Shown: positions 1-64,000 of the stretch, piece after piece
How positions within the stretch are numbered: position 1 is the first letter of the stretch
How the letters are laid out: each line of letters begins with the position of its first letter
Origin: Symbiobacterium thermophilum
Lineage (GTDB): Bacteria > Bacillota > Sulfobacillia > UBA995
NCBI GenBank assembly: GCA_020725145.1
Contig: DYFO01000001.1
Span: forward strand, 46,855-110,854
Length of the DNA stretch: 64,000 nt
Direction of reading: 5' to 3'
The notes under the pieces: model-generated
What the model was told of the DNA's origin: nothing
Database searches by the model: none
What the model saw: only the letters and a program-made list of their open reading frames with translations
Position numbers and translations under genes: made by a program

Positions 1-2
1 CC

Positions 3-1283
3 GGGGTATACCTGGGCCAGCCGGCACTGCGGTGGGCCGCCGATCCGGGGGCGGCCCGGCAGGTGATCGAACACCTCAAGACCTTGCGGCCCGCGGACGA
101 GACCGCTCCTCCGGTGCCGTACGCCGTGGTCATGGCCCCGGGCGAGCGGCCGGTGGCACTGGCGCCGAGCGTGGCGGGCCGCCTGAGCCTGTGGCAAAGC
201 GCGTGGCGGATGATCGCCAGGCGCCCGTGGCTTGGGTGGGGATTGGGCAGCTTCGCGCGCGTGTTCCCGGCCTACCAGGCCGACCCCGAGTTCTTCAGCG
301 TGTCCGCCCACAACCATTACCTGCAGTGGTGGGCGGAGACGGGACTACCCGGGCTGGGCGCGCTGGCAGCGGTGGGCGTGTGTGTGCTGCTGGGTCTTAC
401 GCGCAAGCGGCCGTGGGACGGACTTGGGGCCGGAGTGGCCGGCGGGCTGGTGGCCCTGGCCCTGCACCTGGGGCTGGATGTGAACTGGGAGATCCCCGCG
501 GTGGCCCTGCTCTTTTGGGGGGGGCTGGCCTTCGTGCGCGGCGATGTGCCTGCCGACCCCGCCGTGTCACCGCGACCGCGGAGCTGGATCCTGGCCCCGT
601 GCGTCCTGCTGGTGGCGCTGGTCGCGATGCCGTACCTGTCAGGCCTTGCCTATGAGCGGGGAAGGAGCGAGCTGGCCACCGGCAACCTCGGCGAAGCCAT
701 GGCCGGCTTTCGGCAGGCGGCACGGCTGAACCCCCTGGACCCGTTGCCGCTTGCCTTCCAGGCACACTGCCGGCACCTGGCCTGGAGAGGCTCGGCGATG
801 CCAAGGTACCTCGACGACGCCGTCGCCTTGTCGGAGCAGGCGGTACGCCGCGACCCTCACAACGCGGCGCTTCGGAATCAACTCGGCAGGTTGCTGGCGG
901 AGCGGGGTATGGCGCTGGGCCGTCGGGATGACCTTGAACGTGCGCGGTGCGAGCTCGAACGCGCGGTGGCCCTGTTTCCGGGCTGGGCCGCCTTCCGCTA
1001 CGATCTGGCGCTGCTGTGTCGGGAAATGGGAGACGAGGCAGCGGCCTGGAAGGTGACGGAGCTGGTCCTGGGAGAGGAAGCCGCCTTCCGCCGGCCCATA
1101 CCGCCGGCAAGCCGGGAATGGGCCGACCGGCTGTTCGCCGAGATCCGGCTGCTGGCCGTGGAGATCCTCCTGGAACGGGACGAGAGCGACCGGGCCGGGG
1201 AGCTGCTGGACCAGGCCTTGCATCTGGTGCCCGACCACCCGTGGGCGCTCGAGCTCGCCGAACGCATGGGCGGAGAGCCCTAG
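3..1283 (+). CDS. O-antigen ligase (Wzy_C) family membrane protein with C-terminal TPR repeats; 5' end lies outside the window
   Basis: The reading frame is open from base 3, so the gene starts upstream. The WLGWGLGSF...HNHYLQWWAETG motif is typical of the Wzy_C/O-antigen ligase periplasmic loop. The C-terminal half has TPR-like helical repeats (AMAGFRQAARLNP, ALRNQLGRLLAERG). Stop is TAG at 1281-1283. Confidence 0.6.
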   Translation, partial: GVYLGQPALRWAADPGAARQVIEHLKTLRPADETAPPVPYAVVMAPGERPVALAPSVAGRLSLWQSAWRMIARRPWLGWGLGSFARVFPAYQADPEFFSVSAHNHYLQWWAETGLPGLGALAAVGVCVLLGLTRKRPWDGLGAGVAGGLVALALHLGLDVNWEIPAVALLFWGGLAFVRGDVPADPAVSPRPRSWILAPCVLLVALVAMPYLSGLAYERGRSELATGNLGEAMAGFRQAARLNPLDPLPLAFQAHCRHLAWRGSAMPRYLDDAVALSEQAVRRDPHNAALRNQLGRLLAERGMALGRRDDLERARCELERAVALFPGWAAFRYDLALLCREMGDEAAAWKVTELVLGEEAAFRRPIPPASREWADRLFAEIRLLAVEILLERDESDRAGELLDQALHLVPDHPWALELAERMGGEP

Positions 1284-1402
1284 GGAAGGTCGGGCTTCCG
1301 CGGCGGAGAATTCGGAAAAGTCTCCAACCGGGAGGAGTGTTGCCAAAGGCGTCGAATACAATATGGTCCTGTCCCTACCCGCAGAATCAGGGAGGGGTAG
1401 TT

Positions 1403-2443
1403 ATGCTCAAGCTGACAAGGAGCGTCATGCGAGGCGAGGGAGGAGCCGCTCTGGTGGTGACCCTGCTGGTGGCGGTGGTGGGAGTCGTCGCCCTGGGGGC
1501 GACGGCCACGCTGGCCCACGGCACGCTTCGCAGTGCGTCGCAGTGGCGTGACGCCGGCGCCGTGCGGTACGTCGCGGAGTCGGGCATCAACGAGGCGCTG
1601 TACCGGCTCAAGTTCAACGCCTTGGGCGTGTCCCACCGGGTCTACCCGTCCGATCCCCCTTCGTTCAGCAGCAACAGCGGGCTGGTGGGAGACGGTGCGC
1701 GCTACGACGTCTGGGTCTGGGAGGACGTTTCTAACCCGGTGGTCAAACACATCGTCGCGGTCGGCGTGCAGGGGAGCACGCGACAACTGGTCCAGGCCAG
1801 AGCGCGCCCGCTGCAGGAGGCGGGTCCCTTCGTCGGCGACAACCCGGTGGTGGGCCCCGGCGCGTACCTTCCGTTCGTTCCCCCGCCCGCGAATTTGGAC
1901 CCGGTGTACTCGCTTCGCCTTACCAGCCCGAAGACGTACTACCTTGGATATCCGCCGCCAGGCAGTCTTGGCAAGGGCGAGGAGTACATCACGCCTCACC
2001 GCCTGCAGCAGGTCGGTGACAGGATGGTCGCCATCTACTACGTCAACCTGCTCACCATCGACAGCAGAGCCAACGTGGTGATCTGCAACGATCCGGCCAA
2101 CCCCGTTCCCGTGCACATCTGGGTAGCCGGTCTTCCCGACTACCAGCCGGACGTCTACTTCGCCGGCCAGTCCGACATCAACAAGGGTGGTGACCCGACG
2201 CGGCTGGTCATCTGGGTGCCCGGGGAGGCGTCGATCAACATCAACCTTGAGGGACAGAGTGAGTTTGTCGGCTGCATCTACGCCCCCTTGTCGCACATGT
2301 ACATCGCAGGCCAGGCAGCCATGGTGGGCGGCGTGCGAGTCGCGACCCTGGACTGCCAGGGCCAGGCGACTTTCCAGGAGATCGAGGACATCCCCTGGCC
2401 GGATGGCGCCTACCTTGACTACCGGGTAGTGGTCTACGAGTGA
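1403..2443 (+). CDS. PilX-like type IV pilus minor pilin/pseudopilin (PilX_N domain)
   Basis: ATG at 1403 lies 6 nt after a GGGAGGGG RBS. The N-terminus MLKLTRSVMRGEGGAALVVTLLVAVVGVVALGATA is a PilX_N-type hydrophobic helix. The much longer upstream ORF start at 947 overlaps the previous gene and is rejected. Confidence 0.55.
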   Translation: MLKLTRSVMRGEGGAALVVTLLVAVVGVVALGATATLAHGTLRSASQWRDAGAVRYVAESGINEALYRLKFNALGVSHRVYPSDPPSFSSNSGLVGDGARYDVWVWEDVSNPVVKHIVAVGVQGSTRQLVQARARPLQEAGPFVGDNPVVGPGAYLPFVPPPANLDPVYSLRLTSPKTYYLGYPPPGSLGKGEEYITPHRLQQVGDRMVAIYYVNLLTIDSRANVVICNDPANPVPVHIWVAGLPDYQPDVYFAGQSDINKGGDPTRLVIWVPGEASININLEGQSEFVGCIYAPLSHMYIAGQAAMVGGVRVATLDCQGQATFQEIEDIPWPDGAYLDYRVVVYE

Positions 2444-2844
2444 GGCGTGGCGGCTCGGGCGAGGCCGGGCTCACTCTCGTTGAGCTGGTCATCGCCACCT
2501 TCGTGCTGGCGCTTGCCGTGCTCGCTGTGCTCTACGGCATGACCGCCACGCTGGCCTCCATCCGCGTGGGCGAGGATACGGCCGTAGCCGCCTCGCTGCT
2601 GCGGCAGGCGGTTGAGGAGACCAAGCTTGAACCCTTCGACGCGCTGGCCGATGTCACTTGGTTCGGTTACCAGGGAATGCCGTACGACGTAGAGCGCACG
2701 GTGACGGTGGCCATGACCAATCCCAACGCCCCCGGGCGGGCGGAGGTCAAGCAGGTAGAGCTGCGGGTGTACCGCCAGCCCCGATCCCGGTACCCCGAGC
2801 CGGTGGCGGTCTGGACTTTCCTCGTCTACCGGGGGGGGATATAG
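2440..2844 (+). CDS. Prepilin-type N-terminal cleavage/methylation domain protein (PilV-like minor pilin)
   Basis: GTG start overlaps the previous stop (GTGA). The N-terminus ...EAGLTLVELVIATFVLALAVLAVL matches the G-[FL]-T-L-[IV]-E class III signal and hydrophobic helix. Confidence 0.6.
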   Translation: MRRGGSGEAGLTLVELVIATFVLALAVLAVLYGMTATLASIRVGEDTAVAASLLRQAVEETKLEPFDALADVTWFGYQGMPYDVERTVTVAMTNPNAPGRAEVKQVELRVYRQPRSRYPEPVAVWTFLVYRGGI

Positions 2845-3411
2845 GTGCGGCAGGCCCGCGGCGAGGAAGGTTACTCCCTCATGGAGGTCAGCATCGCCGC
2901 CGGGCTGTTCTTCATGCTGCTGGCGGGGGCGCTTGCCCTGTACTCGGCCCAAAACCGCCTGGGTTGGATAAGCCGGGGGCAGTACGACCTCCAGGCCTCG
3001 GCGCAAAAGCTCCTGGAGGAGATGGTCGAGGGCGAAAGAAGGACCTGGGCGGGTGCGACGGTCAGGGGTCTACGCTATGCGTCCGCCGTGGCGGTAAGCG
3101 AACAGGGCCTGTGCTTCCGCACCGCCAATCACGTGGTGACCTACTACCTGGAGGGCACCACCATCTTTCGCCGCGTGGAGGCTGCCTACCCCGAACCGTT
3201 GCAGGTGGTTGCCGAGGGCGGCTCACCGGTGTTGCAGCAGGTCACCCGCTTTGAAGCCGTAAGCGAGGAGCACCCGATCACTCTGGGGGACGGTTCGCAG
3301 AGCCGTGCCCTCACCGTCAGCATCCGGCTCGACGTGCGCAAGGATGTCGAACAGGATATCTCTCTGCGCACCAACGTACGCCTGCGCAACTGGTTCCCCC
3401 CCGGCTCCTGA
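2845..3411 (+). CDS. Pseudopilin (PilW-like) with prepilin-type N-terminus
   Basis: It starts immediately after the PilV-like stop. GYSLMEVSIAAGLFFMLLAGALAL is a prepilin-type motif. Confidence 0.55.
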   Translation: MRQARGEEGYSLMEVSIAAGLFFMLLAGALALYSAQNRLGWISRGQYDLQASAQKLLEEMVEGERRTWAGATVRGLRYASAVAVSEQGLCFRTANHVVTYYLEGTTIFRRVEAAYPEPLQVVAEGGSPVLQQVTRFEAVSEEHPITLGDGSQSRALTVSIRLDVRKDVEQDISLRTNVRLRNWFPPGS

Positions 3412-3504
3412 CCCCGTGTCGATCCCCTGACAGCCTTCGCGGGAGGAGATCGGTCGGCACCCGCCTAACCGCCGGGCCATTCCGTGTCACGGGGGAATGC
3501 GCCG

Positions 3505-4188
3505 ATGGCATCGTCACGCACGCGGGTCCTGCTTGTGCTGCTCACCTTGTCGCTCACCCTGCTAAACTCCGGCTGCCGGTCGGTTGACGGCACCTTTGCC
3601 TTCATCCTGGTCGACGAGGCCTCAAGTCACGCACTGGAAGCGGCTCCGGTAGACGATACCCGGACGGCGGAGTTCAGCTTCAATCCGGACACCGGGGCGC
3701 TCGCGGTGAGCCGGCGGGCACTCGTACCCGGCCCGGGTGCCCGCGCGGTGATCGCCTACCATGCCCGGGGGAGGGGAGTAACCCTCGCCCAGCAGCTCAG
3801 CAGCCTCAAGAGGTTCCCGTGGGTGCTAAGGCTTTCCGAGCCCTTGCGCCTGGAGGGAGAGGTGCGCGACCTCGACGGCACCTACCTGGGCACGCAAAAC
3901 GTGGTCAACAACCAAGAACGCCTGGTCCCGTTCGACCTGCACTTCCTGGGACTGGACGCCGAGGGAGTGCTGAGGTTCCGCGCCGGTCAGGAGGAGGTCC
4001 GGCTTGCCCCCGGCGAGAGCTGGCTGGTTGCCTTCATCCGCGAAGGCGACGCGGTGCGCTGCCTGCGATGGGACGCCGACTGGGAAGCCGCCCGCGAGGC
4101 CCTGTCGGAAAACCAACCGCTGACCCGACTGGAGGTGATCCACCATGGCTTTTGGCAGCGCCACAAGGTACGGGTTGGCACGCGTTAG
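3505..4188 (+). CDS. Lipoprotein of unknown function
   Basis: ATG at 3505 lies 8 nt after GGGGGAA. The signal peptide MASSRTRVLLVLLTLSLTLLNSGC carries a lipobox (LNSG-C). The ORF-track start at 3484 is an alternative. Confidence 0.5.
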   Translation: MASSRTRVLLVLLTLSLTLLNSGCRSVDGTFAFILVDEASSHALEAAPVDDTRTAEFSFNPDTGALAVSRRALVPGPGARAVIAYHARGRGVTLAQQLSSLKRFPWVLRLSEPLRLEGEVRDLDGTYLGTQNVVNNQERLVPFDLHFLGLDAEGVLRFRAGQEEVRLAPGESWLVAFIREGDAVRCLRWDADWEAAREALSENQPLTRLEVIHHGFWQRHKVRVGTR

Positions 4189-6988
4189 ATCGCGCGCCGC
4201 GCTGGCCCTGCTGGTCGCGGTGTGCCTGGCAAGACCGGCCGGTGCGGCCGAGTTAAGGCAACACCTGCCCATGCCGGAACGGGTGCCCGTGGTGTTGGTG
4301 CCCGGCCTGGGCGGGGATGCCCGTGCCACCTGGGGACGTCCTCCCGAGTCCCGGCGTTCCGGGACGGGCCTGGTAGGGTACCTCGTGGGTCTGGGCTACG
4401 AAGAGGGCCGGGACCTCTTCCTGCTGGACTACTCGCGGGTGGAGGAGCCCGACTGCGTCCGGCTCGCCGCCTGTGAGCTGGCCCGGCGGCTTGACGACGT
4501 CCGTGAGCGGACGGGTTCCGCCCTGGTCGACCTGGTAAGCTACGGTTACGGCGGTCTCATCTGCCGCTACTACCTCCAGCTACCCGGGCAGGCGGCCGGA
4601 GTGCGCACGCTGGTGATGATCTCGCCTCCCAACCGCGGTTCCTTCAGCGCCCACCTGCTCAAGGTGGCCATCGAGCAGGCCCGCCAGCAGCCGTGGCCGG
4701 CCACGCCGTCCGCCGGCGCCCCCGCCACTGCCGCCTCGTTCGTGAACGCCGCAGCCTACCTTGAGGAACGCACGGTGGCCTACGGCATGCTGTACGGCGA
4801 GTACCTGGCGGAAACGGAGCTTTTGGGCGGACCCGGTCGCGACGCCCAGGGGCGGGCGGTGGCCTTCGCCGAGTGGCTGGCCCTGGCACGCCCCGAGCTC
4901 TTCCGGTGCTGGTTCCTGGAAGGTCAGCTCCCGCCCCGCGAGCCGCCGTCTTGCCCCGAGATCCCGCCCGGCGAGGGCGAAGCCCTGACCCGTGCCTACT
5001 ACGAGTGGCTTGCCCTGGAGACGGGAGTCCACCATTACCTGAAGGCGGCCACGCGCCGGACGGTCAGCTTCCCCTCCCCTCCCGCCTCGCTGCTCGGCTC
5101 GCCTGACCTGCGCCAGGCCATCTGGGAGTACCTGAGGACGGTGGTACTGAAATATGTGTACCCGCGGGCGGTCGGCTACGTTGAGGAGAACTGGGCCAAA
5201 CTGGCGCTCGAGGTGCTTTGCGCCCTCAACCCCCGCATGACCGACGAGGTAGCGCTGGAGCGCCTGGTGCCCGAGCGCCTGCGGTACCCGGCGGGGCCCG
5301 ACGCCGTGGGGCGCCCGACCTACCACGGGCTGGTGGCGAACCACTTCCTGCTCACGTGGAACCGGCAGGAAAGCTCACGGGTCGCCGGCCCGCGCTATGT
5401 GGTCATCGCCGGGCGCACCCTCAACCTCGCCGGCCGGCTCTGGAGGGGGGTAGGGGACAACGACCTGGTGGTGGAGCTGGAGTCCACCCTGGTACCGCTG
5501 GCACCGGACGACTGCCTGCATGTGTTCGGCGGTCTGTGGCGGGGCAACCACCTTGCGCTCCTTTACGACCCTCGGGTGCACCGGGCGGTGGGTGAGGTCC
5601 TGCAGACGGTGCGCCGGGCGGACCACCGGACTGCCGTGCCCCTGCGGCCCACCTCCTGGCAGACGCACGGGCGGGGGCACGCCGGTGCCTGGCAACCCAC
5701 CTACTTGCGGATCACGGGCGAGGAGGGACTCGACGGCGGTGTCCGCATCACCCTCACCGCCGGGCAGCCACGCGCCGCCACCGCAGCCAACCTTGCCTAC
5801 CATGCCTGGGCCCACGTCCTGGCGCGGGACGGCACGGTGCTCAGGACACAGAAGATGTCCTTCCAGCAGCGAGGTCCCCTTTTTGAGGCGGAGCTCGACC
5901 TGCCGGTGCCGGGCACCCCGGAGTGCCACGAGCTGCTCATCGGGGTGAAGCTGGTGCCGCTTCCGCGGCCCGGCGAGGGACATGCCCCCGGAGACGATGA
6001 TGGCGTGGCGGCGCCGGCCCGTGACCCCTGGGCCGCCGCCCTGCTGGCGTCGGGGGGCAAATCCCTGGGGTTCAGTTACCGGGTAAGCCGCGTCCCCTTC
6101 CCTCCGGCGGGGACGGCGGGCGACGCTTCGCCAGGACCGGACACGCCCCCGCCCCGGCCGGACGACGTTGAAGGCGCGACGGCCCCGGGCACCGAAACCC
6201 GGCCGACCGCCGAGGCACCCGCGGCAACCAACGTCAGGGCGGCCTCGCCGCAAACGGCCCAGGTCCCTGCCGGCGGGACAGTCGCGGCCCAAGACGCCGG
6301 CGCCACCCCTCCGCCGGGCCCGGCGGGACCCCTTCCCGGCCCCGCGGACACCACCGGGCTGCGCGAGGCGTCCGGCACCACCGGGCAGCCACCGCGCATC
6401 GAGGTGAAGACCGTGCGGAAGTTGACCACACAGAAAAAGGAGTCACGCACCTACCACGTGCGCTGGGAGTGGGAGCTCGGCGACGGCCGACGTCTGGTGG
6501 AGGAGGAGGCGGGACGCCTGGTGGCCACGCTGACTCCCGAATACACCGCCGCCGGCAGCTACACCGTGCGTGCCTTCTCCTTCAGCAACCAGGGGCAGAT
6601 CCTGCGAGAGCAACGCTGGACGCTGAACGTCCCAGCGGGCGCCGGGCCGGACCGGCCGTGGACGGGGCCGACGCTGAGGACGGAGACCATCGGCGAGCCG
6701 CGGGTGGTGGTGGCACTGGAAGGGCCGGCCACCTGGGTGACCGGCCGACCGGCCGCCTTCCGGGTGCGGGCGTGGGTGGATGAGCCCGCTCACGGCCGCA
6801 TCGTCGAGGTCACCGCCGACCCGGGTTGGCACTTCGAGGTGCTGTGGGAACGTCCCGGCACCTACGCGGTGGCCGCGGCGGTGAGCGTCAAGGTCAACTA
6901 CTCCCTGGCAGGGCGGTCAATGACCTTCACCAACACCTACCTGCACGGTGTCAAGGTGGACGTGGCGGTGCCGGCGATGAGCCGCTAG
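4145..6988 (+). CDS. Large secreted alpha/beta-hydrolase (PGAP1/lipase-like) protein with a Pro/Ala-rich linker and a C-terminal PKD/Ig-like beta domain
   Basis: GGAGGTGA RBS lies 8 nt upstream of ATG 4145. The signal peptide ends ...ALALLVAVCLARPAGAAE. The VVLVPGLGGD and LVDLVSYGYGGL motifs resemble the lipase GHSMGG box. Residues ~640-760 are low-complexity (P/A/G/T-rich). The C-terminus (TYHVRWEWELGDG...YTVRAFSFSNQG) is PKD-like. Confidence 0.6.
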   Translation: MAFGSATRYGLARVRSRAALALLVAVCLARPAGAAELRQHLPMPERVPVVLVPGLGGDARATWGRPPESRRSGTGLVGYLVGLGYEEGRDLFLLDYSRVEEPDCVRLAACELARRLDDVRERTGSALVDLVSYGYGGLICRYYLQLPGQAAGVRTLVMISPPNRGSFSAHLLKVAIEQARQQPWPATPSAGAPATAASFVNAAAYLEERTVAYGMLYGEYLAETELLGGPGRDAQGRAVAFAEWLALARPELFRCWFLEGQLPPREPPSCPEIPPGEGEALTRAYYEWLALETGVHHYLKAATRRTVSFPSPPASLLGSPDLRQAIWEYLRTVVLKYVYPRAVGYVEENWAKLALEVLCALNPRMTDEVALERLVPERLRYPAGPDAVGRPTYHGLVANHFLLTWNRQESSRVAGPRYVVIAGRTLNLAGRLWRGVGDNDLVVELESTLVPLAPDDCLHVFGGLWRGNHLALLYDPRVHRAVGEVLQTVRRADHRTAVPLRPTSWQTHGRGHAGAWQPTYLRITGEEGLDGGVRITLTAGQPRAATAANLAYHAWAHVLARDGTVLRTQKMSFQQRGPLFEAELDLPVPGTPECHELLIGVKLVPLPRPGEGHAPGDDDGVAAPARDPWAAALLASGGKSLGFSYRVSRVPFPPAGTAGDASPGPDTPPPRPDDVEGATAPGTETRPTAEAPAATNVRAASPQTAQVPAGGTVAAQDAGATPPPGPAGPLPGPADTTGLREASGTTGQPPRIEVKTVRKLTTQKKESRTYHVRWEWELGDGRRLVEEEAGRLVATLTPEYTAAGSYTVRAFSFSNQGQILREQRWTLNVPAGAGPDRPWTGPTLRTETIGEPRVVVALEGPATWVTGRPAAFRVRAWVDEPAHGRIVEVTADPGWHFEVLWERPGTYAVAAAVSVKVNYSLAGRSMTFTNTYLHGVKVDVAVPAMSR

Positions 6989-7117
6989 GTCGGTGCAGAT
7001 CACCAGGGCCGGAAAAGGTGCGGTGTACGCCGCCGGCGAATTCCCCGTCCCAATGGCGGAGGCACCCAGGTTGGTTGCGGGCCGCATGGCGAAGATGGCC
7101 GTACCCCTCGGGAGAAG

Positions 7118-8125
7118 GTGATAAGCCGGGTGCGCGGGTGGACGCGCCGCCGAACTTATCTTGTCGTGGTCATCATCCTGCTATTGCTCACCGGAACCGC
7201 CGGCTATATGGTCTTCGAGGACCTGGGGCTGTTCGAGGCCTTGTACCTCGTTACCATGACCGTTTCCACCGTCGGCTACGGCGACGTCCACCCCGTGACC
7301 GTGGCGGGACGGATGCTGACGCTGCTCCTGGTTCCCCTGGGTCTCTTGGTTGTCTTCGGGCTGGGGGTGGCCACCGTAGCGGACAGGCTCGACGACCTGG
7401 TGTTAAGGGGCGGGGCAGGCGCCATGGAACGCAAGCTGGCCGGGCTCAAAGACCATTTCATCGTCTGTGGCTACGGGCGTCTTGGCCAGGCGACGGTAGC
7501 CACCTTGCGCAGGCTGGGTGGCCAGGTGGTAGCCATCGACCTCGATCGCGAACGCTTTGGGCAGGCCCCTTCCGGTTTTCTGTATCTGGTCGGGGATGCG
7601 CTGCGCGATGAGATCCTGCTCAAGGCGGGTATTCGACGGGCACGGGCCGTCATCTCTACCTTCAGCGACGACGTGCTGAACGTGTACCTTGCCCTTGAGG
7701 CGCGCGATCTTGCTCCCGACGTGGAAGTGCTCTCCACCGCCTCGGATCACGAGGCTACCCGCCGGCTCCAACAGGCAGGTGTCGACCGGGTGGTCTCGCC
7801 CCAGACGCTGGGAGGGGAGATGCTGGCCAAGAGCGCCTTCAACCCCGGAGTGTACCAGCTCATGTCTGACGTCATGTGGGGGGCGCTCCCCGCCGCCACC
7901 ATCGCCCAGGTAGTGGTAGCCCCATCCTCGGTGCTGGCCGGTCGCACCCTGGGCGATTTCCGGGAGCTCGGGGTGGCGGCCCGTGTGCTGCTCGTGCGCA
8001 CACCGAAATCCACGGTGCTTTCGCCGTCGGGCGATCTTCGGCTTGATCCGGGTTCGATCATGGTAGTGATCGGCGAGGGCCCGGAAGTTGCGAAGCTAGA
8101 GCGCCTTGCCGGGCCCAAGCTTTGA
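7118..8125 (+). CDS. Potassium channel with C-terminal RCK/TrkA-N domain (MthK/Kch-like)
   Basis: The TVGYGD selectivity filter sits between two TM helices. HFIVCGYGRLGQ is a Rossmann GxGxxG motif of a TrkA-N/RCK domain. GTG 7130 is an alternative start. Confidence 0.8.
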   Translation: MISRVRGWTRRRTYLVVVIILLLLTGTAGYMVFEDLGLFEALYLVTMTVSTVGYGDVHPVTVAGRMLTLLLVPLGLLVVFGLGVATVADRLDDLVLRGGAGAMERKLAGLKDHFIVCGYGRLGQATVATLRRLGGQVVAIDLDRERFGQAPSGFLYLVGDALRDEILLKAGIRRARAVISTFSDDVLNVYLALEARDLAPDVEVLSTASDHEATRRLQQAGVDRVVSPQTLGGEMLAKSAFNPGVYQLMSDVMWGALPAATIAQVVVAPSSVLAGRTLGDFRELGVAARVLLVRTPKSTVLSPSGDLRLDPGSIMVVIGEGPEVAKLERLAGPKL

Positions 8126-8128
8126 TCC

Positions 8129-8629
8129 CTAGGCCTGCCGCCACTGCACCTTCATAGGGACCAGCACCAGCGAGACGGCGGTGAAGGCCGCGAGCATTGC
8201 CAGGTCGGTCCGCAGCGCCCCCAGGGGTGCTCCACCCACCGCCAACCGCAGGGCCCGGGCTGCATAAGTGGTGGGGAAGGCCATGGAGGTGTAGCGCAGG
8301 AAAGCGGGCAACCGTTCCAGGGGGAGGTAGACGGGGGCGAAGAGGATGATAACCGTGTTCAATATTTGGGTGGCCAGGCTTGCCACCTGGGCGGTCGGGC
8401 TCCAAAAGCCGATCAATGCCCCCAGTCCCGACATGCCGTAGGCGGAAAGCACGAGCACGCCGCAGGCGGCCAGACCGAAGTGCAGGCCCAAAAGGTACCG
8501 GCCGGCGAGGCCGACCATCAGTACCGAGGGGAGGGTGAGCAACACGCCACGGGTGGCGATCACGGCAATGAAGACCCGCCGTGAGATGGGCAGAGCCGCG
8601 TAGTGTTCGAAAGCGTTCGTCTGCTTGAG
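8129..8629 (-). pseudogene. ABC-2 type transporter permease segment, in the same frame as the upstream ATPase ORF but separated from it by an in-frame TAG at 8630-8632
   Basis: Read-through translation gives ...LGQRLG*LKQTNAFEHYAALPISRRVFIAVIATRGVLLTLPSVLMVGLAG..., a continuous multi-TM permease. The first internal start (GTG) is at 8563. Confidence 0.45.
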
Positions 8630-9610
8630 CTAGCCCAGGCGCTGACCCAGGGAAAGCATGCCGCTCATGCTCACCGCGGTCACCAGGCTGCCGGTGACCG
8701 CAAAGGGTACCGCGTTGGGATCTGGCCACAGGAAATACACGAACGCGAGGTAGCTCAACGGAACGAAAGACACCTGAAAGACGTCGCCGGGTTCGGCGTA
8801 AAAGGCCCAGACCTCGGGGCGGAGGCGACGTGCTCCCGGCTCGGCGGCGAGCAGGGCCTCAAGTTCGGGCTTGTGGGCCCGTACTCTGAGCTCAATACGC
8901 ACCCGATCCGCCACCAGGCGCTTGAGTTCACCGGGCGTGCCCGAGGCCACGAGTTCCCCGCGGTCGATGAGTACGACCTGAGTGGCGACACTTTCCACTT
9001 CGGGAAGGTTATGGCTGACCACCAGGAAGGTTGCCCGGTCGCCGGCGTTGCGTTCGTGCAGGTAGTTCCAGAGCATCTGGCGGCGGCGGGGGTCGAGGTC
9101 GTTGGTTGGCTCATCGAGGATGGTGATGGGCCGGTTGGCCATGAACGCGGCCAGCAGGGCGGCCAGGCGACGTTCACCTCCGCTGAGCCGCCACATGAAC
9201 CTGTCGGCGAGGTCGCCGGCCTCAAACCGCTCCAGCAACGCGTCGCTCTGGCGGCGGGCCGCGCCGGCAGGTTGGCCGCGCAGCATGCCGGTCATCGTCA
9301 ACACCTCGCGGAAGCGGTGCGCCTGCAGTGCCAACACTTGCTGTCCGTAATACGCTACGTGCAGCGGCACGATCTCGGGCCGGGACACCACGTCCTGCCC
9401 CAGTAGACGAATGGAACCAGAGGTGGGGCGCAAAAGCCCCGCGAGCTGGCGGACGAAGGTCGTCTTGCCGGCGCCGTTCGGCCCCAGCACACCGAAGATG
9501 ACGCCGGCGGCGATGTCCAGGCTGATACGGTTGTTGGCCGGCGACTTCGTGCGGGGGTACACTTTGGTGAGATCGCGTACCGCGTAAGCCGGGCAGTCGA
9601 ACGTTGCCAT
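8630..9610 (-). CDS. ABC transporter ATP-binding protein; its C-terminus runs into membrane segments and is ended by an in-frame TAG
   Basis: ATG at 9610 follows a GAGGAGG RBS. The translation has a Walker A (GPNGAGKTT), a signature LSGGERRL and a Walker B (ILDEPTNDLD). The last ~50 aa (FVPLSYLAFVYFLWP...VTAVSMSGMLSLG) are hydrophobic. Confidence 0.75.
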   Translation of the reverse strand: MATFDCPAYAVRDLTKVYPRTKSPANNRISLDIAAGVIFGVLGPNGAGKTTFVRQLAGLLRPTSGSIRLLGQDVVSRPEIVPLHVAYYGQQVLALQAHRFREVLTMTGMLRGQPAGAARRQSDALLERFEAGDLADRFMWRLSGGERRLAALLAAFMANRPITILDEPTNDLDPRRRQMLWNYLHERNAGDRATFLVVSHNLPEVESVATQVVLIDRGELVASGTPGELKRLVADRVRIELRVRAHKPELEALLAAEPGARRLRPEVWAFYAEPGDVFQVSFVPLSYLAFVYFLWPDPNAVPFAVTGSLVTAVSMSGMLSLGQRLG

Positions 9611-9747
9611 CGCCTCCTCGGACCCAAAGTACAGACCGGCCATGCGTTTTCCCGACCGGCCCACCGCTTTTCTGCATACCCCGCAGGGTCCGGGGCAGGG
9701 ACGGCAGCCTGCAAGGCGAAGTTGGCCTTCGGGAGGAGGCAGGAAGC

Positions 9748-10644
9748 TTGGAGATCACCCTGGAGTGGCTGCGTGCCGCCTTTGAGCGGGACGGCTACGT
9801 GGCGGGAGAAGATGTTCTGGTCGCGGTTTATCTTGCCCTGCGGCTACACAAGCCGCTGCTGGTCGAAGGAGCGCCGGGAGTGGGCAAGACCGAGCTCGGC
9901 AAGGCGCTGGCCCGCATCCTGGACACCGAACTGATACGCCTGCAGTGCTACGAGGGGTTGGATGAGAACAAAGCCCTTTACGAGTGGAACTACCAGCGGC
10001 AGCTCTTGCGCATCCAGCTTGCCAGGGGGACCGCCGACGAGGACGCCATCGAGAGCGGGCTGTTCTCCGAAACCTACCTGCTCGAGCGGCCGTTGCTCAA
10101 GGCGATCCGGGCAGAGCGAACCCCGGTGCTGTTGATCGACGAGGTGGACAAGACCGACGAGGAGTTCGAGGCGTTCCTGTTCGAGGTGCTGTCCGACTTC
10201 ACCGTCTCCGTGCCCGAGCTGGGTACCTTGCGTGCGCGCCAGGTACCGGTGGTGGTGCTCACCAGCAACGGCGAGCGCGAGCTGTCCGACGGCCTAAGGC
10301 GCCGGTGCGTGTACCTTTACATCGACTTCCCCTCGGTGGAGAAGGAGGTCGAGATCATCTGCTTCCGCGCTCCCGAGGTCGGCGAGGCGCTTGCCCGCGA
10401 GATCGCCGAGGTCGTGCACCACCTTCGCTCGCAGCTGGAGCTGGCCAAGAAGCCGTCGATCGCCGAGACCCTGGACTGGGCACGGGCCCTGGTGGCGCTC
10501 GATGTCGACCGCCTTACCGACGCGCAGCTGCTAAGAACCGCCGGCTTTCTCCTCAAGCACCGCGACGACCTGGAAACCCTGCGAGAGGAGGCCCGCCAGG
10601 GGGGCATCGTGCACCGGGCACGCGGGGGTGCCGCCGGTGCCTGA
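9748..10644 (+). CDS. MoxR-family AAA+ ATPase (CoxD-like)
   Basis: TTG 9748 lies 9 nt after a GGGAGGAGG RBS. The ORF-track ATG at 9604 would overlap the divergent ABC gene. The translation has a Walker A (GAPGVGKTELGKALA) and a Walker B (VLLIDEVDK). Confidence 0.75.
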   Translation: MEITLEWLRAAFERDGYVAGEDVLVAVYLALRLHKPLLVEGAPGVGKTELGKALARILDTELIRLQCYEGLDENKALYEWNYQRQLLRIQLARGTADEDAIESGLFSETYLLERPLLKAIRAERTPVLLIDEVDKTDEEFEAFLFEVLSDFTVSVPELGTLRARQVPVVVLTSNGERELSDGLRRRCVYLYIDFPSVEKEVEIICFRAPEVGEALAREIAEVVHHLRSQLELAKKPSIAETLDWARALVALDVDRLTDAQLLRTAGFLLKHRDDLETLREEARQGGIVHRARGGAAGA

Positions 10645-11992
10645 AATCCCGCGGCGGGGGCTTGAGCAGGCTGCGGCGGCCGCCGGGCCCGAACTCGTGG
10701 AATGGAACCTCGTGCGCTTTGGCCACCTCTTGCGCGACATGGGGGTTCGCGTCTCCTCGGCAGAGCTTTTGGACGCGGTAAGGGCGCTTGGCCTGGTGGA
10801 CATGGGGTCGCGGGAGCTGGTGAAGGCGTCGCTGCGGGCCACCATGGTCAAGAGCGCCCGCGAGGTTCCGCTCTTCGACCAGGCCTTCGACCGCTTTTTC
10901 GTTGCGTTGGAGGAAAGACAAGCGCAGGCGGAGCTGGCACGGCGGCGCCGCGAGGAACTTGCGGCAAGGCGCGAGCAAGCCCGGCGTGAGCTCTGCTTTC
11001 AGGGCCGACCCCTTGGGCTGACTCCCGAGCAGCTGGACGGCTACCTTCGCCTCGGAGAAGAGGGGCAGCGGCGGCTGCGGGAGTTCCTGGACCAGAGCTC
11101 CTCCGGCGTGGGAGTCCACCCCGGCCTCAGTTCACTGGTGGAGAGCATCGTGAGGGGGCACCTGGCAAGGTGGCTACGGCAGGAAAACCTCTCTTTCCTT
11201 CCGGGAGATGAGGATGGTGGGTTGGGGCCCCCTCCCGCGGTGGGGCCGGACACCGGCCTGCTTCTGTACCAGGATCTGAAGCAGCTCGAAGGTCCGGAGC
11301 TGGAGCGGGCACTTAGGTTGGCGCGGCGCCTGGCACGACGCCTGGCCTCCCGCATCTCCCGCCGCCATCGTCTCGCGCCCTCGCGCGGGATGGTGGACTT
11401 CCGGCGGACCATCCGTCGCAACCTGCGTTTCGGCGGCGTGCCGTTGCGTCTTGCCTACCGCCGGCGCCGGGTCGGCAAGCCCCGGCTGCTTGTGGTGGCC
11501 GACGTTTCGGGTTCCATGGCCCGCTACTCTCGTTTCGTGCTGCAGTTCATCTACGGGCTCTCACGTGCCGTGGGAGGTGTGGAGATCTTCGCCTTCGCCG
11601 ACGACCTTGAGAGATTGACGCCCGCGTTCTTGGGCGCAAGACCCTTCGCACGCACCATGGCGGCCGTGATGGGGCAGGGCGACATCTGGGGAGGGGGAAC
11701 CGACCTGGCCCAAGCCCTGCAGACGTTGCGGTCGCGTCACGCCGCGTGTCTGACCCGCGACCGCGTGCTCCTCGTGGTAAGCGACACCAAGACGGTGAAG
11801 GTGGACGTCGCCGCCGCCGAGCTTGCCCGCATCGGCCGGATGGTCAGGGAAGTGCTGTGGCTGAACACGCTGCCGCGTGCCCGGTGGCGGGATCTGGCCT
11901 CGGTCCGGGCTTTTCAGTCCTCGGCGCGGATGTACGAATGCTACACTCTCGCCCACCTCGAGCGGGTGATGGCGCGGCAGGTACTCGGCTGA
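10628..11992 (+). CDS. VWA-domain protein (CoxE-like) paired with the MoxR ATPase
   Basis: GTG start overlaps the MoxR stop. The MIDAS motif VVADVSGSM is typical of CoxE/VWA proteins that partner with MoxR ATPases. Confidence 0.75.
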   Translation: MPPVPEIPRRGLEQAAAAAGPELVEWNLVRFGHLLRDMGVRVSSAELLDAVRALGLVDMGSRELVKASLRATMVKSAREVPLFDQAFDRFFVALEERQAQAELARRRREELAARREQARRELCFQGRPLGLTPEQLDGYLRLGEEGQRRLREFLDQSSSGVGVHPGLSSLVESIVRGHLARWLRQENLSFLPGDEDGGLGPPPAVGPDTGLLLYQDLKQLEGPELERALRLARRLARRLASRISRRHRLAPSRGMVDFRRTIRRNLRFGGVPLRLAYRRRRVGKPRLLVVADVSGSMARYSRFVLQFIYGLSRAVGGVEIFAFADDLERLTPAFLGARPFARTMAAVMGQGDIWGGGTDLAQALQTLRSRHAACLTRDRVLLVVSDTKTVKVDVAAAELARIGRMVREVLWLNTLPRARWRDLASVRAFQSSARMYECYTLAHLERVMARQVLG

Positions 11993-12075
11993 GGGCTTGA
12001 CTATTCGGTAGAAAGCCTAAAGGGGAAGGATTTTCGGGGCCGGGCTGAAATATAGGCGCGGGAGGGAAAGCAGCC

Positions 12076-12693
12076 GTGCAGGGCTCGCGCCGGGAAACCT
12101 ACGCGGCAGCGCTGGACATGGCCCGCCGCGACTTCGCGGCGCGTGACCCGGCGCAGGCCGCCCGCGAGGCAGGCGGGAGTTTCGACCCTGCGCGGTCCAC
12201 CTTGTTCCTCGATTACCTGGGAGTCCGTTATGGTGTACACTATCCTTCAGGCCGGGTGTTCGTGGCATCTTCCCCCGACCGTCCGGCCGCGGAAGTTCCG
12301 ACCGTGATCATGCTGCACTACCTGGTGAAAACGCGGGGAGCGACGCCTTCGGGCAGGTGGATCTCGTTCCGCGAGCTTCCCGGCGGCGACGTGTACATGC
12401 CCGCTTTCAACCGGCGGGCGGTCATCTGGCTGCTTCGCCGCTTCGGCCAGGCCCCCGAGCGGCTGCTCGAGGCGGCGCTCAGGCTGGGGGGAACCCGCCT
12501 GGACCTGGGCGATGTGGGTGCGACCTTGGATGTGTTGCCGCTTTTGCCCGTGGCCTTCGTCCTCTGGCGAGGCGACGACGAGGTTCCCGCCGGAGGCAAC
12601 GTGCTTTTCGACGCGACGGCGCCTTTGCACCTGGACACCGAGGACTTGGCGGCGGTCGCCGGCGAGGCGCTGGCCGCCCTCTCGAGGGCGTAG
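12076..12693 (+). CDS. DUF3786-like protein, a family typically linked to acs/CODH clusters
   Basis: The 205-aa protein starts at GTG after a GGGAGGGAAAG RBS. Size and position immediately upstream of cooC are characteristic of this family. Confidence 0.45.
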   Translation: MQGSRRETYAAALDMARRDFAARDPAQAAREAGGSFDPARSTLFLDYLGVRYGVHYPSGRVFVASSPDRPAAEVPTVIMLHYLVKTRGATPSGRWISFRELPGGDVYMPAFNRRAVIWLLRRFGQAPERLLEAALRLGGTRLDLGDVGATLDVLPLLPVAFVLWRGDDEVPAGGNVLFDATAPLHLDTEDLAAVAGEALAALSRA

Positions 12694-12776
12694 GAAGACT
12701 TAACATTCTGGATTCCGACAGGGCAGCCCAGGTTTATGTTACTTTTAGATCAGTCTAGACCCAGGGAGATTCACGG

Positions 12777-13589
12777 ATGAAGCTGGCGGTTGCCGGCAAG
12801 GGGGGCGTCGGCAAGACCACGCTTGCCGCCGGTCTGTGCTTTTTCTTGGCCCGGCGCGGCTTTGCCGTCTGGGCGGTGGACGCCGACCCCGACGTCAGCC
12901 TGGGCGCGGCCCTCGGATTCCCTCCCGCGTTGCTGGAGGCACAAAAGCCGCTCATCGAGATGAAGGAACTGGTCGAGGAACGCACCGGTCAGGGTTCCTA
13001 CCTCGTGCTCAACCCCCGCGTCGACGACCTGCTCGCCCGGTACTCGTGCCGCCAGGGCGACATCCGGCTGCTCAGAATGGGCGGGGTCAAGCCGGGAGGC
13101 AGCGAGTGTTACTGCAAGGAGTCCAGCTTCCTGCGGGCGGTGCTGGCGGCGCTCTTGCTCGGGGAGCATGACGCGGTGGTGCTGGACATGGGTGCGGGCA
13201 TCGAGGGCCTGACCCGGGGCACGGCCCGCGGGGTGGACCTTTTGCTGGTGGTTACCGAGCCCACCCCCACCAGCGCGCGGTCGGCCGAAGTCATCGCCGG
13301 TCTGGGTGCCGACCTTGGGATCGCGCGGGTCGGATTCGTCGCCAACAAGGTCCGCAACGCCCGCGAGGAGGAGTACCTGGGAACACGCCTTGGCCGGTCA
13401 CGGCTTCTGGGCTGCATTCGCCACGACACCGAGGTGCTCGACCTGGCCCTGGCCGACGGGGCGGGGCCGGTGGTGACGAGGTCGCGTGGGCTGTCCGCCG
13501 ATCTCGAGCAGGTGGGCAGAAGGGTTCTTGCGGAACTGGGGGAAGGGCCGGCCGGGCCGTCCCCGTCAACTTTTGGAAGGGGAGGTTAG
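12777..13589 (+). CDS. cooC: CODH nickel-insertion accessory ATPase CooC
   Basis: MKLAVAGKGGVGKTT is a deviant Walker A. It sits immediately upstream of the CODH catalytic subunit. RBS is GGGAGA. Confidence 0.85.
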   Translation: MKLAVAGKGGVGKTTLAAGLCFFLARRGFAVWAVDADPDVSLGAALGFPPALLEAQKPLIEMKELVEERTGQGSYLVLNPRVDDLLARYSCRQGDIRLLRMGGVKPGGSECYCKESSFLRAVLAALLLGEHDAVVLDMGAGIEGLTRGTARGVDLLLVVTEPTPTSARSAEVIAGLGADLGIARVGFVANKVRNAREEEYLGTRLGRSRLLGCIRHDTEVLDLALADGAGPVVTRSRGLSADLEQVGRRVLAELGEGPAGPSPSTFGRGG

Positions 13590-13592
13590 AAG

Positions 13593-15626
13593 ATGTCTCC
13601 GAGGCACCGGAACACCCAGCTGGGCTTCGGCGCGACGGCCAAGCAGCCGGGAGCCAGGCCGCGCCGCGAGGCCGATGCCCGGCACACGGTCGACCCCGCC
13701 GCCTGCGAGCTGCTCGAGGAGGCCAAGGCCAGGGGGATTGCAACCGCCTTCGACCGTTTCCTTGCCCAGCAACCGCAGTGCACCTTCGGACTGGACGGGC
13801 TGTGCTGCCGGGTGTGCATCCAGGGTCCCTGCCGCATCAACCCCAAGAAGGCGGGAATGGACAGGGGCATCTGCGGGGCGCGCGACTACACGATCGTCGC
13901 CCGCAACCTGGCGCGCGCCATAGCCGGCGGCACGGCCTGCCATTCCGACCACGGCCGCCACATCGCGCTGACCCTCTTGCACGTGGCGCAAGGAGAGATC
14001 GGCGAGGAGAACTACCGCATCACCGATGAGGACAAGCTGCGCCGGATCGCCCAGCGCATCGGCCTGGAGACCGCGGGCGTGCCGGTTGCCGAGCTGGCCC
14101 GCCGCGTGGCGCTGGCCGCCCTGGCGGACTACGGCCGCTATACCGATGAGCCATGCACCTGGCTTGACACCACCATCACCTCGGGCCGGCAGGCCAAGTT
14201 CCGCCACTGCGGGATCAACCCCTCGGCCATCGACCGCGCGGTCACCGAGATCATGAACCAGACGGCGATGGGCATGGACGCCGACCCGGTGAACATCATC
14301 TTCGGCGGGCTGCGCACCGCGCTGGCCGATTACACCGGCATGCACATCTCCACCGACCTGTCGGACGTGCTCTTCGGAACGCCGACCCCCATCGTGTCAC
14401 AGGCCAACCTCGGCGTGATCGATCCCGACTACGTGAACATCGCCACCCACGGGCACAACCCGACGCTTTCCAGCCTGGTGGTGGACGCCGCCGCGGCACT
14501 GGCCGAGGAGGCACGCCAGGCCGGGGCCAAGGGCGTCAACGTGGTGGGGATCTGCTGCACCGGCAACGAGCTTTTGATGCGCGACGGCGTGTACCTCGCC
14601 TCCAACGTCTCCGGTCAGGAGCTGGCGATCATGACCGGGGCCCTGGACGCCATGATCGTGGACGTACAGTGCATCATGCCGTCGGTGCGGGCGGTGGCCG
14701 AGTGCTATCACACCTGCGTGATCGCCACCAACCCGCTTGTGAAGATCCCCGGCACCTACCACGTGGACTTCCGCGAGGAGAAGGCCCTGGAGACGGCCAA
14801 GGAGATGGTCAGGCTGGCCATCCAGAGCTACGGCCGGCGCGACCCCGACAAGATCCGGACCACCGACCACCGGCAGGACGTGGTGGCCGGCTGGAGCCTG
14901 GAGGCCTTTACCGATCTCCTTGCCGGCCTCGACCGCGATCGCCCGGTGAAGGTGCTCACCGACGCCATCCTGGAGGGCGAGATACGCGGGGTCGCCCTTT
15001 TCGCCGGCTGCAACAACCTGAAGGTGGCGCAGGACAGCTCGCACCTGGCCATCCTGAAGGGTCTTTTGGCGAACGACGTCTTCGTGGTGGCCACCGGGTG
15101 CTCGGCGGGCGCGGCGGCCAAGGCCGGGCTCATGGCCCCCGGGTCGTTCGAGCAGTTCGGCGGCGAGGGGCTCAAGCGTTTCCTGGGCCGCCTGCGCGAC
15201 GCGGCGGGAACGAAGTACGGACTGCCCGCCGTCTTCCACTTCGGCTCGTGCGTGGACAACACGCGGGCGGCCGACCTGTGGACGGCCATGGCGCGGGAGC
15301 TGGGAGTGGACGTGCCCAAGGTCCCCTTCGTGGCCAGCGCGCCCGAGGCCATGCACGAGAAGGCGGTATCCATCGGCTCGTGGGTGGTGGCGATGGGCAT
15401 TCCCACCCACGTGGGGGTCATGCCCCACATCGAGGGGTCGGAGCTGGTCTACGGCGTGGGCACGCAGGTCGCCCACGACGTGTACGGCGGCTACTTCATC
15501 CTGGACCCCAATCCCGAGTCCGCGGTCGCCAGGCTGCTTGACGCCCTGGAGTACCGGGTATGGAAACTGCGCGTTCACCGCAAGGCGGCCGAACGCTTCG
15601 GCACCACCCTGTCCACGGTTTACTGA
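13593..15626 (+). CDS. acsA: Ni-dependent carbon monoxide dehydrogenase catalytic subunit (AcsA/CooS)
   Basis: The 677-aa protein has N-terminal Cys clusters (CTFGLDGLCCRVCIQGPCRI, CGA) and typical internal Cys/His ligands. Gene order matches the Moorella acs operon. Confidence 0.9.
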   Translation: MSPRHRNTQLGFGATAKQPGARPRREADARHTVDPAACELLEEAKARGIATAFDRFLAQQPQCTFGLDGLCCRVCIQGPCRINPKKAGMDRGICGARDYTIVARNLARAIAGGTACHSDHGRHIALTLLHVAQGEIGEENYRITDEDKLRRIAQRIGLETAGVPVAELARRVALAALADYGRYTDEPCTWLDTTITSGRQAKFRHCGINPSAIDRAVTEIMNQTAMGMDADPVNIIFGGLRTALADYTGMHISTDLSDVLFGTPTPIVSQANLGVIDPDYVNIATHGHNPTLSSLVVDAAAALAEEARQAGAKGVNVVGICCTGNELLMRDGVYLASNVSGQELAIMTGALDAMIVDVQCIMPSVRAVAECYHTCVIATNPLVKIPGTYHVDFREEKALETAKEMVRLAIQSYGRRDPDKIRTTDHRQDVVAGWSLEAFTDLLAGLDRDRPVKVLTDAILEGEIRGVALFAGCNNLKVAQDSSHLAILKGLLANDVFVVATGCSAGAAAKAGLMAPGSFEQFGGEGLKRFLGRLRDAAGTKYGLPAVFHFGSCVDNTRAADLWTAMARELGVDVPKVPFVASAPEAMHEKAVSIGSWVVAMGIPTHVGVMPHIEGSELVYGVGTQVAHDVYGGYFILDPNPESAVARLLDALEYRVWKLRVHRKAAERFGTTLSTVY

Positions 15627-15655
15627 ACCGGCAGGCAGAAGGGAGGATAAGTCAG

Positions 15656-17845
15656 GTGCCCGTCACGCTTGAGGAGTTCGAGAAGATCTACGAGGGGGCC
15701 ATCGAGGATCCCGGACAGGCTCCTCTGGGCCTTTTCAAGCAGGCATACGAAGGAGCGGTGATCGCCACCAGCTATGCCGAGATCCTGCTTGACCAGGCGC
15801 TCAGGACCCACGGGCCGGAGGCGCCGGTAGCCTATCCCGACACCGCCTACTACCTGCCGGTGATCACCGCGCTGAGCGGTGAGAAGGTTACCAAGCTGGG
15901 CGAGCTGGTACCGATCCTCAACCGCATGCGCGAGCAGATCCGCGAGGAGCTGACTTTCGAGAACGCGCGGCTTGCGGGGGAGGCGACGCTGTACGCCGCG
16001 GAGATCATCGAGGCACTGCGGTACCTGGAAGGCATCGGGACGCACCCCGAGCCCTGGACCGGGTTCTTGCCCGACCCCGTGGTGCGCCGCTACGGCATCA
16101 AGCTCGTGGACTGGACCATCCCCGGCCAGGCGGTGATCCTGGGGCGCGCCCGGACCTCGAAGGACGCGGCCAAACTGGTCTCGGAACTGATGGGCAAGGG
16201 GTTCATGATCTTCGCCTCCGACGAGATCATCGAACAGCTCATCGAGGAAGACGTCAAACTGGGTATCGACTACATCGTGTTCCCCCTGGGTGCTTTTACC
16301 CAGATCATCCACGCCGTCAACTACGCGCTGCGGGCCGGACTGGCCTTCGGCGGCATCCCGCCCGGGCAGCGCGAGGAGGCGCGCGACTACCAGCGCCGGC
16401 GCGTGCGGGCTTTCGTGCTGCACCTGGGCGAACTCGACGAGGTCAAGATCGCCGCGCACTTCGGCGCCATCTTCCTGGGCTTCCCGGTGATCACCGACCA
16501 GGTGGTACCCGAGCAGCTGAAAGACTGGTGGGTGTCCCATCCCGACTACGAGGACATGGTCGCCTACGCCATGGAACTGCGGGGCATCAAGCTCACCACC
16601 ACCAGGATCGACATCCCGCTCAACTTCGGACCGGCCTTCGAGGGCGAGACCATCCGCAAAGAGGACGTCCATGTGGAGATGGGCGGCGGCCGGTCGGTGG
16701 CCTTTGAGCTATGCCGGATGGTCGGCCCCGAGGACATCAAGGACGGCCGCATAGAGGTATTCGGGCCCGAGATCGACGCCTTCAAGGAGGGCGACAGGGT
16801 CCCCTTCGGCCTGATCGTCGAGATCTACGGCCGCAAGATGCAGGAGGACTTCGAGGGAGTGCTGGAGCGCCGCATCCACTACTTCATCAACTACGCCGAG
16901 GGTCTTTGGCACGTGGCGCAGCGCGACCTCGCCTGGATGCGGGTGTCCCGCGAGGCGTTCCGGAAGGGCTTCCGCTTCCGCCACTTCGGTGAGCTCCTGA
17001 TCGCGAAGTTCAAGGAGGAGTTCCCCGCCATCGTCGATCGCGTCCAGGTCAAGATCTACACCGAGGAAGCCAAGGTCAGGGAACTGGCCCGCGAGGCCCG
17101 GGCCAAGTACCACGCCCGCGACGAGCGGATGCGCGGCCTGACCGACGAGGCGGTGGAGGAGTTTTACTCCTGTCTGCTCTGCCAGTCCTTCGCGCCCAAC
17201 CACGCCTGCATCATCACCCCCGAGCGGGTGGGCCTGTGCGGCGCGGTGACCTGGCTGGACGGCAAGGCCTCCTTCGAGATCAACCCCACCGGTCCCAACC
17301 GGCCGATCGTCAAGGGACCGGCCATTGACGAGGTCAAGGGCATGTGGCCCAACGTCAACGACGCCGTCCGCGTGGCCACCAACGGCCATTTGCAGGAGGT
17401 CAACATCTACACGCTGATGGATCGCCCCATGACTTCCTGCGGGTGCTTTGAGGCGATCATGGCCATCCTGCCGGAGGCCAACGGCATCATGATCACCACC
17501 CGCGAGCACAAGGGCAGCACCCCTTGCGGCATGACCTTCTCCACGCTGGCGGGGATGGTCGGCGGCGGTGTGCAGACCCCCGGGTTCATGGGTATCGGCC
17601 GCTCCTACATCGTCAGCCGCAAGTTCATCACCGCCGACGGTGGTCTGGCGCGGGTGGTGTGGATGCCGCGCGAGCTCAAGGACTTTCTGCGCGCCGACCT
17701 GGTCGCCCGGGCACAGGAACTGGGGCTGGGCGAGGACTTCATCGACAAGATCGCCGACGAGTCGGTGGGGGAAACGGTGGAGGCGATCCTTCCCTACCTG
17801 GAGGAGAAGGGACACCCCGCCCTGAGCATGCCCTCCCTCATCTGA
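15656..17845 (+). CDS. acsB: Acetyl-CoA synthase catalytic subunit (AcsB, A-cluster)
   Basis: GTG at 15656 lies 9 nt after a GGGAGG RBS. The ~730-aa protein ends with the A-cluster region ...CQSFAPNHACIITPERVGLCGA...CGCFE. It follows acsA. Confidence 0.9.
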   Translation: MPVTLEEFEKIYEGAIEDPGQAPLGLFKQAYEGAVIATSYAEILLDQALRTHGPEAPVAYPDTAYYLPVITALSGEKVTKLGELVPILNRMREQIREELTFENARLAGEATLYAAEIIEALRYLEGIGTHPEPWTGFLPDPVVRRYGIKLVDWTIPGQAVILGRARTSKDAAKLVSELMGKGFMIFASDEIIEQLIEEDVKLGIDYIVFPLGAFTQIIHAVNYALRAGLAFGGIPPGQREEARDYQRRRVRAFVLHLGELDEVKIAAHFGAIFLGFPVITDQVVPEQLKDWWVSHPDYEDMVAYAMELRGIKLTTTRIDIPLNFGPAFEGETIRKEDVHVEMGGGRSVAFELCRMVGPEDIKDGRIEVFGPEIDAFKEGDRVPFGLIVEIYGRKMQEDFEGVLERRIHYFINYAEGLWHVAQRDLAWMRVSREAFRKGFRFRHFGELLIAKFKEEFPAIVDRVQVKIYTEEAKVRELAREARAKYHARDERMRGLTDEAVEEFYSCLLCQSFAPNHACIITPERVGLCGAVTWLDGKASFEINPTGPNRPIVKGPAIDEVKGMWPNVNDAVRVATNGHLQEVNIYTLMDRPMTSCGCFEAIMAILPEANGIMITTREHKGSTPCGMTFSTLAGMVGGGVQTPGFMGIGRSYIVSRKFITADGGLARVVWMPRELKDFLRADLVARAQELGLGEDFIDKIADESVGETVEAILPYLEEKGHPALSMPSLI

Positions 17846-17877
17846 CGGATGCGGCCCAAGCGAAAGGAGAGGGGAAC

Positions 17878-19221
17878 GTGGGCCTGACCGGTCTTGATAT
17901 CTACAAGCTGCTTCCCAAGACCAACTGCGGCGAGTGCGGCCCTCCGACCTGCCTGGCCTTCGCCATGGCGCTGGCCGCGGGCAAGGCCTCGCTGGAGTCC
18001 TGCCCGCATGTCTCCGAGGAGGCCAAGGCGGCGCTGGGTGCCGCCGCCGCTCCGCCCATAAGGTTGGTCAAGGTAGGCGGCTCCGGCGGAGCGCGGGAGG
18101 TGGAGCTCGGCGACGAGCAGGTCATCTTCCGCCACGAGAAGACCTTCTATCACCCCACGGCGGTGGCGGTGGCGGTACGCGACGACCTCGGCGACGCCGA
18201 ACTCGGCCGGCGCCTGGAGTACCTGAAAGACCTGGCTTTTGAACGCGTGGGGTTGACCTACCGGCTGGACATGGTGGCGCCCACCTTCGCGTCCGGCGAC
18301 CCCGAACGCTTCGCCGGCGTCGCCAAGGCGGCCGCGGCGACCGGTCTTGCGCTGCTACTTTGCGCCGAGGACCCGCGGGCGGCGAAGGCGGCGCTCGAGG
18401 CCGTGGGCGACCGCCGTCCCCTCGTGTACGCGGCGACCTCCGCCAACCTCTCGGAGATGGCGGAGCTTGCCCGGAGCCACCGGGTACCGCTGGCGGTACG
18501 GGGCGCCGATCTCGACGCGACCGCCGCGTTGGCCGAGAAGCTGGCCGGCATGGAGCTCAAGGACCTGGTGCTGGACAGCGGGGCGCGTGAACCTGCGGCG
18601 GTCCTGGCCGACCTCACCCAGATCCGCCGGCTGGCCATCAAGCGGCGGTTCAGGCCGCTCGGTTACCCCACCATTGCCTTCCCGCAGGCCCAGGAGCCGC
18701 TGGCCCAGATGCTGGAGGCGGCCCTGTACGTGGGCAAGTACGCCAGCGTGGTGGTGGTCTCCGCCGAGGCCCGGGAGTGCCTCTTGCCGCTTTTGACCTG
18801 GCGGCAGAACGTCTTTACCGATCCCCAAAAGCCGATTCAGGTAGAGCCGAAGCTCCACATGGTGGGAACCCCTACTCCGGACTCACCGCTTTTCGTGACC
18901 ACCAACTTCTCCCTCACCTACTATACGGTGGAGGGAGAGGTGGCGGCTTCCAGGGTTCCCTCCTACATCCTCCCCGTGAACACCGAGGGGACCTCGGTGC
19001 TCACGGCCTGGGCGTCAGGCAAGTTCTCGGCCGAAAGCATCGCCGAAGCCCTGGCCACCTCGGGCGTGGCCGAACGGCTGCGCCACCGCGAGGTGATCAT
19101 CCCCGGCTACGTGGCGGTGCTCTCCGGCAAGCTGCAGGAGGCATCGGGCTGGAAGGTGGTCGTGGGGCCGCGCGAGGCCGCCGGCATACCGAGCTTCATA
19201 AAGAGCAAGCTCGCCAGCTAA
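17878..19221 (+). CDS. acsC: Corrinoid iron-sulfur protein large subunit (AcsC)
   Basis: GTG 17878 follows a GAAAGGAGAGGGG RBS. The N-terminal [4Fe-4S] motif is CGECGPPTCLAFAMALAAGKASLESCP. Length is ~447 aa. Confidence 0.9.
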   Translation: MGLTGLDIYKLLPKTNCGECGPPTCLAFAMALAAGKASLESCPHVSEEAKAALGAAAAPPIRLVKVGGSGGAREVELGDEQVIFRHEKTFYHPTAVAVAVRDDLGDAELGRRLEYLKDLAFERVGLTYRLDMVAPTFASGDPERFAGVAKAAAATGLALLLCAEDPRAAKAALEAVGDRRPLVYAATSANLSEMAELARSHRVPLAVRGADLDATAALAEKLAGMELKDLVLDSGAREPAAVLADLTQIRRLAIKRRFRPLGYPTIAFPQAQEPLAQMLEAALYVGKYASVVVVSAEARECLLPLLTWRQNVFTDPQKPIQVEPKLHMVGTPTPDSPLFVTTNFSLTYYTVEGEVAASRVPSYILPVNTEGTSVLTAWASGKFSAESIAEALATSGVAERLRHREVIIPGYVAVLSGKLQEASGWKVVVGPREAAGIPSFIKSKLAS

Positions 19222-19231
19222 AGGAGCGTTA

Positions 19232-21166
19232 ATGGGCAGGCACACCGTCGTCTTCCAACCGGACGGGGTCAGCGTCAAGGTGGCGGAGGGAACCGAGCTC
19301 GGCCGCGCCGCCGCCATGGCCGGCATCCAACTCAAGAGCACCTGCGGAGGCGAGGGCACCTGCGGCCTCTGCGCGGTCAAGGTGCTGTCCGGGCGCTTCG
19401 CCACCCGGGAGGGCCGTATCTTGCCGGAGCGGCGCCGTAAGGGGATGGTGCTTGCCTGCCGTACGTGGGTTCAGGGCGACATGGAGGTGGAGATTCCGTC
19501 CACGTCGCGCCTGGCCGCCCACCAGGTGCTGGTGGAGGAGGGCGCCCGCCGGGAGATCGCCTTTGAGCGGGAGCTCGACCCCGTCGGCCGCTACGGGTTC
19601 CATCCCGTGGGCCACAAGATCCTGGCGGTGCTCGATCCGCCGACCCTCACCGACAACGCCTCGGACCTGTCGCGCCTGCTGACGCGGTTCCGCCGCGAGG
19701 ACGGACGGGCGGCTCCGGCCATCGGCCTGACCGCCCTGCGGCGGTTGCCCCGGGCGCTTCGGGAGGGCAAGTGGCGGGTGACCGTCACCCTGGTCGACGC
19801 GGGCGGGACGGAGGAGATGGTCCGGGTCGAACCCGGCGACAGCCGTCGGCCCCCTTACGGCCTGGCCGTCGACATCGGCACCACTTCCTGCGTCGTCCAC
19901 CTGGTGGACCTGCGCTCGGGATTGGCGGTCGACCGCCGGGGGAGCTTCAACCGGCAGGCCCGTTACGGCGACGACGTGATCACCCGCATCATCCACGCCG
20001 CCGAACGGCCCGAGGGCCTGTCCGAGCTGAATGCCGCGGTGCTGGAGACAATCAACGCGCTGGTGGACGAGCTCCTGGCGGCCAACGCGCTGGAGGCGGA
20101 GGACCTGATCGCCGCCGCGGTGGCCGGCAACACCACCATGACGCACCTCTTCCTGTCCATTCCCCCGGATCACATCCGGCTGGAGCCCTACCTTCCCGCC
20201 GCCGTGAGCTTCCCCGTGGTGCGGGCGGGCGAGCTGGGTCTCAAGCTCAACCCGGATGCGCCGGTCTACGTCTTTCCGGCGGTCGCAAGCTACGTCGGAG
20301 GAGACATCGTCTCCGGGGTGCTCCTGACCGACCTGGCGCATGCCGCGCCGGTGACCCTCTTCATCGACGTGGGCACCAACGGTGAGATCGTGCTGGGGAA
20401 CCGCGACTGGCTGGTGGCCTGCGCCTGTTCCGCCGGTCCCTGCTTCGAGGGGGGCGGGATCACCTGCGGCATGCGGGCTACCCCGGGAGCGATCGAGCGG
20501 GTGCGTGTGGAACCCGGGGGGCGGGAGGTCCGCCTGCAGACGGTAGGAGGCATGCCACCTGCCGGGATCTGCGGTTCGGGCATGATCGATGCCCTGGCGG
20601 CGCTGCACGAGGCGGGCGTGATCGACAGAAGCGGCAACTTCCGCGACCTGGACACTCCCCGGCTGCGGGAGGGAGAGGAAGGTCCCGAGTTCGTGCTCGC
20701 CGCGGCCCACGAGACCGGTGGCGAACGCGATATCGTGCTCACCGCGGCCGACCTCAAGAACCTGATCCGGGCCAAAGGAGCCATCTACGCCGGCATCCGC
20801 TCGCTGCTGGCGGCGGTGGAGCTCGGGGTTCAGGCCATCGAACGTGTGTACATCGCGGGAGGCTTTGGCAACTACCTTGATGTCCGCGACGCCATCCGGG
20901 TCGGCATGCTGCCCGACCTGGAGCTGGAGCGGTACCGGTTCGTGGGTAACAGCTCGGTCAAGGGAGCCCGCCTGGCGCTTGTGTCGCGGCCGGCGTGGGC
21001 CGAGGCGGAACGCATCGCCCGTCGCCTGACCTACCTCGAGCTCTCGGCAAGCTCCAGTTACATGGAGGAGTTCGTCTCGGCGCTTTTCCTGCCGCATACC
21101 GACCTTGACCAGTTCCCTTCGGTCCGGGACGCGGAGTTGGGGGTGAGACCGTGCCCCGGAAGGTAG
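19232..21166 (+). CDS. Reductive activator of the corrinoid Fe-S protein (RACo/orf7): [2Fe-2S] ferredoxin plus ASKHA ATPase
   Basis: The N-terminal plant-type ferredoxin motif is CGGEGTCGLCAVKV. The ~640-aa protein lies between acsC and acsF, as in Moorella. Confidence 0.85.
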   Translation: MGRHTVVFQPDGVSVKVAEGTELGRAAAMAGIQLKSTCGGEGTCGLCAVKVLSGRFATREGRILPERRRKGMVLACRTWVQGDMEVEIPSTSRLAAHQVLVEEGARREIAFERELDPVGRYGFHPVGHKILAVLDPPTLTDNASDLSRLLTRFRREDGRAAPAIGLTALRRLPRALREGKWRVTVTLVDAGGTEEMVRVEPGDSRRPPYGLAVDIGTTSCVVHLVDLRSGLAVDRRGSFNRQARYGDDVITRIIHAAERPEGLSELNAAVLETINALVDELLAANALEAEDLIAAAVAGNTTMTHLFLSIPPDHIRLEPYLPAAVSFPVVRAGELGLKLNPDAPVYVFPAVASYVGGDIVSGVLLTDLAHAAPVTLFIDVGTNGEIVLGNRDWLVACACSAGPCFEGGGITCGMRATPGAIERVRVEPGGREVRLQTVGGMPPAGICGSGMIDALAALHEAGVIDRSGNFRDLDTPRLREGEEGPEFVLAAAHETGGERDIVLTAADLKNLIRAKGAIYAGIRSLLAAVELGVQAIERVYIAGGFGNYLDVRDAIRVGMLPDLELERYRFVGNSSVKGARLALVSRPAWAEAERIARRLTYLELSASSSYMEEFVSALFLPHTDLDQFPSVRDAELGVRPCPGR

Positions 21167-21903
21167 CGGTGGCGGGTAAGGGGGGTACGGGGAAGACCAC
21201 GCTCGCCTCCCTGCTTATCCGGGTGCTGCTGGAGCAGGATCGGGGCACCGTGCTGGCCGTCGATGCCGATCCCAACTCCAACCTGCACGAGGCCCTGGGC
21301 CTCAAGGCGGAGCACACCATCGCCGACATCCTCGAGGAGGCGAAGGCGCCGGGACCGTCGCCCGCCGGCATGTCCAAGCACATGCTGGTCGAGTACCGCC
21401 TGCGCTCCATCCTGGTGGAGTCGCCGCGTCTGGATCTCCTGGTCATGGGAACCCCTGAAGGTCCGGGATGTTACTGCTATCCCAACGACCTTCTCAGGTC
21501 CCACATGGCCGGCCTGGCCCGGGCCTACGACTACCTCGTGGTCGACAACGAGGCGGGGCTCGAGCACCTGTCGCGCCGGGTGGCGCAGGACATGGACCTT
21601 ACCCTGGTCACCAGCGATGCCACCGTCCGCGGCATCCGCACCGCCGGGCGGGTACGGCAGCTGGTCGGCAACCTGGAACTTGACCCTGGTCGCCTGTGGC
21701 TGGTGGTGAACCGGTTGGAGGGAGACCTCGGCCCCCTGGAGGCCGAGATCGCCGCTACGGGGCTTGAACTGGCGGGGACCATACCCCAGGACCCTCTGGT
21801 GTCGCGGTACGATCTGGAGGGCAGGCCCCTTCGAGACCTCCCGGCCTCGTCGGCCGCCCTGCAGGCGGTGCGGGAGATAGCCGCGAGGGTTGGCTTAACC
21901 TGA
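21151..21903 (+). CDS. acsF: Second CooC-type P-loop ATPase (AcsF)
   Basis: [13 protein letters not shown] is the Walker A. GTG start overlaps the RACo 3' end. Confidence 0.85.
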
Positions 21904-21922
21904 GGGAAAGGAGACGGGGTTG

Positions 21923-23699
<1,777 letters not shown>

Positions 23700-23713
23700 A
23701 GGAGGCCTCAGTT

Positions 23714-24718
23714 TTGGCTGCACGAGGAGTGCTGGTGCTGGGCGGGGGGGTGGCCGGCATGGCCGCCGCCCTCTCGCTGGCCGCCATGGATTTCGAGGTA
23801 ACGCTGGTGGAGAAAGCGGCGGTGCCGGGCGGGCGCGCGGTCGGTTACGCGTGCAAGGCCACCGATCGCTGCCTGCACTGCGGGGTCTGCCTGGCCTCGG
23901 ATCTCGCCGAGGAGCTGGCGGCCTCACCGGTCGTCCTGCGCACCGGGACCCGGCTGGAGGGGCTCGAGGGCCGGCCGGGGGACTTTCGGGCAACCGTGAC
24001 CGGTGCCGAGCTTGCGGTGGGGGCGCTGGTGGTGGCGACGGGACTTGCGCCGGCGCCTGCCGCCGGGTGGCCGGATCTCGGCTACGGTCGCCTGGACGCG
24101 GTGATCACCGCGTCGGAGCTTGAGGAGCGGTGCCGGCGGCAAGGCCCGCCTGCCGCCCGCCGGGTGGCCTTCGTACAATGCGTGGGTTCGCGTAACCCCG
24201 CATGGGGCAAGGGTTACTGCTCCGAGGTGTGCTGCCCTTACGCCCTGCGGCTGGGGCTGGGCCTGGTTGCCGAGGCCGCGGCGGAGGTCACCGTGTTCTT
24301 CAACGACTTGCAGACCGCGGGAAAGAGCATGGCGACCGCACGCGAGCAGGCCCGCAAGGGGCTACGCCTGGTACAGGGGGTACCGTCGCGGGCGGCCGGT
24401 GTGGCCGCGGGAGTCGAGCTTCAGTTCGAGGATGTGCGCGCGGGCGGCGTCCGGCGCGAGGGGTTCGACCTCGTGGTGCTCTCCACCGGCATCTGGCCCG
24501 GCCCCGACACGGCCGCGCTCGCCCGGCTGCTGGGGATCAACACCGGCCCGACCGGTTTCTTCGCCGGCCATCCCGGGCAAAGCTGGCGATCCTCACGCCC
24601 GGGGATCTACCTTGCGGGCAGCTGCCAGAAGCCGCGCGGCATCGCCGACAGCATCGCCCACGGACGGGCGGCGGCGGCCCAGGTCGCGGCGGACCTCGAG
24701 GAGGTGAGGTCGGCTTGA
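23714..24718 (+). CDS. Short HdrA-like FAD flavoprotein (FAD domain with the HdrA Cys cluster only)
   Basis: TTG 23714 lies 8 nt after GAAGGAGG. The translation has a GGGVAG FAD motif and the HdrA-type CVGSRNPAWGKGYCSEVCC cluster. At 334 aa it lacks the inserted ferredoxin and C-terminal domains of canonical HdrA. Confidence 0.7.
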   Translation: MAARGVLVLGGGVAGMAAALSLAAMDFEVTLVEKAAVPGGRAVGYACKATDRCLHCGVCLASDLAEELAASPVVLRTGTRLEGLEGRPGDFRATVTGAELAVGALVVATGLAPAPAAGWPDLGYGRLDAVITASELEERCRRQGPPAARRVAFVQCVGSRNPAWGKGYCSEVCCPYALRLGLGLVAEAAAEVTVFFNDLQTAGKSMATAREQARKGLRLVQGVPSRAAGVAAGVELQFEDVRAGGVRREGFDLVVLSTGIWPGPDTAALARLLGINTGPTGFFAGHPGQSWRSSRPGIYLAGSCQKPRGIADSIAHGRAAAAQVAADLEEVRSA

Positions 24719-25905
24719 AGGTCGAGGTTGCCGTCGTCGGTGCCGGACCGAGCGGCCTTTCGTGCGCGGCGGCGCTCGTGCGGCTCGGCCGCAAGGTGGC
24801 GGTGCTCGAGGCCGCGGAGGCGACGGGCGGAACCCTGCGGGCGGCGCCCGGCTACCTCGCCCCGGCGGCCGAAGGCCGGACGCGGCTTCAGACCCTGCAG
24901 GCGGCCGCCGGCCCGGCGGCCTTGCTGACCGGCCATCCCGCGGGCTCCCTTTCCGGTGGGCCGGGCGCCTTCCGGCTCGAGGCGGGAAACCGGCGCCTCA
25001 CGGCCGGTGCCGTGGTGCTGGCCTCGGGCGTCCGGCGCCGGCTATCGCCGGCCGACCACGGGCTGGAGCCTGCCTACAACCTCCTGGGCCTTTCGGACAT
25101 GGCACGGCTGCTGGCCGATCCCCAGGCGTCGCTCGGCCGCCTGCGCGGCAGGCGCGTGGCCTTCTTCCTCGACGTATCGGCCCCCGACAGCCTGCGTCAA
25201 CAGGCGGCGGCCATGCATCTCGGCATCGCCGTCCGCCGGCAACTGGCGGCCGAGGTGCTGTGGTTCGGGCGCGACCTGAAGGTGGCCGGCGATGGTCTGG
25301 AGGCGCGGTACCGCGAGGCGCGCGACCTGGGGGTGACCTTCTTCCGGGACGCCGGCCGCCCTCCGATGCTGACGGCAACCGCCGGCGGCTACCGGGTGTG
25401 GGCCTGGCCGGAGGAAGGCGGCGAACCCGTGGAGGTGGCCATCGACCTGGCGGTGCTCGACGAACGCGAGGAGCCCTGCCTGCCCCAGTGGGACCTGGGA
25501 CCGCGCCGCGAGAACTCGCGGCTCGGGCACCGGTCGCCGCGGCCGGGCATCTTTGTGACCGGCAGCCTGCGCGCCGACCTCGATCTCGAGGGCTGCCTGG
25601 TGGACGGAGTGGCCGCCGCCGCGGTCGCCGATGCCTTCTTGCGGGGACTTGACGGCCTGGTGCGGGCGGAGGTGGACGCTCCGCGCTGCGCCCGCTGTCT
25701 TACATGCGTGCGCCTCTGTCCCCACCGCGCGATGGCCATCGCATGGTACCGCGAGGCGGACCGGGCGGCGGCCAAGGTGGACAAGGCCGCCTGCCGCGGC
25801 TGCGGGGTGTGCGTGGCCGCCTGTCCGGCCCTGGCCATCACCCTTACGACCTGCCCGGATGAGGACATCTACCGGCAGCTCGAGTCGGGGGGTCGAACCA
25901 CATGA
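24715..25905 (+). CDS. FAD-dependent pyridine-nucleotide-disulfide-oxidoreductase-like protein with a C-terminal 2x[4Fe-4S] ferredoxin domain (HdrA-related)
   Basis: TTGA overlap with the previous gene. The translation has VAVVGAGPSG and a C-terminus CARCLTCVRLCP...CRGCGVCVAACP. It lacks the CxGxRD...CC HdrA cluster. Confidence 0.65.
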   Translation: MKVEVAVVGAGPSGLSCAAALVRLGRKVAVLEAAEATGGTLRAAPGYLAPAAEGRTRLQTLQAAAGPAALLTGHPAGSLSGGPGAFRLEAGNRRLTAGAVVLASGVRRRLSPADHGLEPAYNLLGLSDMARLLADPQASLGRLRGRRVAFFLDVSAPDSLRQQAAAMHLGIAVRRQLAAEVLWFGRDLKVAGDGLEARYREARDLGVTFFRDAGRPPMLTATAGGYRVWAWPEEGGEPVEVAIDLAVLDEREEPCLPQWDLGPRRENSRLGHRSPRPGIFVTGSLRADLDLEGCLVDGVAAAAVADAFLRGLDGLVRAEVDAPRCARCLTCVRLCPHRAMAIAWYREADRAAAKVDKAACRGCGVCVAACPALAITLTTCPDEDIYRQLESGGRTT

Positions 25906-26297
25906 AGCTTTTGGCCTTCGTCTGCGAGCGCTCCGCCCTCCGGGCCGCGCGTGAGGCGCGCGAGCTGGGCGCCTGGCCCGAGGAGCTGGAACTGGTTGCC
26001 GTCCCCTGTTCCGGACGGATAGACGTGCTGCATATCACCGGGGCGCTGACCCGCGGGTACGCGGGCGTGCTGGTGGTGGGCTGCCATGAGGAGGCATGCG
26101 AGTTCGTGCAGGGGAACCTGGTCGCCCGGCGCCGCGTCGAGTACCTGCGGCGCCTGCTGGAGCAGGCCGGGGTGGACCCCGGCAGGGTGAGGATGGAGCT
26201 TGCGTCGCCGGCGGGTGCGCCGCGCCTGGCACGGGCCGCCCGCGAGCTGGTGGCGGAGATCTCCTGCCGGACCGGCGGGAAGGGGGAAGAGGCATGA
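25902..26297 (+). CDS. mvhD: MvhD-like hydrogenase iron-sulfur subunit
   Basis: ATGA overlap with the previous gene. The 131-aa protein has Cys residues spaced as in MvhD (CERSA...CSGRID...GCHEEACEF). Confidence 0.75.
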   Translation: MKLLAFVCERSALRAAREARELGAWPEELELVAVPCSGRIDVLHITGALTRGYAGVLVVGCHEEACEFVQGNLVARRRVEYLRRLLEQAGVDPGRVRMELASPAGAPRLARAARELVAEISCRTGGKGEEA

Positions 26298-26779
26298 GTG
26301 CGACTTCCGACAAGACCCCGCGAGTGGTCAACCCGCGTTTCAAGTACGAGGTGGCCGACCGTCCGGGAGGACAGAACCTCAAGGTGTGCTTTGGCTGCGG
26401 TGTCTGTACCGCCGGGTGCCCGGTGGCCGAGATCGATACCGCCTACAGCCCCCGCCGGATCATCCGGCTCGTGCTGCTGGGAATGGAAGAGGAAGTACTC
26501 AGCTCGGAGCTGATCTGGCTGTGCACCACCTGTTTCACCTGTTACGCCAGGTGCCCGCAGGACGTCAAGTTCACCGACGTGATGGGGGTGCTGCGCGAGC
26601 TGGCGGTGGAACGCGGTTACGTGGACCCCTCCTTCCCCGCCCGTCTGCGCCACATGGATGAGCTGGTGCAGACCTTGCGTCGCGACGCCGTGCGCCGGAT
26701 GGCCGCCGACCGGCGCCGGGCGGTGCCGGTCGCCGTTGACGAGCTCAAGGAGCTTGTGCGGGAGGTCGCCGATGCCTGA
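26294..26779 (+). CDS. hdrC: HdrC-like 2x[4Fe-4S] protein
   Basis: ATGA overlap with the previous gene. Two motifs are present: CFGCGVCTAGCP and CTTCFTCYARCP. Confidence 0.7.
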   Translation: MSATSDKTPRVVNPRFKYEVADRPGGQNLKVCFGCGVCTAGCPVAEIDTAYSPRRIIRLVLLGMEEEVLSSELIWLCTTCFTCYARCPQDVKFTDVMGVLRELAVERGYVDPSFPARLRHMDELVQTLRRDAVRRMAADRRRAVPVAVDELKELVREVADA

Positions 26780-29700
26780 AGCAGTGCGTGGGGCCAAGAC
26801 AGACGTGACCGGGTCGGTAACCGGCGCGGCGCTGGTGGTGGGGGGCGGTATCGCCGGCATGCAGGCCGCCCTGGACCTCGCCGAGGCGGGCTTTTACGTC
26901 TACCTCGTGGAGCGTTCGCCGTCCATCGGGGGTACCATGGCCCGTCTGGACAAGACCTTCCCCACCAACGACTGCGCCATGTGCATCCTTTCGCCGAAAC
27001 TGGTGGAGTGCGGGCGGCACCTCAACATCGAAACTTTGACCTGTGCCGAGGTGCTGGACCTTGAAGGGCAGCCCGGCAACTTCCGCGTCCGCGTCCGCCG
27101 CCACCCGCGCTACGTCGATCTCTCGAAGTGCACCGGCTGCGGAGACTGCGAGAAGGAATGCCCCGTCCGCAGGCCCAATGCGTACGAGGGTGGGCTCAGC
27201 CTCCGCAAGGCCATCTTCCGCCCGTTCCCGCAGGCCTACCCCAACGCCTTCGCCATCGAGAAGGCGGCCAGGCCCATGTGCCAGGTGGCCTGTCCCGCCG
27301 GGGTGCACGCGCAGGGTTACGTGGCGCTGATCGCCGAGGGCAAGTTCCGGGAGGCGGTGGCCCTGGTCCGGCGGGACAACCCGCTGCCGGCCGTCTGCGG
27401 CCGCGTCTGCCATCACCCCTGTGAGGCTTCCTGCCGCCGCGGCCTTGTCGACGAGCCGGTGGCCATCGCGGCCCTCAAGCGCTTCGTCGCCGATTACGAG
27501 CACGAGCTCGACGGGGAGATCGAACTTGCGCCGCGCGCCGAGCCCCGCCCGGAGAAAGTCGCGGTCGTGGGCTCGGGTCCCGCCGGACTGACCTGTGCGC
27601 ACTACCTTGCGATGGACGGCTTCGCGGTGACGGTGTTCGAGGCGTTGCCGGTCGCCGGCGGCATGCTGGCGGTGGGCATCCCGTCCTACCGCCTGCCGCG
27701 TCCGGTGCTGGAGACGGAAGTTCGCCAGATCGAGCGCATGGGGGTCAAGATCCGCACCGGCACCGCGCTGGGCCGCGATTTCAGCCTGGACGACCTGTGG
27801 CGGCAGGGCTACCGGGCGGTCTTCCTCGCGGTGGGTGCCCACCAGGACCAGAAGCTCGGGATACCCGGCGAGGAGTCTCGGCAAGTGGTGTCCGGCGTCC
27901 AGTTCCTGCGCCGCATCAACCTCGGCGAGGCGGTAGACGTGGGCCGGCGCGTGCTGGTGATCGGCGGCGGCAACGTGGCCGTCGACGCCGCCCGCAGCTG
28001 CCTGCGCATGGGCGCCGAAGAGGTCACCGTCGTCTACCGCCGTTCCCGCGCCGAGATGCCCGCCGCCCCGCATGAGGTGGCGGCGGCGGAGGAGGAAGGC
28101 GTGCGTTTTATCTTCCTGACCGCACCGGCCGCGGTGCTGGGGGACGGCGAAGTCCGCGGGTTGCGGTGCCTGCGGATGCAGCTCGGTGAGGCCGACGCCT
28201 CCGGGCGCCGCCGCCCGGTGCCGGTCCCCGGCTCCGACTTCACGCTGCATGCCGACCAGATCATCGTGGCCATCGGCCAGACGCCCGACACCGCTTTCGC
28301 CGGCGAGCACCGGACGGCGCTGGTCGGCCGCTGGGGCACGCTGACGGCCGACCCCCAGACGCTGGCCACCGGACTCCCCGGGGTGTTTGCCGGTGGCGAT
28401 GCGGTCAGCGGGCCGGCCACGGTGGTGGAGGCCATCGCCGCCGGGCGTCGGGCCGCCGCCGCCATCCGGCGCTACCTTGACGGCCGGGACCTGAAGGACG
28501 GTCTTGCCGCCCGCCCCGAACCCGTGGTGGGCGAGGTGCCCTGGCAGACCCCCCGGGCTCCCCGGGCGGTGATGCCCACCCTCGCCTCGTCGGAACGCCT
28601 CCGCGGCTTCCAGGAGGTGGAGCTGGGTCTTGACGAGGCGGCCGCGGTGGCCGAGGCCCGGCGTTGTCTGGACTGCGGCATCTGCGCCGAGTGCATGGAG
28701 TGCGAGCGTGTCTGCCGCGCCCGCGCGGTGGTCCACGACCAGCCCGAGGAGATCCGCGAGCTTGCAGTGGGGGCGGTGGTGCTGTGTCCCGGCTTTGACA
28801 CCACCGCGCCCGAGCGGCTCTTCCACCTCGGTTACCGCCGTTTCCCCAACGTGGTGACCAGCGTGGAGTTCGAGCGCATCCTCTCGGCCTCCGGTCCCTT
28901 CGAGGGCCACGTGGTTCGCCCCTCCGACCGCCAAAAGCCCCATCGCATCGCCTTCGTGCAGTGCGTGGGCTCGCGCGACCTGCGCTATGGCGAGGGCTAT
29001 TGCTCCTCGGTGTGTTGCATGTACGCGTTGAAGGAAGCGGTGATCGCCCGCGAGCACGTGGCCGGCGACCTCGACGTCACCGTGTTCTACATGGACATGC
29101 GGGCCTACGGCAAGGATTTCGAGCACTACCTGAACCGCGCGCAGGCCGAATACGGGGTGCGGCTGGTCCGGGCCAAGGTGGAAGCGGTGGAAGCCGGCAA
29201 GACGCCCGGAGGTCTTTCGGTCTGCTACGCCGCCGACGACGGGCGGCCGGCGCGCGAGGAGTTCGACATGGTAGTACTGTCGGTGGGCATGCGCCCCTCC
29301 TCCGAGGTGGTGGAGCTCGCCCGCCGTTTGGGTATCAGCCTCGACGAGTATGGCTTCCCCCGCCCGGTGCCCGGACACCCCACGCATACCTCGCTGCCCG
29401 GCGTGCTGGTGGCCGGACCTTTCGCCGCGCCCAAGGACATTCCGGAAACGGTTGTCGAGGCCAGCGCGGCGGCGGCCGAAGCGGGGAAGGTGCTGGCGTT
29501 GCGACGCGGCGAGCTGGTGCGGCGCCGCGAGTACCCGCCCGAGCGCCCGGTGGCCAACCGGGCTCCGCGCGTGGGCGTCTTCGTCTGCCACTGCGGCATC
29601 AACATCGGCGGGGTGGTCAGGGTGCCCGAAGTCGTGGAGCACGCCCGGCGGCTGCCGGGCGTGGTCTGGGCCGAGGAGAACCTTTACACCTGCTCGCAGG

Positions 29701-31217
29701 ACACCCAGGACCGCATCAAGCAACTCATCGCCGAACACGACCTCAACCGGGTGGTGGTAGCCTCGTGCTCGCCGCGCACCCACGAGCCGCTCTTCCAGCA
29801 GACCATCCGTGAGGCGGGGCTCAACCCTTACCTTTTCGAGATGGCCAACATCCGCGACCAGTGCTCCTGGGTGCACATGCAGGAACCGGACGCGGCCACC
29901 GCCAAGGCCAAGGACCTGGTGACGATGGCGGTGGCCAAGGCCCGCCACCTCGAGCCGCTTTACCGCGTGTCGCTACCGGTGACGCAGGCGGCGCTGGTCG
30001 TGGGAGGAGGGGTGGCGGGGCTCACCGCCGCGCTGGGCTTGGCCCGCCAGGGCTTCCCGGTATGCCTGGTGGAGCGGCAAGCCGAGCTCGGCGGTCAGGC
30101 GCGGCGGTTGACCGCCACCCTGGAGGGTGAGGACGTCCCCGCCCTGCTGGCGGAGCTTGTGGGCGAGGTAACGGCCCACCCGCTGATCACCGTGCATACG
30201 GGGTCGACGGTCCGTGAGGTGGAGGGCTTCGTGGGCAACTTCTCCAGCAAGCTGTCCACGCCGGCCGGCGAGGTCACTTTCCGGCACGGCGTGGTGGTAG
30301 TGGCCACGGGAGCCTTTCCGGCCGTGCCCGAAGGCTACCGGTACGGCGAGGACGCGCGCGTGCTGACCCTTCTGGAGATGGAGGAGGCACTGACCGCCGG
30401 CCGCCTCCCGGCGGGCGACGTGGTGATGATCGGCTGCGTGGGTTCGCGGGACGAGACGCGGCCGTACTGCAGCCGCGTTTGTTGCTCGCACATGGTGAAG
30501 AACGCCCTTGCCCTGCGCAGACGTTATCCCGACCGCGAGGTGTACGTGCTCTACCGCGACATGCGCACCTACGGGCGCAAGGAGGATTACTACCGCCAGG
30601 CCCGCGAGGCGGGGGTGACCTTCCTGCGTTACCCGTCGGAGCGACCTCCCGTGCTGAGCGAGCGCGACGGGCGGCTCGGGGTAGAGGTCTTCGATCCCCT
30701 GCTCGGCGAGAAGCTGGTGATCGGCGCCGGGGTCGTCGGGCTGGCCTCCGGTATCGAACCCCACGGCGATGCCCGTACGCTGGCGCAGCTACTCAAGGTG
30801 CCGCTGAACGCGGACGGGTTCTTCCTGGAGGCCCACGTCAAGCTCCGTCCGGTGGACTTTGCGACCGAGGGGGTGTTCGTGGCGGGTCTTTGCCACGCCC
30901 CCAAGACCCTCACCGAGAGCATGGCGCAGGCGCTGGCGGCGGTAGGGCGGGCCACGACGGTGGTGGCGCGCGAGGCCATCGAGGCCGGCGGCCCGGTGGC
31001 GGAGGTGCGCGAGGGCCGCTGCAGCGGTTGCCGGACCTGTGAGGGGGTCTGCCAGTACGCCGCCATCAAGGTGGACCCCGACCGGGGCCGCGCCGTGGTG
31101 GAAAAGGCCCTGTGCAAGGGCTGCGGCGCCTGCGCCGCCACCTGCTGGTGCGGCGCCGTCAGCCTGCGCGGCTTCACCGAGGAGCAGATCCTGGCGGAGG
31201 TGACGGCCCTGCTATGA
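26772..31217 (+). CDS. Giant (~1480 aa) HdrA-GltD-HdrA fusion flavo-iron-sulfur oxidoreductase
   Basis: ATG 26772 overlaps the hdrC stop. The N-terminal HdrA-like FAD domain is followed by [4Fe-4S] motifs, a GltD/NADPH-glutamate-synthase-beta-like module (KVAVVGSGPAGLTCAHYL...VLVIGGGNVAVDAARS), ferredoxin motifs, the HdrA core (CVGSRD...GYCSSVCC) and its thioredoxin-like insert. A second HdrA-like FAD domain (ALVVGGGVAGLTAAL...CVGSRDETRPYCSRVCC) and a C-terminal ferredoxin follow. Confidence 0.75.
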   Translation: MPEAVRGAKTDVTGSVTGAALVVGGGIAGMQAALDLAEAGFYVYLVERSPSIGGTMARLDKTFPTNDCAMCILSPKLVECGRHLNIETLTCAEVLDLEGQPGNFRVRVRRHPRYVDLSKCTGCGDCEKECPVRRPNAYEGGLSLRKAIFRPFPQAYPNAFAIEKAARPMCQVACPAGVHAQGYVALIAEGKFREAVALVRRDNPLPAVCGRVCHHPCEASCRRGLVDEPVAIAALKRFVADYEHELDGEIELAPRAEPRPEKVAVVGSGPAGLTCAHYLAMDGFAVTVFEALPVAGGMLAVGIPSYRLPRPVLETEVRQIERMGVKIRTGTALGRDFSLDDLWRQGYRAVFLAVGAHQDQKLGIPGEESRQVVSGVQFLRRINLGEAVDVGRRVLVIGGGNVAVDAARSCLRMGAEEVTVVYRRSRAEMPAAPHEVAAAEEEGVRFIFLTAPAAVLGDGEVRGLRCLRMQLGEADASGRRRPVPVPGSDFTLHADQIIVAIGQTPDTAFAGEHRTALVGRWGTLTADPQTLATGLPGVFAGGDAVSGPATVVEAIAAGRRAAAAIRRYLDGRDLKDGLAARPEPVVGEVPWQTPRAPRAVMPTLASSERLRGFQEVELGLDEAAAVAEARRCLDCGICAECMECERVCRARAVVHDQPEEIRELAVGAVVLCPGFDTTAPERLFHLGYRRFPNVVTSVEFERILSASGPFEGHVVRPSDRQKPHRIAFVQCVGSRDLRYGEGYCSSVCCMYALKEAVIAREHVAGDLDVTVFYMDMRAYGKDFEHYLNRAQAEYGVRLVRAKVEAVEAGKTPGGLSVCYAADDGRPAREEFDMVVLSVGMRPSSEVVELARRLGISLDEYGFPRPVPGHPTHTSLPGVLVAGPFAAPKDIPETVVEASAAAAEAGKVLALRRGELVRRREYPPERPVANRAPRVGVFVCHCGINIGGVVRVPEVVEHARRLPGVVWAEENLYTCSQDTQDRIKQLIAEHDLNRVVVASCSPRTHEPLFQQTIREAGLNPYLFEMANIRDQCSWVHMQEPDAATAKAKDLVTMAVAKARHLEPLYRVSLPVTQAALVVGGGVAGLTAALGLARQGFPVCLVERQAELGGQARRLTATLEGEDVPALLAELVGEVTAHPLITVHTGSTVREVEGFVGNFSSKLSTPAGEVTFRHGVVVVATGAFPAVPEGYRYGEDARVLTLLEMEEALTAGRLPAGDVVMIGCVGSRDETRPYCSRVCCSHMVKNALALRRRYPDREVYVLYRDMRTYGRKEDYYRQAREAGVTFLRYPSERPPVLSERDGRLGVEVFDPLLGEKLVIGAGVVGLASGIEPHGDARTLAQLLKVPLNADGFFLEAHVKLRPVDFATEGVFVAGLCHAPKTLTESMAQALAAVGRATTVVAREAIEAGGPVAEVREGRCSGCRTCEGVCQYAAIKVDPDRGRAVVEKALCKGCGACAATCWCGAVSLRGFTEEQILAEVTALL

Positions 31218-31651
31218 GTGAGGCCTGGGAGCCCAAGATCGTCGCATTCCTGTGTCACTGGTGCAGCTACGCCGGGGCGGACCTCGCCGGGATCTCCCGG
31301 ATGCAGTACCCCCCGAACGTGCGGGTGATCCGGGTACCGTGCTCGGGCGCGGTCAACCCGTTCTACCTCATCAAGGCCCTGCAACGCGGAGCGGATGGGG
31401 TGCTGGTGTCGGGCTGCCACCCCGGTGACTGCCACTATCTGGCGGGCAACCTGGTCGCCCGCCGCAAGTTCGCCATGCTCAAGGCCTTGCTGGAACACGT
31501 GGGGCTCGAGGAAGGGAGGGTCCAGTTCTCCTGGGTGTCGGCGGCCGAGGGGCAGAAGTTCGCGGACGTGATCCGCGAGGTCACCGAGACCGTGCGGGCG
31601 CTGGGCCCTGCCGGTCGCTTTCGGAAAGCGAGGCGAGCGCTGTGTCGGTGA
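31214..31651 (+). CDS. mvhD: Second MvhD-like (FlxD-like) iron-sulfur protein
   Basis: ATGA overlap with the giant ORF. The translation MSEAWEPKIVAFLCHWCSYAG...CSGAVNP...GCHPGDCHY is MvhD-like. Confidence 0.75.
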   Translation: MSEAWEPKIVAFLCHWCSYAGADLAGISRMQYPPNVRVIRVPCSGAVNPFYLIKALQRGADGVLVSGCHPGDCHYLAGNLVARRKFAMLKALLEHVGLEEGRVQFSWVSAAEGQKFADVIREVTETVRALGPAGRFRKARRALCR

Positions 31652-32586
31652 ACGCCCTGCTGCGCGAGACCGCCGCCCGGCTACTGGCCGAAGGGACCGT
31701 GCGGCTGGTCGTGGGCTGGGAGAAGGGCACGCTGCCGCTACGCACCACTCCGCTCCTGGCCCGTACGGCCGAGCAGGCGGATCGCCTGGTGGCCGACGCC
31801 ACCTGCGATCAGAATCTGGCCGTCTACCTCACCCGGTTCAAGGATGAGAAGGTGGCGCTGGTGGCCCGGCCCTGCGAAGCCCGCACCCTGGTCGAGTACT
31901 GCCGCGAGCACCGGGCGAGCCCCGACCGCGTGCTGGCCATCGGCGTCCCCTGCACCGGCATGCTCTCCCGCAGGGCGCTGGAGCGCCGGCTGTCCGGCCG
32001 CCTGCCGGCCGCCGGGCGCCTCGAAGGCGACCTGGTGATCTGCTCCGGCGAGGACTGGGAGGAGCGCCTGCCCTTGACCGACCTGCTGGAACCGGTCTGC
32101 TACGGTTGCCGGCTGCCGGGCGCCGACCGCTACTGGAGGGTGCTCGGCGAATCAAGACCGCCCGCCGGCGACCGCTACGCGGAGCTCGATCGTTTCCGGC
32201 AGATGGCCGGCGAGGAGCGTTACGCCGCCTTCTGCCGGGCGGTGGAGCGCTGCATTCGCTGCTACGCCTGCCGTCAGGCCTGCCCCATGTGCTACTGCCC
32301 CGAGTGCTTCAGCGACCGCAGTGCCCCCACCTGGGTGGGTTCCTCGGACGACCTTTCCGACACCATGGTCTTCCACCTCACCCGCACGCTGCACCTGGCC
32401 GGGCGCTGCGTGGACTGCGGCGCCTGCGTCCGCGCCTGCCCGGTCGGTGTCGACCTCCGCCACCTCCACCTGCGGCTCGGACGCGAGGCGGAGGAGCGCT
32501 TTGCGTACCGTCCGGGGCTGGACGCCGCCGACCGTCCCCTGGTGGCCACCTTCCGGCCGGACGACCCGGAGGAGTTCATCAGATGA
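31642..32586 (+). CDS. Poly-ferredoxin-like Fe-S protein (FlxC-like / FrhB-family-like)
   Basis: It has multiple Cys motifs (CIRCYACRQACPMCYCPECF, CVDCGACVRACP). It lies between mvhD and the sulfhydrogenase-like subunits. Confidence 0.55.
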   Translation: MSVNALLRETAARLLAEGTVRLVVGWEKGTLPLRTTPLLARTAEQADRLVADATCDQNLAVYLTRFKDEKVALVARPCEARTLVEYCREHRASPDRVLAIGVPCTGMLSRRALERRLSGRLPAAGRLEGDLVICSGEDWEERLPLTDLLEPVCYGCRLPGADRYWRVLGESRPPAGDRYAELDRFRQMAGEERYAAFCRAVERCIRCYACRQACPMCYCPECFSDRSAPTWVGSSDDLSDTMVFHLTRTLHLAGRCVDCGACVRACPVGVDLRHLHLRLGREAEERFAYRPGLDAADRPLVATFRPDDPEEFIR

Positions 32587-33626
32587 GGAGAGGGGAAGCT
32601 GCCGTGGCCGGCGTGATCCTCGAGCACTCCGAACTGAACCGCATCCTGGCCCACGTCGCCGGGCAGGCCCGGCTCTGGGTGGCGACCGGGGAGGGAGAGG
32701 AAGCGGCCTTTTTGCCCTACCGCCCGGGAATCCCCCTCCGGAGGGGACCGGGACCGACCCGGCGCACCGCCAAGGAGATCTTCTTCCCGCGCACCGAGGC
32801 CTTGTTCACCTTCCATGAGGCCGACGGCAAACCCCGCCTGGAGCCGGCGAAGGTGGATGACGGACCACTGGTCGTCTTCGGGCTGCGCCCGTGTGATGCC
32901 CGCGCGCTTTGCCTGCTGGACCCGGTTTTCGAGGACCCGCTGTGGCCCGACCGCCTGTACGGTGGCCGGCGGGCGCGGGCCATCCTGGTGGGGATGGCCT
33001 GCTCGCAACCTTCACGCGCGTGCTTTTGCACCTCGGTAGGGGGAGACCCCGCGGGTGAGGAGGGGCTGGACGTCATACTGGTCGCGTTGGACGACGCTTA
33101 CCTGGCCCGAGCGACCACCGACCGCGGGGCGGAGTGGCTGGAAGGACTGGGCTTTTCGCCCGCCCCGCCCGAGGCGGAGGCGGCCGCCGCCCGGGTGGCC
33201 GAGACCGCCCGGCGCGCCCTTGCGGCCGTCCCGGCCGATGGTCTGAAGGAACGGCTGGACGGGCGCTTCGAGCACCCCGTCTGGGACCGCCTGCACGAGC
33301 GTTGCCTGGGGTGCGCCGCCTGCACTTACCTGTGCCCCACCTGCCACTGCTTCGACATCGTGGACGAGGGCGGCCCGGGTGAGGGTGTGCGCCTGCGCAA
33401 CTGGGATTCCTGCATGTTCGCGCTGTTCACGCTGCACGCGTCGGGCCACAACCCCCGCATGACCGGGAAGGAACGGATGCGGCAGCGCATCATGCACAAG
33501 TTCAACTACTACCCGGAGCGCCAGGGCCGCCCGGCCTGCGTGGGCTGTGGGCGATGCGTGGAGATCTGTCCCGTGAACCTGGACCTCCGACAGGTGATCG
33601 CCGAACTTGAGGGGGTGGAAGCGTGA
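32583..33626 (+). CDS. Fe-S subunit related to sulfhydrogenase beta / AsrA / FlxB
   Basis: ATGA overlap with the previous gene. Motifs are CLGCAACTYLCPTCHCF and CVGCGRCVEICP. Confidence 0.6.
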   Translation: MRRGEAAVAGVILEHSELNRILAHVAGQARLWVATGEGEEAAFLPYRPGIPLRRGPGPTRRTAKEIFFPRTEALFTFHEADGKPRLEPAKVDDGPLVVFGLRPCDARALCLLDPVFEDPLWPDRLYGGRRARAILVGMACSQPSRACFCTSVGGDPAGEEGLDVILVALDDAYLARATTDRGAEWLEGLGFSPAPPEAEAAAARVAETARRALAAVPADGLKERLDGRFEHPVWDRLHERCLGCAACTYLCPTCHCFDIVDEGGPGEGVRLRNWDSCMFALFTLHASGHNPRMTGKERMRQRIMHKFNYYPERQGRPACVGCGRCVEICPVNLDLRQVIAELEGVEA

Positions 33627-34459
33627 ACCCGTACCTGCCCCACCTGGCCACCATCGACGAGATCATCCCCGAGACGGCCTCGCAGGACGTGAAAACCTTC
33701 CGCGTGGTCTTCGCCGACGCTGCCGTCCGCGCAAGCTTCAGCTACGAGCCGGGGCAGTTCGCCGAGCTGTCGCTTCTCGGCGTCGGCGAGGCTCCCATCT
33801 CCATCACCTCCTCGCCGACGCAGCGGGGCTACCTCGAGTTCGCCGTCAAGCGGGCCGGGGTGGTCACCACCGCCCTGCACTGGAGCCGGCCCGGCGATCA
33901 CCTCGGCATCCGCGGTCCGTACGGCAACCATTTCCCTTACCGGGAAATGGAGGGCAAGAACATCGTGTTCATCGGTGGCGGCATCGGCCTTGCCCCGCTG
34001 CGCTCGCTGATCAACTACGTGCTGGACCCGTCCAACCGCTCGCGCTATGCCGCGGTCAGCATCATCTACGGCGCGCGCAGCCCCGGGGACCTGGTGTTCA
34101 AGTGGGAGCTTGACGCGTGGCAACGGCGCCAGGACACCGAGCTTCACGTCACCGTGGACCGCGGCGACGAGGGTTGGACCGGGCGCGTGGGTTTCGTCCC
34201 GCAGGTGCTGATGGACGTGGCACCGAGCCCGGCCAACACGGTGACCGTCACCTGCGGCCCCCCTATCATGATCAAGTACGTGCTGGAGAACCTGGAGAAG
34301 CTCGGCTTTGCCCCCGACCAGATCGTGACCACGCTGGAGATGCGCATGAAGTGCGGGATCGGCAAGTGCGGCCGCTGCAACATCGGTTCCCGCTACGTGT
34401 GCCAGGACGGCCCGGTCTTCACCTACGAACAACTGCGGCAGATGCCGGCCGAGTACTAG
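33623..34459 (+). CDS. FAD/NAD(P)-binding oxidoreductase related to sulfhydrogenase gamma / AsrB / FlxA, with a C-terminal [2Fe-2S]
   Basis: GTGA overlap with the previous gene. The translation has an FNR-like fold (RVVF...FAELSLLGVGEAPISI) and a C-terminal CGIGKCGRC. Confidence 0.65.
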   Translation: MNPYLPHLATIDEIIPETASQDVKTFRVVFADAAVRASFSYEPGQFAELSLLGVGEAPISITSSPTQRGYLEFAVKRAGVVTTALHWSRPGDHLGIRGPYGNHFPYREMEGKNIVFIGGGIGLAPLRSLINYVLDPSNRSRYAAVSIIYGARSPGDLVFKWELDAWQRRQDTELHVTVDRGDEGWTGRVGFVPQVLMDVAPSPANTVTVTCGPPIMIKYVLENLEKLGFAPDQIVTTLEMRMKCGIGKCGRCNIGSRYVCQDGPVFTYEQLRQMPAEY

Positions 34460-34481
34460 CCGCGGAGGGGAAGGGAGAGCC

Positions 34482-35138
34482 TTGATCGTCTGCGAGCGCA
34501 AGCCGCTGTCCACCATCCTGGAGAGCCTCCGGAGCTACCGCAAGGTGGTGATCGCCGGCTGTTCGGAGTGCGTCACCGTGTGCCATGCCGGCGGCGAGAA
34601 GGAGGTGGCCCTGCTTCGCGACCTCATCTTGCTGGCCCGCAATGACCTGACGGTCACCACCGAAGTGCTCACGCGCCAGTGCGACGTCGAGTTCCTGGAG
34701 GCGCTGGACGGGCATGTCGAAAAGGCCGAGTGCGTGGTCTCCATGGCCTGCGGCGTTGGGGTGCAGTTCCTGGCCGAACGTTACCCCGCAACCTGGGTGA
34801 TACCGGCGGTCGACACCCGCTTCGCCGGCGGCTCCCGCCAGCCCGGCACCTGGGAGGAGCGCTGCGGCCTGTGCGGCGACTGCGTGCTGCATCTCACCGG
34901 CGGCATCTGCCCCGTCGCCCGCTGCTCCAAGAGCCTGCTCAACGGTCCCTGCGGCGGCTCTCAGGGCGGCCGTTGCGAGGTCGGCGAGGAGCTAAGCTGC
35001 GCCTGGCACGAGATCCACGACCGCCTCGAAAAGCTCGGAAGGCTCGATCTCCTGGAGGTCGTGCTTCCCCCCAAGGACTGGTCCCGCGCCAGGGACGGTG
35101 GACCCCGCAAGCTTCTCCGGGAGGACGTCGCGGTATGA
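34482..35138 (+). CDS. metV: MetV (MTHFR-associated Zn/Fe-S subunit, 'MTHFR C-terminal' family)
   Basis: The 218-aa Cys-rich protein (CSECVTVCH...CGLCGDCVLHLTGGICPVARC) is ATGA-coupled to metF. Confidence 0.7.
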   Translation: MIVCERKPLSTILESLRSYRKVVIAGCSECVTVCHAGGEKEVALLRDLILLARNDLTVTTEVLTRQCDVEFLEALDGHVEKAECVVSMACGVGVQFLAERYPATWVIPAVDTRFAGGSRQPGTWEERCGLCGDCVLHLTGGICPVARCSKSLLNGPCGGSQGGRCEVGEELSCAWHEIHDRLEKLGRLDLLEVVLPPKDWSRARDGGPRKLLREDVAV

Positions 35139-36064
35139 GTAACGGCCAAAGCAAGCTCGAACGGCTGCTCCACGACGGGCACTTCGTGGTCACGGCGGAA
35201 GTGGGCCCTCCCCAGGGGGCCGCGGCCGACGGCATCCGGCACCACGCCGAGCTCCTCAAGGACGTGACCGACGGCCAGAACCTCACCGACAACCAGACGG
35301 CCATCGTCCGTCTGTCCAGCATAGCCGCGGGGGTGCACGTGCTGGCGGCCGGCGGCGAGCCGATCATCCAGATGACCTGCCGCGACCGTAACCGCATCGC
35401 CATCCAGAGCGACCTGCTGGGGGCCTGGAGCCTGGGCATCCGCAACCTGCTGTGCCTGAGCGGCGACCACCAGTCCTTCGGCAACCACCCCTCCGCCCGC
35501 AACGTATTCGACCTGGATTCGGTGCAGCTGGTCAAGATGGTGCGCGAGATGGCCGACCCCGGCATCTTCCAAAACGGCGAGGCCATCGCCGAGAACGCGC
35601 GACCCCGCTTCTTCGTGGGTGCGGCGGAGAACCCCTTCGCCGAGCCCTTTGCCTTCCGCGTGCGCCGCCTGGCGAAGAAGGTGGCGGCGGGTGCCCAGTT
35701 CATCCAGACCCAGGCCATCTTCGACCTTCCCCGCTTCGAGCGGTGGATGCAGATGGTGCACGACGCGGGCCTCGATGAAAAGGTGTACATCCTCGGAGGC
35801 ATCTGCCCTGCCAAGTCTTTCGGTGCCCTGCGCTACATGAGCAAGGTGCCCGGCATGGCCGTGCCCGACGCGTTGCTCGACCGTATGAAGGGTGTGGAAC
35901 GCAAACGGCAGGCCGAAGAAGGCATCCGCATCGCCGTGGAAACCATCCAGCGCCTGCGCGAGATCAAGGGGGTCCGCGGGGTGCACGTGATGGCCATCAT
36001 GTGGGAGGAGATGGTTCCCCGCATCGTGGAGGAAGCCGGGCTTTTGCCGAGGCCCGTAGCCTGA
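35135..36064 (+). CDS. metF: 5,10-methylenetetrahydrofolate reductase MetF
   Basis: The 309-aa TIM-barrel MTHFR (FVVTAEVGPP...) is the last gene of the redox/WL block. Confidence 0.85.
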   Translation: MSNGQSKLERLLHDGHFVVTAEVGPPQGAAADGIRHHAELLKDVTDGQNLTDNQTAIVRLSSIAAGVHVLAAGGEPIIQMTCRDRNRIAIQSDLLGAWSLGIRNLLCLSGDHQSFGNHPSARNVFDLDSVQLVKMVREMADPGIFQNGEAIAENARPRFFVGAAENPFAEPFAFRVRRLAKKVAAGAQFIQTQAIFDLPRFERWMQMVHDAGLDEKVYILGGICPAKSFGALRYMSKVPGMAVPDALLDRMKGVERKRQAEEGIRIAVETIQRLREIKGVRGVHVMAIMWEEMVPRIVEEAGLLPRPVA

Positions 36065-36126
36065 CGGGCGCCGACACCCATAACCTGCGTCAGGAGGCGT
36101 AAAGACATGCCGCAATACGGGGTCCG

Positions 36127-36679
36127 GTGCACCGGCTGTCTGTCGTCCAGGTTCTTCCGCGGGTGATCTTGCCGGGGCGAAGCCCCTGCCCGGAGGTGAG
36201 CGAGATCCAGATCGCCCGGTGCTCCAAGGAAGACTTCGACCAGATCCTCGCCGAACTGGTTGATTTCTGGGGAAGTGAGCGTACCGCCCACCTGCATCAC
36301 CCCATCTTCCTCTACCAGTTCGGCGATACGGCCCATGTGATCGGGGAGGAAGGCCGCGTGCTCGCCTATCTCTTCGGCTTTCTTGCGCAGACCGGCCCCG
36401 TGGCCTAGGTGCACCTCGTCGCCGTGCGTCGCGCAAACCGCAGACAGGGCCGCGGGCGGCGGCTGTACGAGCACTTCATCGAGCAGGCGCGCGGCCGCGG
36501 CTGCAGGCGGCTGCAGGCGGCTGCAGGCCATCACCACCCCCGGCAACCTCGATTCCATCCGCTTTCACCTCGGTCTGGGAATGCAGATGCTGGGCCGGCC
36601 GGGCCCGGACGGCATCCCCGTGGTGCCCGATTACGCAGGCCCCGGCCAGCCGCGGGTGGCTTTCCACCGCGCCATATGA
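36127..36679 (+). pseudogene. GNAT N-acetyltransferase disrupted by an in-frame TAG (36406-36408) and a +10-bp tandem-repeat frameshift
   Basis: Frame 1 reads ...YLFGFLAQTGPVA*VHLVAVRRANRRQGRGRRLYEHFIEQARGRGCRRLQ. After the repeat the GNAT C-terminus continues in frame 2 (AITTPGNLDSIRFHLGLGMQ...). Removing one 10-bp unit restores a single ORF. Confidence 0.75.
36498..36527. repeat. Perfect 3x direct tandem repeat of the 10-bp unit CGGCTGCAGG
   Basis: Read directly in the sequence at 36498-36527. It lies inside the GNAT pseudogene. Confidence 0.9.
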
Positions 36680-36765
36680 TCCGGGCGCCGGAGGAGCCCG
36701 CCCCCTTCCCGGCGAATTGTCAGTAAGTTCCCGCAGGCTCTGGACGCCGGCATGCTCCTTGGGGG

Positions 36766-38241
36766 GTGGGCGCCGTGATGACCGGCCAGCAGTATCTTGA
36801 GTCGCTGCGCAGGCTGAAGCCTTGCCTGTACTACCGCGGCGAGCGGGTGGAGGACGTCACCGCCCATCCCGTGCTCGCCCCCCACGTGCGCGCGGCGGCG
36901 CTGACCTATGAGCTCGCCCACGAGGAGCGGTACGCCGGGCTGATGACCGCACGATCGCACCTTGACGGCCGGCCGATCAACCGCTTCACCCATGTTCACC
37001 GGGACACCGGTGACCTGGTGGCCAAGGTGAAGATGCTGCGGCTGCTGGGGCAGAAGACCGGAAGCTGTTTTCAGCGCTGCGTGGGACTTGACGCCCTCAA
37101 CGCGCTGTATTCGGTGACCTATGAGATGGATGCGGAGCACGGAACCGACTACCACAGGCGGCTCGCCGCCTTCCTTGCCGAAGTTCAGGCCGGCGACCTC
37201 ATGTGTGCGGGCTCGATGACCGACGTGAAGGGGGATCGCGCGCGGCGACCCTCGGAGCAGCGAGACCCCGACCTCTATGTGCGGGTGGTCGACCGCGACG
37301 GGCGAGGGGTGGTGCTGCGGGGCGCCAAGGCCCACCAGACGGGCATGGCCAACGCGCACCACATGGTGCTGATGCCCACCATGGCCCTGGGCGAGGCGGA
37401 CAGGGCTTACGCGGTGGCCTGCGCCGTGCCGGTGGACGCTCCGGGCGTGGTGCACGTGTTCGGTCGCCAGACCAACGACGGCCGGCGCCGGGCAGGTCTG
37501 GGAGTGGACGTGGGCAACGCGCGCTTCGGCGTGGTAGGAGGTGAGACCACCACCATTCTGCAGGACGTATTCGTGCCCTGGGAACGGGTGTTCATGGCCG
37601 GGGAGTGGCGGTGGACGGGGACGCTCGTGGAGCGGTTTGCCTCCTACCACCGGCAAAACTACGGGGGCTGCAAGGTCGGGGTGGGCGACGTGATGATCGG
37701 CGCGGCGGCCGTCATGGCGCGGCTGAACGGCGTGTTGCAGGCCTCCCACGTGCGTGACAAGCTGGTGGAGATGGTGCACCTGGTGGAGACGATGTACGCG
37801 GGATCGCTTGCCTGCTCGGTGGAGGGCCGGGCCACTCCCTCCGGGGCCTACCTGGTGGACCCCTTGCTGGCCAACACCGTCAAGCAGAACGTGACCCGCT
37901 TCGCCTACGAGGTGGCACGGTTGGCCCACGACCTTGCCGGAGGTTTGCTGGCCACGTTGCCGTCAGAGGAGGACTTCGCCCACCCCGAGGTCGGCCCGCT
38001 GCTCGGCAAGTACTTCCAGGGCGCCGGGCAGGCGGCCACCGCGGTGCGCGTGAGGGTGGCCCGCCTGCTCGAGAACATGACCGGCGGCACCGCCCTGCTG
38101 GAGTCCATGCACGGGGCCGGATCCCCACAGGCGCAACGGGTGATGATCCTCCGCCAGGCGGCCTTGGCCGACAAGCAGCGGCTGGCGCTGGAACTCGCGG
38201 GCGTGCCCGAGGAAGAGAGGGATTTGCTCCTGTCCTGCTGA
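36766..38241 (+). CDS. 4-hydroxybutyryl-CoA dehydratase / vinylacetyl-CoA isomerase (AbfD-type; HpaB superfamily)
   Basis: Alternative starts exist in a GTG/GTG/ATG cluster at 36766-36778. The protein has the AbfD-type [4Fe-4S] ligand pattern C-x3-C (GSCFQRC) and H-x6-C (YHRQNYGGC). Confidence 0.7.
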   Translation: MGAVMTGQQYLESLRRLKPCLYYRGERVEDVTAHPVLAPHVRAAALTYELAHEERYAGLMTARSHLDGRPINRFTHVHRDTGDLVAKVKMLRLLGQKTGSCFQRCVGLDALNALYSVTYEMDAEHGTDYHRRLAAFLAEVQAGDLMCAGSMTDVKGDRARRPSEQRDPDLYVRVVDRDGRGVVLRGAKAHQTGMANAHHMVLMPTMALGEADRAYAVACAVPVDAPGVVHVFGRQTNDGRRRAGLGVDVGNARFGVVGGETTTILQDVFVPWERVFMAGEWRWTGTLVERFASYHRQNYGGCKVGVGDVMIGAAAVMARLNGVLQASHVRDKLVEMVHLVETMYAGSLACSVEGRATPSGAYLVDPLLANTVKQNVTRFAYEVARLAHDLAGGLLATLPSEEDFAHPEVGPLLGKYFQGAGQAATAVRVRVARLLENMTGGTALLESMHGAGSPQAQRVMILRQAALADKQRLALELAGVPEEERDLLLSC

Positions 38242-38301
38242 ATATTGCCACCTCACCGAACATTCCGTCTATATTGGTGGAACTACGGGGAGGTGGTCCC
38301 G

Positions 38302-39831
38302 GTGAACCTCGTGGAGCTGGCGGAGGACAACATCCGCCGCTATGGCGAGCACGTGCGGCTGGTCTACAAGGACCGTGACTACACCAACGTGGAGCTGAAC
38401 GCCGACTCCGGGCGGCTGGCGCATGCGCTTGCCGGGTTCGGGGTGATGCCCGGCGACCGCGTGGCCTGCATCACCCTGAACAGCCCCGAGACCTGCATCG
38501 CCTATAACGCGGTCTGGCGAATGGGCGCCGTGCTGGTGCCCATTCTCTTTCTGCTCAACCCGGCGGAGGTGAGCTTCATCCTCCGCGACGCCGAGGCGAA
38601 GGTGGTGCTGGTCGACAGCCTGCTTTATCCCAACTTCGGACCGTGCATCGCTCGGGCGCCCTCGGTCGCCGGCGTGATCCTGGTGGGCACGGACACCGCA
38701 CCGGAAGGAACGGTTGCCTTCCCGGATGCTCTGGCCGGGCGGCCGGACACCTTCCCGGCGTCGGCGGTGGCCGACCACGACCCGGCCGTGCTGCTTTACA
38801 CGTCGGGCACCACCGGCCGGCCCAAGGGGGTGATGCTCTCGCACGCCAACCTGTACGGCAACGCCGTGGCTGCCTCGGAAACGCAGCGGTACACGCGCGA
38901 AGACGTGGCGCTGTTCGTGCTGCCGCTGGCCCACTCCTACGGGCTGACGCTGATGAACGTGGGACAGCTGTACGGAATGAAGGGAGTGCTGCTGCCCTGG
39001 TTCGAAGCCGGCGAGGCCCTGCGCCTGATCGAGAAGCACCGTGTGACCAACCTCGCGGGCGTGCCTACCATGTTCCACATGCTGCTCAATCACCCCGACG
39101 CCGACGTCCGCGACACCTCTTCCCTCAAGCGCTGCACCTCGGGTGCCGCTCCCCTCCCGGTGGAGCTGCTCGAGAGCTTTCAGCGCAAGTTCGACTGCGT
39201 GATCCTGGAAGGCTATGGGCTCAGCGAAGCCTCGCCGGTGGTCACCGCCCACCGTGAGGGCTATCCCCAGAAGCCCGGCTCGGTGGGGCTCCCCCTGCCC
39301 GGGGTGGAGGTCCGCATCGTGGACGACACCGGTGACGCCCTGCCGGTGGGTGAGGTGGGTGAACTGCTGGTACGCGGCCCGAACGTGATGTTGGGCTACT
39401 ACCGCATGCCCCAGGAGACGGCGGAGGCGTTGCGGGGAGGCTGGCTGCACACCGGGGATATGGCCCGCATGGACGAGGACGGTTACCTGTACATCGTCGA
39501 GCGCAAAAAGGACCTCATCATCCGCGGGGGCTTCAACGTCTATCCCCGCGACGTGGAAGAAGTGCTCCTGACCCATCCGGCGGTGGCCGAGGCCGCCGTC
39601 ATCGGCATCCCCGACCCCGTGATGGGGGAGGAGATCAAGGCCTACGTGGTGCTCACCTACGGCGAGCGCGCCGGTGAGGAGGACATCCTGGCGCACTGCC
39701 AAAGGAGCCTGGCCCGCTACAAGTGTCCGCGTGAGATCGAGTTCGTTCCCGCCCTGCCCAAGAACGCCATAGGCAAGGTGCTGCGCAAGGAACTACGGCG
39801 CATGCACGCGGAGAAGGCCCGGACAGCCTGA
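38302..39831 (+). CDS. AMP-forming acyl-CoA synthetase/ligase
   Basis: GTG 38302 follows a GGGGAGGTGG RBS. The AMP-binding motif is YTSGTTGRPKGVMLSH. Confidence 0.8.
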   Translation: MNLVELAEDNIRRYGEHVRLVYKDRDYTNVELNADSGRLAHALAGFGVMPGDRVACITLNSPETCIAYNAVWRMGAVLVPILFLLNPAEVSFILRDAEAKVVLVDSLLYPNFGPCIARAPSVAGVILVGTDTAPEGTVAFPDALAGRPDTFPASAVADHDPAVLLYTSGTTGRPKGVMLSHANLYGNAVAASETQRYTREDVALFVLPLAHSYGLTLMNVGQLYGMKGVLLPWFEAGEALRLIEKHRVTNLAGVPTMFHMLLNHPDADVRDTSSLKRCTSGAAPLPVELLESFQRKFDCVILEGYGLSEASPVVTAHREGYPQKPGSVGLPLPGVEVRIVDDTGDALPVGEVGELLVRGPNVMLGYYRMPQETAEALRGGWLHTGDMARMDEDGYLYIVERKKDLIIRGGFNVYPRDVEEVLLTHPAVAEAAVIGIPDPVMGEEIKAYVVLTYGERAGEEDILAHCQRSLARYKCPREIEFVPALPKNAIGKVLRKELRRMHAEKARTA

Positions 39832-39845
39832 GTCCGGGCCTTCTC
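39811..39845. terminator. Bidirectional rho-independent-type hairpin between convergent genes
   Basis: GAGAAGGCCCGGAC-agcctga-GTCCGGGCCTTCTC is a perfect 14-bp stem. The ligase TGA stop sits in its loop. The convergent MBL gene stops at 39856. Confidence 0.6.
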
Positions 39846-39855
39846 CGCAGATCCA

Positions 39856-40539
39856 CTAGCCCTCGGCGCCGGTAACGGTCAGCACCCAGACCGAGCACCC
39901 CTGGGGAAGTCCGTCCGGTGTCAGTTCCAGCTCGCCTTGCTGGAAGTGACGCACCTCGGGTTTGCCGGCGAGGAACTCGTCCACCGTCGCGATGGGCCAG
40001 TCGGCTATCGCCGGTGTGCGGTAGTGCATGGGCACCACCACCCGTGGGTTGAACAGCCCTGCCACCTGGTCGGCGTCGGCGGCGTCGGCGGTGTACACCC
40101 CGCCCACGGGGAGGAAGAGGACGTCCGGCCGTCCGACGTTGCCGGCCACCGTCCGCGAGGGCACGTGACCCAGGTCGCCCAGGTGAAGCAGTTTCATCTC
40201 CCCCGTCTCCACCAGCCACAAAGCGTTGCGTCCGCGCCGCGCCCCTTCGTCGGCGTCGTGGTAGGTCCCCGGAACCGAGGTCAACCTCACGTCCCCTACT
40301 TCCCGGGAGATCCGCTGCCAGCCGCCGCGGGCGTTCAGTCCCCGGAGCACCAGGGGGTCGCCGCGCACCTCCTTGACGGCGTTGTGGTCGAAATGTTCGT
40401 GGCTGACGGTAACCACGTCCGCGGTTACCTGCGGGGTACCGTAGCCCATGCCGCCGCCGAAGGGGTCGGTGACCACCCTTATTCCCCCGGGCGACGTTAT
40501 CAGGAACATGGCGTGGCCCAGCCAGCGCAGCCGGACCAT
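39856..40539 (-). CDS. Metallo-beta-lactamase-fold metal-dependent hydrolase
   Basis: The translation VTVSHEHFDHN matches the HxHxDH motif. It is a 227-aa protein. Its start overlaps the sbcC stop by 1 nt (TGATG). Confidence 0.7.
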   Translation of the reverse strand: MVRLRWLGHAMFLITSPGGIRVVTDPFGGGMGYGTPQVTADVVTVSHEHFDHNAVKEVRGDPLVLRGLNARGGWQRISREVGDVRLTSVPGTYHDADEGARRGRNALWLVETGEMKLLHLGDLGHVPSRTVAGNVGRPDVLFLPVGGVYTADAADADQVAGLFNPRVVVPMHYRTPAIADWPIATVDEFLAGKPEVRHFQQGELELTPDGLPQGCSVWVLTVTGAEG

Positions 40540-43031
40540 CAGGACACCCCCCCCACCCGGTCGATGCGGATCACGCTTGCGTCAGGAAGAAGACGCGTCA
40601 ACTCCTCGTCCTTGGTCACCCAGATCACCTGCCGGGCTCGGGCCAGCTCGGTCATCGCGGCGGCCGCGTTGGCCAGGCGCCCGGCGTCGTAGTGCACGAA
40701 GGCGTCGTCCAGGATCAGCGGAGCGTCGGGCGAACCCGAGAGGTACTCCGCCAGGGCCATCCGAAGGGCCAGGTACAGCTGGTCACGCGTGCCGGTGCTC
40801 AGCGCGGCGTCGGACACCATGGCCTGTGTCTCGGGTGACCGCACCCTGACCCCAAGTTCCCCTTCCTGGACCTCGACGGCGATCTCACGGTAGCGGCCCC
40901 CGGTGAGCCGGGCCAGGAGGCTGCCCGCCCTTTCCTGCAGGGCCGGGGCTACCATGCGCTGGGCCTCCTCGGCCGCCTCCGACAGGGCTTGCTCCGCCAG
41001 TTCCAGTGCCGCGGCCTCCCGCTCCAGCTGGGCGATGAGCTGGGCCTCGGCATCGGCCCGGGCGGCAAGCTCCCAGGGATCGCCTTCCGTCAGCTCGCCT
41101 CGAAGCACGCGGATCCGCTCGTCCAGGCGCTCCAGGGCCGCCGTCGTCTCGGCCAGCCGGCCTTCAAGCTCCTCCCGCCTGGCGGCGTAACCCACGTACT
41201 CATCGGGCTTGAGGTCGACCCGCAGCTCGCCGCGAACGGCATCCCGCTGCGAGCGGAGGGCGGCCACCTCGCCGGCCAGGCGGTCGGTGATCCGCGCGAG
41301 GTCCTCGGGCTGTGCCTGCCCGAGCAGGCCCGCCAGTTCCGCGCTCAGCACCTCCTTGGTCCTGACGAGGTCGCGATGGCGCACGATCAAGGCCCGTGCT
41401 TCCTCGACGTCCTGGACGCCGAGCTCACCGAGCAGCTGGGCCATGAGTTGCTGCCGCCGGCCTACTGCCTCTTCGAGGGCCGCCAGCCCCGACATCTCCA
41501 GCGCCAGCTCGAGCGCCCCCCGCGAGCGCTCGAGCTCCGACAGGCGCGCGGTCAGCTCGAAGACCCGGCGGGCGCGCTCCCGGAGATCCGCCAGCGTTCC
41601 CCCGCCGGCCAGTCGGCCAAGACGCTGCTCCAGCTCGCGGGCCTGACGCTGAAAATGCGCCGCCTCCTGCGCCAGCAGCTCACGGTGACGGAGGTCCCCC
41701 ATCAGGCGCAGGTAACCTCCCAGCAGTATGCCCGCGAGCGAGACGGTGCCCACCGCCCCCCACAAGGCCCACCTCAGCCCGGACAGCCATCCCCAGGTGC
41801 CGAGCACGGCGAGGGCCACCGTCGCCAGGAAGCCGCGGAAGCACCAGTGGGCCAGCGAAGCGCGAGGGGCGAGCAGTTCGGCCTGCGCCTGCCGGTCTTC
41901 CGCCTGGCGCAGGCACTGCTCCTGTTCGCGGGCGAGTTCCTCCGCGCGGTCGAGCACCGAAGGTCCCGAGCCCTCGGGGTCCACCCGACCGAGCTCTTCG
42001 CGCACCATTTCGAGCTGGGCGGTGACCGCATTCAGCCTTTCTTCGCGTTCGGCGACGCCCGCGCGCGCGGCCCCAAGCTGCTGCCTGAGTCCCTCGAGCG
42101 AGCGTTCCAGACCCTCCAGCGTCTCCCCGGTCCGCTCCTGCCAGGACGCGTAGCGATCGCCCACCGTCAGGGCGGCCACCTCTTCCGTCACCGCGGCAAG
42201 CTCCCGCTGCAAACGCCGGCACTTCTCCAGGCGCCCTGCCTCGCGGTCCAGCTCCTCCTGGCGTTCGGCCAGCGCGCGCTGGGCCTCCTGCAGCCGCTCG
42301 TAGCCGGTGACCAGCGGAAGCAGCCGATCGAGTTCGGCCCGCAAGGCGTCGCGGTCGACGGCGAGCTGGTGGCTTTGGGCCAGGGCATCGTGGTAGCGAC
42401 CGGCAGTCTGGCGGTCGCGTTCAAGGGATTCGTGGCAGCGGCGCAGCCGGTCCCTCGCCTGAACCAGCAGGCCCGGCTGGCGTTCTCCGCCCCGCACCAG
42501 TTCCTGACGCCGGCGCTCGAGTCGCCGCAGCGCCTCACGCGCGGTCACCGCGGCTTCGCCGGCGGTGACTTTCTCCACCAGCGCCTGGCCAAGCGTTTTG
42601 CGATCGAGGGCCGCCACCTCTTGCTGGCGGACCAAAAAGGCAGAGGTGAACAGCGGGGCCGACGGCGCGCCGAGGGCGGCGAGGGCCTGCTCGAGCACCG
42701 TTTCGTCCACGGGAAGCAGGCCGGAAGCGGTCTTTTGCCATACCTGCGCCCGGCCTTCCCGGAGATCGCGGTGTACGAGCATCTCCTCACCCTCGCGGGT
42801 GGTGAAGGTCACGGTCACCGCATAAGGGGCGCCCGCCTGCCAGGGGGAGCGGAGTTCCCGCAGGTGCTGGAAGAAGGAGGTGCGGCCCTTCAGTCCGTAA
42901 AGCCCCGCCAGGATCGCGTCGACCAGCGTTGACTTGCCCGCTTCGTTGGGGCCGAACACCAGGTTGAGGCCCGGACCGAAGACCACCGAGGCCCCCACCA
43001 GCTTGCCGAAGCCGTGGCATTCCAGACGCAC
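40539..43031 (-). CDS. sbcC: SbcC/Rad50-like DNA repair ATPase
   Basis: The N-terminal Walker A is GPNEAGKST. A very long coiled-coil (E/R/L/A-rich) middle section follows. The C-terminal signature/D-loop is LILDDAF. Proposed start is GTG 43031 (MRLECHGFGKL...). The ORF-track ATG at 43253 would overlap sbcD by ~200 nt. Confidence 0.7.
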   Translation of the reverse strand: MRLECHGFGKLVGASVVFGPGLNLVFGPNEAGKSTLVDAILAGLYGLKGRTSFFQHLRELRSPWQAGAPYAVTVTFTTREGEEMLVHRDLREGRAQVWQKTASGLLPVDETVLEQALAALGAPSAPLFTSAFLVRQQEVAALDRKTLGQALVEKVTAGEAAVTAREALRRLERRRQELVRGGERQPGLLVQARDRLRRCHESLERDRQTAGRYHDALAQSHQLAVDRDALRAELDRLLPLVTGYERLQEAQRALAERQEELDREAGRLEKCRRLQRELAAVTEEVAALTVGDRYASWQERTGETLEGLERSLEGLRQQLGAARAGVAEREERLNAVTAQLEMVREELGRVDPEGSGPSVLDRAEELAREQEQCLRQAEDRQAQAELLAPRASLAHWCFRGFLATVALAVLGTWGWLSGLRWALWGAVGTVSLAGILLGGYLRLMGDLRHRELLAQEAAHFQRQARELEQRLGRLAGGGTLADLRERARRVFELTARLSELERSRGALELALEMSGLAALEEAVGRRQQLMAQLLGELGVQDVEEARALIVRHRDLVRTKEVLSAELAGLLGQAQPEDLARITDRLAGEVAALRSQRDAVRGELRVDLKPDEYVGYAARREELEGRLAETTAALERLDERIRVLRGELTEGDPWELAARADAEAQLIAQLEREAAALELAEQALSEAAEEAQRMVAPALQERAGSLLARLTGGRYREIAVEVQEGELGVRVRSPETQAMVSDAALSTGTRDQLYLALRMALAEYLSGSPDAPLILDDAFVHYDAGRLANAAAAMTELARARQVIWVTKDEELTRLLPDASVIRIDRVGGVS

Positions 43032-43041
43032 AAGTCTCAGG

Positions 43042-44157
43042 CTAACGGAAGTTCTCCCCCTCCAGCGCGGCCAGGCCGAATCTCCTGGCCAGTTCCACGA
43101 GCTCCGGTGGCGCCGACCGGGCTTGCAGCCGGGCCAGGAACAGCGAAGCGATGGTCGAGCGCGGCCGGTCGGCACCTGCCAGACGGGTGCGGTCGTCCAC
43201 CCGAACGTGGAAGAAGCGGTCACGGCAGGCGGCCTCGACGCGTCCGGGGACAACCGCCCGGTCCTCGGGCACGGTTCCCTCGAGGATCACGCGGAGCAAA
43301 GCCCGCCCATCGCCGAGGCGTTCGAGCTCGGCGAAAAGCTCCTCCAGCGGTCCTTCCGCGGGGTTGAACTCCACTACCAGGAAGGGTCGGTCGGGCAGCG
43401 CAAGCGGCTCAACCCGCACCGTCCGGGTGGCCGGCTCCAGGCGCACGAGCAGGGCCCGGCGCTCGGCGAGGTCGGTCCAGTCCAAACGTACGGGGCTGCC
43501 GGGATAGAAGGTGGGCGGTCCCTTGGGCGGCGAGCAATCGCGGAAGCTATGGTGGTGCCCCAGGGCCACGTAGTCGGCGTCGGTATCGGCCAGATCCTCG
43601 GGGAGCACCGGGGCGTACTCGCCTTCGGGCACGGTGAAGCCGGAGTAAGCGCCGTGGTGGGCGACGATACGGAAACCCTCATCCGGCGAACGCGAAAAAC
43701 GCCCGGCAAAGCCCCGGAGCGCGCGGCGCCGCCGGGCGGCGTCCACAAAGGGCATCGCCCAGATGGTCAGTCCCTCGACCGGCCGGCAAGAGGTGAAGTC
43801 CTCGCCTCGGAAGACGTGCACGCCCGGCGGCAAAAGCTCCTCGGCGTACGGGCTGCGCCGGTCATCGAGGCGATCGTGGTTGCCGGGCACGAGGACGACC
43901 CGCGTGCCCGAGGCCTCCAGGGAGCGGAAAAGCGCGGCCACGCGGGCCACGGTCTCCCGTGAAAGAAACTCCGGCTCAAAGAGGTCGCCAACCACCAGCA
44001 GCACATCCGCCCGGTGCTGCTCGGCCAGCTCTGTAACGCGGCGCAGGCCCTGGAAGACTTCCTCGCGGCGCTGGACGCGCCGCTCGTACGGAAGCCCGGC
44101 GAAAAGGCAATCAAGGTGCACGTCGGCGGTGTGCAGTACTCGTATCTCGTGCGTCAA
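43042..44157 (-). CDS. sbcD: SbcD/Mre11-like nuclease
   Basis: TTG 44157 follows GGGGGAAGGG. The phosphoesterase motifs are LHTADVHLD, VVGDLFE and GNHD. Confidence 0.75.
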   Translation of the reverse strand: MTHEIRVLHTADVHLDCLFAGLPYERRVQRREEVFQGLRRVTELAEQHRADVLLVVGDLFEPEFLSRETVARVAALFRSLEASGTRVVLVPGNHDRLDDRRSPYAEELLPPGVHVFRGEDFTSCRPVEGLTIWAMPFVDAARRRRALRGFAGRFSRSPDEGFRIVAHHGAYSGFTVPEGEYAPVLPEDLADTDADYVALGHHHSFRDCSPPKGPPTFYPGSPVRLDWTDLAERRALLVRLEPATRTVRVEPLALPDRPFLVVEFNPAEGPLEELFAELERLGDGRALLRVILEGTVPEDRAVVPGRVEAACRDRFFHVRVDDRTRLAGADRPRSTIASLFLARLQARSAPPELVELARRFGLAALEGENFR

Positions 44158-44268
44158 CGTCCCTTCCCCCGGGGGGAATATGCTGGAAAAGATCACTTCT
44201 TCACCGCGAACGCGGTTCCCTGCCGGCATCGTGACGAGTTGGCCAGGGCAATCTAGGCGGGCAGACGT

Positions 44269-45951
44269 GTGCTCATGCTTCCCGGCAAGGAGGCGATCGC
44301 GTCGGCCAGGATCACCCTGGTGGAGCCCAGGGCACCCCACTATCACGTGTTCAGCTCGGTGCGACTGCCCCGGCTGGGCCTGGTGACGCTGGCCACCGAA
44401 CTCGCACGCCGTGGTCACCAAGCCCGGGTCTGGTGCCAGGCCTTCGGCGAGGTCCCCGCCTTCGAGCTTCTTCGCTCCGATCTGGTAGGGCTGAGCGTCA
44501 CCACCTCCACCGCGCCCGAGGCCTACCGTCTGGCGCGCCTGCTGCGACACCAGGGGGTCACCGTGGTGCTCGGCGGCCCCCACGTAACCTTCCTGCCCGA
44601 GGAGGGTCTCGAGGTCGCCGACTACGTGCTGCGGGGAGAGGCGGAGGCCACTCTCTCGGCCTTGGTCGACTGCCTGACGCGGGGAGAGGACTGGCGCTGG
44701 GTGCCCGGGCTGTCCTATCGCGAAGGGGGAAGCTGCGTGCACAATCCCCTGCCTCCGCCGGTGGAACCCGACGCGCTTGCCCGGCCCGACCTCGGGGTGC
44801 TGCAAAACGCCGGACGCCTCAGCCTGCACCCGATGTTGACCTCGCGCGGTTGTCCCCACGAATGCACCTTTTGCGGGGTAACCGCCATGTTCGGCCGCCG
44901 GTACCGGTTCCGGGCCGCCGAGGCGGTGGTCGCGGAGCTGGCCGCCTGCCGGGGCAGGCGCGTGTTCTTCTACGACGACAACTTCACGGCATCACCGTCC
45001 CGCGCCCGCGAGATCCTGCGTCTGGCCCTGGAACGGCGGGCGGTCCCGCGGGCCTGGATGGCGCAGGTGAGGGTGGAGGCCGCGCGGGACGCCGAGCTTC
45101 TCCGGCTCATGGCGCGCACCAACTGCCGAATGGTACACGTGGGACTGGAGTCGGTCAACCCGGGCACCCTCCGGAGCTTCCGCAAAGGCCAGGGTGTCGA
45201 GGACGTGCGCCACTGCATCCGGGCCTTCCACCGGCACGGCATCGCCGTCCACGGCATGTTCGTGCTGGGCGGCGACGAGGACACCGTCGAGACGGTGGAA
45301 GAGACGGTCGCCTTCGCCCGCGCCGAGAGGCTGGACACCGCCCAGTTCATGGTGCTCACCCCCCTCCCCGGAACGACGCTGTTCGCCGACCTCGAGCGCC
45401 AGGGGAGGCTGCTGACCCGTGACTGGTCGCGCTACGACGGTCATCACGTGGTGCATCTTCCCGCCCGCATGACTCCCCAGGAGCTGCAGGCGGCCACCGT
45501 CCGCGCGTTCGCCCGCTTTTACGGGCTGGGCAACGCCTTCCTCGACTTCCTCACCGGCCGGCCCGGTGCCGCAGGCTACAAGCTGATGGGCCGTTACATA
45601 CTCGGCCGCTGGTTGGCCCATCATCCCGATCTCGAGGCCGCCGTCGGGCCGGCGCCCAGGAGGCGCTTCCGCCTGGAAGGCTTGCTCGACGCCGAGACCT
45701 TGGCACGACTGACGGCCGAGCTCCGCACCGCCTTGCGGGCGGGCCAGCGGCAGCTGGAGATCCAGCTCGCCGACCTCGAGCTACCGTCGGAGCAGACGTT
45801 CGGACGGTTGATCCGCTTCCTGGACGGCCTGGCCGCCCGCCCGGGGGTGAGCGTCCGCCTGCTAGGGTTGGGCGCCCGCCTGGAGAACATGGTGATGGCC
45901 ATGCTGGCCAGGCTACCCCGGTTCGACTGCGTGCGACCGGACGAGGCCTGA
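44269..45951 (+). CDS. B12-binding-domain radical SAM protein
   Basis: The N-terminal cobalamin-binding Rossmann-like domain is followed by CPHECTFCG (CxxxCxxC). Total length is 560 aa. Confidence 0.75.
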   Translation: MLMLPGKEAIASARITLVEPRAPHYHVFSSVRLPRLGLVTLATELARRGHQARVWCQAFGEVPAFELLRSDLVGLSVTTSTAPEAYRLARLLRHQGVTVVLGGPHVTFLPEEGLEVADYVLRGEAEATLSALVDCLTRGEDWRWVPGLSYREGGSCVHNPLPPPVEPDALARPDLGVLQNAGRLSLHPMLTSRGCPHECTFCGVTAMFGRRYRFRAAEAVVAELAACRGRRVFFYDDNFTASPSRAREILRLALERRAVPRAWMAQVRVEAARDAELLRLMARTNCRMVHVGLESVNPGTLRSFRKGQGVEDVRHCIRAFHRHGIAVHGMFVLGGDEDTVETVEETVAFARAERLDTAQFMVLTPLPGTTLFADLERQGRLLTRDWSRYDGHHVVHLPARMTPQELQAATVRAFARFYGLGNAFLDFLTGRPGAAGYKLMGRYILGRWLAHHPDLEAAVGPAPRRRFRLEGLLDAETLARLTAELRTALRAGQRQLEIQLADLELPSEQTFGRLIRFLDGLAARPGVSVRLLGLGARLENMVMAMLARLPRFDCVRPDEA

Positions 45952-45960
45952 CCGAGGAGT

Positions 45961-46760
45961 GGCCGCCGCAAGCCCCCGGCTTCGGCCAAGGGGATAAGGC
46001 GGCCGGCAGGCAGCTTGGGTGGGGTATAATGTTTCCATGCCGCGGTACACGGTGGAGTACAAATCGCACAACAACGTGGTCTATTCCTGCAAGTACCACG
46101 GCATATGGTGTCCCAAGCACCGCCGCCCCGTCTTGGTCCCCGAGGTCGCCGAGCGGCCAAAGCCGATTATACGTGCCGTAGCTGAAGAATACGGCGCGGA
46201 AGTCGCCGAGCTTGAGGTCATGCCGGACCACGTGCACCTTCTGGTGGAAGTCGATCGGCAGTTCGGCGTCCACCAGCTGGTTCGGAAGAGCAAAGGCCGG
46301 TCGTCCCGGCTGCTGCGGGACGAGACGAAGCTCTCCCAGGCCTGTCACGGCTGTGGGACGATCGAGAAAGAGCCTCTGGCCCTGCGCGTCCACGCCTGCG
46401 AGTGCGGGGTCTTCATGCAGCGCGACCTCTACTCGGCGTTTCTGGCGCGGTGCGTGGGGGAAGACAATTTGCTCCACGCGGGCCTGGCGCGAATGCGCTG
46501 GCCGGGTGCGGAACCGCTCTTGCGGGCGGCGTGGAGCGAAGCCACCCAACCTGCGAATGGACGGCTCGGGCCGTCCTCCTTCGGGGTCTTACCCTGGAGT
46601 CGGAGCGGGTCGCCCGCGGAAGAGGGGATAGCCAAGGCCGAGGCCCCGGATGCCCTAGCGGAGGCGCAAGTCTCCGGCGAGAGCCGGGGAGAGGCGGCGG
46701 TGGTTCCCCTCAGCACCCCCCGGCTTTAGCCGTGGGGAGGTTCAGAAAGGGCCGTCTACT
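45961..46760 (+). mobile_element. Decayed IS200/IS605-family element with a chimeric TnpA(N-terminus)-TnpB(C-terminal Zn ribbon) ORF
   Basis: A structured hairpin-rich leader spans 45961-46004. The ORF combines the Y1/HuH transposase N-terminus ([14 protein letters not shown]...[11 protein letters not shown]...KGRSSRLL) with the TnpB C-terminal zinc-finger region ([10 protein letters not shown]...[19 protein letters not shown]). Confidence 0.6.
46037..46729 (+). CDS. Chimeric IS200 TnpA-like / TnpB C-terminal remnant ORF (probably non-functional)
   Basis: ATG 46037 lies just after a TATAAT at 46025-46030. Motifs are as in the mobile_element entry. The TnpA catalytic-Tyr half and the TnpB RuvC body are absent. 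Confidence 0.55.
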
Positions 46761-46817
46761 GAAGGACGGTCGCGCGCCGGCGTAGAAGTCGGGGTTGGCG
46801 AAAGAGGTGAGCGGAAG

Positions 46818-47777
46818 TTGCCTGCCAACCTGACTCCCGAATACCGCGAGGCCGAGCAGCGTTTCCGGGAGGCGCAGACCCCTGAGGAGAAGCTCGCCGC
46901 CCTTGAGGACATGCTGCGAACCATCCCCAAGCACAAGGGTACCGAGAAGATGCAGGCCGACATCAAGCGGCGCATCGCCCGTTTGCGCCAGGAAGGCAAC
47001 CGGCGCCCGGCTTCGGCGCGCCATCGGCCCACCCATCACGTGCGGCGTGAGGGTGCCGGGCAGGTAGCTCTGGTGGGACCGCCCAACGGCGGCAAATCCG
47101 CCCTGCTCGCGGCCTTGACCAACGCGCAGCCGGTGGTGGCCGACTATCCGTTCACCACCCGCGAACCCCAGCCGGGGATGATGCCGTTCGAGAACGTGCA
47201 GATTCAGCTCGTGGACCTGCCCCCGCTGGCGAGGGAGCTTATGCCTCCGTGGCTGCCCGGGGTGGCGCGGGCGGCCGACGCGGTCGTGCTGGTGCTGGAC
47301 CTCAGCGACGATGACGTTCTCAGCCAGGCAGAAGAAAGTCTCGAGCTTCTGCGGGGGATGCGGCTCGACCTTTCGGGAGAGGGCGGCAAGCGGGGGCTGG
47401 TCGCCGGAACTCGCCGCGACCGGCCGGGGGCCCAGGAGCACGCGGAGCTCCTGCGTGAGCTGCTCGGCGAACGCCTGCCGGTGGTGGCGGTGTCGGCCAC
47501 CCGGGGAGACAACCTGGACGAGCTCAAGCGTCGCATCTTCGAATCGCTGGGGATCATACGCGTGTACACCAGGGCGCCCGGCAAGAAACCCGATCTTACG
47601 GCACCCTTCGTGCTGCCACGGGGTTGCACGCTCCTGGAGGCGGCGGCCGCCGTGCACAAGGATTTCGCCCGCGATCTCAAGTACGCCAGGGTCTGGGGAG
47701 CTTCCACCTTCGACGGCCAGATGGTGCAGCGCGATCACGTGCTGCAGGACGGCGACGTGGTGGAGTTTCACGTCTGA
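46818..47777 (+). CDS. Obg/DRG-family GTPase with a C-terminal TGS domain
   Basis: TTG 46818 follows GAAAGAGGTGAG. The G-domain has G1 ([10 protein letters not shown]) and G3 (DLPP). The C-terminal TGS is ...[32 protein letters not shown].... Confidence 0.65.
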
Positions 47778-47842
47778 GCGGCGAGGGATCTTCTGCCGCC
47801 GGCGCCGGTCAGGCAGGAAGACCTCCGACGCAACGAGAAGCC

Positions 47843-48802
47843 ATGTCGGTAAGAGTCGAATTTCCCGAGGAGGCAACCGCATTGCGAGAACCCGGTAGAG
47901 CTCACACCGGCATCGGTCGCCCGCTTCCTGGCCGTCTACTGATAGCGGCACTGGTGGTGGCGGTGATCGCCCTGGGAGCAGGCGCGGCAATGTTGTGGCA
48001 GTACACCCAGACGGTGGTCACGGTGAACGGTTACCGCATCACCCGTGGCGAGCTGTACCGCGCCATGTACGCCAGGGTAGGCCAGCAGACGCTCGATGAG
48101 CTGATCACGCGCCGGCTGGTGATGCAGGCGGCCCGTGATGCGAAAGTCACCGTGGACGAGACGGAAGTGCAGGAGTACATGCGCGAGCTGATCGACCGCT
48201 TCGGGGGAGAGGATGCCTTCGCCGGGGCGCTGGCCTATTACGGCGTCACCCGCGAGGCGGTGGAGGAAGACGTGCGCGTCTCCCTGCTGGCCGAAAAGAC
48301 GGTCACCGCCGGGGTCGAGTTCACCGAAGAAGAGCTTCAGATCTTCTTTGACAACAACCGCGAGCTCTTCGCCACCCCCGAGATGGTCAGGGCCAGCCAC
48401 ATCGTGCTCGCCACCGAGGAAGCGGCGCAGGACGTGCTGAGACGGCTCGGGGCCGGGGAGGACTTCGCCGCGCTGGCGGCCGAGCTATCCACCGATATCT
48501 CCACCGCCCAAAACGGTGGGGACCTCGGCTTTTTCTCCCGGGGCCAGATGCTTGAAGAGGTCGAGGAGGCGGCTTTCGCCCTGGAGGTGGGTGGCCTGAG
48601 CGGCCCGGTCAGTACCCTTTACGGCTACCACGTCGTCCTGGTGACCGATCGCCAGCCCGCCCGCGAGCCCGCGTTCGCGGAGGTCCGTGACGAGGTGCTC
48701 AGGCGCCTGCGGAAGCTGCGGGCGGACGAGCACGTGCACGACTGGATGCAGATGCTGCGAATGAACGCGGTCATCCGTTATCGCACATCGGACGGGAAGT
48801 AG
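47843..48802 (+). CDS. PpiC/parvulin-type peptidyl-prolyl isomerase (PrsA/SurA-like)
   Basis: An N-terminal TM anchor is followed by the parvulin domain (VRASHIVLATEEAAQDVL...GGDLGFFSRGQM). Confidence 0.7.
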   Translation: MSVRVEFPEEATALREPGRAHTGIGRPLPGRLLIAALVVAVIALGAGAAMLWQYTQTVVTVNGYRITRGELYRAMYARVGQQTLDELITRRLVMQAARDAKVTVDETEVQEYMRELIDRFGGEDAFAGALAYYGVTREAVEEDVRVSLLAEKTVTAGVEFTEEELQIFFDNNRELFATPEMVRASHIVLATEEAAQDVLRRLGAGEDFAALAAELSTDISTAQNGGDLGFFSRGQMLEEVEEAAFALEVGGLSGPVSTLYGYHVVLVTDRQPAREPAFAEVRDEVLRRLRKLRADEHVHDWMQMLRMNAVIRYRTSDGK

Positions 48803-48822
48803 TCCTGGACGGCGTCTCGCGG

Positions 48823-49719
48823 GTGCGGGCGGCCATCCATGGGGGGCCCCGCGACCGCCATCCGCGGGGAGAGCTCGGTCTTGCTCCCGAACTCGTGGAG
48901 GTCCTGGGCGGCAGGGGCTTGCGCGGGCTGGTGGCCGCGCTGGACCGGCTGGGCTTTGACCTGTACGGCTTGGCACCCGCTTGCGCGGCCGGTGGCGGCG
49001 ACCCCGCCACCGCGGCGCTGCCCGACGCGGCCGCGCGTGCGGCGCTCGGCCGCCGGGTGAGGAGCCTCCGGGACGCGACCGACTGCTTCCTTTTCGTGGT
49101 GGTTGGCGGGAGCTTCAGCGACCTGGCCGGCGTGATCGGCTGGCCGCGCTTTCTGGGCATGCTGCACCGGGAAGCCCACATGCTGGAAGCCTGGAGCCGC
49201 CGCCGCGCGGGCGTCTGGACCGCCGTGGCCGAGGAGGCTGTAGCGTCCGGTGCCCATGGCGTGGTGATCGCGGACGACCTTGCCCACGCCGCCGGAACCT
49301 TCGCCGACCCCAGAGTGCTGCGGCGCCACTTCTTCCCGGTGCTGGCCGCCATGGTCGCCGCGCTCGGCAGCGTTCCCGTCTTCCTCCACGCCGACGGACG
49401 TCTGGACGCCATCCTTGCCGACATCGAGCAGGCCGGCTTCGCCGGACTGCATCCCCTGGAACCGGCGGCGGGAATGCGCCCGGCCCGCGTGGGTGAGGCC
49501 ACCGGTTGGCGCCTGGCCCTGGCCGGGGGCATCGATCCCCGGGTGTTGACCGCCGGTGGGGTGGAGGCGATGCGGGCCGCGGTGCGCGCCGCCCTGCCGC
49601 CGCCGCCGGCCCGCTACCTGGCCGGGACCGCCTGGGGTTTCCCCGACGCCACGGTGGACCCGCACAGGCTGCTTGAGCTGTACCGGGTGATCGGCGAGGA
49701 GACCGGCAGCTCCGCCTAG
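48823..49719 (+). CDS. Uroporphyrinogen-decarboxylase (URO-D/MtaA-like) family protein
   Basis: It shows a URO-D fold (VVIADDLAHAAGTFADP...VFLHADG). The start is uncertain; GTG 48823 is taken from the ORF track. Confidence 0.45.
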   Translation: MRAAIHGGPRDRHPRGELGLAPELVEVLGGRGLRGLVAALDRLGFDLYGLAPACAAGGGDPATAALPDAAARAALGRRVRSLRDATDCFLFVVVGGSFSDLAGVIGWPRFLGMLHREAHMLEAWSRRRAGVWTAVAEEAVASGAHGVVIADDLAHAAGTFADPRVLRRHFFPVLAAMVAALGSVPVFLHADGRLDAILADIEQAGFAGLHPLEPAAGMRPARVGEATGWRLALAGGIDPRVLTAGGVEAMRAAVRAALPPPPARYLAGTAWGFPDATVDPHRLLELYRVIGEETGSSA

Positions 49720-49845
49720 GAGTGCGTCGGGCAGACCGCGGGCAATGGTTGGCATCAGGAGAGCGGGGCTTGAGGGGACCTCACTTCCCGGGGGGTGTCC
49801 TTCAGCCATGACCGTACCCCGGTGGAGTCTTGTTCATCTGGGAGC

Positions 49846-50238
49846 TCAGGGCAACAGCGTGAGCCCTGGGATTTCATGAAAGTGCCTGCGGTTCATCGTG
49901 AGCAGCGGCAGACGGCGAGCCAGGCAGCAGGCTGCGATCCAAGAATCATTGACGGGTAACGGCTTCCCCATCCGCTCCCTGTCCGCGACCAACTTGCCCC
50001 ACGTGCGGGCCACCTCGATATCGTAGGGAATGACGAGCACCGTCCTGCACCACTGCTCTATCTGAGCGAGCCGCGATTGCCCCCAGGCTTTCTTGTACGC
50101 CCACCTGTACAACTCGCCAACGGTTACGAACGTCACACAAACTGCTCGACCAACAACTGCGTCCCGCAACTCCGGCGGCAGCCGGCCGATCTGGCACCGA
50201 GACGCCGCGTCTGTGTCGAGTACGAGGAAGTCGCACAA
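49846..50238 (-). CDS. vapC: PIN-domain toxin (VapC family)
   Basis: TTG start. The N-terminal acidic pocket is LVLDTDAAS. The conserved PIN motif NDSWIAA is present. GC3 is visibly lower than in neighbouring genes. Confidence 0.7.
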   Translation of the reverse strand: MCDFLVLDTDAASRCQIGRLPPELRDAVVGRAVCVTFVTVGELYRWAYKKAWGQSRLAQIEQWCRTVLVIPYDIEVARTWGKLVADRERMGKPLPVNDSWIAACCLARRLPLLTMNRRHFHEIPGLTLLP

Positions 50239-50239
50239 C

Positions 50240-51187
50240 TTAGCCCACCAGGTCCCGGGAGCGGGAAGCGTACACGTCGGTCAGGAACTCCTCCAGCTCC
50301 TCCTCTGACTCCCAAATGTCTGCGCGCAGACACTCGGCGCTATCAACTGGACGGATAGCTTGAAGGTGAACCAGCTCGTCAAGATCGAGTGGCTTCCAGA
50401 ACGGGTACTCCCCCCAGGCTTCGGCTTCCTCCCAGTCCAGAACCTTAACATCGGTTACCGTAAGCCCCCGGACGCGCCCCGTACTGGGCTCGACCACGGC
50501 TTCACCCGTGACGCGGACGTACTTTGTGAGGGCGTTCAGAATGGCCGATGCCTGGGCTTCGTCGAATATGCACTCTACCGGCGCGCCGATTGGTGGATGG
50601 ACTCGACATCGCCTGCCGGACTCCTTGAAGTCCCCCATCAACAGCCGCCCCTCCACCGATTGCTGGCTGGGCAGAGGACGCGTTATGAGTTGCGCCAGAC
50701 GCTCGATGTGGGGAGGGAGGAGGTTCGCCGCTTTTCCGTTGCCCGGAAGCTCGAACGAGATCTGCTGGGTTCCTCGGCGGAAGAGGGCACCGAGCTCCCG
50801 CACTGCCTCTGCGACGCCGACGTCCCAACCAGCCGGCATTTCCCCCCGGTGCTCGAGCAAGGCGAGTCCTTCCACGAGCACTCTGGCCGCCCGGCAACCA
50901 AGTTCGAGGCTCTGGAAAAGAGGGACCTGCTCGCGCTCGAAATCGAGTTCCAGGATGACGCTCCCGGGGCTCATCCCCACCAGCTGCAGTCGCGTCAGCC
51001 GTTGCACCTCCGCGGGGCGCCGACCAGGCTTCACGCTAGCCTCCCCGCGAAGCACCATGGCCACCCGCTCAAGCGCCGTTTGAAGCGGCTGCAACAAGCC
51101 CACCAGGTCATCCACGCCGATGCGGCCGGCGCCTAAAGCCCGCCCCTCCACTCGCACCCGGATCGAAGCACTGCTACCGAAGTTCAT
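50240..51187 (-). CDS. 315-aa protein of unknown function in the antitoxin position upstream of vapC
   Basis: ATG 51187 follows a GGGGGGG RBS and an AT-rich promoter-like stretch. Its stop lies 1 nt from the vapC start. I recognise no family. An acidic C-terminal tail is present (WESEEELEEFLTDVY). Confidence 0.5.
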   Translation of the reverse strand: MNFGSSASIRVRVEGRALGAGRIGVDDLVGLLQPLQTALERVAMVLRGEASVKPGRRPAEVQRLTRLQLVGMSPGSVILELDFEREQVPLFQSLELGCRAARVLVEGLALLEHRGEMPAGWDVGVAEAVRELGALFRRGTQQISFELPGNGKAANLLPPHIERLAQLITRPLPSQQSVEGRLLMGDFKESGRRCRVHPPIGAPVECIFDEAQASAILNALTKYVRVTGEAVVEPSTGRVRGLTVTDVKVLDWEEAEAWGEYPFWKPLDLDELVHLQAIRPVDSAECLRADIWESEEELEEFLTDVYASRSRDLVG

Positions 51188-51300
51188 CGTCCCCCCCGCT
51201 CTACACCTATTCATTTCTTATTCTATTGTCCATTCTCCTCTAGCTTCATCTACTCCCGTTCTGGAACCTCCGCCGCGTCACGCTGGTGTCGGACGTTCGA
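51188..51300. promoter_or_regulatory. AT-rich promoter-like region plus a 20-bp near-palindrome (GGTGTCGgacgttCGACACC, 51284-51303) in a long divergent intergenic region
   Basis: The stretch from ~51205 to ~51260 (TGGACAATAGAATAAGAAATGAATAGG on the minus strand) is locally AT-rich in a ~70% GC genome. The dyad has 7-bp arms. Confidence 0.35.
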
Positions 51301-51672
51301 CACCCCTCGCCAAAGGATCCAGGCTACCCGGGCGTCAAACCCCGTGATCTCCCCCCATGACGGGAGGATCGCTACCCGCCGGCGGAAATCGAGCGTATCT
51401 TGCGGGCCGCGACGCGGCGCCGGAACCGGAGACGGCGACGCCGTACGCCCGGGCATCCACGAAGAAGCAGGCCGACGCGGGCAACGTGGAACCGCCCTTC
51501 CGGCGCCAGGCACGTGCCACTCCAACCAGGGAGGTGTCGCGCGTTGACGATCCCATCTCCCCGTGCCGTCAGGACCGGTCGCCGCCGGCCCCGTCGCGAC
51601 TGGAGCCGCCGGACCAACCCGCTGCTCGGCGCCAGCGCGTCGCCGTCGATGTCCAGACGTAGCGACAGGCCG

Positions 51673-52665
51673 GTGCGACTGCGTCAGGCCCTGGGCCTTG
51701 CGGCCCTGGGCACGATGATGTTGCTGGGCCTGCGGGCTTTCTTCGTCCCCGCCGTATCCGCGGTGCGGCAGGTGGAGCGGGAGCTCGAGCTGGTGGCGAC
51801 GACCGACTACCGCGTCTGGCCCCGGAGCGGGGTCCTGTACGATTCGGACGCACCTCTGAACGGGCGCGAGGCCTACTTCACGCGGCTTGCCGAACGCGTA
51901 GAGGTCATCTTCCGCTTTGCGGTCACGGGCCGTCCCGAGGTGCCGACGGTCGGGGGACCGGAGCTTTCCCTCACCCTGCGGGCGCCCGGGCTGTGGGAGA
52001 AGGCGCTTGAGGCGCCGCCGGCCTCCGTCCGGCTCGGAGAGCGCGACGTGGAGGTCGTCGCCGTGCTCGAGCCCGCCGCGCTGGCCGAGCTGGTGCGGGC
52101 GATCGTCGCCGAAACGGGAGTGCAGCCGGACACGCCCTGCGAGGCGCGGCTGCTCGCCACCCTGGAGGGCGAGCTTGGGGACACCGGGCTCCAAGCCGTC
52201 ATGCGCTCTCACCTTTGCCTGGTGTTCCGTCCCGACCTCGAGGCTTTTTTGCCACGCTTCGAACCGTCAGGCCGGGTGCGGCAATTCAGCGAAACGGTCG
52301 AGCGGCGCCCCAATCACCTCGCGGTGCTCGGCATGGAGGTAGCGGTGGTGCCCGCCCGCCTGGGCGGGCTGGCAGCATTTGGCCTACTGGTCGCGGGGCT
52401 GGCGGCCGGAAAGCGCCGCCGGCCGTACCGTTCGCCTCCCGCCGCCCGCAAGGTGCGCGGGGCGCTCGCGGTGCGGGGGCTGGCCGCGGAACTCCGCCGG
52501 CTGCCCCGCCTGTACCTGGACGACTTGGACGAACTCGGACGGCTGGCGGACCGGCGCCGCCTGCCGGTGCTGGGGGCCGCCGCCGACGAGCCCCCGCTCT
52601 TTTGTGTGCTGGACGGGGGGATCGCCTACATCTACGTCCCCGATGCCCGGCCGCGCGACGGCTAG
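51673..52665 (+). CDS. Hypothetical membrane protein (two predicted TM segments)
   Basis: GTG 51673 gives MRLRQALGLAALGTMMLLGLRAFF.... A second TM is LAAFGLLVAGLAAG. The upstream in-frame extension to 51400 is Arg-rich with poor GC3 and is rejected. ATG 51649 is an alternative start. Confidence 0.45.
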   Translation: MRLRQALGLAALGTMMLLGLRAFFVPAVSAVRQVERELELVATTDYRVWPRSGVLYDSDAPLNGREAYFTRLAERVEVIFRFAVTGRPEVPTVGGPELSLTLRAPGLWEKALEAPPASVRLGERDVEVVAVLEPAALAELVRAIVAETGVQPDTPCEARLLATLEGELGDTGLQAVMRSHLCLVFRPDLEAFLPRFEPSGRVRQFSETVERRPNHLAVLGMEVAVVPARLGGLAAFGLLVAGLAAGKRRRPYRSPPAARKVRGALAVRGLAAELRRLPRLYLDDLDELGRLADRRRLPVLGAAADEPPLFCVLDGGIAYIYVPDARPRDG

Positions 52666-52727
52666 GCAGGTGCGGCCGACCGTGGGAGCGAAGAGGTCAG
52701 GGCCTTTATCCGGGGAGGTGTACCCGT

Positions 52728-53912
52728 TTGTCAGAACTCAGTATCGGCAAGGAGGAGTACCTGGCGCGTCGCCGGCGCGTGGTGTCGGAGGTGGAAGCGC
52801 AAGGTGCCCGAGGCATGGTGCTGTTCGGCTCCACGTCTATCTTCTACCTGACCGGGTTTGCCTTTCTGCCCACCGAGCGCCCCGCCGCCCTCATCTTGGA
52901 ACCCGAGCGCGCCAGTCTTTTCGTTCCACGCCTGGAGCAGGAGCATGCCGAAGAGACCGCCTTCGTGGACCTCGTGCGCACCTACCCCGAGTATCCGGGG
53001 GAGCGTCACCCCATGCGGTGCCTGGCGGACTTCCTCGAGGAGCTGGGGCTGGGAGAGGGAACGCTGGCGGCCGACGCGCCCGGTTACGGTTCGGGCTGGG
53101 GCTACGAAGGACCTCCACTTGACCAGCTGCTCTCCGGTGTGGTCATCAAGCTTTTACCGAAGCTGGTGGAACGCCACCGCATGATCAAGTCTCCCCAGGA
53201 GGTGCGGCTCATACGCGAGAGCGCCCGCTGGGGCAACCTGGCCCACGCCTTGCTGCAGGAGTACTCGCGTCCCGGCGCCACCGAGAACGAGATCTCCCTG
53301 CGCGCCTCGCTGGAAGCCACGCAGGCGATGGTGCGCACGCTGGGTCCCACCTTCGAGCCCCGGGGAGGAGAGGGGGCTTCGGCCGGTTTCCGGGGACAGA
53401 TCGGTCCCAACTCCGCCCTGCCCCACGCCATCACCCGCAACCTGCGTCTCCGGGAAGGAGACGTGCTGGTCACGGGAGCGAGTGCCACGGTATGGGGTTA
53501 CGGCAGCGAGCTCGAACGGACGATGTTCGTGGGACGTCCGTCCCCCGAGCAGAGGAAGTTCTTCGACCTCATGCTCGCCCTGCAGGACCTGAGCTTTGAG
53601 ACCATCAGGCCGGGCATCCCCTGCGCCGAGGTTGACCGCGCGGTGCGTGCCTTCTACGACCGTCACGAGCTTTGGCCCTACTGGCGCCACCATGTGGGGC
53701 ACGCGCTCGGGTTGCTCGGACACGAGGCTCCCTTCTTCGACATCGGCGATGGGACGATCATCGAGCCGGGCATGGTCTTCAGCGTGGAACCCGGGCTGTA
53801 CGTTCCGGGCCTGGGAGGCTTTCGCCATTCCGACACGCTGGTGATCACCGAGAACGGGTTTGAGCTTCTGACCTACTACCCCCGGGACCTGGAAAGCCTG
53901 ATTTGCGGGTGA
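52728..53912 (+). CDS. M24-family metallopeptidase (Xaa-Pro aminopeptidase/prolidase-like)
   Basis: TTG 52728 follows GGGGAGGTG. The metal-ligand region is HHVGHALGL...FSVEPGLY. Confidence 0.7.
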   Translation: MSELSIGKEEYLARRRRVVSEVEAQGARGMVLFGSTSIFYLTGFAFLPTERPAALILEPERASLFVPRLEQEHAEETAFVDLVRTYPEYPGERHPMRCLADFLEELGLGEGTLAADAPGYGSGWGYEGPPLDQLLSGVVIKLLPKLVERHRMIKSPQEVRLIRESARWGNLAHALLQEYSRPGATENEISLRASLEATQAMVRTLGPTFEPRGGEGASAGFRGQIGPNSALPHAITRNLRLREGDVLVTGASATVWGYGSELERTMFVGRPSPEQRKFFDLMLALQDLSFETIRPGIPCAEVDRAVRAFYDRHELWPYWRHHVGHALGLLGHEAPFFDIGDGTIIEPGMVFSVEPGLYVPGLGGFRHSDTLVITENGFELLTYYPRDLESLICG

Positions 53913-54325
53913 GGAGCTTGCGGCAGCTCTTTCCGTACTGGGAGGACATAAACGCCGATTTCCGGCGCGCTCTGGCGGAGCTCGGCCCCGAGGAGCTGGC
54001 CTGGGTCCCGCCGGGCGGGCTAAACGGCATCGGCCCGCTGGCCGCCCACGTGGCCCGGGTCTACGACCGCGATGTCAACGTGTGCCTGCGGGGTGGGGAA
54101 GGCCGGCTGCCCCAGGACTGGCGACCCGCCACCGCCTGCGAGCTGATCGAGGCGCTGGCGGCGCTGCACGCCGACCTGCAGGACTACCTCGCCCGCACCG
54201 GGCCCGACGACCTCGATGTTCGGGCAACCGAGCTTTTGTGGAACGTGCTGATAGAGGAACTGCACCACCGCGGGCAGGTGTTCATGCTCATGCGGATGCT
54301 CGGGCGCGATCCTCCTCGCATCTGA
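53903..54325 (+). CDS. DinB/YfiT-like (DinB_2) four-helix-bundle protein
   Basis: The 140-aa protein has His-containing helices (AAHVARVYDRD, ELHHRGQ). Confidence 0.5.
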   Translation: MRVRSLRQLFPYWEDINADFRRALAELGPEELAWVPPGGLNGIGPLAAHVARVYDRDVNVCLRGGEGRLPQDWRPATACELIEALAALHADLQDYLARTGPDDLDVRATELLWNVLIEELHHRGQVFMLMRMLGRDPPRI

Positions 54326-54381
54326 AGGGCATCGGTATTCTGTGCCCCGCATAAGGCTGAGAGGGTACGGGGGTGAGGGGC

Positions 54382-55020
54382 ATGGGCGGCTATTGCCCGG
54401 TCAGCCTGAAGCTCGAAGGCAGACAGGCGGTGGTGGTCGGGGGACGGGAGGCGGCGGCGGGCGCCGCGGCCGCGCTGGCCGACGGCGGCGCCCGGGTGGT
54501 GGTGATCGGCCCGCAGGTGGTTGAAAGGTTGGAGCCGCTGGTGCGTGCCGGCCGGGTGGAGTGGACCGGCCGCGAGTACGCCGGACCCGCCGACCTCGCG
54601 GGGGCGACGGTGGTGGCCGCCGCCAGCGGAGACCCGGAGCTCGATGCGCGGGTGGCCGCCGATGCCCGGCGTGTACGGGCGCTGGTCTTCGTGGCCTCCG
54701 ATCCCGCGCGGGGCGACCTTTGCTTGCCCGAGGTGGTGCGACGCGGCGGCCTCACCCTGGCGGTGGATACCGGCGGCCGTATCCCGGCGCTCGCCCGGCG
54801 TATCCGCGAGGAACTCGAGGCGGCCTACGGGCCGGAACACGGGGCCTTGCTCGAACTGCTCGTCCAGCTGGAGTGTCAGACGGCGATGCGGCTGGCCGAC
54901 CGCGCGCGCCGACAGGCGCTGTGGGAGCGGCTGGTCCGTCCGGAACTGGCCGCCCTCATCAGGGAGGGACGTCTGGCGGAGGTCGAGCGGGAGGTGGGCA
55001 GGCTGCTTTCCGGCGCGTAG
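54382..55020 (+). CDS. Precorrin-2 dehydrogenase / sirohydrochlorin ferrochelatase (SirC/CysG N-terminal domain-like)
   Basis: PVSLKLEGRQAVVVGGREAAAG is a Rossmann fold typical of siroheme synthase N-terminal domains. The ORF-track start at 54373 is an alternative. Confidence 0.65.
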   Translation: MGGYCPVSLKLEGRQAVVVGGREAAAGAAAALADGGARVVVIGPQVVERLEPLVRAGRVEWTGREYAGPADLAGATVVAAASGDPELDARVAADARRVRALVFVASDPARGDLCLPEVVRRGGLTLAVDTGGRIPALARRIREELEAAYGPEHGALLELLVQLECQTAMRLADRARRQALWERLVRPELAALIREGRLAEVEREVGRLLSGA

Positions 55021-55047
55021 CACGAACGCCGCATGCGGAGGCGTTGA

Positions 55048-55935
55048 ATGGGCAGTTCCGATCGTCCTGAGCCGGTCCCGGCGGACGGCGTCCGGGGCGT
55101 ACTCGCCGTCTGCCTGCTGGCCGGGCTGCTGTTCGGAGTACAGATCGGTGCCACCGTGGCCATCGCGCTGGTGCTGGCCTACTACCACCGCCGGCGGGTG
55201 CTGCCCTGGCGGAGCTGGCTGCGACCGGGCGCCGGCGCGGCCTGGCGGTTGGCGGGTTTGTTCCTCGTGCTCACCCTGGTGGCCGACGTGCTGGTGGTCT
55301 GGAGCCTTCATAGCTGGCCGGCCCTAGGGGAGTTCCTGGCTCGCCTGCGTCCCCCCGAAACCCACTGGCCGATCGGTCCCTGGCCCCTGCTTGTGCCCGC
55401 CCTCCTGCAGTGGGCGGTGTTGCCCGCGATCGGCGAGGAGTTCCTCTTCCGGGGGCTTGTGCTGCAGGCCATGCTGCCGCGAGGCCGGGCCCAGGCGGTA
55501 TGGTCCTCCTCGCTCCTGTTCGCGTTCCTCCACGTACCCGCCCTGCCCTCGCACCTCTTGGCCGGGGTCGCCCTGGCCCTGCTGACGCTGCGTTACGGCT
55601 CGCTCTGGCCCGCGGTGGCGCTGCACTTCGCCGCCAACAGCTGCGTCGTGGTGCTTTCGTTCGTGATGGGGCGCACGGACCTCTGTCCCGTGTGCAGTCA
55701 TCCCTGGGCCACCCTGGTAACCGCGCTGGCGGTGGGAGCGGCGGCGGTCGTCCTGGGGAGGGCCGTGCTTGGAGACCTGTGGAGATGGGTGAGGGAGGAG
55801 ATCCCGCTGTCGTGGCGGCAGGCCGGACGGGAAGTGGGCTTTTTACTGCGGCACGGTTCGGTGTGGGTGCTGGTGGCGCTCACGGTGCTGGAGATGGTCT
55901 TTCGCCTGTCAAGATGGCCGCTTTCGACCGATTAA
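55048..55935 (+). CDS. CPBP-family (CAAX) intramembrane glutamic protease
   Basis: It is a multi-TM protein. The CPBP motifs EEFLFRG, FAFLH and HFAAN are present. Confidence 0.75.
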   Translation: MGSSDRPEPVPADGVRGVLAVCLLAGLLFGVQIGATVAIALVLAYYHRRRVLPWRSWLRPGAGAAWRLAGLFLVLTLVADVLVVWSLHSWPALGEFLARLRPPETHWPIGPWPLLVPALLQWAVLPAIGEEFLFRGLVLQAMLPRGRAQAVWSSSLLFAFLHVPALPSHLLAGVALALLTLRYGSLWPAVALHFAANSCVVVLSFVMGRTDLCPVCSHPWATLVTALAVGAAAVVLGRAVLGDLWRWVREEIPLSWRQAGREVGFLLRHGSVWVLVALTVLEMVFRLSRWPLSTD

Positions 55936-55978
55936 AGCAGGTACCGAACCGTCCGCCGGCGAAGATCACGCCGGCGAG

Positions 55979-56335
55979 GTGGCCATGGCGAAGCAAGCCG
56001 AAACCATCTTCGTGACCGGTTATGCCCGACTTCCCGCCGGCATCACCGCGGGTGAGCTTTACCGTGTGGTCGGGGTCGGCCTCGAGGTGGAGGCGGCCAG
56101 CGGCCGCATCGTGGCGGCCGAATGCACGCTCGCCACCCAGCTCGGCCGGGATTTCGTGCGGCGCATCCTGGTGGGAAGGAGCCTTGAAGGCGACCTCCCC
56201 GCCGTCTTCCAGGAGATCGAGCGGCGTTACCAGGGGTATGCCCAGAAGGCGATCATCACCGCCCTGAAGACCATTCAGGACAAGTACCGCAGTCTGCGCG
56301 AGCGCGAACGGGGGGGAGAGGGAACGGCGAGCTGA
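55979..56335 (+). CDS. Small conserved protein of unknown function (possibly DUF3870-like)
   Basis: The 118-aa protein begins TIFVTGYARLPAGIT.... The family assignment is from memory only. Confidence 0.35.
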   Translation: MAMAKQAETIFVTGYARLPAGITAGELYRVVGVGLEVEAASGRIVAAECTLATQLGRDFVRRILVGRSLEGDLPAVFQEIERRYQGYAQKAIITALKTIQDKYRSLRERERGGEGTAS

Positions 56336-56538
56336 TACGCCCTGTCGGCGGGCCGGCGGGACCAAGACACCGGCCTGCCTGTGCGCCCGCGGTGGAGGTC
56401 CGGGGGACCTGCCGGCATGGTCCCCGCCATGACCTGCGCGGAAGCGGGCGTGAAGACCGGCGGGAAGGCGCCCGGGGTGGTTCCGAGGCGACGGCCGGTC
56501 GTGCTTTTTTCGGGCACTTCAGGAAAGGGGAGTCGGTC

Positions 56539-57384
56539 GTGCGCGAGATCAGGGTTTCCGAGGTGGCGGATGCCGTACGGGACCTTTGCATCGAGGCCTG
56601 TTACGATCTGCCACCCGACGTGGTGGCGGCGCTCCAAGCCGCCCGGGACAAAGAGGAGTCGCCACTGGGCCGCGAGATCATCGAGGAGCTCCTCGAGAAC
56701 GCCGCGATCGCCAGGCGGGACCGCGTTCCCATCTGCCAGGACACCGGAGTGGTGATCGTCTTCGTCGAACTCGGCCAGGACGTGCGGCTGACGGGTGGGA
56801 GCCTGGAGGAGGCGATCAACGACGGCGTTCGGCGTGGCTACAAGGACGGCTACCTGCGAACCTCGGTGGTGGACGATCCCATTTTCCGGCGCATCAACAC
56901 CCGCGACAACACGCCGGCCTTCGTTTACGTCCGGCTGGTGCCGGGCGACGCGCTGCGGCTGTGGGTAGTCCCCAAGGGGACGGGCAGCGAGAACATGGGT
57001 GGCATGAAGCTGCTGACGCCGGCCCACGGTGCCCGCGGCATACGCGACTTCGTGGTGGAAGTCGTGGACCGGGCCGGTTCCAACCCCTGTCCGCCGGTGG
57101 TGGTGGGCGTCGGGGTGGGAGGGATGATGGAGCAGGCCGCCCTGTTGGCCAAGAAAGCACTGCTTCGGCCGGTAGGTCGGCCGCATCCCCAGGCGGAGGT
57201 GGCCGCGCTCGAGGCCGAGATCCTGGAGGCCGTGAACGGCCTCGGCATCGGCCCCCAGGGGCTGGGAGGCAGGACCACGGCGCTGGCGGTGCACCTGGAG
57301 ACCGCCCCCACCCATATCGGTGCGCTGCCCGTGGCGGTCACCCTTCAGTGCCACGCGGCGAGGCATGCGGAGCGAAGCCTGTAG
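56539..57384 (+). CDS. Class I fumarate hydratase / L(+)-tartrate dehydratase alpha subunit
   Basis: GTG 56539 follows AGGAAAGGGGAG. The [4Fe-4S] hydro-lyase alpha pattern is ...PICQDTGVVIVFVELG...PCPP.... Confidence 0.75.
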   Translation: MREIRVSEVADAVRDLCIEACYDLPPDVVAALQAARDKEESPLGREIIEELLENAAIARRDRVPICQDTGVVIVFVELGQDVRLTGGSLEEAINDGVRRGYKDGYLRTSVVDDPIFRRINTRDNTPAFVYVRLVPGDALRLWVVPKGTGSENMGGMKLLTPAHGARGIRDFVVEVVDRAGSNPCPPVVVGVGVGGMMEQAALLAKKALLRPVGRPHPQAEVAALEAEILEAVNGLGIGPQGLGGRTTALAVHLETAPTHIGALPVAVTLQCHAARHAERSL

Positions 57385-57415
57385 CGGGTTACCCCATCGG
57401 GAAGAGGTGAAACCA

Positions 57416-57979
57416 GTGGCAAGCAAGACGGTTCGGCTGCGCCCGCCGCTTGATGCGGATCGGGTGCGCGGGCTGCGGGCCGGAGACAGGGTGCTTTTGT
57501 CGGGCGTCATCTACACCGCCCGTGACGCCGCCCACAAGCGCCTGGTGGAAGCCCACGACAGGGGCGAGCCGCTCCCCGTGGAGCTGTCGGGTCAGGTGAT
57601 CTACTACGTGGGTCCCTGCCCGCCCAAGCCCGGCCAGGCGATCGGTTCGGCCGGTCCGACCACCTCGGGACGCATGGACCCTTACACCCCGGCGCTCATC
57701 CGGCTTGGCCTGCGGGCGATGGTGGGTAAGGGACTGCGCGGCCCCCAGGTGGTGGAGGCCATGAAGCAGTACGGAGCGGTCTACCTGGTGGCCACCGGGG
57801 GGGCGGGGGCGCTGCTGGCCCGCCGCATCAAGGCGGCGGAAGTGGTGGCCTACCCCGACCTCGGTCCCGAGGCCATCTACCGGCTCGAGGTGGAGGAATT
57901 CCCCACCATCGTGGCCATCGACGCCCAAGGCAACGATCTTTACGCCGAGGGCAAACGCCAGTACGCCAGGCAAGCCTGA
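57416..57979 (+). CDS. Class I fumarate hydratase / tartrate dehydratase beta subunit
   Basis: GTG 57416 follows GGGAAGAGGTGA. A 187-aa beta-type subunit follows the alpha gene. Confidence 0.75.
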   Translation: MASKTVRLRPPLDADRVRGLRAGDRVLLSGVIYTARDAAHKRLVEAHDRGEPLPVELSGQVIYYVGPCPPKPGQAIGSAGPTTSGRMDPYTPALIRLGLRAMVGKGLRGPQVVEAMKQYGAVYLVATGGAGALLARRIKAAEVVAYPDLGPEAIYRLEVEEFPTIVAIDAQGNDLYAEGKRQYARQA

Positions 57980-58002
57980 GGACGCGCAGGAGGTGTGCGA
58001 AC

Positions 58003-59244
58003 TTGTCGCTCAAGGAAGAGGCACTTCGGCTTCACAGGGACAATGCCGGTAAGATAGAGGTCATCAGCAAGGTGCGCCTGGTGGACCAGCGCGACCTGTC
58101 GCTGGCCTACACCCCCGGGGTGGCGGAGCCCTGCCGCGAGATCCACCGCGAACGCGACCTCGTGGACGTGTACACCTCGCGGGGGAACATGGTGGCGGTG
58201 GTGTCCGACGGTACCGCCGTGCTGGGACTGGGAGACATCGGTCCCGAGGCGGCGATGCCGGTGATGGAGGGTAAGTGCATCCTGTTCAAGTACTTCGCAG
58301 GGGTCGACGCCTTCCCGATCTGCGTAGCCAGCAAGGACCCCGACGAGATCGTTAAGGTGGTCAAGCTGCTGGAACCCACCTTCGGCGGCGTGAACCTGGA
58401 GGACATCTCCGCTCCCCGCTGCTTCGAGATCGAAAACCGCCTGAAGAAGGAGACGGGCATCCCCATCTTCCACGACGATCAGCACGGCACGGCCATCGTG
58501 GTGGCCGGGGCGCTGATCTCCGCCCTCAAGGTGGTAGGCAAGCGCATGGCCGACGTCAGCCTGCTGATCACCGGCGCCGGAGCCTCGGCCATCGCCACCG
58601 CCAAGCTGCTTTTGGACATGGGCATCGGCCGGGTCATCCTATCCGACCGTGTGGGACCCGTCTACGTCGGCCGGACCGAGGGCATGAACTGGGCCAAGGA
58701 GGAGATGGCGGTCCGCACCAATCCCGACCGGGTCAAGACGCTGGAAGAGGCCTTCCGCGGCCTCGACGTCTTCGTGGGGCTGTCCGGTCCCGGGATCGTG
58801 ACCCAGGACATGGTGCGCTCCATGGCGCGTGATGCCGTGGTGCTGGCCATGGCGAACCCCATCCCCGAGATATTCCCCGACGAGGCGCGTGCCGCCGGTG
58901 CCCGCGTCGTCGGTACCGGGCGCTCGGATTTCCCCAACCAGGTCAACAACGTGCTCGCCTTCCCCGGAGTGCTGCGGGGGGCCCTGGACTGCCGGGCCAG
59001 CGACATCAACGAGGCCATGAAGCAGGCGGCCGCTTACGCCATCGCCGGCCTCATCGGCGATGGCGAACTCCGCGAGGACTACATCATCCCGCGGGCGCTG
59101 GACCGCCGGGTGGCGCCGGCGGTGGCGGCAGCCGTGGCCCGCGCGGCCATGGAGAGCGGCGTGGCCCGCGTGCAGGTAGACCCGGCCAAGGTCGCGGAGG
59201 ACTGCGCCCGCCGCGTGGAGAAGCTTAGCCAGCAGTTCCGTTAG
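58003..59244 (+). CDS. NAD(P)-dependent malic enzyme (small form)
   Basis: TTG start. The translation has LAYTPGVAEPC, GLGDIGPEAAMPVMEGK and GAGASAIATAKLL. Confidence 0.8.
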   Translation: MSLKEEALRLHRDNAGKIEVISKVRLVDQRDLSLAYTPGVAEPCREIHRERDLVDVYTSRGNMVAVVSDGTAVLGLGDIGPEAAMPVMEGKCILFKYFAGVDAFPICVASKDPDEIVKVVKLLEPTFGGVNLEDISAPRCFEIENRLKKETGIPIFHDDQHGTAIVVAGALISALKVVGKRMADVSLLITGAGASAIATAKLLLDMGIGRVILSDRVGPVYVGRTEGMNWAKEEMAVRTNPDRVKTLEEAFRGLDVFVGLSGPGIVTQDMVRSMARDAVVLAMANPIPEIFPDEARAAGARVVGTGRSDFPNQVNNVLAFPGVLRGALDCRASDINEAMKQAAAYAIAGLIGDGELREDYIIPRALDRRVAPAVAAAVARAAMESGVARVQVDPAKVAEDCARRVEKLSQQFR

Positions 59245-59335
59245 GCCGGTAACCTTGCCAGAGCATTGCCCCGCCCAGGGTCCGGCTGTGCCGGACCCTG
59301 GAGCGGCTTTACTCCGGCGACGCGGGAGGGTAGCC

Positions 59336-60448
59336 ATGAAGCTCTATGAGTACCTTGCCAAGCAGGCCTTCGCCGAGGCGGGCATTCCGGTTCCGCCCGG
59401 CCGCGTGGTCACCACCGCCGAGGAGGCGGCACTGGTCTGCCGCGAGGTGGGTCCGGTGGCCCTGAAGGCCCAGGTGCTGGCAGGCGGCAGGGGGAAGGCC
59501 GGAGGCATCGCCTTCGCCGACTGGCCGCATGAGGCGGAGGCGCGGGTTGCCGCGATGCTGGGCAAGACCATCCACGGCCACCGCGTGGACAGGGTCCTGG
59601 TCGAGAAAAAGCTGACCGTGCAGGCCGAGCTGTACCTGGGGATCGCGGTGGAAGGGGCGGCCAGGAAGCCGGTGGTGATCGCCTCGAACCAGGGAGGGGT
59701 GAACATCGAGGAGGTGCCGGAGAAGGCCATCGTCCGGCGCCTCGTGGATCCGCTCTGGGGCTTTCGCCCCTACCGGGCGCGGGAGGTGGCAAGACGGCTC
59801 GGCCTGACCGGCCGCGAAGCCGGTCAGGTGGCCGACGTCCTCCACCGCTTGTGGGGGGTTTTTCGCCGTTACGACGCCGAACTGACCGAGATCAACCCCC
59901 TGGTGCTGACTCCCGAGGGGCCGGTGGCCGCCGACGGGCGGCTGAACGTTGACGATTACGCCCTCTTCCGGCACCCCGAACTGCCCGTGGTGGAGGAGGG
60001 CTCGGAGCTCGAACGCCGTGCCCGCGCGATGGGACTGGCCTATGTGCAGCTGGACGGAGACATCGCGGTGATGGCCAACGGTGCCGGCATCACCATGGCC
60101 ACCCTTGACATCCTCCAGGAGCTGGGGGGACGCCCGGCCAACTTCCTGGACGCCGGGGGAGGTGCGGGGGTGGAGCCCATGACGCGGGCGATGGAGATGT
60201 TGCTCGAACAAAAGCCGCGGGTGGTGCTGGTGAACATCTTCGGCGGCATCACGCGTTGCGACGATGTGGCCCGCGCCGTCGTGGCCGCCCGTCAGAACTG
60301 TGGCACCGAGGTGCCGCTGGTGATCCGGCTGGTCGGCACCAACGAAGCCGAAGGGCTTGCCATCTTGCGCGAGAACGGGCTGGACGCCTATACCGCCATG
60401 CAGGAGGCCGCCGCGCGGGCCGTGGCCCTTGCCGGCGGTCCGAGATAG
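59336..60448 (+). CDS. sucC: Succinyl-CoA synthetase (ADP-forming family) beta subunit
   Basis: The ATP-grasp N-terminus is MKLYEYLAKQAFAEAGIPVP. It is followed directly by the alpha-subunit gene. Confidence 0.8.
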   Translation: MKLYEYLAKQAFAEAGIPVPPGRVVTTAEEAALVCREVGPVALKAQVLAGGRGKAGGIAFADWPHEAEARVAAMLGKTIHGHRVDRVLVEKKLTVQAELYLGIAVEGAARKPVVIASNQGGVNIEEVPEKAIVRRLVDPLWGFRPYRAREVARRLGLTGREAGQVADVLHRLWGVFRRYDAELTEINPLVLTPEGPVAADGRLNVDDYALFRHPELPVVEEGSELERRARAMGLAYVQLDGDIAVMANGAGITMATLDILQELGGRPANFLDAGGGAGVEPMTRAMEMLLEQKPRVVLVNIFGGITRCDDVARAVVAARQNCGTEVPLVIRLVGTNEAEGLAILRENGLDAYTAMQEAAARAVALAGGPR

Positions 60449-60460
60449 GGGGGCAGCGGC

Positions 60461-61369
60461 TTGGCCATCCTGATCGACGAGAGGACGCGTGTGGTGGTCC
60501 AGGGGATCACCGGTAACCAGGGCAGATTCCACGCCCGGCTGATGGTGGAATACGGTACGCGCGTGGTCGCGGGGGTGTCCCCGGGCAAGGGCGGGACGGA
60601 GGTCGACGGCATCCCCGTCTACGATACGGTGCAGGAGGCCGTGGACCGGCACGGCGCCAGCGCCACGGTGATCTTCGTGCCCGCGCCCTTCGCCCGCGAC
60701 GCCTGCCTTGAGGCGCTGGACGCCGGCCTGGGGGTGGTGGTGGCCATCACCGAGGGCATCCCCGTACACGACGCCATGGAGATCATGACCTTCGCCCAGG
60801 CTCGCAACGCGGTGGTGGTGGGGCCCAACACCTTCGGCCTGATCGCGCCGGGCAAGTGCAAGCTGGGGATCATGCCTGCCCGCGCCTATGCGCCCGGCCC
60901 GGTGGGAGTGGTGGCCCGCAGCGGCACCCTCAGCTACGAGATAGCGGCGGCCCTGACGCAGGCGGGTATCGGCCAGTCCACCGTGGTGGGCCTGGGGGGG
61001 GATCGCGTCGTGGGCCTGACCTTCGTCGACGTGCTGCGGCGCTTTGAGGCCGACCCCGGCACGGCGGCGGTGGTCATGGTGGGCGAGATCGGGGGCACCG
61101 CGGAGGAGGAAGCGGCCGAGTTCATCAAGGGCATGTCGCGGCCGGTGGTGGCCTACCTGGCGGGCCGTAGCGCCCCGCCGGGCAAGCGCATGGGACACGC
61201 CGGGGCGATCATCGAGCGTGGCCGGGGCACCTTCGAAAGCAAGGTGCGCGCACTCACGGAAGCCGGCACCCTGGTGGCCAGGCTTCCCTGGGAAATCACC
61301 GAGCTTGTGCGCCAGAGCCTGGCGAAGGCGCATGGATCGAAGGCATCGCGTGGCCCCGCCGCGCCCTGA
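60461..61369 (+). CDS. sucD: Succinyl-CoA synthetase alpha subunit
   Basis: The CoA-binding motif is VVVQGITGNQG. The phospho-His loop region is GHAGAII. Confidence 0.85.
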   Translation: MAILIDERTRVVVQGITGNQGRFHARLMVEYGTRVVAGVSPGKGGTEVDGIPVYDTVQEAVDRHGASATVIFVPAPFARDACLEALDAGLGVVVAITEGIPVHDAMEIMTFAQARNAVVVGPNTFGLIAPGKCKLGIMPARAYAPGPVGVVARSGTLSYEIAAALTQAGIGQSTVVGLGGDRVVGLTFVDVLRRFEADPGTAAVVMVGEIGGTAEEEAAEFIKGMSRPVVAYLAGRSAPPGKRMGHAGAIIERGRGTFESKVRALTEAGTLVARLPWEITELVRQSLAKAHGSKASRGPAAP

Positions 61370-61386
61370 CGCGGGAGGGAATCGGC

Positions 61387-62163
61387 ATGTCGCGAGCGGC
61401 GTGGTTCCTGTCGGTGATGCTGGTGGTCATGATGTTGCCGGGTTGCCTGCGGGCCTGCCGTCCCACACCGGAGCCCGAAGAAGGCGAGGTTACGGTGACG
61501 CTGTACTTCGCCGACTTCATGGCCCAGCACACCATCCCCGAGGATCGGGAGATCGATCTCGCCGGCCGGCCGCTCGCCCTGCGGGTGGTCGAGGAGCTGA
61601 TCGAAGGCCCCCGCACTCCCGGGCTGCACGCGACCATCCCCGGGGGCACCCGGGTGCTCGGGGTGACGGTGGTGGAAGGCGTGGCCCGCGTTGACTTCTC
61701 GAGGGAGCTGGTCGACAACCATCCCGGCGGCTCCGCCGGAGAAGCGATGACGTTGCGCTCACTCATCTTCACCCTCACCGACCTTGAAGGGGTGGAGGGC
61801 ATCACCATCCTGGTGGAGGGCGAGCCCATCACCTTGCTCGCCGGGCACGTCGAGCTTGTCGAGAACATGGGCCGGGGGCCCATCCTTACCTTCCCGATAT
61901 TCGTCGACGAGGCCCGCGCCGGGTGGTTGCAGCAGGAGGTGGACGCGGGCAGGCAGACCTGGCGGTGTGATCCGCTCGAGGTGGCCAGGCGGGACGGACG
62001 CATGGCCGGGTTCCGGCTGACCGACGCGTTCCGGCTGCTCGCCCGGACCGGCGGCGAGGCGGTGGTGGCGGCGACCCACGGGGGCAAGACCTACACCATC
62101 AAGCTTCGCCAGACGGTGAGAACGGGCCCCCGCGGGATATGGACGATCACCGATATCGACTGA
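61387..62163 (+). CDS. GerM-like (GerMN domain) sporulation/germination lipoprotein
   Basis: The lipobox is LPGC. Two GerMN-like repeats are present (TLYFADF..., LVDNHPGGSAGEAMTLRSLIFTL). Confidence 0.6.
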   Translation: MSRAAWFLSVMLVVMMLPGCLRACRPTPEPEEGEVTVTLYFADFMAQHTIPEDREIDLAGRPLALRVVEELIEGPRTPGLHATIPGGTRVLGVTVVEGVARVDFSRELVDNHPGGSAGEAMTLRSLIFTLTDLEGVEGITILVEGEPITLLAGHVELVENMGRGPILTFPIFVDEARAGWLQQEVDAGRQTWRCDPLEVARRDGRMAGFRLTDAFRLLARTGGEAVVAATHGGKTYTIKLRQTVRTGPRGIWTITDID

Positions 62164-62179
62164 ACCGGAGGGAAGCGGT

Positions 62180-63625
62180 GTGGCGCTGAAGACCCGCCAG
62201 GAGTACCGGGCGGCCCTGGCGTCCCTCAGACCGAACATCTACAAGTTCGGTCGGGCCGTGACGGATGTGACGGCCGATCCGCTCACGCGTCGGGTGGTCG
62301 AGAGCCATTCGCGGGCGTATGACGGAGCGCACGACCCCCGGCGGTGCGAGCTGTTCACCTGTCGTTCGTCCTTGAGCGGGGCCACCGTTCATCGCTGGAA
62401 CTCGCTTTGCGTCTCCGCGGACGATCTTGTGAGCGCCGCCCGCTTCAAACGCGAGATGTTCCGCCTCACCGGCACCTGCACCGGCGGTGCCTGTGTGGGG
62501 TGGAACGCGCTCGGCGCCCTGTGGGCCGTCACCTTCGAGGTCGACGCCGTCCGCGGCACCTGCTATCACGAACGCTTGCGCCGGTGGGCGCTCGAAGCGG
62601 AGGAAGCGGGCTGGATGGTGGCGGGAGCCCTGACCGACGCCAAGGGAAACCGCAGCCTGCCGCCCGCCTCGCAGCCCGCCCACTACCTGCGGGTGGTGGA
62701 CGAAGACTCCGGCGGCATCGTGGTTCGTGGCTGCAAGGCGATGATCGCCGGGGTGGCCGCCTCGCACCAGGTGCTGGTGATGCCGGGCACCACCTGCCGT
62801 GAGGCGGACCGCGACTTCGCGGTGGCCTTCGCCGTGCCCCGCGACGCCGAAGGTCTCACGGTGGTGGAGACCCGGCGGCCCAGCGACGGCCGCGAGCTCG
62901 AGGCGGGCTTCGACGTCCCGGAGACCGGGATCACCCAGGCCTTCTTGCTCTTCCGCGATGTCTACGTACCGCTCGATCGTGTCTTCCTCCTGCGCGAGCC
63001 CGAGTTCACCGCCGGCCTGATCCGCTACTTCACCGCCAACTACCGGGCCGGCATCGGTGCCTGCGTGGCGGGCCAGGGAGACGTGATGATCGGCGCGGCG
63101 GTGCTCATGGCGCGGGCCAACGGCCTGCCCGGCCGCGTCTTTCGCGACCGTCTGGTGGAGATGGCCGTCAACAACGAGACCACCTTCGGGCTGGGGGTGG
63201 GTGCGGTGGCGCTTGGCAGGCCACATCCCTCGGGCGTCTGGCTGGCCGACCCGCTCACCGCCCACGTCAACAAGGTCCTGGTCTCGCGGCTTCCCCAGGA
63301 GACACGGCGCCTGTGCCAGGAGATCGCGGGGGGAGTGGTGGAGACGGGGTGCCTGCCTTCGAGCGCCGACCTTGACAGCCCCGAGTACGGCCTCGACCTG
63401 CGGGAGGCGCTGGCGGGAGCGGTGGACGGCGAGACCCGCGCACGTGCCGCCCGCCTGGCGGAGTGGCTGACCGTCGGCGCCGGTGTCCCCGGATGCATGC
63501 ACGGCGGCGGCTCGCCCGACGGCGCGCGGGCGGTGATAAGGTCGCTTCTTTGCCTTGATGCTTGCGCCGAGCTGGCCCGGACGCTCGCGGGGATCGACGC
63601 GCCGGTACCCGAACCCGAGGCTTAA
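62180..63625 (+). CDS. Second, divergent HpaB/4-hydroxybutyryl-CoA dehydratase-family flavoprotein
   Basis: It is a paralogue of the gene at 36766-38241 (shared GDVMIGAAVLMAR motif). It has C-x4-C (GTCTGGAC) instead of C-x3-C. No His is present at the H-x6-C position. Confidence 0.6.
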   Translation: MALKTRQEYRAALASLRPNIYKFGRAVTDVTADPLTRRVVESHSRAYDGAHDPRRCELFTCRSSLSGATVHRWNSLCVSADDLVSAARFKREMFRLTGTCTGGACVGWNALGALWAVTFEVDAVRGTCYHERLRRWALEAEEAGWMVAGALTDAKGNRSLPPASQPAHYLRVVDEDSGGIVVRGCKAMIAGVAASHQVLVMPGTTCREADRDFAVAFAVPRDAEGLTVVETRRPSDGRELEAGFDVPETGITQAFLLFRDVYVPLDRVFLLREPEFTAGLIRYFTANYRAGIGACVAGQGDVMIGAAVLMARANGLPGRVFRDRLVEMAVNNETTFGLGVGAVALGRPHPSGVWLADPLTAHVNKVLVSRLPQETRRLCQEIAGGVVETGCLPSSADLDSPEYGLDLREALAGAVDGETRARAARLAEWLTVGAGVPGCMHGGGSPDGARAVIRSLLCLDACAELARTLAGIDAPVPEPEA

Positions 63626-63652
63626 GGCGGACGGCCCGAAGGGGGAAGATGC

Positions 63653-64000
63653 GTGAAAGACGGCTTCCAGGTGACCTTCGAGCCGTCGGGCAGGCGCGTA
63701 AGCTGCCCTCCCGGCACCGATTGGCTGGAGGCGGCGCGCCGGGCGGGGATCGGCCTGGTCGCCACCTGCGGGGGACAGGGCCGTTGCGGCAAGTGCCGTG
63801 TGCTGCCTGCGGTGTCCGGCGCACCGCTACCCGAAGAGCGGCGCCACCTCACCCCGACCGAGCTGGCGCAAGGTTACCGGCTGGCCTGCCGCCATCGCGT
63901 TGACCGCGATCTCGTCTTGCGCGTTCCCGCCTCCGGTCTCGACCCGGATTGGGTATCCGACGCCGGTGCCACGGTGGAACTGCCCGCCGTGCCGCCCGAA
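63653..64000 (+). CDS. [2Fe-2S] ferredoxin-domain protein (N-terminus of a RACo/RamA-like activator?); 3' end lies outside the window
   Basis: GTG 63653 follows GAAGGGGGAAG. The plant-type ferredoxin motif is CGGQGRCGKCRV, as in the RACo N-terminus at 19232. Confidence 0.5.
   Translation, partial: MKDGFQVTFEPSGRRVSCPPGTDWLEAARRAGIGLVATCGGQGRCGKCRVLPAVSGAPLPEERRHLTPTELAQGYRLACRHRVDRDLVLRVPASGLDPDWVSDAGATVELPAVPPE

Follow-up and report, generated by a model that had tools for sequence, protein, structure and literature searches.

The closest described relatives of the locus analyzed here are pairs made of a MoxR-class AAA+ ATPase and a protein with a VWA domain. In Oligotropha (Afipia) carboxidovorans, CoxD and CoxE assemble the metal centre of the Mo-Cu CODH in the already folded enzyme (PMC4240915, PMC3471820, PMC7159879), and both proteins are described as membrane-bound (PMC3471820, PMC4240915). 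NorQ/NorD, which serve FeB insertion into cNOR, and the Rubisco activase CbbQ/CbbO are likewise two-gene systems in which a MoxR AAA+ ATPase is combined with a VWA/MIDAS adaptor and the folded client is remodelled. AAA+ plus VWA is also the architecture of ATP-driven chelatase motors (bioRxiv 10.64898/2026.07.21.739949), and in CobS/CobT and BchI/BchD the AAA+ motor works with a VWA/MIDAS partner for metal insertion. The textbook maturation set of Ni-CODH/ACS consists of CooC, AcsF, CooJ and CooT; MoxR-VWA proteins stand outside it, and the literature searched contains no published link between MoxR-VWA and Ni-CODH/ACS.

In the window, by which we mean the whole 64,000-nt stretch of DNA that was analyzed, such a pair lies at the head of a run of + strand genes in the order MoxR-VWA_CoxE-DUF3786-cooC-acsA-acsB-acsC-RACo-acsF-acsD-acsE. 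The preliminary description had placed the MoxR, VWA and DUF3786 genes directly 5' of cooC-acsA on the same strand, and the ORFs together with Pfam and NCBIfam matches confirm this placement, with E-values for the gene identities far past chance expectation. The CooC1-type Ni-insertion ATPase (12777..13589; Pfam CbiA/ParA family) is followed by AcsA, the Ni-CODH catalytic subunit (13593..15626; Prismane, 2.6e-156; TIGR01702, 728 bits against a cutoff of 478), and by AcsB, the acetyl-CoA synthase (15656..17845; NF040764, 1062 bits). The start of AcsB is approximate, the longest ORF beginning at 15560; its orthologue in the closest relative, locus L003 (66% VWA identity), has 728 aa. AcsC, the large subunit of the corrinoid Fe-S protein (Pfam FeS and CdhD), spans 17872..21166 together with the corrinoid activator RACo (19232-21166; Pfam Fer2 and RACo_linker/middle/C_ter). 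Next come an AcsF-type Ni-insertion ATPase (21151..21903) and AcsD (CdhD family), which occupies 21920..23699 with AcsE, a 263-aa ORF (22908-23699) that served as a neighbourhood-search query. The operon was also said to encode two CooC-type ATPases, and it does: in a neighbour-joining (NJ) tree the product of 12777-13589 falls in the CooC1 clade and that of 21151-21903 in the AcsF clade. CooC1 and AcsF of the textbook set are both encoded in the window operon.

The first gene of the pair (9748..10644, + strand) encodes a CoxD-like, MoxR-class AAA+ ATPase of 298 aa. It starts with TTG, 7 nt past the Shine-Dalgarno sequence GGGAGGAGG, and the longest possible ORF would begin at 9604. Membership in the MoxR class is borne out by the domain layout, one AAA+ module of ~300 aa that carries Walker A (GxxGxGKT), Walker B (hhhhDE) and conserved arginines; the motifs GAPGVGKT (Walker A), LLIDEVD (Walker B) and RRRC show at least 95% conservation among 66 orthologues. 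Pfam AAA_5 (3e-10), AAA (2e-9) and AAA_3 match the protein, and a PDB sequence search returned midasin AAA modules as the sole matches. The second gene (10628..11992, + strand) overlaps the first by 17 nt and encodes a CoxE-type VWA protein of 454 aa, which matches Pfam VWA_CoxE (PF05762) at 1.4e-38 (133 bits, cutoff 26.4) over profile positions 1-220 of 222. Its MIDAS residues D292-x-S294-x-S296, T358 and D386 are intact and are invariant in 36 homologues. The AF2 model (pLDDT 79.5) consists of helices from 22 to 246 and an alpha/beta VWA domain from 286 to 453; Foldseek with this model retrieved generic VWA/MIDAS domains, including the midasin MIDAS and NorD of the NorQD complex, and a PDB search with the VWA profile gave no match. 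The best curated matches of the two proteins are to the NCBIfam families MadB (a AAA ATPase, near full length, 5.4e-82) and MadC (over the VWA domain, 3.3e-33), although both are far from the family cutoffs (275 versus 475 bits and 115 versus 600 bits, respectively). For a role of MadB/MadC as AAA/VWA proteins, the literature searched gave only an unrelated lantibiotic dehydratase.

As in the CoxD/CoxE system, a MoxR AAA+ gene is followed by a VWA_CoxE gene whose product combines a MIDAS with a helical N-terminal domain, and the earlier reading of the pair as CoxD/CoxE-like maturation helpers is a reasonable analogy, to NorQ/NorD as well. The locus nevertheless differs from these systems as follows: First, coxLMS, coxF and coxG are missing from the annotated ORFs of the window. 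Neighbour clustering showed that coxLMS (encoding the xanthine-oxidase-family Mo enzyme) and coxF/coxG are absent from 80 related loci too. A hidden Mo-CODH or other xanthine-oxidase-family client was also considered for the window, and none was found among the annotated ORFs. Second, in contrast to the membrane-bound CoxD and CoxE, neither protein of the window has a predicted transmembrane segment by a crude test, the maximum 19-residue Kyte-Doolittle hydropathy being 1.31 for MoxR and 1.29 for the VWA protein. Third, the host belongs to an anaerobe-type, high-GC, Bacillota-like lineage, and the candidate client would be a Ni-Fe-S enzyme rather than a Mo-Cu enzyme. Finally, in comparison with NorQ/NorD and CbbQ/CbbO, the ATPase falls outside the CbbQ/NorQ/GvpN subfamily, scoring only 27 bits against the GvpN model, the VWA protein has a different N-terminal domain, and nor and cbb genes are not nearby.

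The MoxR-VWA pair is a free-standing two-gene module that is common in anaerobic Bacillota and has flanks varying by clade. We surveyed its neighbourhood in 80 species-level (species-representative) genome loci. MoxR lies directly 5' of the VWA gene in 73 of these, and the window MoxR is 59-79% identical to orthologues in this position. The flanks are mostly housekeeping or other genes, for example recA-rny-ymdB-spoVS, RNase J-fabZ-metK-recD2-comF, or SpoU with endonuclease III and DNA polymerase III alpha, and a PerR-like Fur regulator heads the list of neighbours (19 loci), followed by DNA polymerase III alpha (14) and a SpoU methylase (12). Some neighbours belong to the Crp family; these were considered as possible CooA proteins and set aside, their NCBIfam matches being to generic CRP/FNR only and under the cutoff. 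The classes of neighbours track the VWA phylogeny, and the associations therefore reflect few independent events, about 5-7.

The acs operon adjoins the pair in the window, L003 and L034 only, and the exact MoxR-VWA-DUF3786-cooC-acs layout is confined to the window's lineage. The preliminary description had looked to conservation of this neighbourhood for support and had counted occurrence of the pair without acs in close relatives as evidence against a role in CODH/ACS assembly; the survey gave some of each. L003 keeps the order MoxR-VWA-DUF3786-cooC-acsA-acsB-acsC-RACo-acsF-acsD exactly. Among the 80 loci, an acs operon lies within 10 kb of the pair only in L034, 3.5 kb downstream, with FixC/FixX and a reverse-strand HD gene in between. 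On the other hand, relatives at 45-50% VWA identity (L004/5, L016, L019, L038 and L057) have no acs genes beside the pair, and no acs, cooC or other C1 gene is near it in 67 of the 80 loci. In L003, L004/5, L016 and L038 the pair keeps its synteny with a 947-aa gene that lies upstream in the window; the genes between this gene and MoxR differ between L003 and the window. Among these loci acs is downstream of the pair in L003 only; since the synteny with the 947-aa gene is kept in L004/5, L016 and L038 without acs downstream, the acs adjacency appears to be a secondary juxtaposition.

A more widely distributed association is that with AcsF. In 10 of the 80 loci a lone Ni-insertion ATPase of the AcsF clade adjoins the pair outside any acs operon, in at least three different arrangements: 23-1100 nt downstream in Syntrophomonadaceae/Dethiobacteria loci, upstream of MoxR in Acididesulfobacillus (L035), and in the order Crp-AcsF-DsrMK-like-MoxR in L040. 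The lone 253-aa proteins are 49-55% identical to the window AcsF, with which they share the motif GPGCYCYPN, and 30-37% identical to CooC1, and in the NJ tree they group with the window AcsF and the AcsF of L150 and L124, not with CooC1. The trio MoxR-VWA-AcsF is kept across 42-72% VWA identity. Two further loci of the 80 have other C1 genes beside the pair: in the acetogen Fuchsiella it is flanked by DUF3786 paralogues, and in L046 it is preceded by a gene for an AcsE-like methyltransferase. Altogether 13 of the 80 loci have a Wood-Ljungdahl-related neighbour, compared with our rough estimate of less than 1% for the chance of a CooC-family gene within ~10 genes of any gene. The recurring link to acsF hints that the pair may help to mature CODH/ACS.

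These data have to be weighed against the explanation that anaerobic Bacillota use the pair as a MoxR-VWA chaperone for general or housekeeping purposes, with a client unrelated to CODH/ACS (for example in stress repair or complex assembly), its position beside acs being a neutral rearrangement and the acsF adjacency inherited synteny in a few clades. The housekeeping flanks in most of the loci, the leading place of the PerR-like regulator among the neighbours and the agreement of neighbour classes with phylogeny all fit this explanation, as do the conserved flank in the window's subclade, which is upstream rather than downstream, and the strong conservation of MoxR, as expected for a core function. 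It accounts less well for the recurrence of AcsF, acs, DUF3786 or AcsE-like genes beside the pair in at least five arrangements and in distant lineages, far above the level for a random gene, or for the survival of the MoxR-VWA-AcsF order at 42% VWA identity. We regard a housekeeping role as a serious possibility, though less likely than not. Set against the free-standing nature of the pair, the gene order of L003 and the recurrence of AcsF make a link to ACS/CODH maturation plausible, and we put it no higher.

A second alternative is a role on the cobalt/corrinoid side of the pathway, in which the pair would be a CobS/CobT- or BchI/BchD-like motor for cobamide synthesis or for loading cobamide into AcsCD rather than for Ni insertion. 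The pair shares its AAA+ and VWA architecture with the chelatase motors, and the window operon encodes AcsC, AcsD and RACo. In Thermacetogeniaceae/Syntrophaceticus the pair is directly 5' of genes for a UbiE-type methyltransferase, CobU, (CobD), CobS and CobC, and a paralogous pair comes after these; in Thermacetogenium phaeum, a Wood-Ljungdahl organism, it sits with cobamide genes and not with acs, and B12-radical-SAM genes occur near the pair in L004/5. However, the cobamide linkage is a single synteny block in one clade, and the neighbour that recurs elsewhere is AcsF, a Ni-insertion ATPase and not a cobalt enzyme. Unlike CobNST and BchHID, moreover, the window has no large CobN/BchH subunit, its ORFs of at least 900 aa being only the 947-aa gene, an HdrA-like fusion and an SMC-like protein, and unlike BchD the VWA protein is not fused to a AAA module. 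A cobalt/corrinoid role is therefore improbable. Still far less probable is that the pair is central to a conflict (anti-phage) or signalling system with no tie to metabolism, such as the MoxR-vWA systems of Kaur et al. 2020, in which CoxD-CoxE-derived MoxR-vWA pairs act as switches (PMC7159879): a third component (VMAP/iSTAND) and effector domains are lacking, the AF2 model of the VWA protein showing only a helical N-terminal and a VWA domain, the pair is stably placed across Bacillota in a core-like position and not in variable islands, and the defence-system reading was rejected on the PADLOC outcome, which was blank for the VWA protein and gave marginal P-loop-level matches only for MoxR.

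The third gene (12076..12693, + strand) encodes a DUF3786 protein of 205 aa that matches PF12654 at 1.7e-48 (164.9 bits, cutoff 27) over profile positions 1-172 of 176. The family proves to be common in Wood-Ljungdahl clusters: of 39 metagenomic loci with a length of 5 kb or more, 14 have the gene beside acs, cooC or metF, and its commonest company is metF, acsE and acs genes. MoxR and VWA genes are absent from all 80 metagenomic DUF3786 loci. Starting from acs gives the same picture: every DUF3786 locus that has acs genes lacks the MoxR-VWA pair. DUF3786 is an accessory gene that occurs widely in Wood-Ljungdahl/C1 clusters and is separate from the pair, and its earlier grouping into a trio with MoxR and VWA does not hold. 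All of the 120 matches listed in a profile search for fusions are single-domain proteins of ~210 aa and therefore give no domain-fusion clue to function. The fold is predicted confidently; no solved homologue was found, a PDB search with the DUF3786 profile giving no match, and the literature searched has nothing written on the family. The region is best read as two independent modules, the MoxR-VWA pair and DUF3786. Because the supposed trio is two unrelated modules, the proposal of an extra chaperone layer for CODH/ACS is only partly supported: the exact order in L003 and the AcsF genes beside the pair in 10 of 80 loci agree with it, whereas the free-standing character of the pair and the single locus of 80 with acs within 10 kb do not.

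The two modules are also separated by a spacer of 83 nt (11993..12075, + strand). In an alignment with L003 it contains the conserved blocks TGACTATT.G.T.GAA and GGAGGGA, the latter being the Shine-Dalgarno sequence of DUF3786, and has neither a terminator nor a sigma-70 consensus. A second, AT-rich spacer of 83 nt lies 5' of cooC (12694..12776, + strand). Here the window and L003 have long conserved blocks in common, TTAAcATTCTGGATTCC...TTTATGTTA..TTTAGAT, while the flanking proteins are just 60-70% identical; the spacer has no Rfam match and no sigma-70 consensus, and may serve the acs operon as a regulatory or promoter region. The conserved AT-rich spacers 5' of DUF3786 and 5' of cooC suggest that the two may be separate regulatory sites. 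A scan of 9300-13700 for consensus promoters and terminators turned up no promoter; the one terminator-like site is weak and falls inside the VWA gene. Rfam gave no match over the whole window or, in a permissive search, over 9300-13000, and therefore no NiCo or cobalamin riboswitch.

From the likeness to characterized MoxR-VWA systems, we infer a mechanism in which the AAA+ ATPase and the CoxE-type VWA/MIDAS protein, as a translationally coupled two-gene unit across anaerobic Bacillota, would act as an ATP-driven remodeller of metalloenzymes. By this analogy the VWA protein would grip the client protein via its MIDAS site, and the AAA+ ring would spend ATP on loosening the already folded metalloenzyme, so that its metal site could be filled or repaired. 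The likeliest client would be the acetyl-CoA synthase/CODH complex, on which AcsF and possibly CooC would act together with the pair. In the window's lineage the pair has come to lie directly 5' of DUF3786-cooC-acs, where it might also be co-expressed with acs. We consider this remodeller reading plausible, with confidence that falls a little short of even. A stronger form of it, which we hold to be rather unlikely, is that the clade of the pair represents an unrecognised ACS/Ni-CODH maturation or repair factor that opens the folded enzyme, or frees the labile Ni site of wrongly bound metal, for nickel to be loaded by AcsF and/or CooC. If this is so, the CooC/AcsF model would gain accessory proteins of a third class. 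Ni delivery to the C- and A-clusters of CODH/ACS is only partly understood, and fully active enzyme is hard to obtain in foreign hosts. If the pair does not work with AcsF, the locus would show nothing more unusual than a mobile chaperone pair that landed beside a large operon; if it does, the pair would be a missing helper whose inclusion in expression constructs could raise the activity of recombinant CODH/ACS in gas fermentation and in the engineering of CO2 fixation.

In the window, the genes for a MoxR-class AAA+ ATPase (9748-10644, + strand; Pfam AAA_5 and AAA matches), a CoxE-type VWA protein (10628-11992, + strand; Pfam VWA_CoxE, 1.4e-38) and a DUF3786 protein (12076-12693, + strand; Pfam, 1.7e-48) follow one another in high-GC sequence (66-74% across the window). 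The ATPase gene has a TTG start 7 nt downstream of GGGAGGAGG, and the VWA gene overlaps it by 17 nt. A Moorella-type acs operon (cooC, acsA, acsB, acsC, RACo, acsF, acsD and acsE) begins 83 nt past DUF3786, and Hdr/Mvh-like genes and metF come after it. The two CooC-family genes of the window fall in separate clades in our tree, CooC1 and AcsF. Since all three genes were found on the + strand with the acs operon after the 83-nt spacer, the layout given in the preliminary description, together with its two CooC-type ATPases, is confirmed. Elsewhere in the window, the Hdr/Mvh-like block downstream of acsE contains a 1519-aa ORF (26658-31217) whose translation, read by eye, resembles several HdrA/GltD-type flavoprotein and Fe-S modules fused together. 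Two genes of the HpaB family (4-hydroxyphenylacetate hydroxylase / 4-hydroxybutyryl-CoA dehydratase; 36766-38241 and 62180-63625) lie downstream of the Wood-Ljungdahl (WL) cluster, and a B12-binding radical-SAM gene is located at 44269-45951. On the reverse strand at 8129-9664, an ABC ATPase ORF (8630-9664) has a hydrophobic tail at its end and its neighbour (8129-8563) matches just the C-terminal half of the ABC-2 permease profile; an assembly error, a fused gene or a frameshift might explain this.

Between the pair, DUF3786 and cooC, neither a terminator nor a sigma-70 consensus was found, and no known RNA element was found in the window. Both 83-nt spacers are AT-rich and share blocks with L003, a MAG locus that is the closest relative of the window, well above the conservation of the flanking coding DNA; judged from the sequence, these blocks are candidate regulatory sites. 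The most striking block lies right before cooC (TTAAcATTCTGGATTCC...TTTATGTTA..TTTAGAT). This spacer (12694-12776; L003 counterpart, 5856-5930), which has long blocks identical to L003, holds the near-palindrome TGGATTCCG, gave no match to Rfam families or the sigma-70 consensus, and could act as an operator or promoter for the acs genes. If the blocks are regulatory, expression of DUF3786 and of the acs operon would probably not require read-through from the MoxR-VWA genes.

By sequence, the pair belongs to the MoxR AAA+ class and the Pfam family VWA_CoxE. The ATPase retains its Walker A motif (GAPGVGKT), its Walker B motif (LLIDEVD) and its arginine cluster, each at least 95% conserved among 66 orthologues, and the MIDAS residues of the VWA protein (D292, S294, S296, T358 and D386) are all present and invariant in 36 homologues. 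In the AlphaFold model of the VWA protein (pLDDT 79.5), the N-terminal half is helical and the C-terminal VWA domain is alpha/beta; CoxE-type vWA proteins typically have a helical N-terminal domain (PMC7159879). The nearest solved relatives of the VWA domain in a structure search were VWA/MIDAS domains, including those of midasin and of NorD in the NorQD complex. The pair resembles CoxD/CoxE in combining a MoxR-class ATPase with a MIDAS-containing CoxE-type VWA protein, but the cox genes are missing here and no membrane segment was predicted in either protein; therefore, it is not the CoxD/CoxE system proper. MadB is the best curated match of the ATPase (5.4e-82), but the ATPase and VWA scores both fall short of the family cutoffs, so the pair is not a member of NCBIfam MadB/MadC; literature searches returned no functional description of these families.

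A search with the VWA protein returned about 80 full-length homologues sharing 36-66% identity; most are from Bacillota, among them Thermacetogenium, Desulfofundulus, Peptococcaceae and Syntrophomonadaceae. A scan of one genome per species gave 80 loci, the best-scoring 80 of at least 490 confirmed matches, which we searched with the window proteins and whose neighbouring ORFs we clustered; ORF calling was naive, trees were neighbour-joining with BLOSUM distances, and many loci came from MAGs with short flanks, at least 4 kb being available on both sides in only 42. In 73 of these best 80 the ATPase gene immediately precedes the VWA gene, indicating that the pair is a stable unit, and its flanks vary by clade, tracking the VWA tree. 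The linkage to acs suggested by the preliminary description is retained in L003 (VWA identity 66%), where the order is identical from MoxR through acsD, and a 2,963-nt contig apparently carries both a VWA gene (64% identical) and a DUF3786 gene (62% identical). Among the best 80 of at least 490 matches, only L034 (1/80 species genomes) has an acs operon within 10 kb of the pair, with FixC, FixX and a reverse-strand HD gene in between, and the next relatives (L004/5, L016, L019, L038 and L057; 45-50% VWA identity) have no acs downstream. A 947-aa protein gene of the window (4145-6988; no Pfam match; N-terminal hydrophobic, signal-like segment) has homologues upstream of the pair in L003, L004/5, L016 and L038. 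The conserved context in the subclade of the window is thus the upstream side, and acs appears to be a secondary neighbour. The 947-aa gene homologue adjoins a heavy-metal (HMA) P-type ATPase in L004/5, L016 and L038. FixC/FixX, another recurring redox-enzyme neighbour, directly follows the pair in two relatives (L034, 11463-13181; L007, 9952-13737, also with EtfB/EtfA).

A DUF3786 profile scan of metagenomic contigs yielded 80 loci, in none of which was a MoxR or VWA homologue found. ORF clustering gave as neighbours MetF (16 loci), NuoE-like (14), NuoF-like (12), AcsE (10), AcsC (8), CooC (8), AcsB (7), formate dehydrogenase (6) and AcsA (5), and among the 39 loci that span 5 kb or more, 14 contain acs, cooC, metF or metV genes. 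An archaeal DUF3786 gene (7001-7630 of L170, a Methanomassiliicoccus luminyensis-type contig) is accompanied by Fhs, FolD, MetF, DUF5981 (presumably MetV-like) and Hdr/FlpD-like genes with no acs genes nearby, which ties DUF3786 to the folate methyl branch and not to Ni enzymes. Together, the metagenomic and L170 neighbours point to a common C1/WL-cluster accessory gene leaning towards the methyl branch. The preliminary description placed DUF3786 in a chaperone-like layer for Ni-CODH/ACS; its position beside cooC-acsA in the window is confirmed, and no evidence points to a nickel-chaperone function. A full-text literature search found DUF3786 mentioned in one unrelated paper alone.

The commonest neighbour of the pair in the best 80 of at least 490 matches is a PerR-like Fur-family regulator (19 loci), which may point to a connection with oxidative stress or metals; DNA polymerase III alpha (14 loci), SpoU methylase (12), UbiE-type methyltransferase (11) and CobS (9) are also frequent neighbours of the pair. 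In most of the 19 loci, from several clades, the regulator is 0.06-3 kb downstream of the pair (for example L027 11439-11876, L024 6218-6652 and L045 11957-12391), L040 being an exception at about 9 kb upstream. In Thermacetogenium phaeum and relatives, the pair has recA-rny-ymdB-spoVS-type housekeeping genes on one side and a cobamide nucleotide-loop cluster on the other. That the pair serves an unrelated housekeeping or stress client is a serious contender, although we consider it somewhat improbable. In Thermacetogenium/Syntrophaceticus-type genomes, the cobamide cluster (UbiE-type methyltransferase, CobU, CobD, CobS and CobC, plus IMPDH) is bracketed by two paralogous AAA-VWA_CoxE pairs (L001 9056-18149; L006 9078-20942; L172 9080-17982); a cobalt or corrinoid role for the pair is nevertheless unlikely. 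MgtC follows the second pair in these genomes. A defence or signalling switch is highly improbable, as PADLOC gave no meaningful match.

A CooC/AcsF-family ATPase adjoins the pair in 12 loci, including the window and L003, and in 10 of the 80 (best 80 of at least 490) a CooC-family ATPase of 251-262 aa does so outside any acs operon. These lone ATPases are 49-55% identical to the window AcsF versus 30-37% to CooC1, have the motif GPGCYCYPN in common with AcsF, and cluster in the tree with AcsF proteins from bona fide acs operons. Their arrangements vary by lineage among the 10 loci: in Syntrophomonadaceae/Dethiobacteria-type loci AcsF lies 23-1100 nt past the VWA gene on the same strand, an order that persists at just 42-45% VWA identity between genomes; where annotated, the genes after AcsF in this arrangement are housekeeping (in L026, RNase J, FabZ, MetK, RecD2 and ComF); in L035 (Acididesulfobacillus) AcsF is upstream of MoxR; and L040 has the order Crp, AcsF, DsrMK-like, MoxR, VWA. 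An AcsE-like pterin methyltransferase is just upstream of the pair in L046, and in the acetogen Fuchsiella alkaliacetigena (L069) two DUF3786 paralogues (7210-7860 and 18241-18897) lie either side of the pair (9043-11422), with no acs genes within 10 kb of it. A WL-related neighbour thus occurs in 13 of the best 80 loci (16%) of at least 490, in about 5-7 independent arrangements; the chance expectation, roughly estimated and not computed, is below 1% of loci for a family at 1-3 copies per genome.

In characterised MoxR-VWA systems, the VWA MIDAS site grips the client and the AAA+ ring remodels it. NorQ/NorD, CbbQ/CbbO and chelatase motors act in a similar manner. CoxD/CoxE assemble the Mo-S-Cu site in folded CO dehydrogenase (PMC4240915, PMC3471820). 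By analogy, the likeliest role of the pair here would be ATP-driven loosening of a folded metalloenzyme, and its neighbourhoods suggest acetyl-CoA synthase/CODH as the best candidate client, acting with AcsF; we favour this reading tentatively, at a little under an even chance. Specifically, before nickel is loaded by AcsF, the pair may open ACS or strip wrongly bound metal from the labile Ni site of ACS. A full-text literature search found no paper tying MoxR/VWA or CoxD/E-like proteins to Ni-CODH/ACS, CooC or AcsF. The pair is of the known MoxR AAA+/VWA_CoxE kind, and what is possibly new is its client.

Follow-up and report, generated by a model that had tools for sequence, protein, structure and literature searches.

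The window analysed here, a 64,000-nt stretch of DNA from Symbiobacterium thermophilum, holds beside its acs genes a set of Hdr-, MvhD- and Flx-like genes followed by metV and metF, and the question raised by this locus is whether the set encodes a methylene-THF reductase (MTHFR) system of the Hdr type, which is the fourth type of MTHFR and occurs in Moorella and Sporomusa, even though it carries no hdrB. The layout of its giant protein matches Moorella HdrA and the HdrL class, and we assign a rough probability of 0.55 to the reading that the cluster is the methylene-THF reductase part of the Wood-Ljungdahl (acs) operon and would encode an Hdr-type enzyme system, HdrB-less and with a Flx module.

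Gene content of the cluster after acsE

Eleven co-directional genes, g1 to g11, lie on the plus strand at 23714-36064, directly 3' of acsE, and these limits coincide exactly with the start codon of g1 and the stop codon of g11. GC3 frame plots, inspection of start codons and ribosome-binding sites (RBS), and independent JGI gene calls agree on the gene models. The JGI calls (396, 131, 161, 1481, 145, 314, 347, 278, 218 and 309 aa) are those of contig Ga0246235_100078 in 3300029892, on which an exact match to the MetF protein g11 was found. Pfam and NCBIfam back every assignment in g1-g11, and the features are as follows.

12759..23699, + strand: acs operon (cooC, acsA (CODH), acsB, acsC, RACo, cooC2, acsD, acsE), assigned by Pfam
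22908-23699, + strand: acsE, the last acs gene before g1
23714..24718, + strand: g1, short HdrA-like flavoprotein, 334 aa (Pfam Pyr_redox_2 1e-12)
24715..25905, + strand: g2, second HdrA-like flavoprotein, 396 aa (Pfam Pyr_redox_2, Fer4 families)
25902..26297, + strand: g3, MvhD/FlpD-like [2Fe-2S] protein, 131 aa (PF02662 8e-31)
26294..26779, + strand: g4, HdrC-like 2x[4Fe-4S] protein, 161 aa (Pfam Fer4_8, Fer4_17)
26772..31217, + strand: g5, giant HdrA of the 'HdrL'/Moorella type, 1481 aa (HdrA segments and Fer4_20/GltD)
31214..31651, + strand: g6, FlxD-type MvhD, 145 aa (PF02662 3e-55)
31642..32586, + strand: g7, FlxC-like iron-sulfur protein, 314 aa (Pfam Fer4 families, weak FrhB_FdhB_C)
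32583..33626, + strand: g8, FlxB/sulfhydrogenase-beta/AsrA-like iron-sulfur protein, 347 aa (PF17179 Fer4_22 6e-34)
33623..34459, + strand: g9, FlxA/HydG/AsrB/PyrK-like subunit, 278 aa (Pfam FAD_binding_6, NAD_binding_1 9e-17, DHODB_Fe-S_bind 4e-11)
34482..35138, + strand: g10, MetV, Cys-rich small methylene-THF reductase subunit, 218 aa (PF12225 4e-36)
35135..36064, + strand: g11, MetF, catalytic methylene-THF reductase subunit, 309 aa (PF02219 9e-40, full length)

Stop and start codons overlap by 4 nt (TTGA, ATGA or GTGA) at g1/g2, g2/g3, g3/g4, g5/g6, g7/g8, g8/g9 and g10/g11, and the overlaps are longer at g4/g5 (8 nt) and g6/g7 (10 nt); gaps are found between acsE and g1 (14 nt) and between g9 and g10 (22 nt). 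The preliminary description was accurate on gene content, on the domains that compose the giant ORF and on translational coupling, as judged from Pfam, NCBIfam and the gene models. In the upstream operon the Pfam assignments are, in order, CbiA, Prismane (3e-156), ACS_CODH_B_C/CdhC, CdhD with FeS, RACo domains, CbiA, CdhD and Pterin_bind, and we take this acs gene order to be that of Moorella Moth_1204-1197. The tags Moth_1197 (acsE) and Moth_1194-1191 are those confirmed in PMC6895022.

The genes between acsE and the giant ORF begin with a split HdrA-like pair. The g1 protein, whose TTG start codon is preceded by a GGAGG ribosome-binding site, has a TrxR-like FAD domain, retains the HdrA cluster motif CxGSRx..YCSxVCC and matches HdrA2 segments at 1e-49 (NCBIfam); g2 matches the C-terminal part of HdrA (NCBIfam), and has the C-terminal 2x[4Fe-4S] ferredoxin domain while the HdrA Cys-cluster motif is gone. 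The g3 protein is predicted to be the partner of g1-g2, and a g1-g2-MvhD trio adjoins metVF also in L003, L023, L044, L074, L082, L083 and L085. The g4 protein contains the motif CxxCxxCxxxCP twice and matches TIGR03290 (CoB-CoM heterodisulfide reductase subunit C) at 3e-29, which is under the model cut-off; its HdrB partner is absent at the locus.

The giant HdrA protein and its relatives

The g5 protein consists of two HdrA modules in one chain, with an NfnB/GltD-like insertion within the first.

26814..27263, + strand: module 1 part a, aa 15-164, aligning to residues 141-290 of HdrA 5odc_A
27267..28664, + strand: GltD/NfnB-like insertion, aa 166-631 (Pfam Fer4_20 3e-20, Pyr_redox_2)
28665..29546, + strand: module 1 part b, aa 632-925, aligning to residues 287-511 of HdrA 5odc_A
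29562..31214, + strand: module 2, aa 931-1481, aligning to HdrA residues 3-156 and 510-646

Part a comprises the start of the TrxR-like FAD domain and the first half of the inserted ferredoxin domain (C120-C130), and part b the second half of that domain (C638-C648) and the remaining TrxR-like domain, with CxGSRD..YCSxVCC and the E701/K754 signature; the insertion thus interrupts the inserted ferredoxin domain of module 1. This module is without the N-terminal domain and retains the equivalent of Cys197 (C71). The insertion has 2x[4Fe-4S], FAD and an NAD(P)H Rossmann fold (GGGNVAVD...VYRRS), and its matches in PDB are NfnB (4ylf_B 2e-100, 5jca_L 3e-100) and GltD (8e-74). In module 2 there are the N-terminal (CHCG) domain of HdrA, another TrxR-like FAD domain, which carries E1204/K1243 and no inserted ferredoxin domain, and the C-terminal 2x[4Fe-4S] ferredoxin domain. 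Both flavin sites therefore carry the Glu/Lys pair by which published work recognises bifurcating HdrA flavins; E701 and K754 are invariant in the g5-homologue alignment A1, and C71, E701/K754 and E1204/K1243 are conserved among 12 diverse homologues.

An unusually long ORF may raise the suspicion that separate hdrA and gltD genes have been fused by misassembly or miscalling, and that the missing hdrB is an assembly gap. We found no evidence supporting this explanation, which is extremely improbable. More than 8000 homologues of g5 are present, and the best 120 of these are all 1465-1667 aa long, most covering 98-99% of the query (three longer ones, of 1656-1667 aa, have 75-76% coverage); complete-genome isolates, Desulfoscipio sp. 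XC116 and Ca. Formimonas warabiya, are included. Since full-length homologues of 1465-1518 aa are so abundant, the giant ORF is not an assembly fusion, and its single reading frame with a GC3 of 0.89 across 4.4 kb, its independent call on the JGI contig, the 8-nt overlap at the hdrC-hdrA junction, where a lost gene would find no space, and the identical arrangement on two independent contigs (L082, L083) likewise refute this candidate.

The preliminary description had set the giant ORF in contrast to Moorella, and here it has to be revised, because the protein is of a kind already published. HdrA of the M. thermoacetica MetFV-HdrABC-MvhD complex has 1487 aa (162.8 kDa); a GltD domain splits its additional Fd/TrxR-like module, a second HdrA module follows, and the signature residues are E696/K750 and E1204/K1246 (PMC9430772). 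Its fused modules have also been described as having lost Cys197 and the N-terminal domain in a complementary way (PMC9012536). We set the equivalence of g5 and Moorella HdrA (Moth_1194) by published architecture, length and residue numbers. The cluster shares with the Moorella enzyme (Mock et al., 2014) the proteins MetF, MetV, MvhD and HdrC together with a giant HdrA (about 1480 aa) having the GltD-type insertion in the first module, a second module and E/K at both flavins; it also shares the syntenic position, closing the acs operon immediately behind acsE. It differs from Moorella in having no HdrB/CCG protein in 64 kb, three Flx-like genes between mvhD and metV, and the split HdrA-like pair with a second MvhD between acsE and hdrC.

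The name HdrL was given in 2009 to large soluble HdrA proteins that, like g5, contain a GltD-type region binding NAD(P)H and have an mvhD gene behind them; HdrL was then thought to be unique to D. autotrophicum (PMC2702500). Contrary to that view, the family is very widespread. Unlike the present cluster, the 2009 HdrL loci adjoin dsr, fdh or hdrABC genes, and some HdrL contain selenocysteine. The ANME-1 HdrA-NfnB fusions HdrA9-11 (Chadwick et al., 2022, PMC9012536) resemble g5 in an NfnB-like insertion (about 500 aa in ANME-1) in the HdrA ferredoxin domain, whereas they are archaeal, are described as single HdrA modules with no second-module fusion, and were not found beside metF in ANME-1. 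The NfnAB transhydrogenase of Thermotoga maritima and Pyrococcus furiosus resembles the cluster in the NfnB/NfnI-large match of the g5 insertion and in the FAD-NAD-[2Fe-2S] architecture that g9 shares with NfnA/PyrK; unlike in NfnAB, the NfnB-like part is embedded in HdrA, and g9 lies apart from that part, in a set of the Flx/sulfhydrogenase-gamma type with two extra FeS proteins.

Absence of HdrB and its recurrence

No CCG-domain (HdrB) protein was found in the window or inside the giant ORF, in agreement with the preliminary description. PF02754 (CCG) had zero matches in 52 called or candidate ORFs across the 64 kb, including all 11 cluster genes, and at least three coding-like ORFs outside this Pfam scan (57236-57979, 61171-62163, 62120-63625) are covered by a six-frame HMM search. 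That search, of ORFs of at least 40 aa, used two HMMs made from related loci, one for HdrB (30 sequences) and one for the CCG domain (104 sequences); the positive controls were recovered, and nothing was found in the window (best E-values 1.2 and 0.036, noise). The CCG motif had no coding-frame match in six frames of the 64 kb, the single regex match being off-frame and low-complexity, and the 5.8 kb that precede the window on the source contig also lack the domain.

The system might still be a canonical MetFV-HdrABC-MvhD enzyme whose hdrB (or hdrBC) is supplied from another genomic locus, which we consider unlikely. The CCG inspection covered about 70 kb of the 101.6-kb contig, and there are precedents, so that an hdrB-less metVF-hdrA-mvhD cluster is not in itself the novelty it had been taken for: Thermacetogenium phaeum has hdrA-mvhD-metVF beside acsE and constitutively expressed hdrB and hdrC in another cluster (PMC6895022), and in type I Acetothermia the hdrBC genes lie beside mvhAG, away from metVF-hdrA-mvhD (PMC9586279). 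In the present cluster, however, hdrC is still present and runs 8 nt into the giant hdrA gene, and therefore hdrB alone is missing. The state with hdrC and without hdrB is also conserved in other genomes.

The HdrB-less variant without CCG was found on at least seven other contigs, from two close relatives and from Limnochordia, Bacillota, Clostridiales, Spirochaetes and Atribacteria MAGs, and the arrangement, which recurs in many MAGs, is not unique. The same 11-gene order after acsE is found in L082 and L083, whose giant proteins have 79% and 67% identity, and the same gene set in five further lineages (L085, L017, L020, L057, L062), in which the absence of CCG refers to +/-10 kb; all seven keep hdrC without hdrB. 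Among assessable MetVF-linked loci without Flx, 19 of 20 hold hdrB within 10-kb flanks, usually directly beside the giant gene, which makes the loss of hdrB from the operon a marked and repeated change and argues against a supply from elsewhere. Flx and HdrB are almost mutually exclusive among the MetVF-linked loci that could be judged, and this exclusivity is a useful but unproven lead on the third redox partner of the Hdr-type methylene-THF reductase.

The Flx-like module and a possible electron path

The g6 protein has 63-76% identity to MvhD proteins encoded directly 5' of flxCBA-like genes in loci from many phyla, and only 41-58% to those from clusters without Flx. The g7 protein is a paralogue of g8 in the Cys-rich CxxCxxCxxxCPxCxC region; g8 matches HydB (1e-46) and AsrA (2e-42) in NCBIfam, both under the equivalog cut-offs. 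With matches to PRK08345 (2e-75) and HydG (3e-67) in NCBIfam, g9 is predicted to be the NAD(P)H-, FAD- and [2Fe-2S]-binding subunit. According to papers citing Ramos et al. (2015), FlxABCD is an NADH dehydrogenase module feeding HdrABC. Our comparison with Desulfovibrio vulgaris FlxABCD-HdrABC was made from published domain descriptions: in each case hdrA and hdrC are accompanied by genes for a FlxA-like protein with NAD(P)H, FAD and [2Fe-2S] sites, for two FeS proteins of the HydB type and for an FlxD resembling MvhD. Unlike D. vulgaris, the cluster has the order flxDCBA after hdrA, an HdrA of the giant GltD-containing type, and no HdrB, the subunit thought to reduce DsrC; the likely high-potential acceptor module would be MetVF and not a disulfide. 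In L013 the Flx genes come after the g1-g2 pair and not after the giant HdrA, and hence gene order does not fix the wiring of Flx to the giant HdrA.

The operon can also be explained by separate, co-regulated enzymes, with MetVF acting alone in a reduced-ferredoxin-dependent manner as in Clostridium ljungdahlii, and Hdr/Flx/MvhD forming one or two independent NAD(P)H:ferredoxin oxidoreductases, Nfn-like or Flx-Hdr-like, which would balance the redox pools of the pathway. According to two reports (PMC8760232, PMC8515935), MetVF of several acetogens is active on its own as an MTHFR that depends on ferredoxin; HdrL-MvhD-FlxCBA clusters without nearby metVF exist (e.g., L001, L005, L006, L041, L042); and it suits this explanation that the g5 insertion is most similar to NfnB and that g9 falls in the NfnA/PyrK family. 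We nevertheless regard it as quite improbable. The HdrL-MvhD-MetV-MetF adjacency is conserved across many phyla, in about 30 of 80 loci, translational coupling continues up to 22 nt before metV, and physical association has been reported both in Moorella, as the MetFV-HdrABC-MvhD complex (PMC5861303), and in Sporomusa ovata, where MetVF contacts HdrA, HdrB and MvhD in pull-downs (Kremp et al., 2022, PMC9430772). For the S. ovata enzyme, on the other hand, activity coupled to NAD(P)H or Fd was not seen (PMC9430772), which speaks against the reading as a bifurcating Hdr-type system.

If the cluster is an HdrB-less Hdr-type MTHFR system, the site of NAD(P)H oxidation would be the GltD-like module in the giant HdrA, FlxA (g9), or both, and electrons from FlxA may reach an HdrA FAD by way of the FlxB/FlxC clusters and the [2Fe-2S] cluster in FlxD/MvhD (g6). 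A downhill branch would lead from this FAD through the HdrC-like 2x[4Fe-4S] protein and the MetV clusters to the MetF flavin, which would reduce methylene-THF (E0' ~ -200 mV), and an uphill branch would use the HdrA ferredoxin domains to reach ferredoxin or some other acceptor of low potential. The two branches would constitute flavin-based electron bifurcation, possibly running in the reverse direction during acetate oxidation. The MetVF branch would need no HdrB in this variant, and the Flx module may replace the third redox partner served by HdrB in the Moorella enzyme. A flavin-based, NAD(P)H-linked methylene-THF reductase system, as initially suggested, is plausible, whereas the supercomplex proposed with it is a hypothetical one. 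The suggestion of an organisation different from any characterised complex can be kept for the missing HdrB, the added FlxABCD-like module and the split HdrA-like/MvhD trio, and not for the rest, as the giant HdrA type and the Hdr-type MTHFR are known ones.

A structure search found no solved homologue of MetV (g10). The occurrence of two NAD(P)H-type entry modules within one system speaks against the reading as an HdrB-less Hdr-type MTHFR system.

Gene content and layout of the cluster

The G+C content of the window is about 69% and its raw ORF lists are crowded with shadow ORFs. Genes were delineated by plotting third-position GC in each frame and inspecting start codons. Eleven forward-strand genes (g1 to g11) occupy 23714-36064, and their lengths are identical in the independent JGI gene calls of metagenome 3300029892 (contig Ga0246235_100078, 101.6 kb); frame plots, start codons and JGI calls concur, and the coordinates and gene list of the preliminary description are correct. 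A complete acs operon (DUF3786, cooC, acsA, acsB, acsC, RACo, cooC, acsD, acsE) lies immediately upstream. Neighbouring genes overlap by 4 nt (TTGA, ATGA or GTGA) or by 8 and 10 nt, the exceptions being a 14-nt gap between acsE and g1 and a 22-nt gap before metV. A promoter and terminator scan of 22800-36900 gave nothing exceeding the shuffled expectation, and an Rfam search of the window gave no match.

Genes of the cluster at 23714-36064 (+ strand), assigned with Pfam and NCBIfam
g1, 334 aa: HdrA-like TrxR-type flavoprotein, HdrA Cys cluster motif kept
g2, 396 aa: second HdrA-like flavoprotein, C-terminal 2x[4Fe-4S] domain, Cys motif gone
g3, 131 aa: MvhD (PF02662, 8e-31), second mvhD copy of the cluster
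g4, 161 aa: HdrC-like, two CxxCxxCxxxCP motifs
g5, 1481 aa (26772-31217): giant HdrA
g6, 145 aa: MvhD (PF02662, 3e-55), directly after the giant gene with an ATGA overlap
g7, 314 aa: FeS protein, paralogue of g8
g8, 347 aa: sulfhydrogenase-beta/AsrA-like
g9, 278 aa: HydG/AsrB/PyrK-like, predicted to bind FAD, NAD and [2Fe-2S]
g10, 218 aa: MetV (PF12225, 4e-36)
g11, 309 aa: MetF (PF02219, 9e-40), adjacent to metV with an ATGA overlap

The HdrC-like g4 matches Fer4_8/Fer4_17, whereas its match to TIGR03290 (3e-29) is under the equivalog cut-off. Gene g6 runs into the start of g7, and the MvhD it encodes shares 63-76% identity with the MvhD ahead of flxCBA-like genes in other phyla. Generic Fer4 matches are all that g7 gives, together with a BLASTP match to g8 (3e-08); g8 itself matches HydB (1e-46) and AsrA (2e-42) in NCBIfam, and the two are candidate FlxC and FlxB proteins. 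In g9 we found FAD_binding_6, NAD_binding_1 and DHODB_Fe-S_bind domains and matches to HydG/AsrB-type models (3e-67 and 2e-57). On the basis of these Pfam and NCBIfam assignments, the composition of g6-g9 appears to be that of the published FlxDCBA.

By its gene content the cluster is a predicted Hdr-type methylene-THF reductase (MTHFR) minus HdrB, plus a Flx-like module (g6-g9), plus a trio of a split HdrA-like pair (g1-g2) and an MvhD (g3). As in the Moorella thermoacetica complex (MetFV-HdrABC-MvhD), MetF (g11) has an adjacent MetV (g10), an MvhD stands next to hdrA (g6, with g3 as a second copy), an HdrC subunit with 2x[4Fe-4S] is encoded (g4), and the genes follow acsE at the end of the acs operon (Moorella locus tags from PMC6895022); the layout of the giant HdrA and the Glu/Lys residues at both of its flavin sites are matched by g5 when compared by the published description (PMC9430772). 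The difference lies in HdrB, which has two CCG domains in Moorella and no counterpart in about 70 kb here. In the FlxABCD-HdrABC system, FlxA with its NAD(P)H, FAD and [2Fe-2S] domains has its counterpart in g9, and the MvhD-like FlxD encoded with the flx genes has its counterpart in g6; that system has hdrABC with HdrB and the substrate DsrC, whereas here hdrA and hdrC occur without a CCG protein, and Pfam scans of 52 window ORFs gave no match to the DsrC family. The description of HdrL (Strittmatter et al. 2009; definition from PMC2702500 and PMC5947623) as a large soluble fusion of HdrA and glutamate-synthase type with an NAD(P)H site, followed by mvhD, applies in every point to g5-g6. NfnAB is a heterodimer of separate proteins, NfnB (GltD-like, with the bifurcating FAD and 2x[4Fe-4S]) and NfnA (PyrK-like, with FAD and [2Fe-2S]), whereas here the NfnB-like part is internal to the giant HdrA and the PyrK-like g9 is encoded 2.4 kb downstream in the Flx-type set. 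A PDB search found neither a MetV homologue nor a Moorella-type giant HdrA.

The giant HdrA

We mapped the domains of g5 by alignment to solved structures of methanogen HdrA and of NfnB/GltD.

Domain map of g5
aa 15-164: HdrA 141-290, TrxR-like domain (start) and inserted ferredoxin domain (first cluster)
aa 166-631: NfnB/GltD-like module (NfnB 2e-100)
aa 632-856: HdrA 287-511
aa 931-1084: HdrA 3-156, N-terminal CHCG domain
aa 1343-1477: HdrA 510-646, C-terminal ferredoxin domain

The first HdrA module keeps the equivalent of Cys197 (C71) and is without the N-terminal domain; the second has the N-terminal domain and is without the Cys197 motif and the inserted ferredoxin domain. The Glu/Lys pair is kept at both flavin sites (E701/K754 and E1204/K1243), and these residues and C71 are invariant or nearly so across 12 aligned sequences from several phyla. 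This layout is that of the Moorella thermoacetica HdrA, a protein of 1487 aa and 162.8 kDa in which a GltD domain interrupts an extra Fd and TrxR-like domain, the C-terminal HdrA part (aa 922-1487) lacks the inserted Fd domain, and the signature residues are E696/K750 and E1204/K1246 (Kremp et al. 2022, PMC9430772). It has been described as a fusion of two HdrA domains that complement each other, one having lost Cys197 and the other the N-terminal domain, and ANME-1 HdrA carries NfnB insertions at the same position (Chadwick et al. 2022, PMC9012536).

The family to which g5 belongs has more than 8000 proteins at E<=1e-20; the best 120 of these are nearly all 1465-1518 aa long with coverage of 98-99%, and species-representative genomes contained at least 596 loci, in groups that include Bacillota, Desulfobacterota, Chloroflexota, Acidobacteriota, Planctomycetota, Atribacteria and Asgard archaea. 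The giant ORF had been presented as an unusual protein; it is real and of an already known type, the ordinary HdrA of Hdr-type MTHFR, which a specialist would recognise at once. An assembly fusion of separate genes, which the preliminary description had named as a danger, is ruled out by abundant full-length homologues, by the JGI gene call and by the same arrangement on the independent contigs of two related loci (L082 and L083), and we regard an artefact of any kind as practically negligible.

Two candidate readings of the giant protein were dropped. The GltD-like module has a VYRRS motif, which was considered as a sign of NADPH preference; the motif is invariant in the family, and for the Moorella enzyme use of NADH is reported. 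In-frame stops in extracted giant-HdrA sequences were not read as selenocysteine, being mostly due to a 29-codon upstream extension. Full-length giant HdrA with 47-55% identity was also seen in MAGs of Asgard archaea (Promethearchaeota, Hodarchaeota), Bathyarchaeia and Thermoplasmatota (L043, L064, L080, L040), some of these loci having Flx-like and HdrB genes nearby.

Absence of HdrB and recurrence in related loci

The CCG domain of HdrB (PF02754) had no match among 52 called or candidate ORFs, a part of all window ORFs that takes in every cluster gene, and a regular expression for the CCG motif, applied in six frames, gave no match in a coding frame, its sole hit being off-frame and of low complexity. 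We also built HMM probes from ORFs with CCG motifs in related loci, and in ten of ten Pfam confirmed an HdrB or an HdrCB fusion. The HMM from two-CCG HdrB misses the single-CCG HdrCB fusions of two loci (L013 and L041) that Pfam detects, and the CCG-domain HMM recovers such fusions, these two included. Against all six-frame window ORFs of at least 40 aa, which include those outside the Pfam scan, neither probe found anything and the positive controls were recovered; the best window E-values were 1.2 (HdrB HMM) and 0.036 (CCG-domain HMM), with scores no higher than about 10 bits. Past the window start, another 5.8 kb of the contig holds no CCG protein; pilus genes are encoded there, and in L086 (1-7139), on the same contig, genes of type IV pilus or type II secretion-like kind (T2SSF, two pseudopilins, PilM, PilN and PilO) lie ahead of a Wzy_C/TPR protein entering the window start. 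The roughly 70 kb around the cluster thus lack HdrB, as had been claimed, and no CCG domain was found inside the giant ORF or nearby.

We compared 85 related loci by tblastn with the window proteins and by the CCG HMM. The adjacency HdrL-MvhD-MetV-MetF occurs in about 30 of them, from many phyla, and there HdrB or an HdrCB fusion usually lies beside the giant gene, which is the Moorella arrangement; HdrL followed by an FlxD-type MvhD and FlxC-FlxB-FlxA occurs in about 20. Among MetVF-linked giant-HdrA loci, Flx and HdrB are rarely found together.

Flx-like genes and CCG proteins in MetVF loci with enough flank (raw counts, shared ancestry ignored)
Flx-like absent, CCG present: 19 loci
Flx-like present, CCG absent: L017, L020, L057, L062, L082, L083, L085
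Flx-like present, CCG present: L013, L084 (both single-CCG HdrCB fusions)
Flx-like absent, CCG absent: L044

The exact order of the window, from acsB through acsE, g1-g9 and metVF, again without a CCG protein, is found in L082 (MAG GCA_031082145.1) and L083 (a JGI contig), whose giant proteins are 79% and 67% identical to g5, and in a Limnochordia MAG (L085) these genes all occur but are ordered differently. In a rough neighbor-joining tree of 63 giant proteins, constructed without support values, the window groups with these three loci, and the other HdrB-less Flx/MetVF loci fall on at least two further branches within a larger, mostly Flx-associated clade. Because the exact order is kept in L082 and L083 and the arrangement recurs elsewhere, we consider it a conserved, recurrent variant. 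The HdrB-less version is stably inherited, recurs in several uncultured lineages and carries a Flx-type module and the trio. Among cultured relatives, the isolate Desulfoscipio sp. XC116 has a related cluster (acsE-HdrL-MvhD-FlxCBA-HdrCB-...-MetVF); some genomes, this one among them (L084, 22602-24422), have two giant HdrA genes per locus.

An HdrB supplied from another genomic locus must be weighed here. Clusters of hdrA-mvhD-metVF without hdrB, with hdrBC elsewhere, are known in Thermacetogenium phaeum (PMC6895022) and type I Acetothermia (PMC9586279), and hdrABC is frequently not co-localised with metFV-mvhD (Poudel et al.). We hold such a supply to be unlikely.

The trio is linked to metVF in five loci (L003, L023, L044, L074, L085). 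The FlxD-type MvhD and flxCBA are always together and the preceding HdrA-like gene varies, being the giant HdrA in the window (31214-34459) and most loci, and the g1-g2 pair in L013 (5380-8700). Because of this differing partner, gene order leaves it unsettled whether the giant HdrA or g1-g2 is the flavoprotein partner of Flx. Two metVF sets are present in some genomes; in L003 (1-4900 and 18500-20800), one comes after a g1-g2-like pair and the other after the giant HdrA.

Possible electron path and neighbouring genes

Of all steps in the Wood-Ljungdahl pathway, methylene-THF reduction is the most exergonic, and whether and how it is coupled to energy conservation is a long-standing question. 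For the window, the boldest reading is that the HdrB-less Flx form may be a distinct MTHFR class, in which FlxABC(D) would replace HdrB and its substrate, a pyridine nucleotide would be the third partner and HdrC would be wired to MetV; we give this a probability of roughly one in five. An electron path for the cluster can be sketched by applying the solved architecture of HdrABC-MvhAGD, together with models published for Flx-Hdr and for Moorella, to the parts list, cofactor motifs and conservation found here. Two NAD(P)H-type modules are present in one system, and NAD(P)H would enter via the GltD/NfnB-like insertion in the giant HdrA, via FlxA (g9), or via both; electrons from FlxA would pass through FlxB and FlxC to the [2Fe-2S] of FlxD (g6) and on to an HdrA FAD. 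From a bifurcating HdrA FAD, one electron would go through the HdrC-like protein and the MetV clusters to the flavin of MetF, where methylene-THF is reduced, and the other via the ferredoxin domains of HdrA to ferredoxin or a different acceptor of low potential. The giant HdrA may act as a covalent pseudo-heterodimer imitating the HdrA homodimer, and the whole path could be reversible for acetate oxidation.

Another proposal is that MetVF works alone on ferredoxin and that the Hdr and Flx proteins form a separate Nfn-like oxidoreductase, which we consider rather improbable. In Sporomusa ovata, MetVF contacts HdrA, HdrB and MvhD, and in the same species no activity coupled to NAD(P)H or Fd was detected (PMC9430772). 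With Hdr-type MTHFR, an established enzyme type, NADH reduces benzyl viologen and reduced viologen reduces methylene-THF (PMC5861303, PMC9430772).

If the boldest reading, a Flx-based class without HdrB, is true, the system would be an Nfn-like MTHFR coupled to NADH, NADPH and ferredoxin, and the near mutual exclusion of Flx and HdrB among MetVF-linked giant-HdrA loci would be a natural experiment pointing to the job of HdrB in acetogens. The recurrent loss of HdrB with gain of Flx gives a lead on the third partner of Hdr-type MTHFR and a testable hypothesis, namely that Flx stands in for the partner of HdrB. Our literature search, from which subscription journals were largely excluded, found no paper tying Flx/Flox genes to MetVF or Wood-Ljungdahl MTHFR, and no published description of the HdrB-less Flx-containing form. 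Of the undescribed reductase system that had been proposed, the recurrent form bearing Flx and the trio without HdrB stands; the kind of system is known and its giant HdrA is ordinary.

Several neighbouring genes deserve mention. A MoxR-like AAA ATPase (9571-10644), a VWA/CoxE-like protein (10535-11992) and a DUF3786 protein (12049-12693) are encoded directly ahead of cooC-acsA and may be CODH/ACS maturation or accessory genes. The intergenic stretch of about 660 nt after metF (36064-36727) holds small unannotated ORFs only, among them a 101-aa ORF with no Pfam match where JGI calls genes of 81 and 30 aa; neither an Rfam match nor a terminator-like site above chance was found in it. Right after metF, at 36727-39831, are an HpaB-family protein (HpaB_N 7e-93, HpaB 6e-67) and an AMP-dependent ligase, the latter being downstream of the cluster in L082 also; because the HpaB family takes in 4-hydroxybutyryl-CoA dehydratases, the two may serve a CoA-ester pathway instead of aromatic hydroxylation. 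An IS200/IS605-type Y1 transposase (45998-46729; PF01797, 3e-24) adjoins a B12-binding radical SAM gene (44257-45951). The URO-D family also takes in corrinoid-dependent methyltransferases of MtaA type, and its member at 48691-49719 (3e-14) could supply the pathway with methyl groups. At 56188-61369, consecutive genes encode fumarate hydratase, malic enzyme and the two subunits of succinyl-CoA synthetase.

Follow-up and report, generated by a model that had tools for sequence, protein, structure and literature searches.

The question raised by this locus is whether an AbfD-type gene followed by a CoA ligase, embedded in Wood–Ljungdahl DNA, denotes a 4-hydroxybutyrate pathway. The abfD gene is widely used in metagenomic surveys as a marker for 4-hydroxybutyrate CO2-fixation cycles. 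An earlier note on the window (the whole stretch of 64,000 nucleotides analysed here) had read the pair, together with succinyl-CoA synthetase, fumarase, malic enzyme and a second AbfD-like gene downstream, as covering most of a C4 segment, either in a dicarboxylate/4-hydroxybutyrate (DC/4HB)-type route or in a succinate/4-hydroxybutyrate fermentation. The first gene and its cluster motifs are:

36778-38241, forward strand: AbfD1, predicted 4-hydroxybutyryl-CoA dehydratase / vinylacetyl-CoA delta-isomerase (EC 4.2.1.120/5.3.3.3), 487 aa, HpaB_N + HpaB_C fold
37066-37080, forward strand: Cys97-x3-Cys101 of AbfD1, two [4Fe-4S] ligands, equivalent to Cys99/Cys103 of 1U8V
37648-37671, forward strand: His291-x3-Tyr295-x2-Cys298 of AbfD1, equivalent to His292, Tyr296 and Cys299 of 1U8V

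AbfD1 matches the Pfam domains HpaB_N (6e-93) and HpaB (5e-67), and aligns over its full length, with 53% identity, to the Clostridium aminobutyricum enzyme (structure 1U8V; E 8.6e-163 by HMMER); the Nitrosopumilus enzyme 6VJR is matched at E 3.4e-156. These E-values indicate homology rather than chance similarity, whereas the best HpaB oxygenase match reaches only 1.1e-41, which bears out the earlier claim that the gene is of AbfD type and not an oxygenase. Residues were mapped by HMMER alignment to 1U8V and by global alignment, with AbfD1 numbers counted from ATG 36778. The C-x3-C motif lies in TGSCFQRCV (37057-37083) and the H-x6-C motif in YHRQNYGGCK (37645-37674); the earlier note had equated these with Cys99/Cys103/His292/Cys299, and alignment to the characterised AbfD confirms the positions, with His291 and Cys298 as cluster ligands and Tyr295 as the catalytic tyrosine. 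The catalytic Thr190/Glu257/Tyr296/Glu455 of 1U8V correspond to T188, E256, Y295 and E442 in AbfD1, all conserved; the roles of these four positions, and of C99/C103/C299/H292, are as stated in bioRxiv 10.1101/2020.02.05.935528. All 12 functional residues (R90, C99, Q101, C103, T190, E257, H292, Y296, C299, K300, E455, and A460 in 1U8V numbering) are identical in AbfD1 and the C. aminobutyricum enzyme, and they are kept in 120/120 of the closest AbfD1 homologues, as is the C-x3-C spacing; R90, Q101, K300 and A460 are active-site residues additional to the ligands and the catalytic four. On family and residues, AbfD1 is very likely a genuine AbfD-type enzyme with the predicted activity, and by sequence it is a canonical and ordinary representative of an established family, the 4-hydroxybutyryl-CoA dehydratases.

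The start of AbfD1 is likely ATG 36778, and the exact 487-aa product is recorded in JGI (on a 101.6-kb contig), NCBI and Logan. With the upstream GTG 36766 as start, from which the gene had earlier been bounded, the gene-position index gave no exact hit. Codon usage is native (RSCU r 0.96, GC3 0.88). Among the matches listed from 5.8 billion proteins there was no AbfD1 orthologue above 68% identity, its own cluster being hidden behind a 47-aa representative, and in a scan of metagenome contigs AbfD1 hit nothing closer than HpaB-like loci of 22-24% identity, apart from a match to a short fragment of 31 residues.

The arrangement downstream of AbfD1 is as follows:

38242-38301, forward strand: AbfD1-ligase spacer, 60 nt, carrying the ligase Shine-Dalgarno sequence GGGAGG
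38302-39831, forward strand: AMP-forming acyl-CoA ligase (ANL superfamily), 509 aa
39808-39848: perfect 17-bp inverted repeat with a 7-nt loop, 100% complementary, spanning the ligase stop codon

AbfD1 and the ligase would most likely form one two-gene transcription unit, because they lie on the same strand, the short spacer carries a Shine-Dalgarno sequence and no terminator, and a hairpin follows the ligase. The adjacent, co-oriented ligase had been correctly recognised from the outset; its start is likely GTG 38302 behind GGGAGG and not TTG 38245, as first read. The spacer folds only moderately (z -2.2) and contains no terminator-like site in a consensus scan, while the inverted repeat folds at -39.6 kcal/mol (z -7.0), a value equalled by 0/200 shuffles, and probably terminates transcription in both directions, since it lies where the ligase gene and a metallo-beta-lactamase-fold (MBL) gene converge. 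Consensus scans found no promoter and a single terminator-like site, which is intragenic. The MBL-fold gene 3' of the ligase was considered as a conserved third partner, an idea prompted by the order AbfD, ligase, Lactamase_B gene on a metagenome contig (L087), and was rejected: the MBL proteins of the window and of L087 are unrelated.

We propose that AbfD1, as a FAD- and [4Fe-4S]-dependent enzyme, would interconvert 4-hydroxybutyryl-CoA and crotonyl-CoA; a ketyl-radical mechanism is described for the C. aminobutyricum enzyme. The ligase would activate a free short-chain acid (in the simplest case 4-hydroxybutyrate) as the CoA thioester, AbfD1 would convert the thioester to crotonyl-CoA, and enzymes encoded elsewhere would carry crotonyl-CoA to acetyl-CoA. 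The pair would be a small module for catabolism or salvage, in an anaerobe that also has the Wood–Ljungdahl pathway, outside any autotrophic DC/4HB cycle, and its nearness to Wood–Ljungdahl genes and (at 17-23 kb) to TCA-type genes would be incidental. Overall, this reading is probably correct; functional coupling between AbfD1 and the ligase, taken by itself, is tentative and falls a little short of probable, and we infer each of co-transcription, ligase substrate, direction and physiological role.

Support for such a module comes from other loci in which AbfD is flanked by an activating enzyme and by genes of beta-oxidation, as in L104 (thiolase, AbfD, SDR, CoA-transferase, 3HCDH) and in GTDB loci, where 135 neighbour ORFs of 43 AbfD loci include CoA_transf_3 eight times and thiolase six times. 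Coupling is supported by precedents for ANL ligases in AbfD operons: a deltaproteobacterial MAG (L041; ligase, HTH/cupin regulator, AbfD, crotonase, thiolase) and L087 (AbfD, then ligase) both have an AbfD 54-65% identical and an AMP-binding ligase in the same transcriptional direction. Counted against coupling are the low identity (only ~36%) among the ligases of the window, L041 and L087, and the 68% ceiling on AbfD1 orthologues among the matches listed. Counted against the module is that the window ORFs scanned include none for crotonase, hydroxybutyryl-CoA dehydrogenase or thiolase, whereas L041 has both crotonase and thiolase. The gene neighbouring C. aminobutyricum AbfD is a 4-hydroxybutyrate CoA-transferase; the neighbour of AbfD1 is instead an AMP-forming ligase, and neither 4-hydroxybutyrate dehydrogenase nor transferase was found among the window ORFs scanned.

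The alternative that survives best, possible though rather less than probable, is that the two genes are coincidental neighbours: AbfD1 would be a real dehydratase, the ligase would act generally on fatty or other acyl groups and play no part in 4-hydroxybutyrate metabolism, and genes located elsewhere would supply 4-hydroxybutyryl-CoA, by a CoA-transferase or by a different route. The ligase has the Pfam domains AMP-binding (9e-97) and AMP-binding_C (6e-23) and the ANL core motifs YTSGTTGRPKG, GYGLSE, GWLHTGD, and PKNAIGK, and it scores above the cut-off of the generic long-chain-fatty-acid-CoA ligase model NCBIfam PRK06187 (543 vs. 476 bits). Its nearest solved relatives (~1e-90) are FadD5, MatB (malonyl-CoA synthetase) and feruloyl-CoA synthetase, with full-length matches to Mycobacterium tuberculosis FadD5 (8R2Q) and Rhodopseudomonas palustris malonyl-CoA synthetase (4FUQ); the PRK06187, FadD5 and 4FUQ matches give no substrate prediction. 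Beyond its own lineage the closest homologue reaches 56-58% identity, and the search gave no close relative of known function. Relatives at ~55% identity occur in unrelated contexts, adjoining genes for glycerol-3-P dehydrogenase, FAD oxidase and FGGY kinase, not AbfD. In other genomes, an AMP-binding ligase lies within 10 kb of AbfD at only 3/80 loci, the commonest AbfD neighbours being CoA-transferases.

Comparison by blastn with the nearest relative (GCA_031082145.1, locus L089) bears on the same point. The window and L089 are 78% identical up to 36054, and homology resumes at 38290; the interval between is:

36055-38289, forward strand: variable segment with a decayed GNAT gene (36127-36680) and AbfD1, without counterpart in the nearest relative

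The GNAT frame is broken by a TAG at 36406 and a threefold GGCTGCAGGC repeat. In place of AbfD1 the relative has four unrelated genes, and its ligase orthologue (78% identical protein, 77% DNA) is located at the corresponding position, flanked by MetF and SbcC. By its synteny, the ligase is a conserved backbone gene, and a conserved genomic association with AbfD was not found in the syntenic 78% orthologue, the ~55% relatives or the 80 AbfD loci. A remnant-like match at 40376-40539 suggests that the sister lineage has undergone deletions. No convincing mobile-element signatures (flanking direct or inverted repeats) were found around the AbfD1 segment. Activation of 4-hydroxybutyrate (EC 6.2.1.40) or crotonate by the ligase, as earlier proposed, is only possible, because of the generic PRK06187 match, the FadD5-type relatives and the AbfD-less synteny. 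Against coincidence stand the tight, co-oriented pair with a strong hairpin only after the ligase, and the independent ANL ligases inside the AbfD operons of L041 and L087. A weaker alternative is that AbfD1 and a recruited backbone ligase would form a freshly assembled 4-hydroxybutyrate-utilisation module.

The wider pathway reading, in which AbfD1, the ligase and the downstream genes would be the C4 half of DC/4HB CO2 fixation or a succinate/4-hydroxybutyrate fermentation, is very improbable. The downstream genes concerned are:

56539-57979: class I fumarase alpha and beta
58003-59244: malic enzyme
59333-61369: SucC/SucD
62180-63625, forward strand: AbfD2, divergent AbfD-like paralogue, HpaB family

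These genes are present as the earlier note had stated (ORFs at 56539-63625), and the Wood–Ljungdahl setting is likewise real: the window encodes CooC, CODH, AcsB/C/D/E, RACo, HdrA-like, FlpD, MetV, and MetF. AbfD, acyl-CoA ligase, SucCD and class I fumarase all fall within 27 kb. The DC/4HB enzyme list includes fumarase, succinyl-CoA synthetase, 4HB-CoA synthetase and 4HBD, but not malic enzyme (PMC9802188). In the DC/4HB and HP/4HB cycles, 4-hydroxybutyrate is activated by a synthetase and not a transferase (PMC13189709, PMC9802188), and the Nitrosopumilus maritimus 4HBD (6VJR) and the crenarchaeal enzymes of both cycles share fold and chemistry with AbfD1. However, the DC/4HB cycle is known in Thermoproteota archaea (PMC13189709), and here the host is a high-GC bacterium that already has a full CODH/ACS cluster. 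The diagnostic enzymes are missing from the window ORFs scanned: succinyl-CoA reductase, succinic-semialdehyde (SSA) reductase, 4-hydroxybutyrate dehydrogenase and any ORF of aldehyde-dehydrogenase or Fe-ADH type were not found there, nor were PEP carboxylase, pyruvate synthase, fumarate reductase, or the crotonase, hydroxybutyryl-CoA dehydrogenase and thiolase already mentioned. The TCA-type genes lie 17-23 kb from AbfD1, and the ~17 kb between AbfD1 and the fumarase–malic enzyme–SucCD block holds unrelated genes on both strands (SbcCD, radical-SAM, transposase, GTPase, PpiC, PIN toxin, peptidase, and others). The order fumarase, malic enzyme, SucCD, Germane, AbfD2, RACo is intact and syntenic in the relative whose ligase locus is without AbfD; given this synteny and the distance, no genomic or evolutionary linkage of AbfD to SucCD or fumarase was found. 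AbfD2 lacks the catalytic set. The claim of "most of the C4 segment" is not supported, and the window very probably encodes no DC/4HB or succinate-to-4-hydroxybutyrate pathway. On its own, an abfD marker is no proof of such a pathway, not even when a CoA ligase adjoins it and TCA-type genes lie close by. AbfD1 is a normal AbfD of the catabolic type in a Wood–Ljungdahl bacterium, and synteny accounts for its neighbours. The finding is genuine yet ordinary, because the surrounding DNA gives no support to the proposed pathway.

That AbfD1 is an HpaB-type flavin-dependent aromatic hydroxylase, as the Pfam/NCBIfam family name, its HpaB_N + HpaB match and sub-threshold TIGR02309 and TIGR02310 hits would have it, is extremely improbable, as TIGR02309 scores 152 bits where its cut-off is 480, the matches to oxygenase structures reach 1e-41 vs. 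1e-163 for AbfD, the Fe-S ligands and AbfD catalytic residues are all present, and the host genome, with its CODH/ACS, provides a strictly anaerobic context.

AbfD2 is 40% identical to AbfD1. The HpaB-family gene exists as the earlier note had it, yet as an AbfD it fails: His292, Thr190, Glu257, Tyr296 and Glu455 are missing, the substitutions being H292Y, Y296I, E257Q, T190A, K300V, and S456C, with E455 lost (gap/G), and the cysteine spacing is Cx4C vs. Cx3C in AbfD. H292Y, Y296I, E257Q and E455G occur in 120/120 of the closest AbfD2 homologues sampled, and Cys at position 456 in 119/120; the three Cys ligands are retained in the subfamily. By residue criteria, AbfD2 is predicted not to be a 4-hydroxybutyryl-CoA dehydratase; it lies outside the AbfD1-ligase unit and belongs to a separate, large subfamily that is not characterised, and a literature search for AbfD-like paralogues found nothing, with no description of this subfamily. 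Directly after AbfD2 comes, in this lineage, the gene for another RACo-like [2Fe-2S]/ASKHA ATPase, the second and a dedicated one, and it is conceivable, though unlikely, that the two constitute an acyl-CoA radical enzyme of a new flavin/Fe-S kind, in which the cluster is all-Cys and reductive activation is ATP-driven. The AbfD2 look-alikes are routinely annotated as "4-hydroxybutyryl-CoA dehydratase" by JGI and other sources. The comparison also yields, as a practical by-product, a rule based on residues for telling true AbfD (C-x3-C, H292, Y296, E257, E455) from this large look-alike subfamily (C-x4-C, Y292, I296, Q257, G455, C456).

The first HpaB-family gene, AbfD1, is followed by an AMP-forming acyl-CoA ligase gene (hereafter the ligase) and by a convergent hydrolase gene:

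36778-38241 (+), AbfD1, 487 aa
38302-39831 (+), the ligase, 509 aa
39808-39848, inverted repeat of two perfect 17-bp arms and a 7-nt loop, covering the ligase stop codon and lying between the convergent ligase and hydrolase genes (-39.6 kcal/mol, z -7)
39856-40539 (-), MBL-fold (Lactamase_B_3) hydrolase, between the ligase and SbcC

AbfD1 is predicted from its alignments to be a 4-hydroxybutyryl-CoA dehydratase (AbfD), and this assignment appears right. The product has HpaB_N and HpaB_C domains (Pfam), and in the structure database it matches AbfD of Clostridium aminobutyricum (1U8V; E 8.6e-163) and the 4-hydroxybutyryl-CoA dehydratase of Nitrosopumilus (6VJR; 3.4e-156). The motifs TGSCFQRCV (37057-37083) and YHRQNYGGCK (37645-37674) coincide with Cys99/Cys103 and His292/Cys299 of 1U8V in both a HMMER and a global alignment, so that the earlier note was correct in reading C-x3-C and H-x6-C as the AbfD cluster ligands. 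In the archaeal enzyme, C99, C103, C299, and H292 coordinate the [4Fe-4S] cluster, and dehydration requires T190, E257, Y296, and E455 (bioRxiv 10.1101/2020.02.05.935528). All eight residues are kept in AbfD1, as are R90, Q101, K300, and A460 (global alignment), and its functional residues are invariant in 120 of the 120 closest database homologues. An oxygenase function, which the same note had thought unlikely, is dismissed: the ligands align to AbfD, the best match to a true HpaB oxygenase reaches only 1.1e-41, and the curated HpaB equivalog models score 152 bits, far under their threshold of 480.

The start codon is probably ATG 36778 rather than GTG 36766, because it is where the alignments to homologues set in, and public gene calls record exactly this 487-aa product. 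The family is very large, with E below 1e-50 for all 8000 of the 8000 scored candidates. Among the matches listed from a search of 5.8 billion proteins, the best homologue is 68% identical and belongs to other lineages, and no orthologue from the nearest sequenced relative (MAG GCA_031082145.1, hereafter the sister genome) appears; AbfD1's own 90% cluster is hidden behind a 47-aa representative. At about 68% identity, AbfD1 is a new member of this very large and well-understood family. Its codon usage matches the host, and a repeat search found no mobile-element scars flanking it. The window, whose G+C content is about 69%, corresponds to contig Ga0246235_100078 (101.6 kb) of JGI metagenome 3300029892, and its proteins recur on an NCBI contig of 116.9 kb and in Logan assemblies.

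The ligase has the AMP-binding and AMP-binding_C domains (Pfam) of an ANL-superfamily adenylating enzyme, with all core motifs intact in translation, and most likely starts at GTG 38302, behind GGGAGG. The NCBIfam subfamily model PRK06187, "long-chain-fatty-acid-CoA ligase", matches it with 543 bits, over a cut-off of 476, and the nearest solved structures are FadD5, malonyl-CoA synthetase, feruloyl-CoA synthetase, and 4-coumarate ligase, all at around 1e-90 to 1e-80; neither the model nor the structure matches are predictive of its substrate. That AbfD1 and the ligase form a two-gene transcription unit is a reasonable inference, because the 60-nt spacer between them holds no terminator-like element and a strong hairpin occurs only at the ligase stop, before the convergent MBL-fold gene. 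This hairpin is likely a bidirectional terminator without a T-tract. Within the spacer (38242-38301), CCACCUC could pair with GGGAGGUGG, the Shine-Dalgarno sequence of the ligase (-25.5 kcal/mol, z only -2.2); 5 of 200 shuffles fold equally well, and the fold hints at most weakly at translational coupling or occlusion.

Functional coupling of the ligase to AbfD1 is plausible but unproven, and is weakened by synteny. The sister genome is collinear with the window here: the two share 78% DNA identity as far as the MetF stop (36054), and the match picks up again at 38290, 12 nt ahead of the ligase start. The ligase gene itself shows 77% DNA identity, and collinearity extends over SbcC, SbcD, and a radical-SAM gene. 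A 78% identical ligase occupies the same slot in the sister genome, where the MetF–ligase interval holds four unrelated genes in place of AbfD1 and a decayed acetyltransferase gene. Also counting against the pairing, an ANL ligase lies within 10 kb of AbfD in only 3 of 80 loci from GTDB species genomes, and a ligase relative, roughly 55% identical, adjoins genes for glycerol-3-phosphate dehydrogenase, an FAD-oxidase, and an FGGY-kinase. The commonest neighbour families of AbfD (135 ORFs, 43 loci) are family-III CoA-transferases (8), thiolases (6), SDRs (5), and acyl-CoA dehydrogenases (4), with AMP-binding outside the top 25. On the other side, AbfD operons of other genomes have recruited ANL ligases. 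A deltaproteobacterial MAG (L041:7662-13533) has a compact operon of ANL ligase, HTH/cupin regulator, AbfD, crotonase (enoyl-CoA hydratase), and thiolase, a clear bacterial case in which 4-hydroxybutyrate would reach acetyl-CoA by way of a ligase. On a metagenome contig (L087), a ligase gene comes after AbfD. The ligases of the window and of these two loci share pairwise identity of only about 36%, and therefore do not constitute a dedicated "AbfD-associated ligase" family; such associations, where they exist, arose independently. Weighing both sides, we put the chance that the ligase feeds AbfD1 at somewhat less than even.

Upstream of AbfD1 there is a complete Wood–Ljungdahl cluster, which confirms the setting described in the earlier note, with CODH, AcsB/C/D/E, CooC, MetV, and MetF all present:

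AAA/VWA-CoxE accessory genes, DUF3786, and CooC
13593-15626, CODH
15656-17845, AcsB
AcsC, and RACo (19232-21166)
second CooC, AcsD, and AcsE
26583-31217, HdrA-like fusion of 1544 aa with several FAD/NAD(P) and Fe-S modules
after the HdrA-like fusion, FlpD, two Fe-S proteins, and an NfnA-like flavoprotein
34482-35138, MetV
ending at 36064, MetF

The genes from the HdrA-like fusion through MetF look like a putative MetFV-Hdr-type methylene-THF reductase module, and are conserved in the sister genome.

Downstream, fumarase, malic enzyme, SucCD, and a second HpaB-family gene are all present, as had been noted:

56539-57979, class I fumarase alpha/beta
58003-59244, malic enzyme
59333-60448, SucC
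60461-61369, SucD
62180-63625 (+), AbfD2, the second HpaB-family gene
63653-64000, second RACo-like [2Fe-2S]/ASKHA ATPase, running past the window end

Together with AbfD1 and the ligase, the genes from fumarase to AbfD2 had been taken as most of the C4 segment of a dicarboxylate/4-hydroxybutyrate (DC/4HB)-type route, or of a succinate/4-hydroxybutyrate fermentation, a proposal that is not supported. Nine enzymes from the published list for the DC/4HB cycle (PMC9802188), namely succinyl-CoA reductase, SSA reductase, PEP carboxylase, pyruvate synthase, PEP synthetase, malate dehydrogenase, fumarate reductase, crotonase, and hydroxybutyryl-CoA dehydrogenase, were all missing from the window ORFs that were scanned; malic enzyme does not appear in that list. 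The cycle is documented in Thermoproteota archaea (PMC13189709), and the organism already has CODH/ACS. About 17 kb of other genes separate the ligase from fumarase, encoding the MBL hydrolase, SbcC, SbcD, a B12/radical-SAM protein, an IS200-type transposase, a GTPase, a PpiC-type isomerase, a URO-D homologue, a PIN protein, hypothetical proteins, an M24 peptidase, DinB, a siroheme-synthase-like protein, a CPBP protease, and DUF3870. The block URO-D, M24, DinB, NAD_binding_7, FumAB, malic enzyme, SucCD, Germane, AbfD2, and RACo is kept gene for gene on a different contig of the sister MAG, and is therefore an independent unit. The reading as a DC/4HB cycle or a succinate fermentation is rated as very improbable.

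AbfD2, the second AbfD-like paralogue of the earlier note, is indeed an HpaB-family gene, but its His ligand and catalytic residues are replaced, and it should be kept apart from the 4-hydroxybutyryl-CoA dehydratases, judging by these positions. It is 40% identical to AbfD1, and its matches to 1U8V and 6VJR have E-values of about 1e-82. Cys99, Cys103, and Cys299 are retained, with one extra residue making the spacing Cx4C; His292 is replaced by Tyr, Tyr296 by Ile, Glu257 by Gln, Thr190 by Ala, and Lys300 by Val, Glu455 is absent, and Cys stands at the Ser456 position. The changes are not decay. H292Y, Y296I, E257Q, and E455G recur in 120 of the 120 closest homologues, S456C in 119, and K300V and Cx4C each in at least 119; these homologues are 58-75% identical and come from Moorella, Desulfofundulus, Peptococcaceae, Thermodesulfobacteriota, and others. 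AbfD2 belongs to a distinct and widespread subfamily, in which the annotation "4-hydroxybutyryl-CoA dehydratase" is common; a literature search found no published description of it, and AbfD2 is the sole mildly novel element of the neighbourhood. Gene contexts in Desulfofundulus (PaaK-like ligase, AbfD2, ACAD, EtfBA, FixCX) and Moorella sulfitireducens (thiolase, ACAD, EtfBA, FixCX, CTP_transf_like gene, AbfD2) point to acyl-CoA metabolism. The second RACo-like gene directly follows AbfD2 in both the window and the sister MAG, and was not seen next to it in the Moorella or Desulfofundulus loci, the two other contexts examined. Its product (595 aa where full length, in comparison locus L092:2236-4023; Fer2, Raco_middle, RACo_C_ter) shares 36% identity with the acs-cluster RACo (19232-21166).

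Other differences from the sister genome were observed. The decayed GNAT-type acetyltransferase gene (36127-36680), between MetF and AbfD1, has an in-frame TAG (36406-36408) and a frameshift at a threefold 10-bp tandem repeat, GGCTGCAGGC, at about 36490-36520; the GNAT assignment comes from motif reading only, with no Pfam match for the first fragment. The MBL hydrolase gene is missing in the sister genome, save for a possible remnant match of roughly 160 bp at 40376-40539, which suggests deletions in the sister lineage. The region 45844-46819 has no DNA homology in the sister genome, where a peptidase gene takes its place; the window carries an IS200/IS605-type Y1 transposase gene at 46037-46729. 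Elsewhere in the window, a 947-aa ORF (4145-6988) with zero Pfam matches has a signal-peptide-like N-terminus and host-like codon usage.

Follow-up and report, generated by a model that had tools for sequence, protein, structure and literature searches.

The closest known counterpart of the element considered here is IS608 (ISHp608), an IS605-group element of Helicobacter pylori. Its target is the tetranucleotide TTAC, and elements of its type carry a DNA guide just 5' of the core of the right-end (RE) hairpin. PATEs, non-autonomous derivatives of the family, occur in many copies, generally without ORFs. Work on IS605-type elements has indicated that TnpA and TnpB have a common TAM, that a TEM related to this TAM lies at the RE, and that DNA guides are situated inside the ends (Meers et al., PMC10055086). 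Protein-less, PATE-like derivatives of such elements and their mobilisation in trans by TnpA have also been documented (PMC10055086).

The DNA analysed here (the window) is a stretch of 64,000 nucleotides from Symbiobacterium thermophilum. Sequence comparison identifies 793 bp of it, positions 45953-46745 of the forward strand, as a remnant of an IS608-type (tnpA plus tnpB) element of the IS200/IS605 family, a defective rather than a functional member of that family by descent. The remnant itself is an ordinary pseudogenised IS, and its history is very probably the following. An IS608-type element, complete with a left end (LE), a leaderless tnpA, a tnpB with an overlapping omega-RNA, and the RE, would have inserted where a B12-radical SAM gene ends, immediately 3' of the TGAC that contains its stop codon. 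Later, a single deletion of about 1.24 kb between two CGAG tetranucleotides would have joined the two frames in frame by chance, giving a tnpA'-tnpB' pseudogene. What survives would be the sequences that work in cis as DNA or RNA, namely the TAM, a hairpin at each end, and an omega-RNA scaffold with hardly any damage. The comparisons below demonstrate the homology, the boundaries, the junction, the decay of tnpA and the RNA covariation; how the deletion arose, TGAC as a TAM, transcription and any activity left in trans are inferences.

Boundaries and ends of the element

The remnant lies between genes for a B12-binding radical SAM protein and a TGS-domain GTPase, the same neighbours that had been named in the original prediction (a B12-radical SAM gene and an Obg-like GTPase). 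The extent of 45961-46760 given there is corrected to 45953-46745 by comparison of the LE and RE boundaries. Across 8 left ends, homology starts at T-GACC (window 45949), which is invariant, and the flanks upstream diverge; across 23 right ends, homology extends precisely to the end of ...GGGGAGGTTCAG (window 46745) and no further. The tetranucleotide TGAC (45949-45952, +) abuts the LE and adjoins it in 13 of 14 other copies, with CGAC in the remaining one. Since six copies in a single alphaproteobacterial MAG are preceded by TGAC in five cases and by CGAC in one, the T, and by analogy the whole tetranucleotide, is placed in the flank. These comparisons of left and right ends are the reason for reading the element as 45953-46745 with TGAC as its target and candidate TAM, a role proposed on the model of IS608 and ISGst (PMC10055086). 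Insertion at TGAC is thus suggested by comparison between copies; the flanks of the window copy have no repeat in common. The TGA of TGAC also terminates the radical SAM reading frame.

The LE (45953-46036, +), aligned to related elements, contains a nested, imperfect hairpin at 45961-46004, with an inner stem-loop at 45973-45993, and a -10 box, TATAAT, at 46025-46030, 6 nt ahead of the ATG at 46037. Both had been taken in the original prediction to resemble an IS605 left end, and 8 related elements do have both at their left ends; the LE is of the IS605 type. The cores of the LE hairpin and of the RE hairpin (46713-46743) are 82% alike as direct repeats. Single-sequence folding gives them unremarkable z-scores (-1.05 and -0.82 for LE and RE, respectively), so that the case for these hairpins is one of conservation and not of folding energy. 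A two-hexamer sigma-70 scan returned no promoter in either the window or the intact relative L005; the conserved -10 box alone is present. In the window (46025-46039) as well as in the left ends of L005 and L002, TATAAT stands 6 nt ahead of the tnpA ATG and there is no Shine-Dalgarno sequence, an arrangement that points to leaderless tnpA transcripts throughout this IS clade. The window LE is damaged. Relative to L005, L002 and L010, 16 nt are gone from the spacer that separates the hairpin from the -10 box, at 46006/46007; in addition, a T>C change at 45977 breaks one pair of the inner stem, and a T>G change at 46022 removes the TG of the extended -10.

At the other end, the RE hairpin GCACCCCCCGGCTTTAGCCGTGGGGAGGTTC and the terminal AG that follows it (46713-46745, +) are near-invariant in 23 elements, the last ~34 nt being almost unchanged even where TnpB identity is only 44%. 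Flanks diverge directly after TCAG (46742-46745, +), which marks the element boundary and is a candidate TEM. Here too the window copy carries a lesion, an A>C change at 46714 that breaks one stem pair: all 22 copies from other loci have A, and the C recurs where a second assembly covers this locus (L006). Just past the RE, a hairpin without a T-run (46749-46772, GGGCCGTC-tactgaag-GACGGTC) may have served the radical SAM gene as its terminator before the insertion. The stop codon of that gene lies inside an IS target motif, and its likely terminator has been displaced to about 800 bp downstream.

In intact relatives of the element TnpA has 135 aa and TnpB about 476-500 aa. L005 (JGI metagenome 3300029892) has tnpA followed by a tnpB of 476 aa (P0122), and L002 (Candidatus Hydrogenisulfobacillus filiaventi) has tnpA and a frameshifted tnpB, which appears as two ORFs. 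Some 2 kb downstream of the L002 element there is an IS607-like pair of genes, for a serine resolvase and a TnpB (L002 3262-4834 and 6860-8834 for these features together). Searches with blastn, tblastn and LE/RE patterns revealed no further copy in the 64-kb window, where the LE and RE consensus patterns occur once each and shuffled sequences lead one to expect 0.

The deletion junction and the fused reading frame

Alignment of the remnant to L005 yields two collinear blocks that overlap by 4 nt. The first (window 45948-46324, L005 3397-3789) covers the LE and tnpA' at 89.8% identity including the 16-nt gap, and the second (window 46321-46745, L005 5023-5447) covers tnpB' and the RE at 97.2%; identity to L002 is 82-84%. 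Between the blocks 1,237 bp are absent from the window, namely a third of tnpA, at its 3' end, and some 70% of tnpB, from its start. The overlap, CGAG at 46321-46324 (+), is found at both breakpoints in intact L005 (3786-3789 and 5023-5026). Both the 1,237 bp and the 4-nt microhomology are read off a relative that is 94-97% identical, not off the copy's own ancestor. As far as the alignment goes, one deletion at the microhomology would be the simplest account of the gap, its mechanism likely being replication slippage or microhomology-mediated joining. The original prediction had proposed just such an internal deletion, across the 3' part of tnpA and most of tnpB, and the single 1,237-bp gap against intact elements agrees with it; no frameshift correction restores separate tnpA and tnpB genes.

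A junction in a metagenome-assembled genome could also be an assembly artefact, produced by collapse of tnpA onto tnpB, and two observations lean that way: the family is repeated in the community, and three odd mismatches between assemblies cluster in the repeated part. This explanation is nonetheless scarcely credible. The same deleted locus, with the identical junction, is present in an independent JGI assembly (L006), on a contig of 101,616 bp as compared with the NCBI contig of 116,891 bp. Furthermore, at the junction tnpA and tnpB have no more than 4 nt in common, which is not enough to cause misassembly, and the left half carries private substitutions and the private 16-nt deletion. The window and L006 differ at 3 of 8,693 positions. 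All three differences (window 46520, 46542 and 46597; L006 4484, 4506 and 4561) lie in unpaired columns of the scaffold described below, within 78 nt, a clustering with a probability of ~3e-5 under a uniform expectation. Gene conversion among copies, mis-mapping of reads in the repeat, and local hypermutation are candidate causes.

An empty site was sought by way of the GTPase neighbour and none was found, the GTPase of the closest genome being only 78% identical. In that genome (L092, GCA_031082145.1) a gene for a 663-aa peptidase S9/Tricorn-like protein (L092 1925-3916) occupies the position between the radical SAM and GTPase genes, so that no clean empty site is available; synteny is otherwise kept (Metallophos, radical SAM, GTPase, SurA-like). 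A metagenome scan with a 37-nt scaffold pattern gave five loci, none with the window's junction. Two of the five are 5'-truncated remnants (L088 10035-10249 and L090 2381-2658) that retain only the RE-proximal 214-275 nt, that is, the 3' part of the omega-RNA and the RE; the L088 remnant abuts unrelated AT-rich DNA.

The deletion leaves a single ORF of 230 codons (46037-46729, +), which runs from the ATG at 46037 to the TAG at 46729 and joins TnpA residues 1-96 in frame to the last ~134 residues of TnpB. Its tnpA fragment (codons 1-96, 46037-46324, +) is recognised by the Y1_Tnp and IS200 profiles and by a structural-database alignment of an intact relative. Pfam Y1_Tnp matches ORF residues 15-98 over profile positions 2-85 of 121 (E 2.3e-24), the ORF matches positions 1-91 of 126 of the NCBIfam IS200 transposase profile, and the identity of residues 1-96 to IS200/IS605 transposases of 130-136 aa reaches 85%. 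The HUH motif is retained (HVH within MPDHVHLL). When TnpA of an intact relative is aligned with IS608 TnpA (PDB 2a6m, E 1.4e-52), the stretch that corresponds to IS608 residues ~94-155, including Tyr127 and Gln131 (KQYIENQ), proves to be deleted from the window, which bears out the view of this ORF as a Y1 transposase start without its catalytic tyrosine. With Tyr127 and Gln131 gone, the fused protein cannot transpose.

The remainder of the ORF is the 3' fragment of tnpB (46325-46729, +), in frame with the tnpA fragment. The Cas12f1-like_TNB profile finds ORF residues 99-134 (profile positions 27-57 of 60, E 4e-4) at 20.9 bits, against a gathering score of 26.3. Despite this weak match the assignment is solid, because the C-termini of TnpB-family proteins (P0002-P0013, P0023) share 58-86% identity with residues ~97-230. 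The claim that the ORF runs on into the zinc-finger end of TnpB therefore stands, and the C-terminal region as a whole is clearly TnpB-derived. It retains the zinc finger (CHGCG...CECG) and the RuvC-III motif with its Asp (QRDLYSAF). The RuvC-I (GLDIGPS) and RuvC-II (KTEKLS) regions of the relatives are deleted, and for this reason the fused protein cannot cut DNA.

Full-length relatives score 98-125 bits on the NCBIfam guided_TnpB profile (cut-off 100), and this profile stops at aa 380 of the 476 of P0122. Thus, the TnpB clade has a C-terminal extension of about 96 aa, found at window 46440-46729, at L005 5141-5431 and in homologues, with the TAG stop codon inside the loop of the RE hairpin. 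What had been described as an unrelated tail of ~100 aa is in fact this conserved, clade-specific part of TnpB, which overlaps the omega-RNA scaffold. The extension may be a functional peptide or just a frame held open by constraint on the RNA. A PDB sequence search with a full-length TnpB relative produced no match. Matches to the clade, at least 518 (L007-L086), occur in Bacillota, Cyanobacteria, Nitrospirota, Chloroflexota/Ktedonobacteria, Alphaproteobacteria and the archaeal Methanoperedens, and some MAGs have multiple copies. About 30 nt of the RE hairpin are nearly identical between phyla, which suggests broad horizontal spread. As judged from these matches, the TnpB clade is an uncharacterised, widely spread one that is linked to an IS608-like TnpA.

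Since the 230-aa frame is still open, the fusion protein might have a function, and the product might be thought a domesticated one, for example a hairpin-binding, catalytically dead TnpA N-domain with a zinc ribbon that serves as an inhibitor or regulator of transposition. The intact ORF, the HUH motif, the zinc-finger cysteines and the family's conserved -10 box ahead of the frame would all fit such a protein. Yet this is a very unlikely reading, first because the fusion is confined to the window's locus. Of the matches listed from a database of 5.8 billion proteins, P0001 and P0121 alone extend across both halves; both stem from this locus, P0121 being a near-identical sequence from the JGI assembly, and the other listed matches cover at most 67% of the query. 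(An exact look-up of the 230-aa product returned no record, and the locus was recovered through the cluster member P0121.) Second, the tnpA fragment is decaying. With L010, L002 and L007 as outgroups to polarise changes, the window lineage has acquired 8 replacements in tnpA' (N11H, V22G, Y28H, L41P, Q43P, V57A, P74R and K80Q) as opposed to 2 silent changes. Seven of the 8 new residues are absent from all 98 homologues, and V22G, Y28H, L41P and P74R fall on positions that are 92-100% conserved, those of L41P and P74R being 98-100% conserved. Third, the two near-identical alleles of the ORF differ by 2 amino acids and by no silent change. Finally, conservation of the tail is accounted for by constraint on the RNA, and at a G+C content of 69% open frames are cheap. 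The pile-up of replacements at conserved tnpA positions fits a pseudogene and not a domesticated fusion. In annotation, the 230-aa ORF should accordingly be labelled a pseudogene or IS remnant rather than a transposase or a novel fusion protein.

The omega-RNA scaffold and possible residual activity

The last 300 nt of 13 elements were aligned and analysed with RNAalifold. The consensus, an omega-RNA-type scaffold at 46470-46745 (+), has 13 helices and 74 pairs, and compensatory changes occur at 23 of these pairs. Standard pairs fill 93.9% of cells, compared with 41-51% once partners are shifted 1-3 columns, and none of 500 shuffles matches any of the observed pairing measures. Numerous G-U pairs are compatible with the + strand only. 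The coding sequence tells a similar story. In the TnpB core the fractions of variable sites at the three codon positions are 0.39, 0.34 and 0.86; in the tail they are 0.38, 0.33 and 0.39. Thus, third positions of the tail are under a constraint that does not come from the protein. A structured RNA of omega-RNA type, conserved and supported by covariation, is therefore retained in the 3' region, where the original prediction had considered a residual ncRNA possible. The covariance-model scan that it recommended returned only miRNA-like noise and no omega-RNA family, both at gathering thresholds over the whole window and in an Rfam 15 scan of 45900-46850 with E-values up to 10. The scaffold ends at the RE boundary, so that a guide would be flanking host DNA; by the TnpB/omega-RNA architecture (PMC10055086), the predicted guide portion is AAAGGGCCGTCTACTGAAGG (46746-46765, +).

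The window copy keeps 72 of the 74 consensus pairs, as does intact L005. Such preservation raises the question of residual activity, and on sequence grounds the remnant may be mobilisable in trans or may be a source of guide RNA for a TnpB made elsewhere. In its strongest form, the idea is that the locus is a living non-autonomous element of the mini-IS/PATE type, which an intact TnpA from elsewhere in the genome would excise and reinsert by way of its LE and RE, and whose omega-RNA, transcribed from the tnpA promoter, would direct a TnpB made elsewhere to the vacated TGAC-AAAGGGCCGTC... site. The TAM, both hairpins and the TEM are all there; scaffold pairing is as complete as in L005, which is itself an intact tnpA plus tnpB element, 94-97% identical, from the same metagenome; and protein-less PATE-like relatives and trans mobilisation by TnpA have precedent (PMC10055086). 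Moreover, the window lineage shows proportionately fewer changes in the scaffold (2 of 276 nt) than in the remainder of the element (16-18 of 517 nt; Fisher p 0.02-0.04). However, this contrast is weak, is not seen in the L005 lineage, and is contradicted by the three recent differences between the assemblies, all of which lie inside the scaffold. Evidence for selection on the omega-RNA after the deletion is thus weak and contradictory. The ends have also suffered: in the LE/promoter region 16 nt are gone, the inner stem is one pair short and the extended -10 has no TG, and the substitution at 46714 sits just 5' of the RE hairpin core. No second copy with the same junction turned up in the window, among the protein database matches listed, or in the metagenome scan, and L005 is tied to the window at the level of the metagenome only. 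Taken together, a living element is an unlikely, though not a negligible, explanation.

More doubtful still is the possibility that the remnant is an orphan guide-RNA gene. Here the tnpA promoter would drive a transcript of the chimeric ORF, from which TnpB of a sister copy would process the omega-RNA; the guide AAAGGGCCGTCTACTG... would then police this one locus, or the 0.8-kb element would still be moved in trans. If true, this would be a natural case of a TnpB guide uncoupled from its own nuclease gene. The preferred reading remains that of a pseudogenised insertion that went through one deletion. Apart from it, the comparison defines features of the whole clade, namely the element boundaries, the TGAC TAM, the TCAG TEM, and a scaffold of ~275 nt that is absent from Rfam. 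The clade's putative TAM and omega-RNA scaffold have a modest side value, since they could help in mining for compact RNA-guided nucleases.

Comparison with known systems

Multiple features relate the element to IS608. TnpA of the intact relatives matches the IS608 structures 2a6m/2vjv over its full length (E ~1e-52) and has both the HUH motif and the Tyr127/Gln131 pair. The order LE, tnpA, tnpB, RE is the same, as are the subterminal CCCC..GGC-loop-GCC..GGGG hairpins, which are alike at both ends. A putative 4-nt target adjoins the LE, TGAC here; terminal inverted repeats are absent and no target duplication is visible. In contrast to IS608, the window copy is missing 1.24 kb, and with it both catalytic centres. 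The clade also has a divergent TnpB, with no sequence match in the PDB and 98-125 bits on guided_TnpB, whose C-terminal extension of ~96 aa lies wholly over the omega-RNA.

The RNA resembles the omega-RNA (reRNA) of ISDra2 and ISGst2: it is structured, lies on the tnpB strand, overlaps the 3' end of tnpB and stops at the RE boundary, and its putative TAM would be common with the transposase target (PMC10055086). Like TnpB omega-RNAs, it is supported by covariation and by the many G-U pairs that suit the + strand only. It differs from the ISDra2/ISGst2 type in that it matches no Rfam 15 family and has a long scaffold of ~275 nt, and in that the cognate tnpB is deleted in the window copy, so that the window RNA could act only with TnpB supplied in trans.

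The two truncated remnants of the family, L088 and L090, have lost their 5' parts, whereas the window copy is internally deleted. As in PATEs, both the LE and the RE are retained without a working transposase; unlike PATEs, the window remnant is single-copy, carries a chimeric ORF, and shows point damage at both ends.
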